From the NCBI RefSeq assembly GCF_006345805.1, contig NW_021833065.1, positions 558,001 to 622,000 on the forward strand: a stretch of DNA of 64,000 nucleotides. The letters run 5' to 3'. Below are positions 1-64,000 of the stretch, piece by piece; positions within the stretch are counted from its first letter, which is position 1, and each line of letters begins with the position of its first letter. The translations under genes were made by a program, and so were the position numbers. The stretch comes from Octopus sinensis. Taxonomy: Eukaryota. The notes under the pieces are model-generated. The model did not search any database. It saw only the letters and a list, made by a program, of their open reading frames with translations, and had not been told where the DNA came from.

Positions 1-313
1 AGTTTTGTTCTTCACAGTATTCCTTCGAACTTTACCTAATTGACTTGAGCATTTTGCTCATTTCTGTGTTCATATTCTGTTTACCCTTGCCATGCTTTTC
101 CTTTACATTTCAGTTTCTCATTTTTCGTTGTGTTGCATCCTTCTGTTTGTATTCCATGTTATTACCTGCTTCTTGCACTGCATATTTACATACGCCATCT
201 CTATTTTTTTCTCGACTTTTCCAAATCTAGCAGGAGGCTATGTAGCAGAGGTACATATTACATAGTAATATGTGAGTCGACCTGCACAGCAGACGAATAT
301 ATCGATGAGGCAT

Positions 314-389
314 CTAGCCTAGCTTTGATAAACTAGCCTCGTTTTGATACAGTAGCCTCGTTCTGAGACACTAGCCTCATTCTGAGCTC
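314..389. repeat. 19-bp minisatellite, 4 diverged copies
   Basis: ctagcctagctttgataaa / ctagcctcgttttgataca / gtagcctcgttctgagaca / ctagcctcattctgagctc. Confidence 0.8.
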
Positions 390-479
390 CACTGTAGAAA
401 CATCCTCAGTTCCTGCTAGGCTTCGGTCAAAAGGTGAACACCACAAAAGGTAAACACAAAATAAACAATATATTTAAAG

Positions 480-2200
480 ACAAAAATGTCTTATGGTGAT
501 TCATACTGTTTTTCCATTTACTAACACGCACTTGAACAGCCAACGACTGCCGCTATAAGCCCAAAGGCCGAGGAGCACAATGGAAGTTCCTATCACCCTT
601 CTCGGTCTATGATGTTTCTAAGTAAAACCACTGCAGCCAGAAATTAAAATTGTGTCATTAACAAAGCTAACTGCAAGATTGTTCCAAAATGTGGAACAAT
701 CTTGCATTCTCGTGAGGATGGAGGTGGGTGTTGCTACAATTCTTCAGAGATACGGTTCTCGAATTTAGAATAATGATTAAAGTCTCGGAGAGTGTGACAT
801 TGCTCTTCTTTCTTGATGGGAATTACGAGCTTTGATGATGTTGACTTTTGAGATAATCAGCCAGTGATCTGTCCACTTATCATCAGCACTTCCGATGGTT
901 CTAATGACGTGAACTTCTGCTCGATCAGTGGCTCTGTTGTTAATATAGTTTATGAAATACCAATGTTTTGAGCTCAAATGCTTTGATCGGAGTCCAGAGT
1001 TGGTGCATATACACTGATAGTGACGATGTGAGTTCTCCCTATGAGTAGAAGTTTCACAGAGATGATTCTTTTATTGATGGCATTAGGAATGGTGTTTCAT
1101 GCTGCTAGTTTTGACGGCAAATCCAACCTCATGCAATCTTCAATCTCCTCTTGGATTCTCCTCGTAAAAGAATGTGTTACCGGCTCTAATTGCAGTCATT
1201 TGCTCTTCGTCAGATAGTCATGTCTCACTTAATGCTGTAATGTCGGCATTGTATCTTTCAAGTTCTTTCCAGATAAGAATAGTTCTTTCTGGGATTTCGC
1301 AGTCAGTTTCCCTTCCATCCATCAGTATACGGGCATTCAAAATCCTAAGCACCAATGCAGTTCAAGAAAAAAAATTTCGATTATTCCCACCACATTCAGG
1401 ATGAGCCTGTCAGACACGGTCATCTGATACAACTTTGGTGTTAAGTCAGGCGATTCTTAGGTTACACTTTCTAATCCCTTCCTCATTCGAGGCGAGTGGC
1501 GCTGAACCAAAATAGATCAGACCGAAATTCCAAGGCTGTCTTAGTTCATTGAAATGACGATCATCGATCCTTCGCTACTAAGAATGCAAGAATAATCCAA
1601 GAGACTTTCACTATTCACTGCACTCGTCTCCTTTAGACTCATTCCATCGTCCTTCTTCGACTTACGTTTCAGAAATTAGTAGGTGATATTTGTGTGATTG
1701 AGGGAATTGATTGTAGCCTCGAAAACCTTATAACTTGATTGAGTCTGGCCTACTTCTAGGAGACACATGAATCCATATTACAGGGATCAAAATCAGGGTT
1801 GCTGACTTACCCATGCTGTTTTGTAGCCACCGTTGTCTAGACGGTTCGGCTCTTCCACCAGCGATGGATACTAGAGTAACAGTTGTTCTGCGTCATGATT
1901 AGGTTTATTTGAAAGCAGTAAAACTCATCTTGTCGCAAAGATCGGCGTTGGGATTGAGAGTTCCTGTGAATCAGCAGTGTCACCTGCTGATTCCTCTACC
2001 CTAAGTAAACTCGTCGCTGTTAAATCGCGGTTACTTATTTGGGTAAGCCTTATTCGCAGCTAACTTTAATAACTGAAGGCCACTCCACTATCTTCCACCT
2101 GTGGGTGCGGTCCTTCTATGGTCAGCTCCGGTCCCCATAGAGAGATATCCATGGAAAGCGGAAGTAAAATGGTTTCAGTCGAAAAGCGAAACCGGTCCGC
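480..2200 (-). mobile_element. Decayed RTE-clade LINE, 5' region and APE endonuclease domain
   Basis: Manual minus-strand translation gives NARILMDGRETDCEIPERTILIWKELERYNADITALSET*, GFAVK, IVTISVYAPT and (ORF 777-977) SKHWYFINY...WTDHWLIISK, matching RTE APE motifs. Contains stops and frameshifts. Boundaries approximate. Confidence 0.85.
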
Positions 2201-3149
2201 AGACTCGGTTCGCTCGATACTTACTTTAATCTAATGCTTCGAACCATAAATATTACAATAGATGAGAAAGAGAGAGAGAGAGAAAGAGAGACAAAAGAGA
2301 CAGAGAGAGATGTCAGAAAAATGATTGGAATGAGATATAGCAAAGAAAGAAAGAAAGAAAGGAAGGAAGAAAGAAAGTAAGAAAGAAAGATTTAAAGAAA
2401 GTTAGAACTCTTAATTCAGGTCGAATCTGATATATGGGAAAGTGTAGGAGCTGCAAGAGAAAAATGGCTAGAAGAATCCATTTTCAACAACCTATTCCTA
2501 CCTCCAAAGTTTTCCTTCTACAGCTTTCTCTTCCTGCTTCTCGCCGGCTTTCCGCCATACCCACTCTCCCTCTCACTCTCTTTTAATCTAACCGCACCGA
2601 ACACAAACAATATGATTTAAGGTTGCGTCCAATAATGAGGTATAGGTGTGAGAAGGTTGGAAATATAACAAGCGAACAGAATATAAGGCGGGACCATTTC
2701 AAGAGACCTCGACGATTCCAAAACAGTGGAAACACCTATCCCAACATCAGCAGTAACAACAACCAGCCCAAATCACTATCATCGTCGTGGTGGTGGTGGT
2801 CGTCGCCGTCATAGTCACTATTATATATACCATTGCTACCAGTACTTTTACATTGAGAAAAGAAAACCGCAAAGTGCCTGTGACCTGAACAACCCATACA
2901 AATAGAAACATAATCACCACTGCGACAACGACAGTGTTCCTTCAACCTAGTAAAAGTGCACCTCTACAAAAAGTCAGCCTGACTAGTAAAGTGCACAACT
3001 CCAGTTCTAACAGTACAGCTAACCGGGATTTCCTTTCAGGGCACTGTTACTTTTCAATAACAGTACAAGCGACATTTTAAATGACGTCATCAACTTATTA
3101 CACGCCTTCGTGACTAATTAGATGTCAGACCAGATCACATGACAGCGTA

Positions 3150-3414
3150 AATTGTACGCACGCACATACATACATACACACGCACATACATACATACATA
3201 CATACATACATACATACTACATACATACATACATACATACATGCATACATACATACGGGCTAGTACTCACACACAAATATGCATATGATGTATCCATGTA
3301 TCTATATATATACACATACATACACATGATTCTTTGTATATAAATGTGTGTGCGTGTGTGTGTGTATATACACATGCACACATGTATATATGTATGAATA
3401 GATATATACATACG

Positions 3415-3479
<65 letters not shown>

Positions 3480-3673
3480 ATATATATATGCATGTATATA
3501 TATATATATTATATTATGTATGTATATATATTATATATGCATATATATATATATTGTATTATATATATATATATATATATATATTATATTATATATATAT
3601 ATTATATATATATTATATTATATATATATTGTATATATATATTATATGTATATATATATATTATATATATATG

Positions 3674-3723
<50 letters not shown>

Positions 3724-3726
3724 GTA

Positions 3727-3789
<63 letters not shown>

Positions 3790-3840
3790 GGTATGTATAT
3801 ATATATTATATATATACATACCTATATACATATAGAGAGG

Positions 3841-3895
<55 letters not shown>

Positions 3896-4458
3896 TTATA
3901 TGTATGTATATATATATATTTATGTATGTGTATGTGTGCTTGTAAGTTTGTGTTTGTGTGTGTTTGTACATCTCTGTGAGTGTATGTGAGTGTGCGTGAA
4001 TGTGGAAATGCATGCATGTGTATATGTGTTAGTACGCGCGCACCTAGAATACGCCCGCGCTCACACACACAGACACAACATGCACTTCTTAGACAATGCT
4101 CATAAGTGCGTGGAGATTCTTTCAGTCTTATATGCGTTTAAAGAAGTACTTAAATGTTTACAGTAGTGCTTGCTTAGCGATCAGATGATGGACAGATACA
4201 TTCTGTTTTACGAATTTGTTATTTTCTGATGGTAAACTACACGCGCGCGCGCACACACACACACACACATACACACACAGTTGAAATAACAAATACATAC
4301 GAGTATACACACACTTTCACTCCCACGGACAGATACATACATATAAACATACATACATACATACATACATACATACATACATACATACACACACATACAT
4401 ACATACATACATACATACACACACACATACATATATATACATACATACATACATATAA

Positions 4459-4491
<33 letters not shown>

Positions 4492-4636
4492 CATACATAC
4501 ATACATATAAACATACGTACATACATACATACTACATACACACACATACATATATATACATACATACATACATATAAACATACATACATACATACATACA
4601 TATATACATACATACATACATATAAACATACGTACA

Positions 4637-4668
<32 letters not shown>

Positions 4669-4777
4669 AACATACATACATACATACATACATACATACA
4701 TACATACATACATACATACATACATACATACATACACACACATACATACATACATACATACACACACATACATATAT

Positions 4778-4808
<31 letters not shown>

Positions 4809-4838
4809 CATACATACATACATATAAACATACGTACA

Positions 4839-4870
<32 letters not shown>

Positions 4871-4902
4871 AACATACATACATACATATATACATACATA
4901 CA

Positions 4903-4934
<32 letters not shown>

Positions 4935-4935
4935 G
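3150..4935. repeat. Compound (TA)n / (CATA)n / (CA)n microsatellite field
   Basis: Directly visible. It explains the YI-, CMYV- and HTYI-repeat ORFs. Confidence 0.97.
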
Positions 4936-4999
4936 GAGGGTACGGAATAAGACGAGTGACTTTTTTATTTCCCACAAGGGGACAACATAGCCGAGGGTC

Positions 5000-5765
5000 A
5001 ATACAATCTGATTGGGGTTAGATGGACGGATGGATATAACATAAAGATGACATTAAAAATTCACAAAAATATAAATAAATCGAATAATAGGACAGACCGG
5101 GATACATTATGGATGGAGTGGGAAGGCGGGTTCAATTCGGATCCCATGAGCCCCGCCTCGCCACTGACACCTGAGATACGTCCTGCGTCGCATTCATAAG
5201 GTTACATTCACTCGCGATATTCGTGCTACATTCTGCCATCGATTTTCAAACATTTTCACAGTCAGGCATTTTCTTTCCAGCCCTATCTTCCTTTTAAGGT
5301 GAAAGGTGAAATAATTCACCAAATTACGGCCTGACTTTAATCTTTTCCGTCTCGTCTTCCAAATCACTTCTCTCGCAATTGCTACTACAATGAGAAAGCA
5401 ATTCTTACATTCTTTCGAAAGGATATCAAGCGGGTCAATTTTTACTATAGACTCAGCCGATAGTTGTACTCTTCGAGTACTTGACAACAGTTGTTCGGCA
5501 TAAACCCAGACGTCTGACACCTCCGAACACTGAACAATAGCGTGTGGGACGGTTTCCCTATCCCGCCCACATCTTGGACAGTTTGAAGGGCCGCTGTCTC
5601 CATGCCTTGTGAGCTTGTCCCGAACAGGTAAGGTTCCTCGGAATAAGACGAGTGGGAACAGCTGTTTGGAGGCTGAGGATTAAGCGTGGGTGATTGGATA
5701 TGCAACCTGTTTTGGCAACAGTATTTTTTGGAGCTGGAGGCAAACATGCGTGCGCTCAGAAATAT
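5000..5765 (-). mobile_element. 3' fragment of a Tx1/L1-group LINE ORF2 (CCHC knuckle and C-terminus)
   Basis: Minus frame reads CPRCGRDRETVPHAIVQC (CCHC) continuing into SDVWVYAEQLL...AREVIWKTR (ORF 5194-5520), the usual L1/Tx1 ORF2 C-terminus. Confidence 0.8.
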
Positions 5766-5816
5766 ACACATATAGGGATAGTGAGTGAGTGAGTGAGTGA
5801 GATAGATAGATAGATT

Positions 5817-5852
<36 letters not shown>

Positions 5853-5879
5853 TATAGATAGATAGATAGATAGATAGAT

Positions 5880-5936
<57 letters not shown>

Positions 5937-6149
5937 CTTAATTGGACACAACTGAAATAAACACTTTCCTTTTCCTCAGACACATAAAGATAAATATGCT
6001 TACATACATTGTTGAGATAGACAAAACAATCTTCTCAAGACACAAATTCAACCAAGGAAAGGTGCCACTGAGCAGTGGGTTCTCGGAGGAGTTAGTTGTG
6101 AGACCAGATACGACTTTTCTTTGTGCGGTGTCGTGTCGGAATCGCAACA

Positions 6150-6850
6150 CATTAGAGGAATGCATACTTTAGTCGACTTTTTCGGAAACTACAGTTTTCA
6201 GTGACTTGTGGAGGGCCTATTCTCACACTTCCGAAATTGATAGTTATAATTTTCGAGATAGAACAATGAGCCACAGCGTTGAGTTTATTAACTCGAAAGC
6301 TGACAGCTATATGCAACAAGTGGAAAGAAAACACACGGGCCGGTGTAAAATGAAGTAATAAACGACACTGTAGGAACCACCCTCCTAGGCTTGATTCGTA
6401 TCTCTGCGAATTAAAGCTTTCCCCATTTTTTCTTGAATCATGTCTCTTGTATATGACGACGACTTGGCAGACAATTTTGTTCCACAAGCTACATGTGTTC
6501 TAATGGCAGCTTCATTCCTTTTGATCGTTCTTATCGTAGCTTCGTTCAGGTAGAAAGCTCTATCCAAGAACGCTGCACTTTCGTCCTTACGAAGATGATC
6601 CAAATATTGATCTTGGTTTCCAAAGAAATTGGTGCACTTTTATTTTTCTTAGATTTGTCAACCGATATTTTGGGGGTAGGTTTTCGCTATCACGATCGCA
6701 AATAAAAAAATATCGCAGAAACACGCGACACGTCTTTCGTATTAGACCCAATGCTAACGACTGCCGCCGCGCCCCGTCTAATGGAGCGGTTACACGCAGC
6801 CAGAGGTATGTACAGTGCATAGGTCCCGCCCACACCGGAGAGTGGGGGGA
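6150..6850 (-). mobile_element. Tigger/pogo transposase N-terminal remnant
   Basis: ORF 6385-6603 (RAFYLNEATIRTIKRNEAAIR...RDMIQEKMGKALI) resembles the psq-HTH/CENP-B N-terminus of Tigger transposases. Disrupted downstream. Confidence 0.7.
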
Positions 6851-7139
6851 TCATTATACGAAAAAAATAGATTAGATTTCATTTTACTTCGCTAAATTGT
6901 TACTTAATCATGTTACGTAGAGTTTCGGCGTTTTGTAAATTATACTTGACTGATGTTACTTAATCATTTACTTGCCACTTGCAATAAATTCCGTGATCAC
7001 ACAAGGACAGATGTTTAAACCGTGTTAAAGTAAAGAAAATAGTGCAAAAAAAATCGGTTCATTTTGTTAGACCATGTTATTTCAAAGCCGTGCAAAAAGA
7101 ATACGTGTAAAAAGAGAATTGTGTGTGTGTGTGTGTGTA

Positions 7140-7720
7140 TTGCAAATAAGAAAATGGAGAACAATACTTAGTTCATCAACTTTAGGACATTAAAAATGTT
7201 AACTTATATATTTATATTCATTATTGTACTTTATACTCTCTGACGAAGCCTAGAGATATATACAAGTACCTCATTTTCATCTGCCTATTACCTCAATACA
7301 CTTGACTAATATAGGCAGAATGAGATACTTTTATCTATGGGCTGAAACAGTTGTAAGTTATTTTACTAATTTATATTCATGTTTTTTAATAAATACTGGT
7401 ATCCTTATCTTATATGCATAGAATAATATGCTATATGTATGTATGCTATTATAATTATCAGTTTAATAAATAAATAAGTTAACATTTTTAATGCCCTAAA
7501 GTTGATGAACCAACTATTGTTCTCCTCCATTTTCTTATTTGCAATATAAATTAATGGTAAAATATCTCTTTACCTTCACCCATTTAATACACTAAGTAAT
7601 GCCATAAAAACACTTGTGTATTAATAATTGGGTATTCTACCAACAGTATATTGGATAGATATAATCCCTTAGTGGGTTGGATTCACAATCCCTAACTTTC
7701 TTGGAGTTATATATATAAAT
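7140..7720. mobile_element. Penelope-like (PLE) terminal-repeat relic with inverted arms
   Basis: About 68-bp inverted arms (7140-7207 vs 7475-7545) enclose an HHR-like motif. The distal part resembles 13230-13475. Confidence 0.65.
7235..7360 (+). ncRNA. Degenerate hammerhead ribozyme motif with a 97-nt stem II
   Basis: CTGACGA 7240-7246, long hairpin 7247-7343, GAAAC 7344-7348, agtt, GTA 7353-7355. Stem I has only 2 bp. Confidence 0.6.
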
Positions 7721-7724
7721 GAAA

Positions 7725-7810
7725 TTTTGGATTTAGTTCACGGACGTCGGATCCCCTGTACTACCTTTGCGGACCACCACGGGTCTGCGGACCACAGGTT
7801 GGGAATCACT
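7725..7810. mobile_element. hAT-Charlie-type MITE end
   Basis: ...gcggaccacaggttgggaatcactg followed by tcctagag (Charlie-like TIR and TAG-centred flank). Partner end not found. Confidence 0.6.
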
Positions 7811-8574
7811 GTCCTAGAGTGTATCTCAAACTTTCGTTTTGAATTTTCCCTACAAAAATTGTATTGTTTATATAAAGTGAACTATGATTGGTTAAAAATA
7901 ATCAAATCTTAAACCTGTGTGACATTTTCATAATCTTTCTGTTACAAGTGAATAGCAAAATCAGATTCAGCGTGAAAACTTACATCAATATACTAAATTT
8001 GTAAATTTTCACTTAGTTTTAAAATCTTTGAGCGAAACGGAGATTTTAGCCATCTAAAAATACAAGAAAAAAAAAAAAAAGAAGAAAATACTATTAAATT
8101 CAGAAACACGCACGCACGTATAGGTGGAGGCATGGTTATGCTGTTAAGAAGCTCACTTTTCAACCACTTGGATTCGTGTTCAATCGCACTACACGGTACC
8201 TTGGGAAAATAGATGTCTTCAACTTCAGATCTGGGACGACCAATGCCTTGTGAGTGAATTTGGAGTGTCCGGACGCCCGTCGTATATATATGTAGTTTGG
8301 TAAGTGCAACCCTGCTAAATACTGATTTCAAATTTTGGAACAAAGTCTGAAATTTCAGAAGAATGGGTGAATTGATTACATTGATCTCAACTGGTACTTA
8401 TTACTGACACTTATTTTATCGACTCCGAAAGGATGAAAGGCAAAGTCAGCCTCGGCGGAATCTGAACTGAGAACTGATGAAATGCCGTTTAGCAATTTGT
8501 TCGGCGTGCTAATGATTTTGTTAGTTCGTCTTACTTCTGCTAAGTATCAATAATAATAATAATTTATTTTATTT

Positions 8575-8867
8575 ATGCGCCCTTTGCAAGCCTAGCCAGG
8601 CTCATGGGCCCGGTTTCCCGGTTTCTATGGCGTATGTGTTCCCCCCCCCAGCTGGACGGGACGCCAGTCTATCGCAGCGTTACTCAAGAAACAGGAAGAA
8701 AGACTGAGAGAAAGTTGGGGCGGAAGAGTACAACAGGGTCGCCACCACTCCCTGCCGGAGTCTTGTGGAGCTTTAGGAGTTTTCGCTCAATAAGCATGAT
8801 GGGTATACTGGGCTTCGTATATTTTACCCCAGTGTCACTTTGATGGCATGAACTGCTCTCTCACTCA
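8575..8867. mobile_element. Chimeric SINE fragment fused to the 3' 70 bp of the (TAA)n-flanked element
   Basis: 8575-8793 is a reverse-oriented SINE part, also seen at 52975 and 56455. 8795-8867 nearly matches 9862-9932. Followed by (TAA)n. Confidence 0.7.
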
Positions 8868-9401
8868 ATAATAATAATAATAATAATAATGATGATTTCA
8901 AATTTTGGCACAAAGCCAGTAATTTTGGGAAAGGGGTTAAATCGCCTGGTACTTATTTCATCGAGCACGAAAGCAATGAAAAGCAAAGTCGACTTCGGCG
9001 GTATTTGAACTTTGAACGTCAAGACGGACGAAATACCGCTAAGCATTTTGTCCGGTGTGCTAACGATTCGGCCTGCTCGCCGCTTTACTTCTGCTAATCC
9101 TTAATACATAATAATAACGGACTCTCTCGCCGAAGACGATGTATGAGCGTTCAGCTTTTGCACAAATGGTTTGTTTATAGTGATTAAACGTTCGTGCTGC
9201 ACATTAGCTCACTCTCTCCATCAACACGACGTTGCCTGAACTGGTGCACTATGCACCATACCTCAGGTGTCTAAGTGATCGCAGAACAATGTGAGATGAA
9301 GTATTTTGCTCAAAAACACAACGGACCACCCGGTCTAGGAATTGAAATCACGATCTAGCGATTGAGTGTAACTCCCTAACCACTAGTCCATGTACCTTCA
9401 C

Positions 9402-9465
<64 letters not shown>

Positions 9466-9515
9466 TAATAATGATGATGATAATAATAATAATGATAATA
9501 ATAATAATAATAATA

Positions 9516-9932
9516 CAGTTGTTTGACCTTAACCAGTTGAGCATGTCCCTTAGTGGCTGACGATATGTGCATCTCTGATCACGAGCAGAAGTAGTGGGGG
9601 AGCATCATAGCCATGTGTTGAGAGGGATTCTTTTTGGGGTTTGAATAGTTCACCTCTGGAAACATGGGTGGTTCTTTCAACATCCTTAAACAACCCTTAT
9701 TCAGGGACCGTTTGAGCGGGATGGGCTACTCAACCTGAAGAAAATTCTAACTGGGCCCCACCTGCAAGGTCATGTGCTGTTTATCTTGATATGAGATCAT
9801 CATGTCGCGCACATATGGTTGTGATGCATGTACCTGGTGTACCTTTATCAGACGGGTAGTCATGATGGGTATATTGGGCTTCGTATATTTTACCCCAGTG
9901 TCACTTTGATGGCATGAACTGCTCTCTCACTC
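9516..9932 (+). mobile_element. ~417-bp non-coding element flanked on both sides by (TAA)n
   Basis: (TAA)n at 9404-9514 and 9933-9966. Its 3' end is duplicated at 8795-8867. Confidence 0.65.
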
Positions 9933-9969
<37 letters not shown>

Positions 9970-10195
9970 TATTCCATTCTACAATAGGCACAAGGCCTGA
10001 AATTTTAGGGGAGGGGACTAGTCGAGTACATCGATCCCAGTACGAAACCTGTACTTATTTCCTCGACACTGAAAGGATGAAAGGCAAAGTCGAACACGGT
10101 GGAATTTGAACGTAGAACGTAACAGCATACAAAATACAGCTAAGCATTTCGCCCGGCGTGCTAACGATTCTGCTAGCTCGCCACCTTGATGATGG

Positions 10196-10300
<105 letters not shown>

Positions 10301-10442
10301 CAACAACAACATACTGTAACATCTCTTATCCTTCACTTGCCCTAGGACGCTGGGTGTGTCTTGGCGTGTGATTGTAACAAACATGCAGATTAAATAATAA
10401 TAATAGTAAATAATAATAATAAAATCATGCCACATATTGATA

Positions 10443-10632
10443 TTTTGAATGCATTTAATACACGTGTTTCAGATCATTATTCAAGAAAGAAAAAGAATCC
10501 ATCTCTTACATAATATCTTCTTGGTTTAAGACATTTCGAAATATTTTCAACGAAGATGTTATGTAAGAGTTGGACTCTTTTTTTTCTCTCTTGAAAAATG
10601 ATCTGAAACATGTGTATTAAATGCATTCAAAA
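10443..10632. repeat. Long palindromic hairpin, MITE-like (~78-bp arms)
   Basis: ttttgaatgcatttaatacacgtgtttcagatcatt... pairs with ...aatgatctgaaacatgtgtattaaatgcattcaaaa. Confidence 0.85.
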
Positions 10633-11002
10633 TTATATACTAAATGACTTCAAATCATTACAAGTTAGCTTGTCCTTCGTTTACACAGATGCTCTAATAT
10701 GGATTAGTAGTGGTTCAATCTACTGAAATAAACCACTTCACACACACACACACACGCACGCACTCACATACACACACAAACACACGCACACACACGCACA
10801 CACACACTCACACACACACACACACATACACATACACAGGTAATTGATAGAAATAGAATGAATGACATATAAACTCTCCGGATACTATGGAATTCCTAAT
10901 GTATATTCTGTAGCAAGGGCATTTCCACTTGATAACATCAAGTAGTCAATATCTGCGAAAGAGCTTTGCATAGCACATAGGGTTTTTACCCGAAACTTAT
11001 TT

Positions 11003-11083
<81 letters not shown>

Positions 11084-11084
11084 T

Positions 11085-11280
11085 AATCCCAACAAGAAAG
11101 CACAAAAAAACACAACAACGCGAGGACGTGGAACAAATATAGTATTATTGGACGTTCAGGAAAGAAGGAGGGTTTAACGTTTCGAGCGGAGCTCTTCGTC
11201 GGAACATAGGAGAAGGAAAGATCCAGAGAAGGGAAGACAGAGGAAAAAACATCGCCAACGGTACACACGAGGTCACATAT
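11085..11280 (-). mobile_element. PLE pLTR-like relic in (TA)n with an HHR-like motif (CCGACGA core)
   Basis: Reverse complement of 11172-11206: tgtt CCGACGA agagc tcc gctc GAAAC GTT aaac. Flanked by TA/CATA tracts. Confidence 0.55.
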
Positions 11281-11281
11281 A

Positions 11282-11370
<89 letters not shown>

Positions 11371-11372
11371 AA

Positions 11373-13184
11373 TATTAGGAAATAAATCCAAATTTACAGG
11401 GAAAAAATCAGATTTAGGATTAAATCCAATTTTATAGTAAAATATTATATAATATTAATTAGAGACAAAACCACTATTTTGCAAAACAAACAAGGAAAGA
11501 CTTAATCAATACATAAAATTTTAATAAAAAGTAAAAAAAACCGCCACTACAATTGTTTCATGTCTTGAACGACAATCTTCAGGTGGATTTCCGATCTAAA
11601 ATATCAATATTTTAAAATATAAGTATAAAAAATAATTTTAAAATAATTAAAGTATCAATGAAAAAATATAAATATATAATCTATATATAACCTATATATA
11701 ATCCATATATAATCAATATATAAACTAAAATAAACCTATCAACAATTAAATATAAAACAAAATAAAAATAAACTATATATACACACATATACATATAACT
11801 AAGTATATATAACCATATCTAAATACATACACTAACTCATACACCTATATATATATCCCTATACATACACATAAAAACGTCTAAGCAACGATAAATAAAT
11901 AAAATAGCCAAATACTTCAACACAATACTTATTCATACTCCCTCACACACACATACAACCCACATTCATAAACAATATACGTATACCCGCTCACACATAC
12001 ATATACAAACATACAGAACTCGATATATACACCAATATATTCACACCCACATCTATACAGATAAATAAATTACGCAAACAATCACACACACACACACACA
12101 TTCACACATGCATAAACACTCAAAAGAAAAATAAACAATTGTTTATGTATGTGTGAATGTGTGTGTGTGTGCGTATTTTAGTTGTGTAATTTATTTATCT
12201 GTATGAGTGTGGGTGTGAACATATTGTTGTATATATCGAGTTTAGTACGTATGTATATGTATATGTGAGGGGGTATACGTATATGTTGTGTGTGTGTGTT
12301 TTACGTATGTATATTTGTGTGTGAATGTATATATGGAGATTGCTATATAGGTATAATTGCGTATGGTAAAGGGAGTTTTATCATTATATGTATATGGGTT
12401 TCTTTTATCATGATGGTTTATTAATGATTTGTAGTAAATTCTGTATATTTAAGTTGATTATATATTATTCCATTCATAATTAAAAAAAAAAACGTTCGAT
12501 CACCACGTGCAAAGAATTGTTTATTTTTCTTTTGAGTGTTTATGTATGTGTGAATGTGTGTGTGTGTGTGTGTGATTGTTTGCGTAATTTATTTATCTGT
12601 ATAGATGTGGGTGTGAATATATTGGTGTATATATCGAGTTCTGTATGTTTGTATATGTATGTATGAGCGGGTATACGTATATTGTTTATGAATGTGGGTT
12701 GTATGTGTGTGTGAGGGAGTATGAATAAGTATTGTGTTGAAGTATTTGGCTATTTTATTTATTTATCGTTGCCTAGACGTTTTTATGTGTATGTATAGGG
12801 ATATATATATAGGTGTGTGAGTTAGTGTATGTATTTAGATATGGTTATATATACTTAGTTATATGTGTATGTGTGTATATATAGTTTATTTTTATTTTGT
12901 TTTATATTTAATTGTTGATAGGTTTATTTTAGTTTATATATTGATTATATATGGATTATATATAGGTTATATATAGATTATATATTTATATTTTTTCATT
13001 GGTACTTTAATTATTTTAAAATTATTTTTTATACTTATATTTTAAAATATTGATATTTTAGATCGGAAATCCACCTGAAGACATGAAACAATTGTAGTGG
13101 CGGTTTTTTTACTTTTTATTAAAATTTTATGTATTGATTAAGTCTTTCCTTGTTTGTTTTGCAAAATAGTGGTTTTGTCTCTAA

Positions 13185-13195
<11 letters not shown>
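11373..13195. mobile_element. PLE-type fold-back element with ~690-bp inverted arms in (TA)n
   Basis: Left arm ~11447-12140 is the near-exact reverse complement of ~12515-13195. The spacer holds a diverged partial repeat of the right arm. (TA)n on both sides. Confidence 0.85.
11544..11586 (-). ncRNA. Intact minimal type-I hammerhead ribozyme motif
   Basis: Reverse complement: CCAC CTGAAGA T TGTC gttcaa GACA T GAAAC aatt GTA^ GTGG. All core nucleotides present, 4-bp stem I, palindromic stem III (ACAATTGT). Confidence 0.85.
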
Positions 13196-13231
<36 letters not shown>

Positions 13232-13472
13232 AAATAAGAAAATGGAGAAATACATCGAAATCAAATATCAATTACCAGTTCTCCATTTTCTTACTTTGTA
13301 TTATGAATTTGTGGTAAAACATTTTACCTTTGCCAATATAATACAATAAATGAATGAATTGTATCGCAATTCTTAACATTTAGGTATTAACTTTGTTGGG
13401 TACCTCACTAGCAGTATATTGGATATATGGTATCCCATGGTGGGTTGCATTTACAACCCCTCTCTCAATTTG

Positions 13473-13545
<73 letters not shown>

Positions 13546-13822
13546 CAACAATTGAGGGTAAAATTAATTAATCAATTTCACCAAGTATTCAGTATGTAAA
13601 AGGACCATTTAAGGCGAATTCAAAATATTACATTATATAATTAGGGCTTAGTAAAATAAATTACTTTGCCACATACTGGACTTAGTAGAAATAGCAGCCA
13701 AAACAAATTTCTTTAGCCATTTCTACTACTTAAAGAAAAATTTCTCTCAGATAATGTTTACTCCAGACAGCTCACGAAGGTTTGGAGGTAAATACAGAAA
13801 AATATCACAAGTACATAGATCG

Positions 13823-13885
13823 TTTGAGTACGTCAACGTTTCAAGATTAGCCAAATAAAATCAGCATTTCTTTCGTCAGCTCAAA
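13823..13885 (-). ncRNA. Minimal hammerhead ribozyme motif (562-bp family)
   Basis: Reverse complement: TTTGAG CTGACGA aaga aat gctga ttttat ttggc taa tctt GAAAC gttgac GTA^ CTCAAA. Confidence 0.85.
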
Positions 13886-14464
13886 ATTTCTTAATTTGGA
13901 TTTGGAAACACTAAAAAGAAGGAACTTTACCTCTTGGCGAACTTATCGCTTCAAATGAACCAGCTCCAACTGCCAGTGCCAACAAATTCAAAATGCGCAG
14001 GCGTAAATCTCTGCAAACCTTTTCCACCCACGTGGTCTATCTAGCAAACATTATATTTTAACCGCGAGAACCAAGGCAGTATGACAGAGAGAAATGAATT
14101 ATAATATCAACAATTGAGGGTAAAATTAATTAATCAATTTCACCAAGTGTTCAGTATGTAAAAGGACCATTTAAGGCGAATTCAAAATATTACATTATAT
14201 AATTAGGGCTTAGTAAAATAAATTACTTTGCCACATACTGGACTTAGTAGAAATAGCAGCCAAAACAAATTTTTTTAGCCATTTCTACTACTTAAAGAAA
14301 AATTTCTCTCAGATAATCTTTACTCCAGACAGCTCACGAAGGTTTGGAGGTAAATACAGAAAAATATCACAAGTACATAGATCGTTTGAGTACGTCAACG
14401 TTTCAAGATTAGCCAAATAAAATCAGCATTTCTTTTTAGTGTTTCCAAATCCAAATTAAGAAAT

Positions 14465-14527
14465 TTTGAGCTGACGAAAGAAATGCTGATTTTATTTGGC
14501 TAATCTTGAAACGTTGACGTACTCAAA
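14465..14527 (+). ncRNA. Minimal hammerhead ribozyme motif in the inverted arm (562-bp family)
   Basis: Same motif read directly on the plus strand. 6-bp stem I (tttgag/ctcaaa). Confidence 0.85.
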
Positions 14528-14824
14528 CGATCTATGTACTTGTGATATTTTTCTGTATTTACCTCCAAACCTTCGTGAGCTGTCTGGAGTAAAGATTATC
14601 TGAGAGAAATGTTTCTTTAAGTAGTAGAAATGGCTAAAAAAATTTGTTTTGGCTGCTATTTCTACTAAGTCCAGTATGTGGCAAAGTAATTTATTTTACT
14701 AAGCCCTAATTATATAATATATATATATATATATTTTAATATGTATGTATAGGGGAAAAGTAAAAAAGAAGCAAAGAAAATACACATTAGGTATAAAAGT
14801 AATGGTTTTGACGAAACCCTTTGT

Positions 14825-17800
14825 CGCTACCCTCATTTGCACCTCTTGCTGCAAGGTAGGTTCTTCTGGGACTCTCGACAGGAAGAGGTCCAGTTTTGAT
14901 CTGAAAACACCTACGTCCACTTTGTGTAGGTCGCTCAGGCTCTTTGGGAAAATATTAAAAAGCTGTGGGCCCCTGAAACCCAGGGTGTTGCAGTAAGTGG
15001 CCCTGAAGCACGATGACATTGTTGGGATCTTTGGCACTGTGCAGTGTCGACCTGTTCTGGCATTTGTGTAGCCAAAATTTAGCACAATTCCTCCCAGGGT
15101 CTTCCAGATGTATATTACTGCATACCTCTCCCGCCTTCGCTCCAGGGAGTAGGGTCTTATCTTTTTCAGCTTTTCCCAGTAGCTGAGCTGCTGCAATGAG
15201 ACGATCTTCCTTGTGAAGGTTCGCTGGATTGCTTCAAGGTCTGCTGTTAATTTTACACTGTTGGTTGACCATAGTTGGGAGCAGTAATCCGGGCGCCTGA
15301 GGACGAATGTCCTCCAGAGGACCATCATGGTTTTTTTCTCATTGGTTCTGAACGTTCCTAGGATCCAGCCAGCCAGTCGTTTGCACTTTGTCGCCATCCT
15401 GGTAATGTGCACTTGGAAAGAGGTATCACCACACATGTCGATACCCAGGTCCCTCATTGATTTAGGCTCTGGGGTTATAATCGCCTGTGGACCAGTGAAC
15501 CCTGTAATTTAGTTTTTGACGCTTGTAGCGTAGGGCTTGAAATTTTTCAGCATTAAACTGCATAGCATTATCCTCAGCCCATCTGTAAATCGAGTTCAAC
15601 TCCGGCTGCAGGTGTGCAACATCGCTGGGGTATTTTCTCCGAGACTTTCGTATCGTCTACGTAGCTAACAAGGGTGACTATCCGGGCAGTTGAGAGCATA
15701 TCTATGAAAAGCAGTGGTCCTAAAACAGTGCCCTGTGGAATACTGCTTACTATTTATGTTTTCTTTGAGGTGGCACCATTGGCCACTACCGCCTGACTTC
15801 TAACTTTCAGAAAGTCATGTAACCACTCTTCAAGTTCTCCAGCTATGCCGAGATCACGCAGTTTGTGGTATATCATACCATGATCCACTTTATCAAAAGC
15901 TTTTGCAAAGTCAACATTTGAGTTGTTGAGTACTGCTATAAGAGCTGGGTAAGGCAGCTCCTACCTGGTTGAAAGCCATGCTGGATATCACTCAGCAAGT
16001 CGTTTTCTTCAAGGAATGCGATTAGTTTCCCTCTGACTATCCGTTCCATGACTTTACTGATGTGTGAAGTCAGAGAGATAGGCCTATAGTTTTTGGCATC
16101 TTCTCTACTTCCTCCTTTTGTGGATTGGGAATTTTATTTCCTCCTTCAGTTTGTATGGCAACTTGCCATTTGCAAGAACGCTCTGGAAGAGAATCTGAAG
16201 TGGTTTCGCCAAGGAACGCTTACACGATTTGAGGAGGATTGCTGGGAAACCATCAGGACCAGCAGTTGAGTTTGCGTCCACCTCATCTATGGCTAGTAGT
16301 ATATCTTCGCTAATATCGATGTATTCCATCGTAACTGCCTCGCTGGTTATAGGTGAGGCGGCAAAGAAATTCACTGGTTCGTTCACTTATCTGTGTTCCA
16401 GTGGGGTGGTAAAGAACTGGTCATTCCGTACGTCACTGAGCCTGGTTGGACTATCTATGAGTAGCAATTCTTCTCGAAGAGAGGTCTTATTTTGCAGCGT
16501 ACTGAGACTGTTTCTTTCGCATAATGAAAGAAGGCATTTGGATTTGACTTAATGTTTTTATAACCCAGGCTTCTTTGCCTGCTTTCTCCCTCACATAGGA
16601 TTGTTGCAGGCTTTCTTCAATCTCCATCAGTGTTGTATTTTGGCGGGATCTTTCGCTACTTTTGGAGTGTTGGTTGAAGCGACTTGCAACCTTCGTCAGT
16701 TGTCTCATGAAGATATTCCTCTCCTTTGGAATCATGTTCCTTTTTATGTTGGCCATGTACTCTAGGACATATTTCTGGCATATGGTTTGCATAGCAGACA
16801 TGAAATATTCTAGTTTCATGCCAACATCTGGTGTGGAGAAACTTTTCGGCCAGTCCTGTCTGAGCATCTCATTGTGGATCGATTTCCAGTCTGCTTTGTG
16901 GAAGTTCGGATTGTAGAGATTTTGGATGCTTCTTTTAGGCTGTATGTCGCTGGCTAATTTTTGGTCCATACGTAGACAGCTCTATTATGTTGTGATCCGA
17001 AACTAATGAACGATATCCGCATTGTTTGTGAAGCAGAGATCCAAAATGTTATTCGCCCTAGTTGGTCTAAGCACAACTTGCTCTATGAATAGGGTATTGG
17101 TGAGGGTGAGCAGGGACTCCACCTGTGCTTGTTTGCTATGAGTCATTCCTGAAAGCATAAGGCCTTCGGGCCGTTTGACATTGGAGAAGTGGAAATCACC
17201 CATATTCCAGTTGGTATTCCAGTTTCATGAGAATTTATTTAATTCTTGTGAGGAAATCTTCAAACTTGCCTATGTGGTTTGGAGCATCTAGTGGGCGATA
17301 TGTATTGCATATGACTATATTGTGTTGTCTTATGTATACAATTAGAGTGTCACATACTGAATTTGAGTATGATAGTAAGACCTTGGGTGTGAGGTCTTCA
17401 CGGGTGTACACAGTAACTCCACCATGGCTCCTTTCCTTTCTGTCTGTTCGTAGTATGGTATATTTTGGCACGTGTACTTCTGCATCCTCTATATCAGGGC
17501 TCCGATGAGTTTCCACGAGTGCTATGTATAGGGCTTGATTGCATGTAGCAAGGTCTCTCAGGAAAAAAATTTTGCATTTGTTCTTGTGATGCAACAGCCC
17601 CCCACCACCAATATTTAGTAAAAATATTGGTATGACGACTGTGCAGGCGCTAGGAGAGGCCAACCCGTATCTGTTAATTGTAGTGGGCAAGGTTCCTTGT
17701 TTGCACTTGATGTAGTCTGGTCAGCTGCTGCACAATCTTTTGCGCCTTGCACAAAAAAGACTCTTGCTCAGCTACTGCCTTGCGCATAACATCTGAAGAG

Positions 17801-18570
17801 CGCACTGTATTTGTATATTTTTTCTTTAGAGACGATTGGTGCCTTTCGTTTGGGGAGTATTTCTCCTTAAGGCCCCTGTAATTTTGGCAGGGGTCTCAGG
17901 TGAACAAACTGACAGTTTGTACCGTCTTCCTCATGCCAACATTTGCCTTGCAGGTAAAATTTGCACGTCCTTGACTTCACACCAAATTTCTTCTCTCCAG
18001 AATTTCGGATTCCATTGGGGCTTCCATATTTGAATTTTCTGTTTTTTTGTTTGGTGGTTTGGGGTTTCGGGTTTGTTATTTCAGTTTTCCTTTTCCTTTT
18101 TCTCCCCTTCCTTCTTTATGTTTGTGTTCGTGTTCTTTCCTTCCTTTTTTTGTGGTAGTACTTGCATTCCTCTGATTGTCCAGTGGGTGAGGACCCCGTT
18201 CCGATGTAGGACCACTGGCACAGAGGGACTTCTGGTTTTTGCTTCCTTAGCTTCCCTATCCTTATCAGCCTGGTTGTTCACAGGGGTGGGAGATACATTG
18301 TTTTTGGGGAACCACTGGATCAAAGAGACTTCTGGCTTTTGCTTCGTTTTCTCTATCCTTATCAGTCTTGCCACAGTAGTTTTCCATGATGTTATCAAGA
18401 GTGTCAATGTGTGGTCTGATAAGGGCATAGGATCAGCTGAATTCCTTTTCTTCCGCTCTATCGACAGAAGCCATTGCTCTTCAGTGCAGCAGTGAGGATG
18501 TTGTTTGGCGGACACCGCTAGCAATCGTCCATGCTCGTAACAGAAGATTCAATTCTTTACTCTCTCACTT
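14825..18570 (-). mobile_element. Near-full-length decayed CR1-group LINE (CCCH-finger ORF1 plus APE-RT ORF2)
   Basis: ORF1: CKFYLQGKCWHEEDGTNCQFVH. APE: IALVETH, HGGVTVY, MGDFHF, NILDLCFTN. RT: GPDGFPA, IPQGTVLGPLLF, YVDDTK. C-terminus: ERRRERYAVIYIWK, GFRGPQLFN. Multiple frameshifts. Confidence 0.92.
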
Positions 18571-18579
18571 TAATGCCAT

Positions 18580-19182
18580 CTTCATTTTCTAAGCCCAGAA
18601 TGGGAGGGAAGGATAGAGAGGAAGTGAGAGAGACAGAGGGAGGTAGAGAGGAAGACAGAAAGAGAGTGTGAGAAGGAAAAAGAGAGGAAGATATGCAGGA
18701 AAGAGAGAGGGTGATATGAAGAAAGAGAAAGGGTGTGTGGAGCGATAGCGAGACGGAGGGAGGCAGAGAAGGGGAAGGGAAAGAAAAACAGAGTGAGGGA
18801 GAGAGAGAATGAAGGATGTGAGAGAAAGGGAGAGACGGTGTGAGAAGAGGAGTGAAAAGGAGAAGTATATGAGAGAGAGGGGAGACGTAGATCTAGAGAG
18901 AGATAAAAGAAGGAAGAGAGAATTGGGAAAAGGAAGAAGATCCGAAAGGGAGGAAGAGACAGAATGAGGGAGAGAGGTGAGAAAAAGAGAAAGATATGGA
19001 AAAGAGAGGGAGAGAGGTAGGTGTAAAGAGACAGAAAGGAGGGGAGGGAGAGAGAAGTGGGAAAAGGAGGAAGTTATGAAAGAGAGAGAGGAGGAGCAGG
19101 TAACGAAGATATGAAGGAAAGAGAAAAACGAAAGGTATATATATATATATATACAAATATATACATATATATATATACACAC

Positions 19183-19213
<31 letters not shown>

Positions 19214-19297
19214 CATTATATATACACATATATATACATATACATATATACATATATATATATATTCATAAATATATATATACAGATATATACATAT

Positions 19298-19363
<66 letters not shown>

Positions 19364-19416
19364 GTATGTATATATGTATGTATGTATGTATGTATATATC
19401 TGTGTATATATATTTA

Positions 19417-19459
<43 letters not shown>

Positions 19460-19559
19460 TATATATATGTATGTATGTATTTCTTCTAATACACACATAT
19501 ATTTACATATAAATCTCTATATATATATACATCCTTACATATGCATCTATACATATACA

Positions 19560-19595
<36 letters not shown>
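18580..19595. repeat. GA-rich low-complexity tract and (TA)n/(CA)n microsatellites
   Basis: Directly visible. Confidence 0.9.
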
Positions 19596-19599
<4 letters not shown>

Positions 19600-20165
19600 C
19601 ACAGAACTTGAGGCGATCCAACGAAGCTACACGAAGAAGATAGCCTCTGTGCAGCATATAAGATACTGGGAAAGACTCAAGAGATTAAAACTCTGTTCCT
19701 TGGAGCGTAGGCGAGAAAGATATGCCATAATATACATCTGGAAGATCCTGGAAGGAATTGTCCCAAACTTTGGCATCGAGAGTTACACAAATGCCAGAAC
19801 TGGACGCCACTGCGTGGTGCCAAGGACTCCAAATTTGCCATCAAGATGTAGGACAAGATACTGTGATAGCCTGGGCTTCAGAGGCCCACAGCTCTTCAAT
19901 ATCCTCCCGAAGAACCTGAGGGACCTGCATGGGGTGGATGCGGATGTCTTTAAAGTAGGATTGGATCTCTTTCTGTCAGGTGTCCAGGATGAACCAACTT
20001 CACGGCAGGAGGTACAGATGAGGGCAGCTGCATCAAATTCTCTCATGCACCAAATGGCAGTTGCTAAGAAGCATTCGTGAGGTAAAATCATGTAGCAACA
20101 CCAAATGGCGGTGCCCCAGCATGGCCACAGCTCAAGAGCTGAAACTGGAAAACATAAACATAAAC
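19596..20165 (+). mobile_element. 5'-truncated 3' end of the same CR1-group LINE family
   Basis: ORF 19541-20080: LEAIQRSYT...ERRRERYAIIYIWKILEGIVPNFG...GFRGPQLFN. The 3' UTR ends in (AAACAT)n. Confidence 0.92.
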
Positions 20166-21045
20166 ATATATATATATCTATAACTATAGATATGTGTGTA
20201 TGTCTGTGCGTATGTTCCTTATGCATACCAAAACCGAGTTGCCGATTTTTATGTAAGGGTATCAAAAGATTGAGTAAGCTTTCAGCTACCAACTAAACTA
20301 TATTTTCATTCACATATTTTCATTACAAAAATTTAACATTATCATTTTTCTTTTAGTCACCTATCGACATTTTATATCACCACTACAATGACGATGACGT
20401 CACATTTTCTATATGCGTGTGTTCGCCTGTTCTTTACCTATAATGTTACCCAGTTCAGAAACAGCATCTTCCTTTTTATACACTTGGTTCAGCGTTCGTA
20501 TCAAAATTGTAAAATAAATTATTTTTGTGTGAGATATTCAATTATGCCTTCTGAATTTTCTTGGACTTTCACTTTCTTCACAATGACATTCATTCAATTG
20601 TGAATTTTATAACATTTAGTACATGTTCCAAATAAATGTAGACTTTCTGTACTCTCTTACATTGGTGACTTTCCATTCTTTTATAGCATAACTATGCTAC
20701 TGAAAGTATGTTTTGCACCTATATTGACTACATTTCGTTTAGCTTGAACTTCGGGTGTGTTCATTTTGCGGTTTTCAATATTATCAATTCTATGAGTGTG
20801 TGTGTTTGTGTGTATGTGTGTGTGTGTGTGTATGTGTGTATGTGTGTATGTGTGTGTGTGTGTGTGTTTCTGCGTTCGTTACGTCTATAGTAAACTAAAG
20901 AACATTTTACGCTATTTTAATGAGCCCACATCAAATGAAGTAGCCAATGAACTCTCTTATAGTCTATTTTGGATAGGACAGTTCTCATTTGAACCGTTTA
21001 AACAAATCATGTGACCTTACCATATCTTTTAGTCCAGCTGTATCC

Positions 21046-21076
<31 letters not shown>

Positions 21077-21329
21077 CTTCTTCTTCTTCTTCTTCTTCTT
21101 CTTCTTCTTCTTCTTCTCTTCTTCTTCTTCTTCTTCTTCTTCTTCTTCTTCTTCTTCCAAATCACAGTCTTCCTTCCCAAATACCTCGCTTGCATAGTTG
21201 CTCTTCTCGCCGCCGTTCTAGCCCCGCCACCACCAGTTTCTCGCTATGTTGGTACTACTCAAGGTTTATATAGAACGTACATCGGTGTGTTAAGTCCTGT
21301 TCATTTGGGGAGTCGGTAAACTGAGTTCG

Positions 21330-24220
21330 GAGAATCTAGTCACGTCAGATCTCTCCCATAACATCTCGCCTTATCATGCTTTTTTCATCAGGTATCTCGT
21401 CTCATACAAATCGTTCATGGTGGACACAGGATCGAGTTGTAATGTTTGGCTCTTAAGGTTCATCTCTACCAAACCGAATCCTTCCGGCATTTCTTTATAT
21501 GCAGTGAATCAGTCTCTCATCAAGCCCTATGGCCAGGTGTCCTTATCGTTGGACCTATACTTACGTAGAGACTTTGAATGGATTTTTACCATCGCCGACC
21601 TTCCTCATCCTATCCTCGGTGCAGATTTCCTACACCATGATTTACTTTTGATAGATGTCAGGTGCCAGAAACTTTTGGATAGTACCACATCTTTACCTAC
21701 CCTGCTTGCGAATCTACCGCCGCTCTTATCAGTCCGTCATTCTTCGTGGCTGCTGCATGAAACTAGTCTCACGCACTCCTCACTTCGTTTCCCGAGTTGA
21801 CGAACCTTTCCTTCAAGCCTAGCCAGGCAATCCACTCAATTCAACACTTCATCACAACGACCGGTTCATCCGTTTTCTCTCGACTACGACGGTTAGCTCC
21901 GGACAGACTCAAGATAGCTCGAGCCGAGTTCGAGCATATGCTCCAGCTCGGACTTATACGACCATCCACCAGCCCATAGGCATGTCCCATACATTTGGCA
22001 CGCAAAGGTGATACTGACTTTCGCCCAGTTGGAGACTACAAACGTCTCAACGCCGCCACCACCCCTGATAGATATCCACTACATTATTTTCAGGATTTCT
22101 CATCCGCTCTGAATAACTGCTAGGTGTTTTCCAAATTGGACCTGGTACGAGTGTACCATCAAATACCAATGAATCCGGAAGATGTACCCAAAACCGCGGT
22201 GACAACACTGTTTGGCTCATTTAAATTTCTATCTATGCCATTCGGACTGCGAAACGCCGCTAATACGTTCCAGCGCTTTATCGACGAAGTTACTCGTGGA
22301 CTTCCAGGTGTTTTTGCCTGCATCGACGACGTACACACTCATTGCCAGTTCTACTGTTGAATTACATCAGCAGCATCTTTCTCAGTTCTAGCGACTCTTA
22401 CAGTACAACGTCAACGTCAACCTGGCGAAATGTATTTTTGGCAAATCCTCATTGGAATTTTTAGGACACGTCGTTGATTGTGATGGCATTCGACCTGTGC
22501 CCGCTAAGATCCAAGCCATCCAGGATCTAGCTCATCCCACGTCGTTCCGGCAGCTCCGACACTTCCTCGATCTCATCAACTTTTATTGTCGTTTCCTACC
22601 TAATTGTGCTCGGAAATTATTACCTCTTTTAAAGAACAGAACGAAAAAAGACGCGGCTATTTCCCTTTCACCAGATGAATCGTTGGCATTCCAGACAGTC
22701 AAGTCAGACTTAGTTCAAGTTGTTACACTAGCCCATCCGATTCCTGGGGCACGTCTCGTACTTACCGTTGATGTTTCAAATTTCGCAGTTGGTGCGATAT
22801 TATAGCAAGATGTTAATCAACGCCTACAACTCTTGGCATTCTTTTCGCGTCGGCTCAGGGATTCCGGAAACGAGACACAGCACCAATGTGCGCGAGTTGC
22901 TAGCCATTTACTTAGCAGTCAAGCATTTTTGCCATTTTCTCGTTGGGCGTGATTTTGTGGCTTTCACAGATCACAAATATATTTCTTTACTACCCACAAG
23001 GGGCTAAACATAGAGGGGACAAACAAGGACAGACAAAGGGATTAAGTCGATTACATCGACCCCAGTGCGAAACTGGTACTTTATTTATCGACCCAGAAAG
23101 GATGAAAGACAAAGTCAACCTCGGCGGAATTCGAACTCAGAACGTAACGACAGACGAAATACCGCTAAGCATTTCGCCCTGCGCGCTAACGTTTCTGCCA
23201 GCTCGCCGCCTTCAGATCACAAATAGTTGACGTTCGCCTTCATTCAAAACCAGACAAATACTCGCCTCATGAGATCAGACACCTCGACTTTATCTCACAC
23301 TTCACACCACCTTTCTGGAGCGGACAACGTCCCTGCGGATGCACTGTCGAGACTTCCAGTTTGTTCTGTCTTCAGCTGCGATCGATCTTGTCACGCTTGC
23401 TACCGACCAGGCCCTTCTGTAATCAATCTACCATTCACTCAATGTCGTTTGGAGTACTTACCCTTGTCAACAACTGACGGAACTATCCTGTGTGACGTAT
23501 CGACAGGAGCACCTCGCCCTCTTGTTCCTGACAACCATCGCCGAAGCGTGTTCGATGCCTTGCACTCCTTATCTCATCCAGGTATTGCGGCATCGGTCGA
23601 AATCATTACGGCCAGTTTTTTTTGGCAGGACATCACCGCCGAGATATCACCGCTTGGTCTCGCTCCTGTCGTCAGTGTCAGCGTTCTAAGATCCATACAC
23701 ACATTCGTTCGCCACTCGGAAAATTTGACCAACCTGACAGTCGTTTTCGCCACATTCATATCGACCTCGTCGGTGCGTGTCCTGTTAGTAACGGGTACTC
23801 CTATATTCTTATCTGTGTCGACTGTTTCTCTCGATGGCCTGAAGCCATTCTCCTTGCCAACATCTCCACTGAATCAGTCGCTCGCGCCTTGATATCAGGC
23901 TGGATATCACTTTTCGACGTTCCCTCAAGGATCACCATCGATCGGTGGCGACAGTTTGAATCATAGCTCTTCCGAGAACTTTCTCGTCTCTTGGGAGTGC
24001 AGCATTTGCACACGACAAGCTACCACCCCGCTTCTAATGGGATGTTAGAGCGATTCCACGGTCAACTGAAGTCAGCTCTTCGTGCATCACTAGATCAACT
24101 AAGATGGACCGAGTACCTTCCCATCGTCCTTTTGCCTTGTCGGTCCTCCGTGAAAGCAGATCTGGGCTATTCTTCGGCCGAATTACTCTACGGTACACCA
24201 CTATCACAAATCATGGTACG
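21330..24220 (+). mobile_element. Decayed Gypsy/Ty3 LTR retrotransposon pol (protease-RT-RNaseH-integrase)
   Basis: VDTGS and ILGADFL (protease); [14 protein letters not shown]...[14 protein letters not shown]...CIDD (RT); DVSNFAVGAIL and RELLAIYLAVKHF...FTDHK (RNaseH); HIDLVG and YHPASNGMLERFH (integrase). Domain order is Gypsy. Confidence 0.95.
22980..23212 (-). mobile_element. tRNA-derived SINE inserted into the Gypsy RNaseH with a 13-bp TSD
   Basis: cagatcacaaata at 22967-22979 and 23213-23225. Confidence 0.93.
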
Positions 24221-24221
24221 G

Positions 24222-24780
24222 AGTCGTGGCGTCTGACGGAAAAAAAGATGCCTCTCCATTTTTTCAAGTCGGGTGTGTGAAGTTTATTATAAAGTCCTGC
24301 GGTTTAAGGTTTTGCCTTGGCTGAAGTCTAACTACCTCAACTGTAACTATATGTGGAGCAAAGATGGTGTTTCTGCTCATACGGCGAAGAAAGTGCAGAA
24401 ATTCTACGAAGACAACTTCACCGACTTTTGGTCTGCCAACTTCTGGCCTTCTTAAATCCCAGACTTGAACACACTGGAAAATGCGGTATGGAGCAAATTG
24501 TAGCACTCTACCAATAGAACTTCGCATCCAAGTGTTGATCATCTTAAGCAAGTCCTGAGGGAAGAGTAGGACAACATGTCTGAGTACTTCATCATGAAGA
24601 GTCGTAATGCCTTCAGGCGCCGTGTGGTGGACATTGAAGGCGAACATATTGAATAAATTGTTTCTTTATACTCCTATAAACTTGTGTTAAAATTGTATTC
24701 ATGTCAGGTTGCTGGTTGTTGTAAAATAAAAAAAAGGTGAATTATCTATTATTTTCCAAGATTTGGTTCCCTACCCTGTG
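24222..24780 (+). mobile_element. Tc1/mariner transposase C-terminal remnant with 3' end
   Basis: KVLPWLKSNY...WSKDGVSAHTAKKVQ...FWSANFWP*...PDLNTLENAVW. Ends in accctgt, a mariner-like TIR terminus. Confidence 0.8.
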
Positions 24781-24799
24781 CATATGCACACACACACAC

Positions 24800-24862
<63 letters not shown>

Positions 24863-24883
24863 GGGTACATTTATGGGTGCAAG

Positions 24884-24941
<58 letters not shown>

Positions 24942-25912
24942 AAGCATATAAAAGAAACATATTTATACTTCAATCTTAGTTCTGAATTATTAATATATAC
25001 ATCGACATACATTTATAAATGTTTTAACATTTATAAATTAGCAGATGTATATAAATACTTATACATATTTATGAATGCATTACGAATATTAGTTTTTATA
25101 TGCTTTAATAACATATCTGCATATATTATGCACATTTATGATAATATAATTTTTTTCATGTACATGAGCATCGACATGTTTGTATCTAGCAAGTAATGAT
25201 ATAGCTTTTGTGAGATTTAGTACAAGAATACGCATTTAAGTGCATGCTTGTTTACGTGCGTGCACTCACTTCGCAAAGAAAGTAAACAATCCCATTTAAA
25301 ACATTAAAACATTCAAAAGAAGGAAAACCTGTTTCCATTTCTCCCTCCACCACTTGCAACATAATGGGCTATATTTCCATTATATTTACGACAAGGAGGC
25401 TGCTTTCATATTTTCAGTCAAACCAAAATGGTATGATCCATTAAAAATGTCACTACGACATAGAAGAATCCATTTTAGAACGACAGGCAGACTCCCTGTT
25501 TTTTTCACTTGAAATGGAATACACCATTATCGCTGCCTATCTTGTGTAGATACAACAAAAATGTTTTGATTGGAAAGATTTCGCAGCTGCTGTCTGACTT
25601 TTATATTGTTGCTGTCATCGTGACCTGATCACGAATATATTCTATTGAGCAGTGGACTGGGTTGGGTGAACGAAGGCGAAAGTGGATATAAGGGTAGCAG
25701 TAAAACTGATCTGGAGAGACAGAGTTAAGATATCTCTACTTTCACTTACGGTATTGATTTCTTACACAGTCGCAGGGCTTAATACTTCAAGTGAATTGAA
25801 GAAATAAAATTGTTCGAAATTCGTACTGGCGAACTGGAATAGCCACAAACATAGACAACATGGACAACTGTTCTTCATATGGTATTGACACATAGAATAA
25901 GTATGAATGCCT

Positions 25913-25969
25913 GCTGCGATGGCCGAGTGGTTAAGGCGTTGGATTCGAAATCAAATGGGATATTCCCGC
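25913..25969 (+). pseudogene. 3'-truncated (tailless) tRNA-Ser(CGA) retrocopy with a 20-bp TSD
   Basis: gctgcgatggccgagtggttaaggcgttggattcgaaatcaaatgggatattcccgc is the 5' two-thirds of a eukaryotic tRNA-Ser, anticodon CGA. No T-arm. Direct repeat cacatagaataagtatgaat at 25889-25908 and 25969-25988. Confidence 0.88.
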
Positions 25970-26677
25970 ACATAGAATAAGTATGAATTGCTAAATAGAG
26001 TAAGTTTTACTTTCTGACACCAGCACATTTGAAGGGTGGCTATAGTCTGTTAAGATCAACTGGTCCTTAAGGGTGAAACAAGTACAAAATATCTGACCAG
26101 AGAAACCGGAATTCGTTTGTAAATCAACAATCAAGGCATTTTATCCAACCCTTATATCATTGATTTTAATTGTAACTCTATAAGCACTCATGATTACGGT
26201 TTCTACTGTAACACACACACACACACACACACACTCTCTCTCTCTCTCTCTCTCACTCTCTCTCTCTCACTCACACACACATACACACCTGCACACACCA
26301 CCTGGACAAGCACATATCAACTGCTAAACACAAGTGTTTACACACGCACGCGTACATACACACACACACACACACTCACACACACATACACACACAAACA
26401 CACACGCACACACGTTAGCCTCATACGTATACACACGTCCATTCGCATCCTCACATATATATTATACACACGTCCATACGCGCGCGCGCACACACAAATA
26501 CACAAAACGCACATCACTCCGCACAACGCATACACTAGGGTTACTTGTACCCATACACACACACACACCAAGGCCAATGCATTTGCACACACACATGATA
26601 ACCTCACACCTTTGTACACACGTCTATATGCACACACGCACATACCAGTACATGTAGCGCATATCACTCCACATAGT

Positions 26678-27060
26678 GGAGGCGCAATGGCCCAGTGGTT
26701 AGGGCAGCGGACTCGCGGTCGTAGGATCGCGGTTTCGATTCCCAGACCGGGCGTTGTGAGTGTTTATTGAGCGAAAACACCTAAAGCTCTATGAGGCTCC
26801 GGCATGGATGGTGGTGATCCCTGCTGTACTCTTTCACCACAACTTTCTCTCACTCTTACTTCCTGTTTTTGTTGTACCTGTATTTCAAAGGGTCGGCCTT
26901 GTCACTCTCTGTGTCACGCTGAATATCCCCGAGAACTACGTTAAGGGTACACGTATCTGTGGAGTGCTCAGCCACTTACACGTTAATTTCACGAGCAGGC
27001 TGTTCCGTTGATTCGGATCAACCGGAACCCTCATCGTCGTAACCGACGGAGTGCTTCCAT
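26678..27060 (+). mobile_element. tRNA(Arg-like)-head SINE
   Basis: ggaggcgcaatggcccagtggttagggcagcggactcgcgg...ggtttcgattccc (A and B boxes). Related reverse copies near 53090-53200 and 53330-53420. Confidence 0.85.
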
Positions 27061-27714
27061 CACTCCACATAATGTACGCACTGGGTCACTTACTCATATA
27101 CACACACAGGTCCACATATTTTTCAGCTCGCCCACACATACTCACACACTCACCTCCATTCATTCATACATACACACTCACACACACACCATTCTCATGT
27201 ATGTACGCGCGCACGAGAGAATAAATTCGTTCAGCTGAGTTACTGTCAAAAATTCAACCACCATCGTCGAATCAAACTCAGATATACGGAACAATTAGTG
27301 ATAACAGAAAACAATAGAACTTTTGAAATATGTAGATGCCCATGATCTCAGAAACAACTTTGTGGGAACGAAGCGACTGTTTAACCGAGTGCGAATATCA
27401 GTGTGTAACCTCATAATCGCTGACAGCACCTCCGAGTTTGTTGATTATTTCGCTTATCCTGAAAGTTTACTTTCCAACAAATGTGTTTCTGAACAGGCCG
27501 TGGAACCCAGAATTGGATCAGTTTATTCTGCTTTTGAAAAACTAGCCAAAATGTCTTTAAGAAGAAAGATCTTGGGGGTTTACCAAGCTATCGTTATCTG
27601 AACATTGTTACACAGTTGTGAGACATGGACACATTATCTTCAAAACGTGCACTAAGAGTAAGAACAACGTAAAATTACTATCTGCTTTTATAGCAAGTTG
27701 ATGCTTATGGTTTA

Positions 27715-27945
27715 TCCCGGTGAGCTGGCAGAAACGTTAGCGCGCCGGGCGAAATGCTTAGCGGTATTTCGTCTGCCGTTACGTTCTGAGTTCAAATTCC
27801 GCCGAGGTCGACTTTGCCTTTCATCCTTTCGGGGTCGATTAAATAAGTACAGTTACGCACTGGGGTCGATATGATCGACTTAATCCGTTTGTCTGTCCTT
27901 GTTCGTCCTCTCTGTGTTTAGCCCCTTGTGGGTAGTAAAGAAATA
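27715..27945 (+). mobile_element. tRNA-derived SINE, the most abundant family in the window
   Basis: gagctggcagaaacgttagc...gagttcaaattcc...gtcgactttgcctttcatcctttcggggtcga...ccccttgtgggtagtaaagaaatagg. Other copies near 8380, 8900, 10030, 31780, 34893, 35770, 39430, 57405-58330, 61690 and 62825. Confidence 0.92.
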
Positions 27946-28039
27946 GGTTTATCCCGTCCCATCCGATTTTTAGTTCATGTAATTGAAAAAAACCGCATTA
28001 TTTATGGGATGACCCAATATAGATCGGTAGCCACTACAC

Positions 28040-28202
28040 ACATTTTTTTATCTCTCCTTGTTTCTTTCTGTGCTCCTTTCTGCGGAAGAGCGTAGGCTCG
28101 AAACGTTAAAGACTTTTCCAATTCCCGAGCGTTATACTAATACATCTGTTTGTTTTCTACACCACCTGTCTTCGTCTTTTGTCGTTTTCGTGAATTCTCC
28201 AC

Positions 28203-28205
<3 letters not shown>
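28040..28205 (+). mobile_element. PLE pLTR-like relic ending in (TA)n with an HHR-like motif (CTGCGGA core) at 28076-28111
   Basis: CTTT CTGCGGA agagc gtag gctc GAAAC GTT AAAG. Confidence 0.6.
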
Positions 28206-28246
<41 letters not shown>

Positions 28247-28263
28247 TATATACACACATATAT

Positions 28264-28310
<47 letters not shown>

Positions 28311-29039
28311 CATACATATATATATATATATATGGACACACGCAAACACATACACCGTTACGTTGTGTTGTCTGTTTCCATTAACGTAAGTACTGTACAA
28401 CTTTAACCAGTAAACGGAAGGACACATACTTAACAATACTAGTCTAGAAAAAGCGAACACTCGAAGTATATAAGCCAGTGTCATGAAACACGGCTACGAT
28501 GGCCAGATTACGTGGTTAAAATGGAAGAGAAATTCCTTCAAATCCTCGTCTGTGAATTCGCCACTGGGAAAGACCATGTGGATATCCTCTCCTCTGCGAC
28601 AGAGACCATCTAAAGTCAGCCCTCAAAAGAGATGACTGGAATTGAGATAAAGGGTGGAAACTGAAACGAAGAATCGTTCTAACTGGAGTCATTCTACCAC
28701 CACTGGAACTGATCTTTAAAATTGATGAAAAATTTTAACGTTCCTAATATATGCTACTAATATATTTTAAGGAAGATTCGTTTTCAAAGTTTTACCATAT
28801 ATTGTAGAAACCGAATTTATCTTCCTGGCTGAGATTCGAAATCGAATCCAATAATTCTTTTGTGTCAAAGCAAGCGGGAAAATCTCTTTGTCCTGTCAAA
28901 AGGAACACTGATTGATGTATTTCCACTTGACCCGTGACCTTACAGTGTCAGGGAAAGTTCAAATGGACAGCAAGTGATCTAAATGTGAAAAGACCACTCA
29001 TATAATAGTATATCGATAATAGTATAGCTGGAATGGGCC

Positions 29040-29340
29040 ATTATAAAAACTGGTGACCAGTAATAAAGTCACAGGAAAAAAGTAAAAAAAGTCGCGGTAA
29101 TAAAGTCACAATTTTGGTTAGGAAAAAAGTCACACTTAATTTATGGTGGCCGGTAATAAAGTCACAGGAAAAAAGTCACAATCAATTTCTGAGATCCGGA
29201 CATCCACCAGGACAAAACCCCCTCGGACACCCCTTCCCTGGACAAACCCCCTGTGACTTTTTTCTGACTTTTTCCCGTGGCTTCTTTTCCTGTGACTTTT
29301 TTTTTTTACCTGTGACTTTTTTGCCTGGATTCTAAATACC
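29040..29340. mobile_element. MITE-like element with inverted arrays of aaagtcaca/tgtgacttt subrepeats
   Basis: Repeated aaaaaagtcaca on the left and tgtgactttt on the right, around ggacaaaacccc motifs. TSD not identified. Confidence 0.6.
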
Positions 29341-29564
29341 GGCACTCCGTCAAGTACTGCTTCCACATTTAGGACGATACTGATACTAAGCCCACAAACG
29401 TCCCGAAACGCATTCAGAGAATGCCACACGACTAGTTGATACTCAAATCCTAACAGACACACTCAAGCCTCTGGCCTTCAGCCATGCTGTCTCCTTTCTT
29501 GTCTTTTCTATCGCTACTACAATGACCCCTATTCCCCAGAGCTGGGTGGTCTCGCAACTCCACA

Positions 29565-29730
29565 TAGAGCCGGTTCAAGATACCGGCAACTAAGGCAGTC
29601 GTCCGGGGCGCCGTATGTTAGGAGGCGCCAAGGAGGGCGTGACAAAGACGAGGAAAGTTCCATGAACATCAACTGGTACACGCCGAAGCTCAGCTTACCC
29701 GGGGCGCCGGCAGCTCTTGGGCCGGCCCTG
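29565..29730. mobile_element. 166-bp hAT (Tip100-like) MITE with a perfect 8-bp TSD
   Basis: TIRs tagagccggttcaag / cttgggccggccctg. actccaca on both sides (29557-29564, 29731-29738). Host is a LINE 3' fragment. Confidence 0.85.
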
Positions 29731-30492
29731 ACTCCACAACAAGGGTTGCCAGAGGTGAAGAAAGAGGCGAGTGGGTCGAAAATACCCGTCCACCTCTCAA
29801 CCTCTCCACCTCTCTACCTCATTGTTGCATCCAACATCCCGGCTACTGCTCTGATTATTATTCCTAGTCCTGCATCCCACGAACATTGGCTTCTGGAATC
29901 ATCTCCCTGTTCATGTCTTTCCTGCAGTTGTTGATCTGTAACAATTTGACCAGAACATGGACGGCATCACTTTCACTGGGCACGGAAGGTCTGCATAGGC
30001 GGCACCCTTCTTCCAGATTCAACAAATTAAAAACAAAACAAAACAAAACAAAAACACCGTAAGTATGGTAGCCTGCATTTAATTACGTATTTCTACATGT
30101 AGAAGGTACTCTTAAGAAAATTTTATGATGTTACTGATAGAGATGTTGAGAGACTGTTTGGTGGGTTTTCTTCATTGGGATTATTCTTTTATTCTTTTAT
30201 TCTTTTATTTGTTCCAGGCATTTGACTGCGGGAAGTGCTTCTGTTCCATTGCAGTCATAGTAGCCGTGATTATAGTTGTAGTAGTTGTAGAAATCGCTAT
30301 ATCTTTGCGTCGCCGTCGCATTGTTGTCTTAGCATTTGTTTAGGCTTCGTGCCGAGAATAAAAACGAGTTGTTATAACATTTCCTTTCCCCTCCTTCAGC
30401 ACTGGTTCACGACTTCATTTGGAATCGTCCGAAGCAGTCATTTACAGCGCAGTAGAGTAAAAGGCAAATGTACGTATTGTGTTTGTGTGTGA

Positions 30493-30549
<57 letters not shown>

Positions 30550-30604
30550 TCCGTGTATGTAATGTGTATATTTCTTGGGTATGGGTCTTGATGTGTTAGA
30601 CATA

Positions 30605-31000
30605 CTCTTTTACTCTTTTACTCATTTACTTGTTTCAGTCATTTGACTGTGGCCATGCTGGAGCACCGCCTTTAGTCGAGCAAATCGACCCCAGGACTTA
30701 TTCTTTGTAAGCCTAGTACTTATTCTATCCGTCTCTTTTGTCGAACCGCTAAGTTACGGGGACGTAAACACACCAGCATCGATTGTCAAGCGATGTTGGG
30801 GGGGGGGAAGAACACAACCATAAACACACACACACATACACACATATATATACATATATACGACGGGCTTCTTTTCAGTTTCCGTCTACCAAATCCACTC
30901 ACAAGGCTTTGGTCGGCCCGAGGCTATAGTAGAAGACACTTACCCATGGTGCCACGCAGTGGGACTGAACCCGGAACCATGTGGTTCGTAAGCAAGCTAC
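30605..31000 (-). mobile_element. CORE-type tRNA SINE with a CR1-like tail (second copy 33140-33545; forward fragment 8140-8300)
   Basis: Reverse strand has ...cgtggcacc..gggcaagtgtcttc (CORE-like) and the tail ccagcatggccgcagtcaaatgactgaaacaagtaaaaga. Confidence 0.8.
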
Positions 31001-32254
31001 TTGCATGCATATTTATTACTTTCTTCTTCTGTAGCGTCTGTATGCATGTAGGATTATTTATATCCACACAGCTACATACACACACAGACACATACACACA
31101 CAGACATATACACACAGCTAAATTGAAACTATTTTTGTTGAGCTGTTTCCGAGCCTGTAACTAAGATAAATGATAAGAAAGAAGCATGGAGCGTTTTGCG
31201 TTTATTTTGTTATAATATAATGAGAGATTTCCGCAATATGTCCTCTATCATCAGTTAAAATGGACTGAATACAAATTGAAAGACTGATCGAGTCCTCTGT
31301 GTCTCAATCACACCAATGGACCTGAATGTCTTTCTAATAGCAGTTTTCAACATGGCAACACTGCTGTGAGTGTTGCATTTGGACTCGTCCTCAATGTTAA
31401 TTTAGTTTCTTTATTAGCCACAAGGGCCCAAACATAGAGGGGGGCAAAGAAGGACAGACAGGACACCACAGAGGGGACAATGTTAACTCGTATCCAGAAG
31501 TCACACGGATTCAAAATCTTTTAAGCTAGAAAGCCAGACTTCTTCGGAGACAAACAATGGAATTTTCACCTTCAAATAATCATGCATATACCTTTAATCG
31601 TCTACTAGTGCAGAAAGCATAACTAACCTCATTCAGATAATTTTTTAATAATCCACAGCATCGGAACATTATGAAAGATGTTTAGATACTTAGTCGTCTC
31701 ATGTTGAAATGAACTTTGATCATATGAGGTGGCGTCACACCTCACTTCATCGCTTCTGACGGTTCTAAATACCTATTTCTTTATTAATAGGTATTAAGTC
31801 GATTACATCGACCCCAGTGCGTAACTGGTACTTAATTTATCGACCCCGAAAGGATGAAAGGCAAAGTCGACCTCGGCGGAATTTGAACTCACAACGTAAC
31901 GCAGACGAAATACCGCTAAGCATTTCGCCCGGCGTGCTAACGTTTCTGCCAGCTCGCCGCCTCTAAATACCATCACTGAGACTGTTCTCGTTTTGCATAA
32001 AAACAGGAATTTCGAAAGGCTCGAAAGCAATAACGCTTCAATTGTGAAGATTAATGATTTGGTTGATTACAAATTTCTTTTCGCTGGCGAAAATTCTTAC
32101 CTTCCTCCATTGTGTTTCCGGTAGTTAAGACGTATGGAGCTTGCTCAGCCCTTAAAACCTTTGGTTGTGAGAATGCGTGAACGTCGGCAAACGTATAACT
32201 TCAAATGTAAGTCGCCTTTAACAGCCTTAGATTCATTAGTCCGAGGTACTTATT

Positions 32255-33014
32255 TTTTGTTAAAGTTGTCGTATTTGGTAATTTCAACCAATCAATGACG
32301 TGTATTCAGCTAAATAAAAATTACTGCTGTTGTTTGTCATCAACAACTTCTGGCGGTGTATATTTCGTTTGTCACTGTTATTTATAACATATTTAATCTC
32401 AGTTACATTTGTATGAATAAACGAATGTATCTAAAGCATGTTTACTTCATGGCACCATCATAATCGTTCGTGCTTCATTTTTCATTTTTTCCGTAATTCT
32501 AACCCTAAAACCCCACCCCTAACCCTAAAACCTTAACCCTAACCCTAACTCTAAAACCCTAACCCTAACCCTAAAACCCTAACCCTAAAACTCTAGCCCT
32601 AACCATAAAACCCTAACCCTAACCATAACTCTAAGACCCTAACCCTAACCCTAACCCTAAAACGCGAACCCTAAAACTCTAGCCCTAACCCTAAAATCTT
32701 AAAGCTGAAACCAGTACAAACGCACGAACGATGTCATAAATAACAGTGACAAACGAAATATACACCACCGATAGTTGTTGTTGACAAACAACGGCAGTAA
32801 TTTTATTCAGTTGAATACACGTCATTGATTGGTTGAAATTACCGAAATACGACAACTTTAACAAAAAAAATTACCTCCAAAATACAGAATTTTCTCAACA
32901 ACGCCAAGAGTAAAAGATGTTTTATGTGACACATTCTACAAGTATACGAAGTTTGAAAGTATTTAGTTATAAAAAATAATTTTTTTAAATCGGTCGGTCA
33001 AAAGGTAAAAGATC
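32255..33014. mobile_element. GGATC-family MITE relic with an internal inverted repeat around a (TAACCC)-like tract
   Basis: About 130-bp inverted arms (32258-32390 vs 32730-32870). Degenerate telomere-like repeats 32500-32700. Right terminus aaaagatcc. Left terminus missing. Confidence 0.75.
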
Positions 33015-33869
33015 CGTAAAGAGTCTTGTATTCTGTTATTTTATTCTACTTATTTATTCACAATTGAATATATTTTGTTCACTTAAAAATTGGAATTTTG
33101 GAAAATAAAAGTTTTGTTTTTTACAACCGCAATTTCCGTGTTTACTCTTTACTCTCTCTTTTACTTGTTTCAGTCATTTGACTGCGGCCATGCTGGAGCA
33201 CCGCCTTTAGTCGAGCAAATCGACTCCGGGACTTATTCTTTGTAAGCCCAGTACTTATTCTATTGGTCTCTTTTACCGAACCGCTAAGTGACGGGGACGT
33301 AAACACACCAGCATCGGTTGTCAAGCAATGCTAGGGGGACAAACACAGACACACAAACATATACACCCACACATATATATATACATATATATGACAGGCT
33401 TCTTTCAGTTTCCGTCTACCAAATCCACTCACAAGGCATTGGTCGGCCCGGGGCTATAGCAGAAGACACTTGCCCAAGATGCCACGCAGTGGGACTGAAC
33501 CCGGAACCATGTGGCTGGTTAGCAAGCTACTTACCACACAGCCAACGAAATTATAAAAAAAATTTTTTTAAGATTTAGCTGTTATTTCTAGCATGTGGAG
33601 AGATCTTCTAGGCTTAACTTCATGCGCTGGTTGAAAGTCATTAAAAAAATTCTGGGATCGTTACATTCAACTAAATATTCTTCAAGGTGGTGCCCCAGCA
33701 TGGCCACGACAGTCTAATGATTACAATAAGTAAAAAGAAAAACGAAACGAAAAAAAATAACCGAAAAATATAACCATGGGGCTTTTGTCTGAGAGGCTTT
33801 TGTCCACTTTCACACTCTAACTATGGCCGCATCATAGCCGCAGTCTGAAAAAAAAAAAAAAAGATAATA

Positions 33870-33971
<102 letters not shown>

Positions 33972-34045
33972 CATGCGGCATAAAAATTTCTCAAGTTGTT
34001 ATTTATCAAGAATGGTGAATCTGGAAAATTTTTTTGCCGCACATT

Positions 34046-34099
<54 letters not shown>

Positions 34100-34892
34100 C
34101 CACACACACACGCACACATATACCCACACACACACGCATATATCCTTCTCTATAGTACACCTATAGTTCCCCCCCCACTACGTACGCACGCACACACGCA
34201 CTCTCACACATACATATACCAACGCACGTTTACTACTTACATATCTCTCACACTATAACACTATAGCGCTGCAAATGCTTGTTTTGGACGATTCCAAATG
34301 AAAAAGTAACCCTTGTTAAAGAAGGGATATGGGAAAATTCATTACTACTACAGCGACTACCACGACGACGACGACGACGACGACGACTTCCACGGCTACG
34401 ACTACAATCATGACTATAGCCACTGCAAGAGAACGGGCGCACTTTCTGGCTGTATTTAAAAGTACACGTTTTACAGTTCACTTTGACCAGTACAGCATGC
34501 CATTTCGTTAAAGTGCTCCCGACTTTATTCCCCTTTCCTTTGTAGACTGGAGTGCACTGACACAGTATTATTTTGACATAACTAACTTAGCCACATTGGT
34601 AGTTGTTGTTTTTGTTACATTTACAAGACAAAGTCTGGAGACGGACCTGTCAGGGAAAGAAATTAAAAGCAAAAACATCATACACGCATGCATACACACA
34701 TGTACGAACGCACGCACGCACACACATACACACACGCGCGTGCGCGCACGCAGATACAGACACATACATGTGCACACGCGCACACACGCACGTACACACG
34801 CGCACACACGCACGTACACACGCGCACACACGCATAGATCAGCATACGTTTATGTACTTGCATGTTTTCAGGTATATTTGAGTTATATTAAA

Positions 34893-35310
34893 GGCGACGA
34901 GCTGGCAGAAACGTTAGCGCGCCGGGCGAAATGCTTTGCGGTATTTCGTCTGCCGTTACGTTGTGAGTTCAAATTCCGCTGAGGTCGACTTTGCCTTTCA
35001 TCCTTTCGGGGTCGATAAATTAAGTACCAGTTACGCACTGGGGTCGATGTAATCGACTTAATACCTATGTCTGTCCTTGTTTGTCCCCTCTGTGTTTAGC
35101 CCCTTGTGGGTAATAAAGAAATAGGTATTTCGTCTGCCGTTACGTTCTGAGTTCAAATTCCGCCGAGGTCGACTTTGCCTTTCATCCTTTCGGGGTCGAT
35201 AAATTAAGTACCAGTTACGCACTGGGGTCGATGTAATCGACTTAATACCTATGTGTGTCCTTGTTTGTCCCCTCTATGTTTAGCCCCTTGTGGGTAATAA
35301 AGAAATAGGT
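34893..35310 (+). mobile_element. SINE with a tandemly duplicated body (head-body-tail-body-tail)
   Basis: The second unit restarts at ggtatttcgtctgccgttacg (~35124). Confidence 0.85.
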
Positions 35311-35389
35311 ATATTTGAGTTTGAACATGTATATACATAAGAATATCCATAAATTTGGTTAACTGTACATACACGCGCGCTCGCGCACG

Positions 35390-35427
<38 letters not shown>

Positions 35428-35982
35428 CACTCACTCACTAACTCCTTCTCTCTTACTGTCTCTCTCCTCGAACAAATATGCTAGTGCTAACACACTATCT
35501 TAAAGATAGCGGATAGCGTTTTTGATATAGAGATTACTAATTATATATTTTTACATGGAAGTGAAGAGAAGCCAAGGGGTATTTGACTGAGGGGCGAATG
35601 AGTGACATTAATGAAGAGGATTTGTCTTTGTCTTGAAATATTTATAGTTATTGTTTAGCAACAGGTCAGCTGTGATTGAGTAGGCATATGATAGATGCCT
35701 TCCATCTGTAACTGATTTCTATTATTTGAGGGATTACAAAAGTAGCGAGCCGGATTAGTGCTATTTTTTCTTGTTTTTTGTTCTGAGTTCAAATTCTGCT
35801 GAGGTCGACTTTGACTTTCATCCTTTCAGAATCAATAAAATAAGTACCATTTGAACATTGGGGTCAATGTAATCTACCAGCTTCCATCACAATCCAATTT
35901 TCAGGTCTTGTACCTTCTGCACAAGTAGAAAGAATTATTTGAGGGATTACGTTCTCTAAATCACCCTTTCTTTTTGAAGGCG

Positions 35983-36068
<86 letters not shown>

Positions 36069-36328
36069 TACACACACACACACACACATACATACACACA
36101 TACACACACACACACGCACACACACACACATTTGGAATGGTGGAGTGGTGGATCTTGAAGCACATTAAGCTAAAAATAATAACATGTAAATATTCATATA
36201 CACCTATATGAAAACCTCCATCGTTAAGAGTCGACCATATTCTGCGTCTGGGAAATGTCTCTTCGGGGCCCAGGTTTAGGAAAAATTTGTAGCAGTTATT
36301 CAGCATTTACCCGAATGTCGTGATTCGC

Positions 36329-36669
36329 TGTAATGTCGCTCACATGATCAGCGAATCTGACCAATCGCAGCTTCACTAGGAAAGAATATTGCGCACATGA
36401 TCAACAGGGTCTGGCCAATCACAACTTCATGTGGAATAAGGCTCCAGCGACTAATCTCACTTTTGATGCCTTACTTCTTGAGCCTCTCAGTTGGTAGAAA
36501 ATGACACACACATACGACCAAGACCAAGAGAGCCTCCAGAGTGCTCTGAGAGAGCACAGAGATAGCCTTCGGTTGTAGCAGAGACGACTGATAGTCAACA
36601 TGGTGAAGATATACGGGCAGCGGCTGCGTAGACGAACTACCGACACCAACACAGAGCTAACTTTCAACA
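36329..36669. mobile_element. Putative solo LTR
   Basis: TGTAAT...CAACA termini. Flanks ttcgc/ttcga (5-bp TSD, one mismatch). Two CCAAT motifs. GC richer than the surroundings. Confidence 0.55.
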
Positions 36670-37694
36670 TTCGAACTATTCATAGCAACACGATGACTTT
36701 TCTATACTATTTCTATTTTAATTACAATTAAATTCTCTCAACATTTGTCGTAAAACTCTTTCAGTCACACCAATTACTATAATGTCTAACTCTATCACAA
36801 GAAACAAAGCTGTTCATAAAATAACCGTTTTCGTCATTTTCTTCTAAGTACATGTCCATGTAAGATTAGCTGTTGCCTGACGTTATGGAAGGAAGATGCA
36901 GGGCCGATACATCTTGTCCTTAGTATCATCATAACAGCTACAATTTGAACATTAAGATCCGTAACAGATATAGATATCTCAACTCATTACATTCGAACTT
37001 TGAAAAGTTCATCCACTTACTGCCATCGACTGGTATCTTAATCAACTCAAGAAGCGTAAAAGGCAAAGTTGGCTTGGACAGGATTTGAACAGATATTCAC
37101 ATCACATTGGCAGCTATTTTCACTACTTTGTGCGTCTTGATTGTGTGCTTATTTGTTCTATGTATTGATTATGTATATTAGCAAATCTACCCATCTACAA
37201 TGGAGGCATTAAATGCGGGAAGTAATAACAGCAGTATGTATTGAGAAATGTGTAAATGGACTTGATAGATTACTGGGTGATGTCTTAGAGAAATCACATT
37301 ATTGTTGGTGATACAGCAGTCTCTTGCAGCCATATGACATGTGTTTGCGACTAAGTGACATATAATGACAATTCACTCCCGAACTGAAAAAAGCCTCCAG
37401 CCTCTGTATCATGAATGGTTATATAGACCACTCCTAACGAAAGCCAGAGCTTCCTTCGACCACTACATAAAAAGTATTAAGAAAAAAAAAATGTTATTTA
37501 GATATATTTTAATTTTAGTTGTTTAAACTATTTTACGCTTGTTTATACTCTTATTCAAAGTTCACAAATTTCCTTATTTAAATTATGAATCATATTCCTT
37601 TCGATAATATCAATATGATTACAAAACTTCTTTGCAGACATTATTTACATTATTTATATTTGACGGATAGTTGTCCTCATCTTGTTTGTTGTTT

Positions 37695-37739
37695 ACACAA
37701 CGATTCGGCTGATATATCCTTCCAGCCTTCATCAGGTGT
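37695..37739 (-). ncRNA. Mutated HHR relic (GAATC in place of GAAAC) in a PLE pLTR fragment
   Basis: Reverse complement: ACAC CTGATGA a GGCTG gaaggatatat CAGCC GAATC GTT GTGT. Confidence 0.65.
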
Positions 37740-37810
37740 CTTGGGGAAATTTCGAACCTGGATTTTCATTCCTAAGGTGTTTTTCGATGTTGTTGTTGTT
37801 GTTATTGTTG

Positions 37811-37904
<94 letters not shown>

Positions 37905-37907
<3 letters not shown>

Positions 37908-38695
37908 CACTACAGTGTCAGTTGTTCACTAAAGTAACACCTCTTATTTTTCGAGCACCTTCCGCCGGAGTATTCGAGCGGTTCCAAGCAGTGTTGTTTT
38001 CTGCAAGTGCTCCACCCTTATTGCAGCCTCTATTTGTTCCACGTACTTCTCGAGATTTTTGCTCACTGTTCCCAGGACTAGTATTGATACTACTGCTACA
38101 TTTTTCATCGACCACAACTGCTTAACTTCCCAAGCTAACCTGTCATATCTCTCAACTTTTCTTTCTTCCTTATCACATACCTTGTTGTCTGCTGGTCATG
38201 CTATATCTATGACCCAGCATAGTTCGATTTCTATCTCAATTAAGACTATGTCCGGCTTCCTATTCTCTATCTGATGGTCACACTGAATCATAAAATCCCA
38301 TAGAATCTTTGGTTTTCTATTTTCGACGATGCCTTCAGGTTTGTGGTCGTACCAATTTTTTGCTCTGTCAAGTCCATACTTGTTGCAGAGTGTTCAATGG
38401 ACAAGCCTGGCTATATTGTCGTGGTGTCTCTTATATTCGTTCAGGGATAATGGCGTACATTGGCTAGTAATATGCCATACGGTTTCAACGTTTTGCCCAC
38501 AGATTCTGCATTTATCACTTTCTGCTGTGTTGTCTATTCTGTATTTTATTTGGTTTGTTCTTAGTGCTTGCTGTTGGGCAGCACAGATTAGAGCCTCCGT
38601 TTCCGGTTTTAAATCACTTTTAGTCTGTCTTATCTTTAACATCTCTGTGAAATTGACCATGCATTCTTTTCTTTACCCACCTATTTTCAGCTTCT
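37905..38695 (-). mobile_element. 5'-truncated Dong/R4-clade (restriction-like endonuclease) non-LTR element ending in (TAA)n
   Basis: KRMHGQF, CRICGQNVETVWHITSQC, KRHHDNIA, ILWDFMIQCD, RKPDIVL, IDIACP and LGTARILR. A short 3' UTR runs directly into (TAA)n (37805-37905 on minus). Confidence 0.9.
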
Positions 38696-38936
38696 GAGCG
38701 TGCGTGTGTTTGTGTTTGTCCTCCACTAACGTTTCACAACCAGTGTTGGTGTGTTTATGCCACCGAAATTTAGGGGTTCAACAAAAGAGACTAATAGAAT
38801 AAGTATCACGTTTAAGAATAAGCTGTGGGGTCAATTCGTCCGACTAAAATTCTTCAATACCCCAGCATGGCCGCAGTCAATTGACTGAAACAAATAAGAG
38901 AATAAAAGAAATAAAAAGAATATATGGATGTGTGTA

Positions 38937-38990
<54 letters not shown>

Positions 38991-39378
38991 ACACACACAA
39001 ATACACTCCACTAAAAATAAGTATAGAAGAGCTCAGCTGCGAAAACTTACCAGAGAATATGTATAACTGTATTATGTTGTTGAAAATATCAAATAATTTT
39101 CTTTTTTCGTCATTTTTATTTGATCTAGCGGAACAACAACAGCATAAACATCATAGTATTTGAAGCTTTGAACGTTAAAATAAATGCATTTATATGTTTT
39201 AGACACATATATGAACTAGCAACTGTTTTCGTTTCTGTCTGTAGATATGATTTGTGAATATGCTGTGCATGGATGTAGGTTTGCTTTGATCAATATGATA
39301 TACAGGCGCAGGTATGGCTGTGTGGTAAGAAGTTTGCTTGCCTGGCATAAGGTTTCGAGTTCAGTCCTCGCGTATATA

Positions 39379-39434
<56 letters not shown>

Positions 39435-39590
39435 GTTCTGAGTTCAATTCCGCCGAGGTCGACATTGCCTTTCATCCTTCGGGGTCGATAAATTAAGTAC
39501 CAGTTACGCACTGGGGTCGATATAATCGACTTAATCCGTTTGTCTGTCCTTGTTTGTCCTCTCTGTGTTTAGCCCCTTGTGGGTAGTAAA

Positions 39591-39686
<96 letters not shown>

Positions 39687-39879
39687 TACATTATATAAAA
39701 GGGCTTAGTAAAATAAATTACTTTGCCGCATACTGAACTCATTAGAAATAGCAGCTAAAAAACTTTTTTAAAACTATTTCTAATACTTAAAGAAAACCTC
39801 TCTCATATAGTGTTTGCTCAATTCAACTCACGCAAATATTGGGGGAGAGAGACATTAAAAAATCAAGTGCAAAGGTTAT

Positions 39880-39932
39880 TGAGAACGTACGTTTCAAGAT
39901 TAGTCAAAATCGACATTTCTATCATCAGCTCA
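39880..39932 (-). ncRNA. Minimal type-I hammerhead ribozyme, first of 16 tandem copies (last at 48223-48275)
   Basis: Reverse complement: TGAG CTGATGA t aga aat gtcg attt tgac taa tct t GAAAC gtac GTT^ CTCA. Predicted cut between 39884 and 39883. Confidence 0.85.
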
Positions 39933-42900
39933 GAACTCCCTGGTTTGGATATGAAAACACTGAAAGTGGGAGCATACCCTTTCGGCTTCCTATCGCTTCT
40001 GAAGATCTGCTCGTAACTAACAGTGCCAACAAACTCAAAAATGCAAGGGAAGAATTTCTGCTCTCCCCTTTCCACCAGCGTGGGTTAAAATCAGTAAACA
40101 CTATGCTTTTTTCGGTAAAATCCGCGGCATTATATAGAGAGAGATGAATTATAATTTCAACAATTGAGGGTAAAATTAATTAATTAATCAATTTCACCAA
40201 GTATTCAGTATGCAAAGGGACCATTTAAGGCGAATTCAAATTATTACATTATATAAAAAGGCTTAGTAAAATAAATTACTTTGCCGCATACTGAACTCAT
40301 TAGAAATAGCAGCTAAAAAATTTTTTAAAACTATTTCTAATACTTAAAGAAAACCTCTCTCATATAGTGTTTTCTCATTCAACTCACGCAAATATGGGGG
40401 TAGAGACATTAAAAAATCAGGTGCAAAGGTTATTTGAGAACGTACGTTTCAAGATTAGTCAAAATCGACATTTCTATCATCAGCTCAGAACTCCCTGGTT
40501 TGGATTTGAAAACACTGAAAGTGGGAGCATACCCTTTCGGCTTCCTATCGCTTCTGAAGATCTGCTCGTAACTAACAGTGCCAACAAACTCAAAAGCGCA
40601 AGCGAAGAATTTCTGCTCTCCCCTTTCCACCAGCGTGGGTTAAAATCAGTAAACACTATGCTTTTTTCGGTAAAATCCGCGGCATTATATAGAGAGAGAT
40701 GAATTATAATTTCAACAATTGAGGGTAAAATTAATAATTAATCAATTTCACCAAGTATTCAGTATGCAAGGGACCATTTAAGGCGAATTCAAATTATTAC
40801 ATTATATAAAAGGGCTTAGTAAAATAAATTACTTTGCCGCATACTGAACTCATTAGAAATAGCAGCTAAAAAAACTTTTTTAAAACTATTTCTAATACTT
40901 AAAGAAAAACCTCTTCATATAGTGTTTGCTCATTCAACTCACGCAAATATGGGGGTAGAGACATTAAAAAATCAGGTGCAAAGGTTATTTGAGAACGTAC
41001 GTTTCAAGATTAGTCAAAATCGACATTTCTATCATCAGCTCAGAACTCCCTGGTTTGGATTTGAAAACACTGAAAGTGGGAGCATACCCTTTCGGCTTCC
41101 TATCGCTTCTGAAGATCTGCTCGTAACTAACAGTGCCAACAAACTCAAAAATGCAAGCGAAGAGATTTTCTGCTCTCCCCTTTCCACCAGCGTGGGTTAA
41201 AATCAGTAAACACTATGCTTTTTTCGGTAAAATCCGCGGCATTATATAGAGAGATATGAATTATAATTTCAACAATTGAGGGTAAATTATTAATTAATCA
41301 ATTTCACCAAGTATTCAGTATGCAAAGGGACCATTTAAGGCGAATTCAAATTATTACATTATATAAAAGGGCTTAGTAAAATAAATTACTTTGCCGCATA
41401 CTGAACTCATTAGAAATAGCAGCTAAAAAAACTTTTTTAAAACTATTTCTAATACTTAAAGAAAACCTCTCTCATAGAGTGTTTGCTCAATTCAACTCAC
41501 GCAAATATGGGGGTAGAGACATTAAAAAATCAAGTGCAAAGGTTATTTGAGAACGTACGTTTCAAGATTAGTCAAAATCGACATTTCTATCAACAGCTCA
41601 GAACTCCCTGGTTTGGATTTGAAAACACTGAAAGTGGGAGCATACCCTTTCGGCTTCCTATCGCTTCTGAAGATCTGCTCGTAACTAACAGTGCCAACAA
41701 ACTCAAAAATGCAAGCGAAGAATTTCTGCTCTCCCCTTTCCACCAGCGTGGGTTAAAATCAGTAAACACTATGCTTTTTTCGGTAAAATCCGCGGCATTA
41801 TATAGAGAGAGATGAATATAATTTCAACAATTGAGGGTAAAATTAATTAATTAATCAATTTCACCAAGTATTCAGTATACAAAGGGACCATTTAAGGCGA
41901 ATTCAAATTATTACATTATATAAAAGGGCTTAGTAAAATAAATTACTTTGCCGCATACTGAACTCATTAGAAATAGCAGCTAAAAAAACTTTTTTAAAAC
42001 TATTTCTAATACTTAAAGAAAACCTCTCTCATATAGTGTTTGCTCAATTCAACTCACGCAAATATGGGGGTAGAGACATTAAAAAATCAAGTGCAAAGGT
42101 TATTTGAGAACGTACGTTTCAAGATTAGTCAAAATCGACATTTCTATCATCAGCTCAGAACTCCCTGGTTTGGATTTGAAAACACTGAAAGTGGGAGCAT
42201 ACCCTTTCGGCTTCCTATCGCTTCTGAAGATCTGCTCGTAACTAACAGTGCCAAAAACTCAAAAATGCAAGCGAAAATTTCTGCTCTCCCCTTTCCACCA
42301 GCGTGGGTTAAAATCAGTAAACACTATGCTTTTTTCGGTAAAATCCGCGCATTATATAGAGAGAGATGAATTATAATTTCAACAATTGAGGGTAAAATTA
42401 ATTAATTAATCAATTTCACCAAGTATTCAGTATGCAAAGGGACCATTTAAGGCGAATTCAAATTATTACATTATATAAAAAGGCTTAGTAAAATAAATTA
42501 CTTTGCCGCATACTGAACTCATTAGAAATAGCAGCTAAAAAAACTTTTTTAAAACTATTTCTAATACTTAAAGAAAACCTCTCTCATATAGTGTTTGCTC
42601 AATTCAACTCACGCAAATATGGGGGTAGAGACATTAAAAAATCAAGTGCAAAGGTTATTTGAGAACGTACGTTTCAAGATTAGTCAAAATCGACATTTCT
42701 ATCATCAGCTCAGAACTCCCTGGTTTGGATTTGAAAACACTGAAAGTGGGAGCATACCCTTTCGGCTTCCTATCGCTTCTGAAGATCTGCTCGTAACTAA
42801 CAGTGCCAACAAACTCAAAAATGCAAGCGAAGAATTTCTGCTCTCCCCTTTCCACCAGCGTGGGTTAAAATCAGTAAACACTATGCTTTTTTCGGTAAAA

Positions 42901-45900
42901 TCCGCGGCATTTAATAGAGAGATATGAATTATAATTTCAACAATTGAGGGTAAAATTAATTAATTAATCAATTTCACCAAGTATTCAGTATGCAAAGGGA
43001 CCATTTAAGGCGAATTCAAATTATTACATTATATAAAAGGGCTTAGTAAAATAAATTACTTTGCCGCATACTGAACTCATTAGAAATAGCAGCTAAAAAA
43101 ACTTTTTTAAAACTATTTCTAATACTTAAATAAAACCTCTCTCATATAGTGTTTGCTCAATTCAACTCACGCAAATATGGGGGTAGAGACATTAAAAAAT
43201 CAAGTGCAAAGGTTATTTGAGAACGTACGTTTCAAGATTGTCAAATCGACATTTCTATCATCAGCTCAGAACTCCCTGGTTTGGATTTGAAAACACTGAA
43301 AGTGGGAGCATACCCTTTCGGCTTCCTATCGCTTCTGAAGATCTGCTCGTAACTAACAGTGCCAACAAACTAAAAATGCAAGCGAAGAATTTCTGCTCTC
43401 CCCTTTCCACCAGCGTGGGTTAAAATCAGTAAACACTATGCTTTTTTCGGTAAAATCCGCGGCATTATATAGAGAGAGATGAATTATAATTTCAACAATT
43501 GAGGGTAAAATTAATTAATTAATCAATTTCACCAAGTATTCAGTATACAAAGGGACCATTTAAGGCGAATTCAAATTATTACATTATATAAAAGGGCTTA
43601 GTAAAATAAATTACTTTGCCGCATACTGAACTCATTAGAAATAGCAGCTAAAAAAACTTTTTTAAAACTATTTCTAATACTTAAAGAAAACCTCTCTCGT
43701 ATAGTGTTTGCTCAATTCAACTCACGCAAATATGGGGGTAGAGACATTAAAAAATCAAGTGCAAAGGTTATTTGAGAACGTACGTTTCAAGATTAGTCAA
43801 AATCGACATTTCTATCATCAGCTCAGAACTCCCTGGTTTGGATTTGAAAACACTGAAAGTGGGAGCATACCCTTTCGGCTTCCTATCGCTTCTGAAGATC
43901 TGCTCGTAACTAACAGTGCCAACAAACTCAAAAATGCAAGCGAAGAATTTCTGCTCTCCCCTTTCCACCAGCGTGGGTTAAAATCAGTAAACACTATGCT
44001 TTTTTCGGTAAAATCCGCGGCATTATATAGAGAGAGATGAATTATAATTTCAACAATTGAGGGTAAAATTAATTAATTAATCAATTTCACCAAGTATTCA
44101 GTATGCAAAGGGACCATTTAAGGCGAATTCAAATTATTACATTATATAAAAGGGCTTAGTAAAATAAATTACTTTGCCGCTACTGAAATCATTAGAAATA
44201 GCAGCTAAAAAAACTTTTTTAAGACTATTTCTAATACTTAAAGAAAAACTCCTCTCTTATAGTGTTTGCTCAATTCAACTCACGCAAATATGGGGGTAGA
44301 GACATTAAAAAATCAGGTGCAAAGGTTATTTGAGAACGTACGTTTCAGAGAGTCAAAATCGACATTTCTATCATCAGCTCAGAACTCCCTGGTTTGGATT
44401 TGAAAACACTGAAAGTGGGAGCATACCCTTTCGGCTTCCTATCGCTTCTGAAGATCTGCTCGTAACTAACAGTGCCAACAAACTCAAAAATGCAAGCGAA
44501 GAATTTCTGCTCTCCCCTTTCCACCAGCGTGGGTTAAAATCAGTAAACACTATGCTTTTTTCGGTAAAATCCGCGGCATTATATAGAGAGATATGAATTA
44601 TAATTTCAACAATTGAGGGTAAAATTAATTAATTAATCAATTTCACCAAGTATTCAGTATGCAAAGGGACCATTTAAGGCGAATTCAAATTATTACATTA
44701 TATAAAAGGGCTTAGTAAAATAAATTACTTTGCCGCATACTGAACTCATTAGAAATAGCAGCTAAAAAAACTTTTCTAAAACTATTTCTAATACTTAAGA
44801 AAACCTCTCTCATATAGTGTTTGCTCAATTCAACTCACGCAAATATGGGGGTAGAGACATTAAAAAATCAAGTGCAAAGGTTATTTGAGAACGTACGTTT
44901 CAAGATTAGTCAAAATCGACATTTCTATCATCAGCTCAGAACTCCCTGGTTTGGATTTGAAAACACTGAAAGTGGGAGCATACCCTTTCGGCTTCCTATC
45001 GCTTCTGAAGATCTGCTCGTAACTAACAGTGCCAACAAACTCAAAAATGCAAGCGAAGAATTTCTGCTCTCCCCTCTCCACCAGCGTGGGTTAAAATCAG
45101 TAAACACTATGCTTTTTTCGGTAAAATCCGTGGCATTATATAGAGAGAGATGAATTATAATTTCAACAATTGAGGGTAAAATTAATTAATTAATCAATTT
45201 CACCAGTTCAGTATGCAAAGGACCATTTAGGCGAATTCAAATTATTACATTATATAAAAGGGCTTAGTAAAATAAATTACTTTGCCGCATACTGAACTCA
45301 TTAGAAATAGCAGCTAAAAAAACTTTTTTAAAACTATTCTAATACTTAAAGAAAACCTCTCTCATATAGTGTTTTCTCAATTCAACTCACGCAAATATGG
45401 GGGTAGAGACATTAAAAAATCAAGTGCAAAGGTTATTGAGAACGTACGTTTCAAGATTAGTCAAAATCGACATTTCTATCATCAGCTCAGAACTCCCTGG
45501 TTTGGATTTGAAAACACTGAAAGTGGGAGCATACCCTTTCGGCTTCCTATCGCTTCTGAAGATCTGCTCGTAACTAACAGTGCCAACAAACTCAAAAATG
45601 CAAGCGAAGAATTTCTGCTCTCCCCTTTCCACCAGCGTGGGTTAAAATCAGTAAACACTATGCTTTTTTCGGTAAAATCCGCGGCATTATATAGAGAGAG
45701 ATGAATTATAATTTCAACAATTGAGGGTAAAATTAATTAATTAATCAATTTCACCAAGTATTCAGTATGCAAGGGACCATTTAAGGCGAATTCAAATTAT
45801 TACATTATATAAAAGGGCTTAGTAAAATAAATTACTTTGCCGCATACTGAACTCATTAGAAATAGCAGCTAAAAAAACTTTTTTAAAACTATTTCTAATA

Positions 45901-48900
45901 CTTAAAGAAAACCTCTCTCGTATAGTGTTTTCTCAATTCAACTCACGCAAATATGGGGGTAGAGACATTAAAAAATCAAGTGCAAAGGTTATTTGAGAAC
46001 GTACGTTTCAAGATTAGTCAAAATCGACATTTCTATCATCAGCTCAGAACTCCCTGGTTTGGATTTGAAAACACTGAAAGTGGGAGCATACCCTTTCGGC
46101 TTCCTATCGCTTCTGAAGATCTGCTCGTAACTAACAGTGCCAACAAACTCAAAAATGCAAGCGAAGAATTTCTGCTCTCCCCTTTCCACCAGCGTGGGTT
46201 AAAATCAGTAAACACTATGCTTTTTTCGGTAAAATCCGCGGCATTATATAGAGAGAGATGAATTATAATTTCAACAATTGAGGGTAAAATTAATTAATTA
46301 ATCAATTTCACCAAGTATTCAGTATGCAAAGGGACCATTTAAGCGAATTCAATTATTACATTATATAAAAGGGCTTAGTAAAATAAATTACTTTGCCGCA
46401 TACTGAACTCATTAGAAATAGCAGCTAAAAAAACTTTTTTAAAACTATTTCTAATACTTAAAGAAAACCTCTCTCATATAGTGTTTGCTCAATTCAACTC
46501 ACGCAAATATGGGGGTAGAGACATTAAAAAATCAAGTGCAAAGGTTATTTGAGAACGTACGTTTCAAGATTAGTCAAAATCGACATTTCTATCAACAGCT
46601 CAGAACTCCCTGGTTTGGATTTGAAAACACTGAAAGTGGGAGCATACCCTTTCGGCTTCCTATCGCTTCTGAAGATCTGCTCGTAACTAACAGTGCCAAC
46701 AAACTCAAAAATGCAAGCGAAGAATTCTGCTCTCCCCTTTCCACCAGCGTGGGTTAAAATCAGTAAACACTATGCTTTTTTCGGTAAAATCCGCGGCATT
46801 ATATAGAGAGAGATGAATTATAATTTCAACAATTGAGGGTAAAATTAATTAATTAATCAATTTCACCAAGTATTCAGTATGCAAAGGGACCATTTAAGGC
46901 GAATTCAAATTATTACATTATATAAAAGGGCTTAGTAAAATAAATTACTTTGCCGCATACTGAACTCATTAGAAATAGCAGCTAAAAAAACTTTTTTAAA
47001 ACTATTTCTAATACTTAAAGAAAACCTCTCTCATATAGTGTTTGCTCAATTCAACTCACGCAAATATGGGGGTAGAGACATTAAAAAATCAAGTGCAAAG
47101 GTTATTTGAGAACGTACGTTTCAAGATTAGTCAAAATCGACATTTCTATCATCAGCTCAGAACTCCCTGGTTTGGATTTGAAAACACTGAAAGTGGGAGC
47201 ATACCCTTTCGGCTTCCTATCGCTTCTGAAGATCTGCTCGTAACTAACAGTGCCAACAAACTCAAAAATGCAAGCGAAGAATTTCTGCTCTCCCCTTTCC
47301 ACCAGCGTGGGTTAAAATCAGTAAACACTATGCTTTTTTCGGTAAAATCCGCGGCATTATATAGAGAGAGATGAATTATAATTTCAACAATTGAGGGTAA
47401 AATTAATTAATTAATCAATTTCACCAAGTATTCAGTATGCAAAGGGACCATTTAAGGCGAATTCAAATTATTACATTATATAAAAGGGCTTAGTAAAATA
47501 AATTACTTTGCCGCATACTGAACTCATTAGAAATAGCAGCTAAAAAAACTTTTTTAAAACTATTTCTAATACTTAAAGAAAACCTCTCTCATATAGTGTT
47601 TGCTCAATTCAACTCACGCAAATATGGGGGTAGAGACATTAAAAAATCAAGTGCAAAGGTTATTTGAGAACGTACGTTTCAAGATTAGTCAAAATCGACA
47701 TTTCTATCATCAGCTCAGAACTCCCTGGTTTGGATTTGAAAACACTGAAAGTGGGAGCATACCCTTTCGGCTTCCTATCGCTTCTGAAGATCTGCTCGTA
47801 ACTAACAGTGCCAACAAACTCAAAAATGCAAGCGAAGAATTTCTGCTCTCCCCTTTCCACCAGCGTGGGTTAAAATCAGTAAACACTATGCTTTTTTCGG
47901 TAAAATCCGCGGCATTATATAGAGAGAGATGAATTATAATTTCAACAATTGAGGGTAAAATTAATTAATTAATCAATTTCACCAAGTATTCAGTATGCAA
48001 AGGGACCATTTAAGGCGAATTCAAATTATTACATTATATAAAAGGGCTTAGTAAAATAAATTACTTTGCCGCATACTGAACTCATTAGAAATAGCAGCTA
48101 AAAAAACTTTTTTAAAACTATTTCTAATACTTAAAGAAAACCTCTCTCATATAGTGTTTTCTCAATTCAACTCACGCAAATATGGGGGTAGAGACATTAA
48201 AAAATCAAGTGCAAAGGTTATTTGAGAACGTACGTTTCAAGATTAGTCAAAATCGACATTTCTATCATCAGCTCAGAACTCCCTGGTTTGGATTTGAAAA
48301 CACTGAAAGTGGGAGCATACCCTTTCGGCTTCCTATCGCTTCTGAAGATCTGCTCGTAACTAACAGTGCCAACAAACTCAAAAATGCAAGCGAAGAATTT
48401 CTGCTCTCCCCTTTCCACCAGCGTGGGTTAAAATCAGTAAACACTATGCTTTTTTCGGTAAAATCCGCGGCATATATAGAGAGAGATGAATTATAATTTC
48501 AACAATTGAGGGTAAAATTAATTAATTAATCAATTTCACCAAGTATTCAGTATGCAAAGGGACCATTTAAGGCGAATTCAAATTATTACATTATATAAAA
48601 GGGCTTAGTAAAAAAAAAAGTTTTTTAAAAAAGTTTTTTTAGCTGCTATTTCTAATGAGTTCAGTATGCGCCAAAGTAATTTATTTTACTAAGCCCTTTT
48701 ATATAATGTAATAATTTGAATTCGCCTTAAATGGTCCCTTTGCATACTGAATACTTGGTGAAATTGATTAATTAATTAATTTTACCCTCAATTGTTGAAA
48801 TTATAATTCATCTCTCTCTATATAATGCCGCGGTATTTCCCGAAAAAAGCATAGTGTTTACTGATTTTAACCCACGCTGGTGGAAAGGGGAGAGCAGAAA

Positions 48901-49022
48901 TTCTTCGCTTGCATTTTTGAGTTTGTTGGCACTGTTAGTTACGAGCAGATCTTCAGAAGCGATAGGAAGCCGAAAGGGTATGCTCCCACTTTCAGTGTTT
49001 TCAAATCCAAACCAGGGAGTTC

Positions 49023-49075
49023 TGAGCTGATGATAGAAATGTCGATTTTGACTAATCTTGAAACGTACGTTCTCA
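49023..49075 (+). ncRNA. Hammerhead ribozyme copy in the inverted arm
   Basis: tgag ctgatga ... gaaac gtac gtt ctca read directly on plus. Predicted cut after 49071. Confidence 0.85.
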
Positions 49076-49355
49076 AATAACCTTTGCACTTGATTTTTTA
49101 ATGTCTCTACCCCCATATTTGCGTGAGTTGAATTGAGCAAACACTATATGAGAGAGGTTTTCTTTAAGTATTAGAAATAGTTTAAAAAAAGTTTTTTTAG
49201 CTGCTATTTCTAATGAGTTCAGTATGCGGCAAAGTAATTTATTTTACTAAGCCCTTTTATATAATGTAATAATTTGAATTCGCCTTAAATGGTCCCTTTG
49301 CATACTGAATACTTGGTGAAATTGATTAATTAATTAATTTTACCCTCAATTGTGG

Positions 49356-49418
<63 letters not shown>

Positions 49419-49949
49419 ATCACGTAACGACCAGAGTACTGGATATTGTTATATATTTACTAGACACTATGGGGTTCTGTATCGTTTTAGCTTTTGAATG
49501 ATGCCACCCCGCTGGCTAGGCGAGCAGGCCACCATTCTTCTTGATCGGAAGATTGGTCCGTCGCAAGGTTACACACTCACATCTGAGTGGACGGGAGCAA
49601 CGCGAAATTAAGTGTTTTGCTCAAGAACACAAAGCACTGCTAGTCTGGTAATAGAAACCACTATCTCACGCTCATGAGTGCAACACGTCTAACCACTAGG
49701 CCACGCACCCTCACACACACGCGCGCGCGTGCACACACACATTTGTGTTTGTGTCTATATATGTATGTGTGTATTTGTGTTTGAGTCTGTTCCTCCACTG
49801 CTTGACAACCGTTGTTGCGGTTTGGCAAAAGAGACACAAATAAATATCAGGCTTAAGAAAAAGTACTGGGGCTGATTTGTTCGCTAAAAACATTTAAAGT
49901 GATACCCCAGTCTGGCTGCAGTTCAATGGCCGAAACAAATAAATGCCAA

Positions 49950-50451
49950 AAGATATGTACAAAATTTACGATGTTAATAACGTGGAAGATAAAGTGAAAG
50001 CAAGGTACAAATATCAATTCAATGCTCAATGAAAGATTAAGAAAGTGAAAGCGTTTTTGACGTTTCGCACTAACTCTCTTCTTCGACAAATCAGATATAG
50101 AGAAGAAGCAAATGTAGATGAAGGAAAGATAAATGTGAATATTGAAAAAAGCATGAGTTGTTCTTTGTGAAGTCATGTTGGAAATTGCGGACTTCGAATG
50201 ACCGGTAATGACCCAGAGAAAACGAGGTTTCATTCGTACAAAAGTAGCAAGGTAGTGGAATTGTATGCCAGTTATGTATCATACTTGTGTATGTGTGTAG
50301 TTCTACTGTGTGCGTTCTGAGCCTATTCATGTGGGGTAGTATGTATGGGCGTATAGTCATAACGTGTATGTGTGTCTTGTTAGCAACGTGTACCATTATT
50401 TGGATGTTATTTTCAGTGTTATGCATGTATGTATGCATCTCGACGGACACA

Positions 50452-50484
<33 letters not shown>

Positions 50485-50494
50485 CACAGACACA

Positions 50495-50536
<42 letters not shown>

Positions 50537-51400
50537 TCTGCTGTTGTGTGCTTAAATATTTTTTGTCGTATTGCAGTAGCTGTAACTGTTGTTAGAACCT
50601 TCCGTATATGGATGCATATGTATGTTTTGTGTGTGTATGTGTGTATGCGTGTGTGTGTGTGTGTGTGCGTGCGTGTGTGTGTGTGTGTGTATGCTGGGGG
50701 TATACGTATGGATAAAAAGATTAGTGTTTTTGTGTGAGTGCATGATTGGTTTCATGAGTATTTAAGTGCTCGCAAATTTACATATAGTTGTATGCCACCT
50801 GTTGAGTCCATTAAGAGTGAAAGGTTGAAAAGTAAAACTGAGTTTCAGTTCGTGTCGGTGACGAAAATCTGGAGAACCACTGGGTGAAGTGATCCGCTTA
50901 GTTGAAATGGTGTGCAATAAAGGAATCCTTACGAAGATGGAGGTCCTGTAAGTTTGCGGTGAAACGGTCAGACAAGTGTCGTCCAGTTTGTCTGATATAT
51001 AAGGAGTTGCGGAGAGAGCATTTTAAACGGTAAATGAGATTGTCTGAGGTGCAGGTAAAGAAATCGGTTATATGGGAAGAACAATGGTTGGGTCTACTGA
51101 GTAGGATGGTGTTCGAGAGTAAAGGAGAGGTGTTGTAGCAGGAACGAGAGCAAGAGAGGAATCATGGTTGAGTACATGTGGTAGAGAAGAAGCTATGGAC
51201 AAGAAGGGCGCGTAGAATACAGGCACGTTACAGAAAGGGGAGATGTGTTGGGGGGAAGATATAGGTAATGGGTAAAATTTGAGGATTTAGTATGTGTGTA
51301 GGATAGTTCACTAGAGGGGTGTATGGAGTGGTGGTTGGTGAGAGGGAAAATAAAAAAAAACAATTGTAAACGGGGCACACGCGAAAGAAGAGAGGGCTGA
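49950..51400 (-). mobile_element. Decayed Penelope-like element (Neptune-type): Cys linker, GIY-YIG endonuclease and pLTR relic
   Basis: Minus strand: ILRALLVHS, LSCSRSCYNTSP, FFTCTSDNLIYRLKCSLRNSLYIRQTGRHLSDRF...IAHHFN (GIY-YIG-like). Degenerate HHR at 50054-50090 (tcgaaga...gaaacgtc). Interrupted by microsatellites. Confidence 0.78.
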
Positions 51401-51455
51401 GGTGTGGTCGCCTTTATGGGTGCGGTCGACTTTATGTGTTCGCATTTCTCTTTCC

Positions 51456-52340
51456 GGATCTTTTCTATTCTGAAGCCAGTTTTTTCAAATTTTTCCTACT
51501 GAACCAAACAATTTGAAACTTCGTATACTGGTAGAATGTGTCAAAAGTAAACTTAATTGTAAACCAGAATGAAAATGGAATTGTAACTTCTAAGTTTAAC
51601 GTTGTTTAATAATTAGAATTTTAACCAATGATATTCCGTCATTCGGCTTTATTTTATTTACTCGGTCTCGACCACCAATTTGGTGACGTATTAACATCTT
51701 AAATGTAAACAAGCCGCATGTCTCCGTGAAATCTCCTTCTAATTATTAACGTACTCATGTTTCCAGGATCCTATAGTCAGCCACCTTCTAATAACAATAT
51801 TTAAAACTAGTTAATAAGCCACATGTATTAAATTGAAAATGTTTCCATTCTGTTAGTACTTGCTTTCGTTTGCTATTAAGAAGTGGCATCTCAGTGACGA
51901 GGCTTCTAACAAGATTTCGTTTCTAAGCTAATGCGTTTCATTTCACTTATTGTATTTATTTGTGCAAAAGGCAAGAATTTAATATTAAAAAAGCAAAGAG
52001 CTGGCAGACACGTTAGCACGCCGGGCGAAATGCGTAGCCGTATTTCGTCTGCCGTTACGTTCTGTGTTTGTTTACAGTTTTCCGAACGTTAGTACGTCAC
52101 AAAAGCGCTTTCTACGTCACACTAATAGAATGCAGTCAAGTTTTACACATGAAAACAAACAATCTGATTGGTTAAAATTCGCAGTTTTAATCTACGATTA
52201 AAGTCATAAAATAGATTTTTCTCAAATAAACTAGTTCCAACCTGTGTCTTGTTTTGCTAGACTCTATCAGCATACGAAGTTTCAGAATATTTAGTTAAGT
52301 AGAAAGATCTGTGGTCCTGGCTTCAGAATTGAAAAGATCC
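51456..52340. mobile_element. 885-bp MITE with GGATC-terminated TIRs and a perfect 8-bp TSD (Merlin-like)
   Basis: ggatcttttctattctgaagcca / tggcttcagaattgaaaagatcc. ctctttcc on both sides. Contains a truncated SINE at ~51995-52070. Confidence 0.88.
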
Positions 52341-52574
52341 CTCTTTCCATCTAATAAAGTGTGTGTGTGTGTGTGTGAAATGTGTTGACGAAAGAGATGA
52401 AGGTGTTAGGTTTTCCTTTTTTTAATTTACAGAAGTAGTCAGTCGCTTTAACTTGTCTAGGTTCACGATTGTAGGAATAATATGGTATAGATGAATCAAC
52501 GAAGGTGCATTTGTCTGGTTGCTCGACCTGTTATAAATGACTGTCACGTCTCCCTGAAATCGCACCCTACTGTT

Positions 52575-52900
52575 TTAAACACGGGAAAGATACATTGGTT
52601 TATATAGTGCGATACAGACACTGAAAAAAGAAGAAATGGTCAAAGCGGGAGTGTCTTTGATCATAGATCTACTCGCTAAGAGTTGATAGAAACAATATGA
52701 TAAACAGCAACGATAATGACAAATGATAACGGCAATGATAGCAACAACAAGAACTGGGAGAAGATTCCAGAGATTTCTCGTGTTGGAGAAGAACGACCCG
52801 ACAACATGCTTACTAGGGGATCTGTGAGGTGACATAATAGAGATGACGTGGGAAAGAAGAGGCAACATCAGGTTGTTTGGAATAGATCTGTTTTACCACT
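52575..52900 (-). mobile_element. CR1/Jockey-group LINE 3' fragment
   Basis: GSFFSNTRNLWNLLP motif. Confidence 0.55.
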
Positions 52901-54250
52901 TATTTGTTTCAGATGTGTAGAGTGGCTGTAGAAATACAGGAGGTTTTAAAAAGATAACGATAAACGTCGCCCTTTTCAAGCCTAGCCAGGCTCATGGGCC
53001 CGGTTTCCCGGTTTCTGTGGCGTATGTGTTTCCCCCATTACAGCGTTACTCAAGAAACAGGAAGAGAGAGTGAGAGAAAGTCGTGGAGCCTCTTAGATGT
53101 TTTCGCTCAATAAACACACACAACGTCCGGTCTGAGAATCGAAACTGCGATCCTCCGACCGCGAGTCCGCTACCCTAACCACTGGGCCATTGCGCCTCTA
53201 CTTCCCTTTTAAAGCCTAGCCAGGCTCATGGGTCCGGTTTCCCGGTTTCTATGGTGTATGTTTTCCCCAGCTGGGGAACACATTTTTGCCAGCTGAGTGG
53301 ACTGGAGCAACGTGAAATGAAGTGTTTTGCTCAAGAACACAACGCGTCGCCCGGTCCAGGAATCGAAACCACAATCTTACGATCATGATGCTGACACACT
53401 AACCACTAAGCCACGCGCCTCCACGTTTAAAAAAAAAATACAGAATTTATATATGACACATTTAAAAGTATTGTATATAACCACCTTGCTGCAACATATT
53501 CAAATACTCTAGATCACACCCAAAAAGTTTCTATCGCTTGTTGGAATCGACTCACTCACTAACAATCCCCTACTACTTATCTATCAAATTTTCTAAGAGG
53601 AATATAAAAATAAAGGTACAGTCTGCCCACCCATCTGCCTGCCTGTACGCCTGCTGTCTGCTTGTGTGCCTGTCTGATCTCTTCTATTCTTAATTATTTG
53701 AAGTCCTGTCAGGAAGGAGCTAGTTTCTAATAAAGATACAAAGCTCCATCGTTGGAATGTAGATAAAAACGATGTCGCATGTTGAACTTGAGAAAAGTTT
53801 TGCATAATTTTACCGTTCCGTTTTACAGATTGTATTTGTACTGTACGTGTTATCTAGTTGATTTCTTTTTCTAAAACCCAGCTTTTCCACATTGTCATTT
53901 TCGCATTTACTAGCAAAATCAAGTTAACCAACTCTTATTTGTATAAATGTGAATTTAAATTCTGGGGATAGAAGCTGAAGATTTCGAAGCAGTTATCTGT
54001 AGTTATCCTCTTTCTCATTGATTTTCAAAGAGATATTCACATTAGCAGGGCAACTGATCTCTATGACTGTATATACTTTTCGTATCTGTCCCAAACAACT
54101 GTATGTGGTTTGTTATGATTGCGCTTGCTAGGAGTTCTGGTGGGAATGCTTTACAAATATTCTTTGCGCTGATGTTTTTATGTGTATTCAATAACTGGGT
54201 GATTCTCTATATTAATGAAAGAATAGTCTTTTTTCTCAGATGGCAATGTA

Positions 54251-54724
54251 CCGTAAATCCTCGAGTATAATCCGATTTTTTTCCCCCAAAATTTAAAGGT
54301 CAAAATCCCTAGTGCGTATTATATACGAGGTTAAAAATGAAAATTATTTTCTAAGCAATATCCGAGTCTCGATTTGCTGTCCGACAATGTTTATTCAGAC
54401 GCATTTTGTGATGTCGGGCGTGAAAATACCTTAAGCTAAGCAATGCAGTAAGCAACATTTATTAAACGTTATTACTGTTATTTCTTTATTTTCTGCAAAC
54501 AAAATGCACAAAAAAGCTACACGTTTGCATTATGTTATATATACAATAATATAGGACGGTACCGTATACATTTTTACAAACCAAGGACGTTATATAGACC
54601 TCCTTGACTAAAGTTAGAGAAGGGGTGCGTATTATAGACAAGGTTTAGGTTTTTCAGAGGTACAGCCCCCTAAAAATCCCCTGCGTATTATACTCAAGGG
54701 CGGACTATACTCGAGGATTTATGG
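54251..54724. mobile_element. pogo/Tc2-like MITE with TA TSD
   Basis: ta|ccgtaaatcctcgagtataatccg ... cggactatactcgaggatttatgg|ta. Confidence 0.9.
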
Positions 54725-55264
54725 TATATTGTTTTAGTGATAACGTGACGTCACATTGAGAGATATGTACCATGATGACATTTATGAACAGCTGCATATC
54801 ATCCATGGAAATATCATCCATGGAAATATCATCCATGGAAATATAACAATCTATATTTTCGGTTGCTTGTTGGGGCTCCAAAGGGCTTCACTGTCACTTT
54901 TGTTTATTGGGTATTTTGTGACCATCACGTGCTTTTGATTGCAAACGCGTAACTTCAAATTGTGATGTGATGTAGTAGTCTCGAGTTCAAGGAAGGCTGC
55001 ACTTCATATCGACATAAGAATAATCTTCAAGTCTTTGGGAATCAAACCCGCGCATAGTCTTTTTTCAGTTGCTGAGTATTTTTCATCTAGGTCTTTTTGA
55101 GGTATGTTAGTCCAGTTGTTTTGGAGTTGTATAGGAAGTCATCAGGAAGAGAGAGCTTTTGGATATTATTCTTTTCGCTTTTCATCACTAGGTTGGTTTA
55201 TGTATGTATGTATGTATGTATGTATGTATGTATGTATGTATGTATGCATGCATGCATGCATGCA

Positions 55265-55311
<47 letters not shown>

Positions 55312-55959
55312 ATGTATGTATGTATGTATGTATGTATGTATGTATGTATGTATGTATGTATGTATGTATGTATCACCAACAAACGAATGAATGAACCTCT
55401 ATGTAGCCACTCGACCTATTAGAAATAGCGGCCAAATTTCTCTTAAATCATAATCTACTGATATTTTTAAAGTAGGAAAGTATTAGCTAATGCAATCCAG
55501 GATAAAGTGCCTGAAAAAAAAACTGTATGGCGATAAATAGAATATCTTTGTTCATAACATTGCTTGGCCAGGTTCGACCTGGGACTAACCAATAACATAC
55601 CGAATAGCGCTACAGTGTGCCCACCTCACTATTTCTCTTATACACCGACAACCTATTTGCTGTCACCTCATGCAATGCCCATGCCTCCGCAATTGACATC
55701 ACTCTTCATTCTTCTTTAGCCTTCCGCAGCTAAACCTCTTCCATGTGCAATCTTGACACTTCATGCCAAATTCGCTCTGATTTACATGAAAAGAGACCGC
55801 AAACACATTCACAAGAGGGGACGCGCCAAATTTTGTCTTCTTTAGCACATAAATACTTAATGCACAAATACACAATCACAGCACACATCCAAAAAATTAT
55901 TAGCCCTCTCCATGCCAGTACGATCAATAAACAATTAGAAACCTCTAATTCGCTACAGA

Positions 55960-56123
55960 ACTTCTGCTGACTCTTCCGCCACAACTTTCTCTCACTCTTT
56001 TCTCCTGTATCTTGCAGCTCACCTGCGACGGATCGGTGTCCCGTCCAGGTGGGGGAAACCTATACGTCAAGGAAACCGGGAAACCGGCCCTATGAGCTAA
56101 GCGTGGCTCGAAAAGGAACAAAC
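55960..56123 (+). mobile_element. 5'-truncated SINE with a 13-bp TSD
   Basis: aattcgctacaga at 55947-55959 and 56124-56136. Confidence 0.8.
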
Positions 56124-56431
56124 AATTCGCTACAGATGACAGACCTCACCAGCACTGAAGATCTTTTCTTATGGATGCATATCCTCAACATAACTAAAAT
56201 TACTTTACAAAGACTAACCTTCTGTATCAAAACCAGAAAATACTTTATCCCTCAACATCTACAAACTCTCTACGATGTTCAGGTGAGACTTCCAGTGGGG
56301 TACTGCTTCCACGCTTGCATTGCTTTGGAAAAACAACAACAACAACAACAACAAAAAATAAACAAACACTAGACTGATTATAAAAAGTCGCTCATTAGCA
56401 CATTCAACCTCTTTCTATTGCTACCACATTA

Positions 56432-56699
56432 ATAAAATAAAATAAAATAATGGCACCCTTTAAAAGCCTAGCCAGGATCATGGGCCCGGTTTCCCGGTTT
56501 CTATGGCGTATGTGTTCACCAGCTGGACGGGACGCCAGTCCATCGCAGTGTTACTCATTTTTGCCAGCTGAGTGGACTGGAGCAACGTGAAATGAAGTGT
56601 TTTGCTCAAGAACACAACGCGTCGCCCGGTCCAGGAATCGAAACCACAATCTTACGATCATGGTGCTGTCACCCTAACCACTAAGTCACGCGCCTCCAC
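56432..56699 (-). mobile_element. Full-length tRNA-head SINE with a 15-bp TSD
   Basis: attgctaccacatta at 56417-56431 and 56700-56714. tRNA-like head at the right end. Confidence 0.9.
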
Positions 56700-57075
56700 A
56701 TTGCTACCACATTAGCTTCTACTTAACGAAGTAAATGAAAACTATTGTAGTACAAACATCTAAATAGCGAAGAATATTTATTTCAAGGGAGCAAAATCGT
56801 TTAAAAGTTGATTCCCTTTACAAAATATTCTGAGTGATCGATACTATATTCTAGCAGTCATTTTTTGTAACGATACAGTATTTCTGTACAAGCAATTACG
56901 CGTCCATAACACAGCGACTAAGTTTACAACTTGGTTGAAGCACCCAGTTGTAGCAATTTTAATTAATGTACATTAAAAATAAAAATCTCATTTGTAAACT
57001 CAAACGTATATACGCACACATGCGCATGTACACTTGCACTTGCTTGCACATAAACAATAACACACACACACAGAG

Positions 57076-57159
<84 letters not shown>

Positions 57160-58390
57160 AAAACTAACAGACATCTTGAAAATGAAATACAGCTATGCAT
57201 ATTGTAATAATCATATATATCAAGTCGTTTATGAGTTAGTTCCTGTTATGTAACAAGTTGCCGTTAAATTCAACCTATTAGATGCACTCCTCTGCTATCT
57301 TCAAAATCAAGTTTTTCCCCTTTTAGTAAAAAAAAAAAAAATAGAAAGAAAAAGAAAAATATACTGGAGCATAATAGTGTAATAAGGCTGCCAAAATCCT
57401 TAGAATGCAGGACAAAATGCTTAGCGGCATTTCGTCTATCTGTTTGTTCTAAGTTCAAATTCCGACCAGGTCGACTTTGTCTTTCATCCTTTTAGGATCG
57501 ATAAAATAAGTACCGTTCAAGTACTAGGGTCGATGAAATCGAATGACCCCCCCCTATCTCCCCTTATCAAAAAAAAAAAAAAAAAATTCTCGCCGTGTGC
57601 CTATAGTTAGAGGGAAGGCGGCGGCAAGCTAGTAGAGTCGGTAGCACACCGGACAAAATGCTCAGCGTCGTTTTTTCCAGCTTTACGTTCTGCGTTCAAA
57701 TTCTGCTGAGGTCGACTTTTCGTTTCATCTTTTGGGGTCGATGTACTGGGATCACTCAAAATTTTAAGCCTTGTGTTTATACTGCTTAGTAGCATTTCGT
57801 CCATCTGTTCTAAGTTCAAATACCGCCCAGGTCGACTTTGTCTTTCATCCTTTTAGGATCGATAAAATAAGTACCGTTCAAGTACTAGGGTCGATGAAAT
57901 CGAATGACCCCCACTATCTCCCCATATCAAAAAAAAAAGGGAAGGCGGCGGCGAGCTAGTAGAGTCGGTAGCACGCCGGACAAAATGCTCAGCGGTGTTT
58001 TTTTCCAGCTTTACGTTCTGTGTTCAAATTCTGCTGAGGTCGACTTTTCGTTTCATCTTTTGGGGTCGATAAAAATAAGTACCAGTTAAGGCCTAGGTTC
58101 GATGTACTGGGATCACTCAAAACTTTAAGACTTGTGTTTATACTAGAAAGAATTAAAGGCGGCGAGCTGGGGGAATATTTAACACGTCGGGCAAAATGCT
58201 TAGCGGCATTTCGTCTGTCTACGTTCTGAGTTCAAATTCTGCCGAGGTCAGCTTTGCCTCTCATCCTTTCGGGGTCGATAAAATAAATATCATTTGAGCA
58301 TTGACCTCGATGTAATCGCCTTACATTATTACCATAAATCACTGGCCATGTGCCAATATTTAAAACCATTGTAAATTTTTAATGTTAAGG

Positions 58391-58500
58391 CGTGATTGAT
58401 CAATCATTCATGTATGTGTGTGTGTGTACACGCGCACACGCGCATACACACACACACACACACACACGCGCACACACACATGAATGATTGATCAATCACG
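58391..58500. repeat. 110-bp fold-back: 23-bp inverted ends around (TG)/(CA) microsatellite
   Basis: cgtgattgatcaatcattcatgt ... acatgaatgattgatcaatcacg. Confidence 0.85.
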
Positions 58501-58618
58501 GGCATTAGGTAGACTACGATACTTCTAGCTTCATGGACTTTACAACTGAATCAAAGGGAAATAACTAATCGATATAGCTCTTTCAGGAAGTTACTTCCAT
58601 TGATCTCTCTCTCTCTCG

Positions 58619-58688
<70 letters not shown>

Positions 58689-59677
58689 TATGTCACCACA
58701 CACATTACATATAACACCACGGCTTTGTCACTGTTTTGCTTGCATACAGGAACCCATTACCGCATATTACACATATATATGCAAGAAATATAAAAGGGGA
58801 AATAACTCTTGAAAGGAAAAAGTTGTTTAAAATTTTAGCAGCTTGCATTAAAAAAAAATATGGGTAGGGGATTAGTCCATTACAACATCGCCCCTACTGC
58901 TATACTGGCACATTATTTCATCTACGCCGAAAGGATGAAAGGTAAAGTTGATCTTAGTGGGGTTTGAACTCAGAACATGAAGAGCCGGAAGAAATGCTGT
59001 TAAGCTTTTTGTTCGACGCACTGATAATTCTGAGCATTCGTTGTTTTTCGCAGAAAACGATATTAGCGAAATATACTACTCAATACTTTCACGGTAGACA
59101 AACGCAAATTCAACTTTTTATGGTAGAGAAACGCACGTTTTGTTTCTTGCAAACTCTTCTTGATATCCACTGTCGATAGATTTTTTCACTTTCAAGGGAC
59201 AGAACTCCGACAAACTCAAACACCGTTGATATTGATATATAAGAATAGAAAAAAAAGAATAAAACTTCAATGTTTGGGCTATAGTGCTATATATAAGAGG
59301 TATGACACACAGAAAATAAATTATTGGGGGACTCTTTGTGCGGACAACGGAATGAGAACAATTTACTTTCGTAGATTTAATAAAATGTTCGGTTCGAAAT
59401 TCCAAGGAAGTTACCTGATATGATAGCTAGAAATGTTCTGACTTTAACAATCAAGATGAAGATACTAGCCCCAATCTATCAGTGCATAGTATTTATTTCT
59501 AGCACAAGCGCAGGGCCGGAAATTTGTTTATTTAGTACTTGTCTGGTACTTAATTCATCATTTTCGGAAAGATAACGAACAAGATTAACATGTGTGGTAT
59601 TTGAATGCATAGTTCTAAAAGGACATTATTAGGTATCTCTTCTACCAACTCCGTCGTCTATCGTCTTTAAATTAGAA

Positions 59678-60093
59678 TATTGTTTCTCAACCATATTTTA
59701 CATATGGACTCCTTGATTACTATTTCATTCCGCAGGATCCCCACGCCATTCAATGTTTCAAAAACTAGTTTTATAGGTACTTCTTCCAAGATTCCCATTT
59801 TGTTTTTTACATGTTCATTTACGTATGTAAAAAACAAAACAAAACAAAAACAAACAAACAAACAAACCCCAAAACAAACAAATGTTGAACTATGTTAAGC
59901 CTTAGAGAGAGAAAGAACCAAAAAACAAAAAAAAAACAACTGTTTATTGCAATAAATACATCTAAAACAAAACTTTTTCATAGATCCTTAAAATAATATT
60001 GTGGATCCCCCAAATACCATTTTGCTTGCGTAGATCCTTCGAAATCTTATATGGACACCCAGAGGACATATAAACCCTGGTTTAGAACAACTG
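59678..60093. mobile_element. hAT-Charlie MITE with an 8-bp TSD
   Basis: tattgtttctcaacc ... ggtttagaacaactg. aattagaa on both sides. Confidence 0.85.
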
Positions 60094-60422
60094 AATTAGA
60101 ATATTAAAATGTTATTCCCAGTTAGGTATGTCTGGAAAAAAATGCAATTGTGTCATATACACTTGTTCCTTTTTCGAAAGAGAGGAGAGAAAACTTTCTG
60201 ATAAATTGGAATTATTTTAAGTGTTACAGAGTAAATAACGAGGATTGCAATAGAGAGCCCTTTGTATGAGAAAGGGTGTTATGTAAACACTGAAGAGAAT
60301 TCGTTCCGTGTGTGTATGTACAGTAGGGGTGCAGTAATCTACTGAAAACTTGACTCAGCCGAGAGCTTCGACCACAGTTGAATGAAAGCAACCACATATA
60401 AAGAAGAGACATATCTAAATGT

Positions 60423-60457
<35 letters not shown>

Positions 60458-60679
60458 CCAGGCCAGCAATTTTAAGGCAAGTGGGTAATCTTAAGGTAAG
60501 TTGATTATACCAGTTGACCAGTGCTCACCTGGTATTTATTTCATCGACCTGAAAAGGATGAATGGCAAAGTCGACCTCGGCTTATTGTATTCAGTACTTG
60601 GATGCACTACAACTAACCAGAAAAATTCAAAAGAGGTGACAGAAAACAGATACAAGTCAAATAAAGACCGGTAGTAATG

Positions 60680-60920
60680 AAAGCTAGATGTACGTGTACA
60701 GTACTCAGAATAAAAATCAAAAACAAAAACAGAAAGAAGTGACCGCTGAAAGAGTCATAAAGAGGTCTATAGGCACGTCAGAAGTAATGTCGGCGAATTT
60801 TAGGAAGGAAGGATTTTTGAAGGATGCAGTATCCTGACAGCGAATAACTGAGACAAGTAATTTGTTCCATGATTCGACAATTCCTCCATGTTGACGTTTA
60901 AGTTGAAGTGTTTATTGCAT
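60680..60920 (-). mobile_element. CR1-group LINE 3' fragment
   Basis: Minus frame WNKLLVSVIRCQDTASFK. Confidence 0.55.
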
Positions 60921-61784
60921 AGCTGACAGAGACGAACAAATTATGAGAATTTGGTGGTAGGTATAGTAGATGTGGGATTAAAACAATAATCAAAATCAGA
61001 CGGAAAAAAAAACCTTGATAAAAGTCGAAGGGAGGTAACTACGCAATACTCATAAACGGAATGTAGTCCTTCACAGACTGTTACGACAGATGTAGTAGAA
61101 TATCTTCACAGATTAAGTCATAGCAATGCAACGAAGCTTTAATAGTATATGATACAAAAAAGTGTACGAAATAATACAAAAGTGAATATAATGGTACATC
61201 TGCATTTTAAATGGTTATAATTATTCTATCATTTTATCACAATTGTTGCGATGAAAGAGCTCTCCAGTTATCTCCCTTACAAACTCAGAATGTGAGAATG
61301 ATAAAAATGACTTGCTTTAAAGTATCCATCCACCTCTCTCTCGCTATCTCCCTCCTTCTCTCTCTCTCTCTAAAAAATATGAATCAAGCAAAAATCTATT
61401 TGATTGAGGAGTACTGAACAAATAGTTTTTAGTTTCTGACGTTATCACTATGTCAGGCATTTTGGAAGAGGGAACCGTTTATCGACAGTACTTGCTTATT
61501 TTAATGATTCTCAAAAAATGAAAAGTACAGTTGAGCTCAGCGAAATTCGAACTCAGGAGACGAAACTAAACAACCAAAGTACTTTATCCAAAGCTCTACC
61601 GATGCTGACAATAAAAGATGTTGCGGACTGCTTCAATTTCTCTTGGAATATTTGTGTGCAATGCAAGGCAGAGGAATGACTTGATCGTTCGCCGGACAAA
61701 ATAAGTACCAGTTAAGCACTGGGATCGATGTAATCGACTTATATCCCTCCCCCGAAATTGCTGGTCTTTATGCCAAAAATTTTG

Positions 61785-62243
61785 GGATCTTTTCGGTTTG
61801 AACGGCAGTTTTTTTAAATAATTTCCATATAACTAAACACTTTTAAACATCGTATACTGGTAGAATGTGTTTATAGAACATCGTTTTCTCTTGGCTTTAT
61901 TGAGAAAATTCTATAGTTTGTAAGATATTTGTTGTTTTTTTTCTTCAATTTCTTCAATTTCAACCAATCAGTGACGTCTATTGAGGTGAAAACATTCTGT
62001 GCCGTATAAATATGTCCCTCGTTTAAGAAACAGATTGGGTTTATTTACATTTGCGAAAAAAAAAAGATACCCTCACCCCACCCCATACCCTAACCCTAAC
62101 CCTAAACCCAACCCTAACTAACCCTAATTAACCCTAACCCTAAAACAGATTGAAATGCAATAGATCGATACTAGGGTCATAATTATGGGTGACAATTTCA
62201 TATGACACCGCTAGAAAAACTGCCGTTCAAATCGAAAAGATCC
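61785..62243. mobile_element. 459-bp GGATC-family MITE with an internal (TAACCC)-like tract, inserted in a SINE tail
   Basis: ggatcttttcggtttgaacggcagtttt / aaaactgccgttcaaatcgaaaagatcc. Flanks aaattttg/aaaatttg. Telomere-like repeats 62085-62140. Confidence 0.88.
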
Positions 62244-63433
62244 AAAATTTGAAACCAACATTTAACTGTTTCTCTAATCAAAAATATTATCTTCAGAAAT
62301 ATTCATGTTACACTTTTCTACTTTGAAAATACACTTCTAAAATACCTCTCATCTGAGTAATATGAAGCCATTTGACCACATATTGCAATCTCCCGGCCAT
62401 AGACGGTCTCTCTTCTCTTTGCGATAATTGGAGCAAGTTAAAGTCGGGAGCTAGCTACTAGACTCATCTATCTGAGATTCGTATCTAATTCTTACGTCCC
62501 TCATATTTATTCTTCTAGACACCACTCTATTCATTGCAACGAGTTCGTTCATACTGGCTCTCTGAAAATTGTCTTTCTCCCCATCTTTGGCATCATAAGA
62601 CAGATGCGTTCATTATGGGTAGAACAAACATAACATTCTAAAGTCCATGCCGTAAGTTAAGCTATTTACTCATATTCTGAGTATTATAAGAAGGGAAATA
62701 ACTAAGAAAAGTAACTGGCCTTCAGGGAGGTAATTCAGTTGTTGCTTTCGTTGTCCCACATCACCCTTATATAAACTATGTATAGAAACATATCACACAA
62801 ACCTTACTGAGTATATCTTCATCTTTAGAATCGTTAGCACGCCGGGCAAAATGCTTAGTAGAATTTCTTCCGTCTTTATGTTCTGAGTTCAAATTCCACT
62901 GAGGTCGACTTTGCCATTCATCCTTTCAGAGTCGATAAAATAAATACCAGTTAAGCACTTGGGTTGATGTAATTGACTTACACTCTCACGGAACTTGCTG
63001 GCCGTGTACCAAAATTTGAAACCTATATATACACTACCGTCAGAAATTAATTAGCACCCTTGATTTGCTCTTCACTCAAGGTATGTGCTGTCACTTAGTG
63101 GCCATATTTCGAACTATTGCTTTGTTGCGAGTTCACTGTTGCGCAGAACGATGACGTAACTTTGTTTGCAGAGCAGTTTGAGAGTCTACAGCCTTATGAT
63201 GTTGACATAGCAGTGCAACAACAACTTGGAGTGCGGATGCAGACAAATTCCTTTGTTTAATAGATATAGGTAGCGCCTCGCAAGGACCGAAATCACACCA
63301 TACTAAGTTTTCTCATCGCGTAAGACGTTTTGAACAGCTCATAGGTTAATTGATTTAACCTATTTAATGTAGAAATTTGAGAAGTGCTAATTAATTTCTG
63401 ACGCAAGTGTATATATATGTATATATGGGTAAA

Positions 63434-63755
63434 GGACATCACCAGCTGTGTAAACAACATGAAGTACGAAAACAAGCAAGTTAAATACACAAACAACGAG
63501 AGAAAAAATGGAAAATAGGACAAGTGACACGGAGGACGACCCTTCATCAGTTGTCGACTGTCTATTTACTCTTCATTTCGAGTATTGGACGACAGTATGA
63601 GTCTTCTGAATGCTCGAAATGAGGAGTAGATAGACAGCCGACAGCTGATGAAGGATCGTTCTCCGTGTTACTTGTCCTGTTTTCCATTTTTTCTTTCGTT
63701 GTATTTAACTCCTTTGTTTTCGTACTTCGTGTTGTTCACACAGTTAGTGACGTCC
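63434..63755. repeat. ~150-bp-arm hairpin, probable PLE fold-back relic
   Basis: 63434-63586 pairs with 63609-63755 around a ~22-nt loop. The arms contain ctgatgaagg. Confidence 0.85.
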
Positions 63756-64000
63756 TGTACGAAGGTATCGGCACTTCAAGCATGCTTGAGAAAGGTCGTG
63801 TTCGCCCGATATCCCTTGATATAATTATATACATATGTACATTATTATTAATTTAATGTATTAATTGCCTATAAATTTTTATAGTATGCTACTACTATAT
63901 ACTTACTTGGAAATGGAGGCGTGGCGTTCAATTAAATAATATTAATAATATATATCCATATATATATATATTAATTCATAAAAGAATATAAGGATAAAAA

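What the first reader, a model, noticed from the sequence alone, without database searches (positions are those of the whole stretch)
39679..49362. Sixteen-unit, 557-bp tandem array in which every unit carries a hammerhead ribozyme: a retrozyme-like element with an unusually long monomer
Seen: 16 near-identical head-to-tail units, each containing on the minus strand UGAG-CUGAUGA-[stem II]-GAAAC-GUAC-GUU^-CUCA (a complete type-I HHR core with a 4-bp stem I). There is no credible coding capacity, there is a terminal inversion, and both flanks are (TA)n. Established: Penelope-like elements carry minimal HHRs in their pseudo-LTRs. Metazoan retrozymes are non-coding tandem HHR repeats, generally with monomers of a few hundred nt, that yield circular RNAs. 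Inference: a minus-strand transcript would be cut into ~557-nt monomers that could circularise. Rolling-circle reverse transcription by a Penelope RT could then deposit such a long homogeneous array in one event. A satellite annotator would miss this. I am not aware of such a family described in cephalopods but cannot search.
Basis: partly seen in the sequence, partly recalled or inferred. Interest (0 to 1): 0.93.

Follow-up and report, generated by a model that had tools for sequence, protein, structure and literature searches.

The report
Hammerhead-ribozyme retrozyme array in a cephalopod
This 9.7-kb block is a non-coding mobile element of the known "retrozyme" kind: a 558-bp unit carrying a self-cutting hammerhead RNA motif, copied about 17 times. 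Its ends, and two smaller relatives nearby, bear the insertion marks of Penelope-like retrotransposons, so it is a new example of a known class.

Summary
From 39680 to 49359 there are 15 full and 2 partial 551-558-bp units in minus orientation, then 1.3 units inverted, with (TA)n on both sides. Of the 16 minus-strand hammerheads, 12 are consensus, 2 have stem II indels and 2 carry a core-killing A6>U change.

The motif is not chance: 0 descriptor hits in 300 shuffles of the window and 8 in 20,000 shuffled monomers. A 74%-identical sister family (B, 13545-14721) keeps every invariant core base and differs only at the free positions N7 and H17. It also has a compensatory change in stem II and a palindromic stem III loop. 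A third, unrelated element (C, 11368-13202) carries the same minimal hammerhead design.

All three elements are non-coding, built as head-to-head inverted arms, and all six ends abut (TA)n. None of the six ends lies at the cleavage site.

The best reading is a metazoan non-LTR retrozyme with a dimer-type hammerhead, mobilised by Penelope-like target-primed reverse transcription on circular or multimeric RNA.

"Unusually long monomer" is not supported, because published retrozymes span 51-972 bp. "One event" is doubtful. Cleavage, circular RNA and genome-wide spread could not be tested. This is a new member of a known kind, of moderate interest.

The parts
39594..39679 (.). (AT)n microsatellite, left flank of array A (presumed target)
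   Evidence: TRF. Sequence.
39680..48617 (-). Array A, long arm. It holds unit positions 167-558, then 15 full 551-558-nt units, then positions 1-204 (about 16.06 units). Its 3' end at unit position ~204 (UUAUAUAAUGUAAUAAUUU) abuts the (AT)n tract.
47665..47717 (-). Reference hammerhead of array A: UGAG / CUGAUGA / stem II (U.U base, AGA-UCU, internal loop, GUC-GAC) / GAAA / AC-GUAC-GU / U17. The cut falls between 47669 and 47668. U17 of the other minus-strand copies: 39884, 40439, 40994, 41552 (dead core), 42109, 42664, 43222 (stem II indel), 43777, 44335 (stem II indel), 44890, 45441, 45998, 46554 (dead core), 47111, 48227.
48614..48639 (.). Central head-to-head junction of array A. It carries a 13-nt AAAAAAGTTTTTT duplication and joins unit position ~167 of one arm to position ~110 of the other. 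The join is asymmetric, so it is not a simple fold-back.
48623..49359 (+). Array A, short inverted arm. It holds unit positions 110-558 and 1-~283 (1.32 units), with one consensus hammerhead at 49027-49071. Its 3' end at unit position ~283 (GAAAUUA) abuts the (TA)n tract.
   Evidence: (I1-I3).
49360..49412 (.). (TA)n microsatellite, right flank of array A
13476..13544 (.). (TA)n microsatellite, left flank of element B
13545..14433 (-). Element B (sister family, 74% identical to A), minus arm. It starts inside a hammerhead just after CUGACGA, runs through one full unit, then unit positions 1-~280. The intact hammerhead lies at 13886->13823: UUUUGAG / CUGACGA / stem II / GAAA / AC-GUUGAC-GU / A17, with the cut between 13829 and 13828.
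14434..14721 (+). Element B, inverted plus arm. It holds unit positions ~477-558 and 1-~193, with an intact hammerhead at 14464-14527. Its 3' end abuts (TA)n at 14717-14734.
   Evidence: I2, I3.
11368..12144 (-). Element C (unrelated in sequence), left arm. A minimal hammerhead lies at 11586->11544: CCAC / CUGAAGA / U.U + UGUC-GACA / GAAA / AC-AAUU-GU / A17. Its 3' end abuts (TA)n at 11309-11367.
12511..13202 (+). Element C, right inverted arm, 96.6% identical to the left arm. Its hammerhead copy has lost 13 nt (stem II). Its 3' end abuts (TA)n at 13192-13229, about 85 nt short of the other arm's end.
   Evidence: (I1, I5).

Best explanation
Array A is a non-autonomous retroelement of the animal (non-LTR) retrozyme kind.

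**Shown from sequence**
- A 558-bp non-coding, AT-rich unit is repeated head to tail.
- Each unit encodes on the minus strand a type I hammerhead with a short helix I, a long interrupted helix II and a 2-bp helix III.
- Helix III is capped by a palindromic loop; ACGUACGU is self-complementary.
- A diverged sister family (B) and an unrelated element (C) lie in the same window. They share the ribozyme design, the head-to-head inverted arms and the (TA)n flanks.

**Inferred mechanism**
1. A minus-strand multimeric transcript pairs neighbouring or trans hammerheads through the palindrome into the double-hammerhead form.
2. It cuts after GUU, releasing 558-nt monomers with 5'-OH and 2',3'-cyclic phosphate ends.
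3. A host RtcB-type tRNA ligase circularises them into a highly self-paired RNA.
4. A Penelope-like RT/GIY-YIG enzyme supplied in trans nicks a (TA)n microsatellite.
5. The TA-repeat DNA 3' end anneals to one of two preferred UAUA-rich sites inside the unit (about positions 193-204 and 278-283).
6. The RT runs round the circle or along a multimer and lays down tandem copies.
7. Priming from the second strand gives the inverted, 5'-truncated arm, and the two cDNAs are joined in the middle.
8. Later gene conversion or unequal exchange and point decay shaped the present array. The decay includes two dead cores.
For: **Hammerhead is real**
- The descriptor gave 0/300 hits in window shuffles and 8/20,000 in monomer shuffles. 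The real window holds three distinct motif types.
- A and B are 74% identical overall. All 13 invariant core positions are identical, and the only core differences are at N7 (U/C) and H17 (U/A), which are free positions.
- Distal stem II changes from U-A to C-G (compensatory) and from C-G to U.G.
- Loop 3 changes from GUAC to GUUGAC and stays self-complementary.
- Helix I is 4 bp in A and 6 bp in B.
- Element C has entirely different helix I and II sequences with the same architecture and an ACAAUUGU palindrome.

**Dimer mode**
- Cofolding two copies of B yields the double hammerhead with a 10-bp helix III, at -34.2 kcal/mol against 2 x -11.6 kcal/mol.
- These traits match published PLE-type and amphibian hammerheads (PMC4209133). 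They include the U.U at the base of helix II in axolotl HHR_Amex2, which cleaves 22% as a monomer and efficiently as a dimer (PMC7229834).

**Monomer RNA**
- The MFE is -151.9 kcal/mol, z = -4.9 against shuffles. The complement is weaker, at -129 kcal/mol and z = -4.0.
- With a structure predicted from one family alone, the other family's substitutions give 10-13 compensatory pairs against about 4.3 expected (P <= 0.01). Broken pairs are also fewer than expected.
- RNAalifold recovers hammerhead helices I and II without being told of them.

**Retroelement signature**
- All six ends of A, B and C abut (TA)n, which covers 1.66% of the window.
- The outer flanks of A and B are not homologous, so these are independent insertions.
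- The four outward 3' ends of A and B fall at the same two unit sites, within about 5-11 nt of each other.
- None of the six ends of A, B and C is at the cleavage site. This argues for a circular or uncleaved multimeric template.
- Inverted 5'-truncated copies and microsatellite bias are published Penelope-like element (PLE) hallmarks (PMC8557442).

**Other retrozyme features**
- Non-coding.
- GC content of 34-35%.

**Host and partner elements**
- The host is probably a cephalopod. The best named hit of a neighbouring LINE fragment is from Argonauta hians.
- Octopus genomes carry recently active Penelope families (PMC13282606).
Against: - No Rfam hammerhead model matches A, B or C, even at E <= 10 on 91-106-nt stretches.
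- The usually conserved G10.1-C11.1 pair is replaced by U.U in A and C and by A-U in B.
- Helix I of A is only 4 bp.
- As a lone monomer, the hammerhead fold of A is worth only -2.4 kcal/mol against an MFE of -10.9 kcal/mol for the same stretch. Published PLE-type minimal hammerheads cleave poorly in vitro (PMC4209133).
- The hammerhead is not the best-conserved part of the unit. A central domain (alignment columns 91-300) is 80-97% identical between A and B, while the hammerhead region is 73-77%.
- No Penelope-like RT or GIY-YIG ORF is present in the window.
- No relatives were retrievable from any accessible collection. Genome-wide copy number, transcription, cleavage and circularity are therefore untested.
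- The published (TA)n bias is for Naiad PLEs, which lack canonical hammerheads and are only remnants in cephalopods (PMC8557442). The partner element is therefore uncertain.
Confidence: 0.8

Rival explanations
1. The locus began as a retrozyme insertion of a few units. Most of its present 16-17 units then arose at the DNA level, by unequal crossing-over, replication slippage and gene conversion. Under this reading the length did not come from one long rolling-circle reverse transcription. This rivals only the "one event" part of the interpretation.
For: - Variants shared by non-adjacent units fail the four-gamete test. The incompatible column pairs are 19 vs 71, 19 vs 188, 236 vs 527 and 71 vs 82.
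- One variant recurs every third unit, in A3, A6 and A9.
- Units A12-A15 next to the junction are nearly identical (99.6-100%), while A1-A3 are at 98.6%.
- Most published retrozyme families reach at most 7 units (bioRxiv 10.64898/2026.07.22.740005).
Against: - The same pattern could come from RT template switching among a heterogeneous pool of circular RNAs, or from assembly errors in homopolymer runs.
- Arrays of up to 62, 180 and 300 units are reported for retrozymes (PMC7229834; bioRxiv 10.64898/2026.07.22.740005).
- The array has clean retro-type ends.
Confidence: 0.3
2. The arrays are tandem, truncated pseudo-LTR or 3'-end fragments of an autonomous Penelope-like element. They are not a dedicated non-autonomous retrozyme family.
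For: - The hammerhead design is closer to the PLE minimal type than to the canonical loop-loop type of most retrozymes (PMC4209133).
- Insertions of 5'-truncated PLEs with an inverted partner are common, and dual hammerheads 100-700 bp apart on opposite strands are described for them (PMC4209133, PMC8557442).
- Element C, with single arms of about 700-780 nt and one hammerhead each, fits this reading best.
Against: - Array A is 15 exact unit-length repeats with no RT or endonuclease remnant. A PLE tandem would have a period of 3-4 kb.
- Family B keeps the same unit of about 560 nt despite 26% divergence. The unit as a whole has therefore propagated as such.
Confidence: 0.1
3. The array is an ordinary satellite DNA whose unit contains a hammerhead-like string by chance. 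It has no ribozyme function and no retrotransposition.
For: - Rfam covariance models do not recognise the motif.
- Helices I and II are weak.
- No expression data are available.
Against: - The chance rate is about 4e-4 per monomer, and 0 hits were seen in 300 window shuffles.
- The core is conserved, with changes only at free positions, in a 74%-identical family.
- Compensatory changes are present.
- A third unrelated element has the same design.
- There are three independent (TA)n-flanked inverted-arm insertions.
Confidence: 0.03
4. The terminal inversion, the array length, or both are assembly artefacts, for example a fold-back chimeric long read.
For: - Many unit differences are 1-nt homopolymer indels typical of long-read error.
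- PLE-type structures are known to trouble assemblies (PMC8557442).
Against: - The junction is asymmetric, joining unit position ~167 to position ~110, so it is not a mirror fold-back.
- The inverted arm ends at a different unit position from the long arm. It runs into its own (TA)n tract and then unique flank.
- Elements B and C show the same architecture with different junctions.
Confidence: 0.05

Closest known systems
Metazoan non-LTR retrozymes (Cervera & de la Pena 2020, PMC7229834), such as those of Mytilus galloprovincialis, Acropora millepora and the axolotl
   Same: - Head-to-tail non-coding repeats, each with one type I hammerhead in a single polarity.
- Low GC content.
- A highly self-paired monomer RNA.
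- Arrays ranging from dimers to tens of units.
- A proposed cycle of self-cleavage, RtcB ligation, circular RNA, and target-primed tandem cDNA.
   Different: - The monomer is 558 nt, against 170-400 nt in that paper. It is still inside the 51-972 bp range of the 2026 vertebrate survey.
- The hammerhead lacks a recognisable loop 1/loop 2 design and the G10.1-C11.1 pair, and has a 26-30-nt interrupted helix II.
- The host lineage (cephalopod) was not found in the searched literature.
- The inverted 5'-truncated arm and (TA)n flanks are explicit here.
Minimal, dimer-acting hammerheads in the pseudo-LTRs of Penelope-like elements (Cervera & de la Pena 2014, PMC4209133)
   Same: - Helix I of 4-6 bp with poorly defined loop 1.
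- A longer-than-usual helix II.
- A tiny helix III with palindromic 15.2-16.2 and loop 3.
- Predicted to act as dimers.
- Pairs of motifs a few hundred bp apart on opposite strands.
   Different: - There is no RT/GIY-YIG ORF between or near the motifs.
- The period is 558 bp rather than about 3 kb.
- A and C have a symmetric U.U at the base of helix II, rather than a single bulged nucleotide next to a G-C pair.
Axolotl HHR_Amex2 / Rtz_353 retrozyme (PMC7229834)
   Same: - A 2-bp helix III capped by a tetraloop.
- A U.U mismatch at the base of helix II.
- Weak activity as a monomer and efficient activity as a dimer.
   Different: - There is no sequence relationship.
- The axolotl unit is 350 bp.
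- Helix II is much shorter.
Non-autonomous PLE derivatives that form multicopy head-to-tail insertions (for example Chlamys-related MRC1 in Chlamydomonas; PMC8557442)
   Same: - Non-coding and PLE-dependent.
- Head-to-tail multicopy insertions.
- Microsatellite target bias.
- Inverted or tandem complex ends.
   Different: - Those elements lack canonical hammerheads.
- They share 3' ends with a known autonomous partner. No partner could be identified here.
Hammerhead-bearing satellites: newt satellite 2, Schistosoma Sm-alpha and the ~500-bp pDo500 of cave crickets (from my own knowledge, not re-read here)
   Same: - Tandem repeats transcribed and self-cleaved to unit length.
- pDo500 shows that a unit of about 500 bp is not unusual.
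   Different: - They are described as satellites, without insertion-site anatomy.
- The sequences are unrelated.
Plant LTR retrozymes (PMC4918200)
   Same: - Non-autonomous hammerhead-bearing retroelements.
- They propagate through circular RNAs of 600-1000 nt.
   Different: - They have type III hammerheads inside true LTRs, plus a PBS, a PPT and 4-bp TSDs.
- They are GC-rich.
- They are mobilised by Gypsy elements.

Membership tests
Hammerhead ribozyme, type I | Invariant core: C3-U4-G5-A6-N7-G8-A9, G12-A13-A14, the A15.1-U16.1 pair, and a cleavage triplet N-U-H | tested here: met
   - A: CUGAUGA...GAAA...GUU^.
- B: CUGACGA...GAAA...GUA^.
- C: CUGAAGA...GAAA...GUA^.
- Two of the 16 minus-strand A copies read CUGUUGA, which kills the core.
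Hammerhead ribozyme, type I | Three helices around the core, with helix I open-ended | tested here: met
   - Helix I is 4 bp in A and C and 6 bp in B.
- Helix II is 3+3 bp in A, 4+3 bp in B and 4 bp in C.
- Helix III is 2 bp in all three.
- RNAalifold recovers helices I and II unprompted.
Hammerhead ribozyme, type I | Covariation that maintains the helices | tested here: met
   - A vs B: distal stem II changes U-A to C-G and C-G to U.G, and helix I changes C.A to U-A.
- C has wholly different helices I and II in the same architecture.
- This rests on only three independent sequences.
Hammerhead ribozyme, type I | G10.1-C11.1 pair at the base of helix II (highly conserved but not universal) | tested here: not met
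   A and C have U.U and B has A-U. There is a precedent in axolotl HHR_Amex2, which is active (PMC7229834).
Hammerhead ribozyme, type I | Recognised by the Rfam hammerhead covariance models | tested here: not met
   No hammerhead model was listed at the gathering score, nor at E <= 10 on short stretches. The published PLE-type variants were found with RNAmotif structure descriptors (PMC4209133).
Hammerhead ribozyme, type I | Site-specific self-cleavage | not testable with these tools
   This needs in vitro transcription of monomer and dimer constructs.
PLE-type minimal / dimeric hammerhead | Short helix I, long helix II, and a small helix III with palindromic 15.2-16.2 and loop 3, giving an extended helix III in a dimer | tested here: met
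   - ACGUACGU (A), ACGUUGACGU (B) and ACAAUUGU (C) are self-complementary.
- Cofolding of B gives the double hammerhead, at -34.2 kcal/mol against 2 x -11.6 kcal/mol.
- The criteria come from PMC4209133.
PLE-type minimal / dimeric hammerhead | Located in the pseudo-LTR of an element that encodes RT and a GIY-YIG endonuclease | tested here: not met
   The Pfam scans of selected window ORFs found no RT or GIY-YIG domain. Matches were zf-RVT (LINE), RT_RNaseH_2, rve and Integrase_H2C2.
Metazoan non-LTR retrozyme | Head-to-tail repeats of a few hundred bp, each with one type I hammerhead, all in one polarity | tested here: met
   No ribozyme was found on the opposite polarity of the unit.
Metazoan non-LTR retrozyme | No coding capacity | tested here: met
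   The longest ORF is 110 aa with a TTG start. It has no homologue and no such product is on record.
Metazoan non-LTR retrozyme | Low GC content (<45-50%) | tested here: met
   GC is 0.34-0.35 across 40-48 kb.
Metazoan non-LTR retrozyme | Highly self-paired monomer RNA | tested here: met
   - z = -4.9, with 0 of 100 shuffles folding as well.
- Compensatory changes between A and B exceed the null expectation.
Metazoan non-LTR retrozyme | Several dispersed loci with variable unit number | tested here: inconclusive
   Two loci of related families lie 25 kb apart in the window (17.4 and about 2.1 units) with non-homologous flanks. The genome-wide count is not obtainable, because no animal genome collection is searchable here.
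Metazoan non-LTR retrozyme | Transcribed and accumulating as unit-length circular RNA | not testable with these tools
   This needs RNA-seq, northern blots, RNase R treatment or divergent-primer RT-PCR.
Penelope-like-element insertion architecture | An adjacent inverted 5'-truncated copy, giving complex tandem/inverted structures | tested here: met
   A, B and C all consist of two head-to-head arms with asymmetric inner breakpoints. The criterion comes from PMC8557442.
Penelope-like-element insertion architecture | Insertion bias for microsatellites | tested here: met
   Six of six ends abut (TA)n tracts, which cover 1.66% of the window.
Penelope-like-element insertion architecture | A 30-40-bp tail extension at one end | tested here: inconclusive
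   Only a 13-nt duplication was seen, at the inner junction of A. The (TA)n flanks hide any tail or target-site duplication.

The most novel reading that the evidence does not exclude
These three loci may preserve the so far undocumented integration signature of animal retrozymes.
- cDNA synthesis would be primed from both strands of a nicked (TA)n microsatellite.
- Priming would occur at two preferred internal UAUA-rich sites of a circular or multimeric RNA, never at the ribozyme-cut end.
- This would give head-to-head arms like those of Penelope-like elements.
- The 200-nt central domain is the best-conserved part of the unit, better conserved than the ribozyme, and it contains both priming sites. 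It would then be the module recognised by the reverse transcriptase.

If this generalises across the genome, it would be direct structural evidence that retrozymes are copied from circles by PLE machinery. It would also define a cephalopod retrozyme family whose hammerhead is intermediate between the canonical and PLE-minimal types.
Probability: 0.35. Interest if true: 0.6.

Novelty: new member of a known kind. Interest (0 to 1): 0.45.

Why it matters
Retrozymes are the main known natural route by which ribozymes make circular RNAs in animals. How they integrate, and which enzyme copies them, is still argued from co-occurrence and phylogeny.

This window offers three things:
- A clean example in a lineage (cephalopods) for which I found no published report.
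- A pair of diverged families that allow a covariation test of both the ribozyme and the whole RNA.
- Insertion-site anatomy that ties tandem hammerhead repeats to Penelope-type target-primed reverse transcription on templates without a free ribozyme-cut 3' end. That anatomy comprises (TA)n on all six ends, inverted 5'-truncated arms and recurrent end positions.

A satellite annotator, or Rfam, would miss all of this. The class itself is well established, including in molluscs, so a specialist would find it useful rather than surprising.

Tried and rejected

- TRF could not see the array, because its longest period is 500.
- Rfam gave no hammerhead hit at the gathering score on the whole window. 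It gave none at E <= 10 on the array, nor on short stretches around the A, B and C motifs. The low-scoring snoRNA and miRNA matches are low-complexity or C/D-box-like noise.

**Searches for relatives, all empty**
- Protein search with the 110-aa antisense pseudo-ORF found no hits.
- Exact-product look-ups of two window ORFs found nothing on record.
- Two metagenome pattern scans found nothing.
- Two viral pattern scans gave 0 hits and 3 hits. The one locus checked (L001) has no CUGANGA upstream, and the three are taken as chance.
- A 21-kb Argonauta hians locus around a LINE homologue has no descriptor hit and no meaningful similarity to A, B or C.

**Penelope-like ORF in the window**
- Pfam on the longest ORFs and on the most protein-like stop-free segments found no PLE domain.

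**Ideas rejected**
- LINE-tail (SINE-like) dependence on the neighbouring LINE is rejected. The monomer has no similarity to anything else in the window.
- A fold-back artefact is rejected, because the junctions are asymmetric.
- A viroid-like or deltavirus-like replicon is rejected. The ribozyme is in one polarity only and the element sits in genomic tandem DNA.

**Control set aside**
- The alifold-based pair count is biased, because the structure was derived from both sequences. It was replaced by the single-sequence-structure test.

Full report
**1. Observation**

The tandem array is real.
- The repeat finder reports 16 in-register copies spaced 551-558 bp apart between ~39.66 and 48.75 kb. 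It also reports a 741-nt segment (48623-49363) that is 99% complementary to the units.
- TRF did not report the array, but its longest period is 500. It did find the flanking (AT)n at 39594-39679 and (TA)n at 49360-49412.

I defined the monomer from cleavage site to cleavage site on the minus strand (47668->47111, 558 nt). BLAST against the window then gives the exact anatomy:
- A minus-oriented arm runs 48617->39680. It holds unit positions 167-558, 15 full units, then positions 1-204.
- A plus-oriented arm runs 48623-49359. It holds positions 110-558, then 1-~283.

The 15 full units are 95.3-99.8% identical pairwise, mean 98.0%. Many differences are single-base indels in homopolymer runs.

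One correction is needed. Of the 16 minus-strand copies:
- 12 are consensus.
- 2 have stem II indels.
- 2 read CUGUUGA, which changes the essential A6.

One more consensus copy lies on the plus strand in the inverted arm.

**2. Is the hammerhead more than chance?**

Rfam does not recognise it, neither at gathering scores nor at E <= 10 on the array or on ~100-nt stretches. I therefore wrote a descriptor in the style used by the field:
- CUGANGA.
- Helix II of at least 3 bp, allowing one mismatch at its base.
- GAAA.
- A15.1-U16.1 plus at least one more pair.
- H17.
- Helix I of at least 4 bp.

In the real window the descriptor hits the array copies and three further sites: 13879 (-), 14471 (+) and 11582 (-). 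It hit nothing in 300 dinucleotide-preserving shuffles of the 55-kb de-duplicated window. It hit only 8 of 20,000 shuffled monomers.

**3. A sister family and a third element in the same window**

Element B.
- The sites at 13.8-14.5 kb belong to a second array, B (13545-14721). It is 74% identical to A over the whole unit.
- All invariant core bases are identical between A and B. The only core differences are at N7 (U/C) and H17 (U/A), the two positions known to be free.
- Distal stem II shows one compensatory change (U-A to C-G) and one conservative change (C-G to U.G).
- Helix I is 6 bp in B and 4 bp in A.
- The base of helix II is A-U in B and U.U in A.
- Loop 3 changes from GUAC to GUUGAC, so ACGUACGU and ACGUUGACGU are both self-complementary.

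Element C.
- The site at 11.5 kb belongs to an unrelated element, C (11368-13202). It consists of two 96.6%-identical inverted arms.
- Its hammerhead (CCAC/CUGAAGA/U.U+UGUC-GACA/GAAA/AC-AAUU-GU/A^GUGG) has entirely different helices but the same design, with the palindrome ACAAUUGU.
- The copy in the other arm has lost 13 nt, which removes stem II.

Comparison with published hammerheads.
- These features match the published description of PLE-type and amphibian hammerheads: a short helix I, a long helix II, a tiny palindromic helix III, action as dimers, and pairs of motifs a few hundred bp apart on opposite strands (PMC4209133).
- They also match axolotl HHR_Amex2, which has a 2-bp helix III, a tetraloop and a U.U at the base of helix II. 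It cleaves weakly as a monomer and efficiently as a dimer (PMC7229834).

Folding.
- Cofolding two copies of B reproduces the double hammerhead with a 10-bp helix III, at -34.2 kcal/mol against 2 x -11.6 kcal/mol.
- A also forms the extended helix III.
- The monomeric hammerhead fold alone is weak, at -2.4 kcal/mol for A and -5.1 kcal/mol for B.

**4. The rest of the unit**

- The monomer RNA folds far better than shuffles: -151.9 kcal/mol, z = -4.9 on the hammerhead strand, and -129 kcal/mol, z = -4.0 on the complement.
- RNAalifold on A plus B recovers hammerhead helices I and II unprompted and proposes 127 pairs, 13 of them compensatory.
- That structure was derived from both sequences, so the control is biased. 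I therefore predicted a structure from one family only and asked what the other family's substitutions do to it.
- The result was 10-13 compensatory pairs against about 4.3 expected when the substitutions are re-dealt (P <= 0.01). Broken pairs numbered 33-38 against 45-50 expected.
- The hammerhead strand has more pairs, lower energy and more G.U-mediated conservative changes than the complement. This points to the hammerhead-polarity RNA as the selected molecule.
- The best-conserved part of the unit is not the ribozyme (73-77% identity). It is a central domain, alignment columns 91-300, at 80-97%.
- No ORF exceeds 110 aa, and that ORF has no relative among 5.8 billion proteins.
- GC content is 34-35%.

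**5. Insertion anatomy**

- A, B and C are each bracketed on both sides by (TA)n. (TA)n tracts cover only 1.66% of the window, in 27 tracts.
- The unique flanks of A and B are not homologous, so these are independent insertions.
- Each element is a head-to-head pair of arms whose 3' ends face outward into the (TA)n. Their 5'-truncated ends meet at an asymmetric junction: in A, unit position ~167 joins ~110; in B, a point inside the hammerhead joins position ~477. This also rules out a simple fold-back assembly artefact.
- In A and B the four outward ends fall at the same two TA-rich unit sites. These are ...UUAUAUAAUGUAAUAAUUU at positions ~193-204 and ...GUUGAAAUUA / GUUGAUAU at ~278-283.
- None of the six ends of A, B and C is at the ribozyme cleavage site.
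- Inverted 5'-truncated copies, complex tandem/inverted structures and microsatellite insertion bias are published hallmarks of Penelope-like elements (PMC8557442).
- I infer target-primed reverse transcription from both strands of a nicked (TA)n. The TA-repeat DNA end would anneal to internal UAUA-rich sites of a template that had no free ribozyme-cut 3' end, which means a circle or an uncleaved multimer.
- This is the model proposed for metazoan retrozymes (PMC7229834). It is also in line with the recent phylogenetic link between retrozymes and PLE pseudo-LTRs (bioRxiv 10.64898/2026.07.22.740005).

**6. Limits**

- There is no PLE ORF in the window. Pfam finds only a LINE zf-RVT and Gypsy-type RNase H and integrase remnants.
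- The best named relative of a LINE fragment next to B is from the octopod Argonauta hians, at 52% identity. This supports a cephalopod source.
- Octopus genomes have recently active Penelope families (PMC13282606). The published (TA)n bias, however, concerns Naiads, which lack canonical hammerheads and are relics in cephalopods. The partner element is therefore open.
- No relatives could be retrieved from any accessible collection.
- Copy number, transcription, cleavage and circularity remain untested.

**7. One event?**

- About ten variants are shared by non-adjacent units, and several pairs of them show all four combinations. The pairs are columns 19/71, 19/188, 236/527 and 71/82.
- One variant recurs in A3, A6 and A9.
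- A single copy-out from one homogeneous circle followed by independent decay would give mostly private variants.
- Later gene conversion or unequal exchange, or template switching among a heterogeneous RNA pool, is therefore needed. Assembly error may contribute.

**8. Comparison and verdict**

The element meets the sequence-level criteria of a metazoan non-LTR retrozyme. It carries a hammerhead intermediate between the canonical type and the PLE-minimal type.

Its 558-bp unit is not unusual:
- Published consensuses run from 51 to 972 bp.
- Arrays reach up to 300 units.
- The ~500-bp pDo500 satellite of cave crickets is a further precedent, cited from my own knowledge.

I found no report of hammerheads or retrozymes in cephalopods in the searchable library.

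The verdict is a new member of a known kind. The added value is the explicit insertion signature and the A/B pair for covariation. My confidence in the retrozyme reading is about 0.8. Interest is moderate.

Noticed in passing
window 13545-14721: Element B is a second, diverged (74% identity) family of the same retrozyme. It comprises about 1.6 minus-oriented units plus a 288-nt inverted arm, with (TA)n on both sides and two intact hammerheads on opposite strands about 590 bp apart.
   Followed up: yes
window 11368-13202: Element C is unrelated in sequence, AT-rich and non-coding. It has two 96.6%-identical inverted arms of about 700-780 nt around a ~366-nt centre, with (TA)n on both sides. One arm carries a minimal hammerhead. 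The other arm's copy has a 13-nt deletion that removes stem II. It may be a 5'-truncated Penelope-like element end or another retrozyme.
   Followed up: partly
units of arrays A and B, alignment columns 91-300 (for example window 47380-47575 on the minus strand): A central domain of about 200 nt is 80-97% identical between families A and B, while the rest of the unit is 53-77% identical. It contains a long hairpin with a compensatory change (UUAG/CUAA to GUAG/CUAC) and both recurrent 3'-end sites. It may be the RT-recognition or promoter module.
   Followed up: partly
window 41552-41596 and 46554-46598 (units A4 and A13); also A3/A6/A9 at alignment column 305: The same core-killing A6>U change occurs in two units nine units apart, and another variant recurs every third unit. 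The shared variants are mutually incompatible, which points to gene conversion, unequal exchange or heterogeneous templates.
   Followed up: partly
window 14702-15508 (-), 16490-17720 (-), 19490-20077 (+), 5197-5679 (-): These are LINE-type retrotransposon fragments.
- Two copies of the same RT C-terminal region lie in opposite orientation.
- One ORF looks endonuclease-like by eye only, with no Pfam match.
- 5197-5679 (-) carries a zf-RVT domain.
- The best named homologue is from Argonauta hians (52% identity), which suggests a cephalopod source.
   Followed up: partly
window 21294-23963 (+): A degenerate Ty3/Gypsy-type pol remnant is present, with RT_RNaseH_2, Integrase_H2C2 and rve domains spread over several frames.
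   Followed up: no
whole window, for example 3415-3919, 10169-10310, 10730-10850, 19136-19596, 36000-36130, 37802-37904: Microsatellite density is very high: 27 (TA)n tracts, long (AC)n and (TG)n runs, (TTA)34, and (TGA)n/(TAA)n. The abundant (TA)n may explain why three (TA)n-targeting elements lie within 40 kb.
   Followed up: no
window 48560-49363 with 46819-48117: The inverted arm is 99% complementary to neighbouring units over 741 nt. A read-through transcript would therefore form a long perfect hairpin, a possible source of small RNAs against the family.
   Followed up: no
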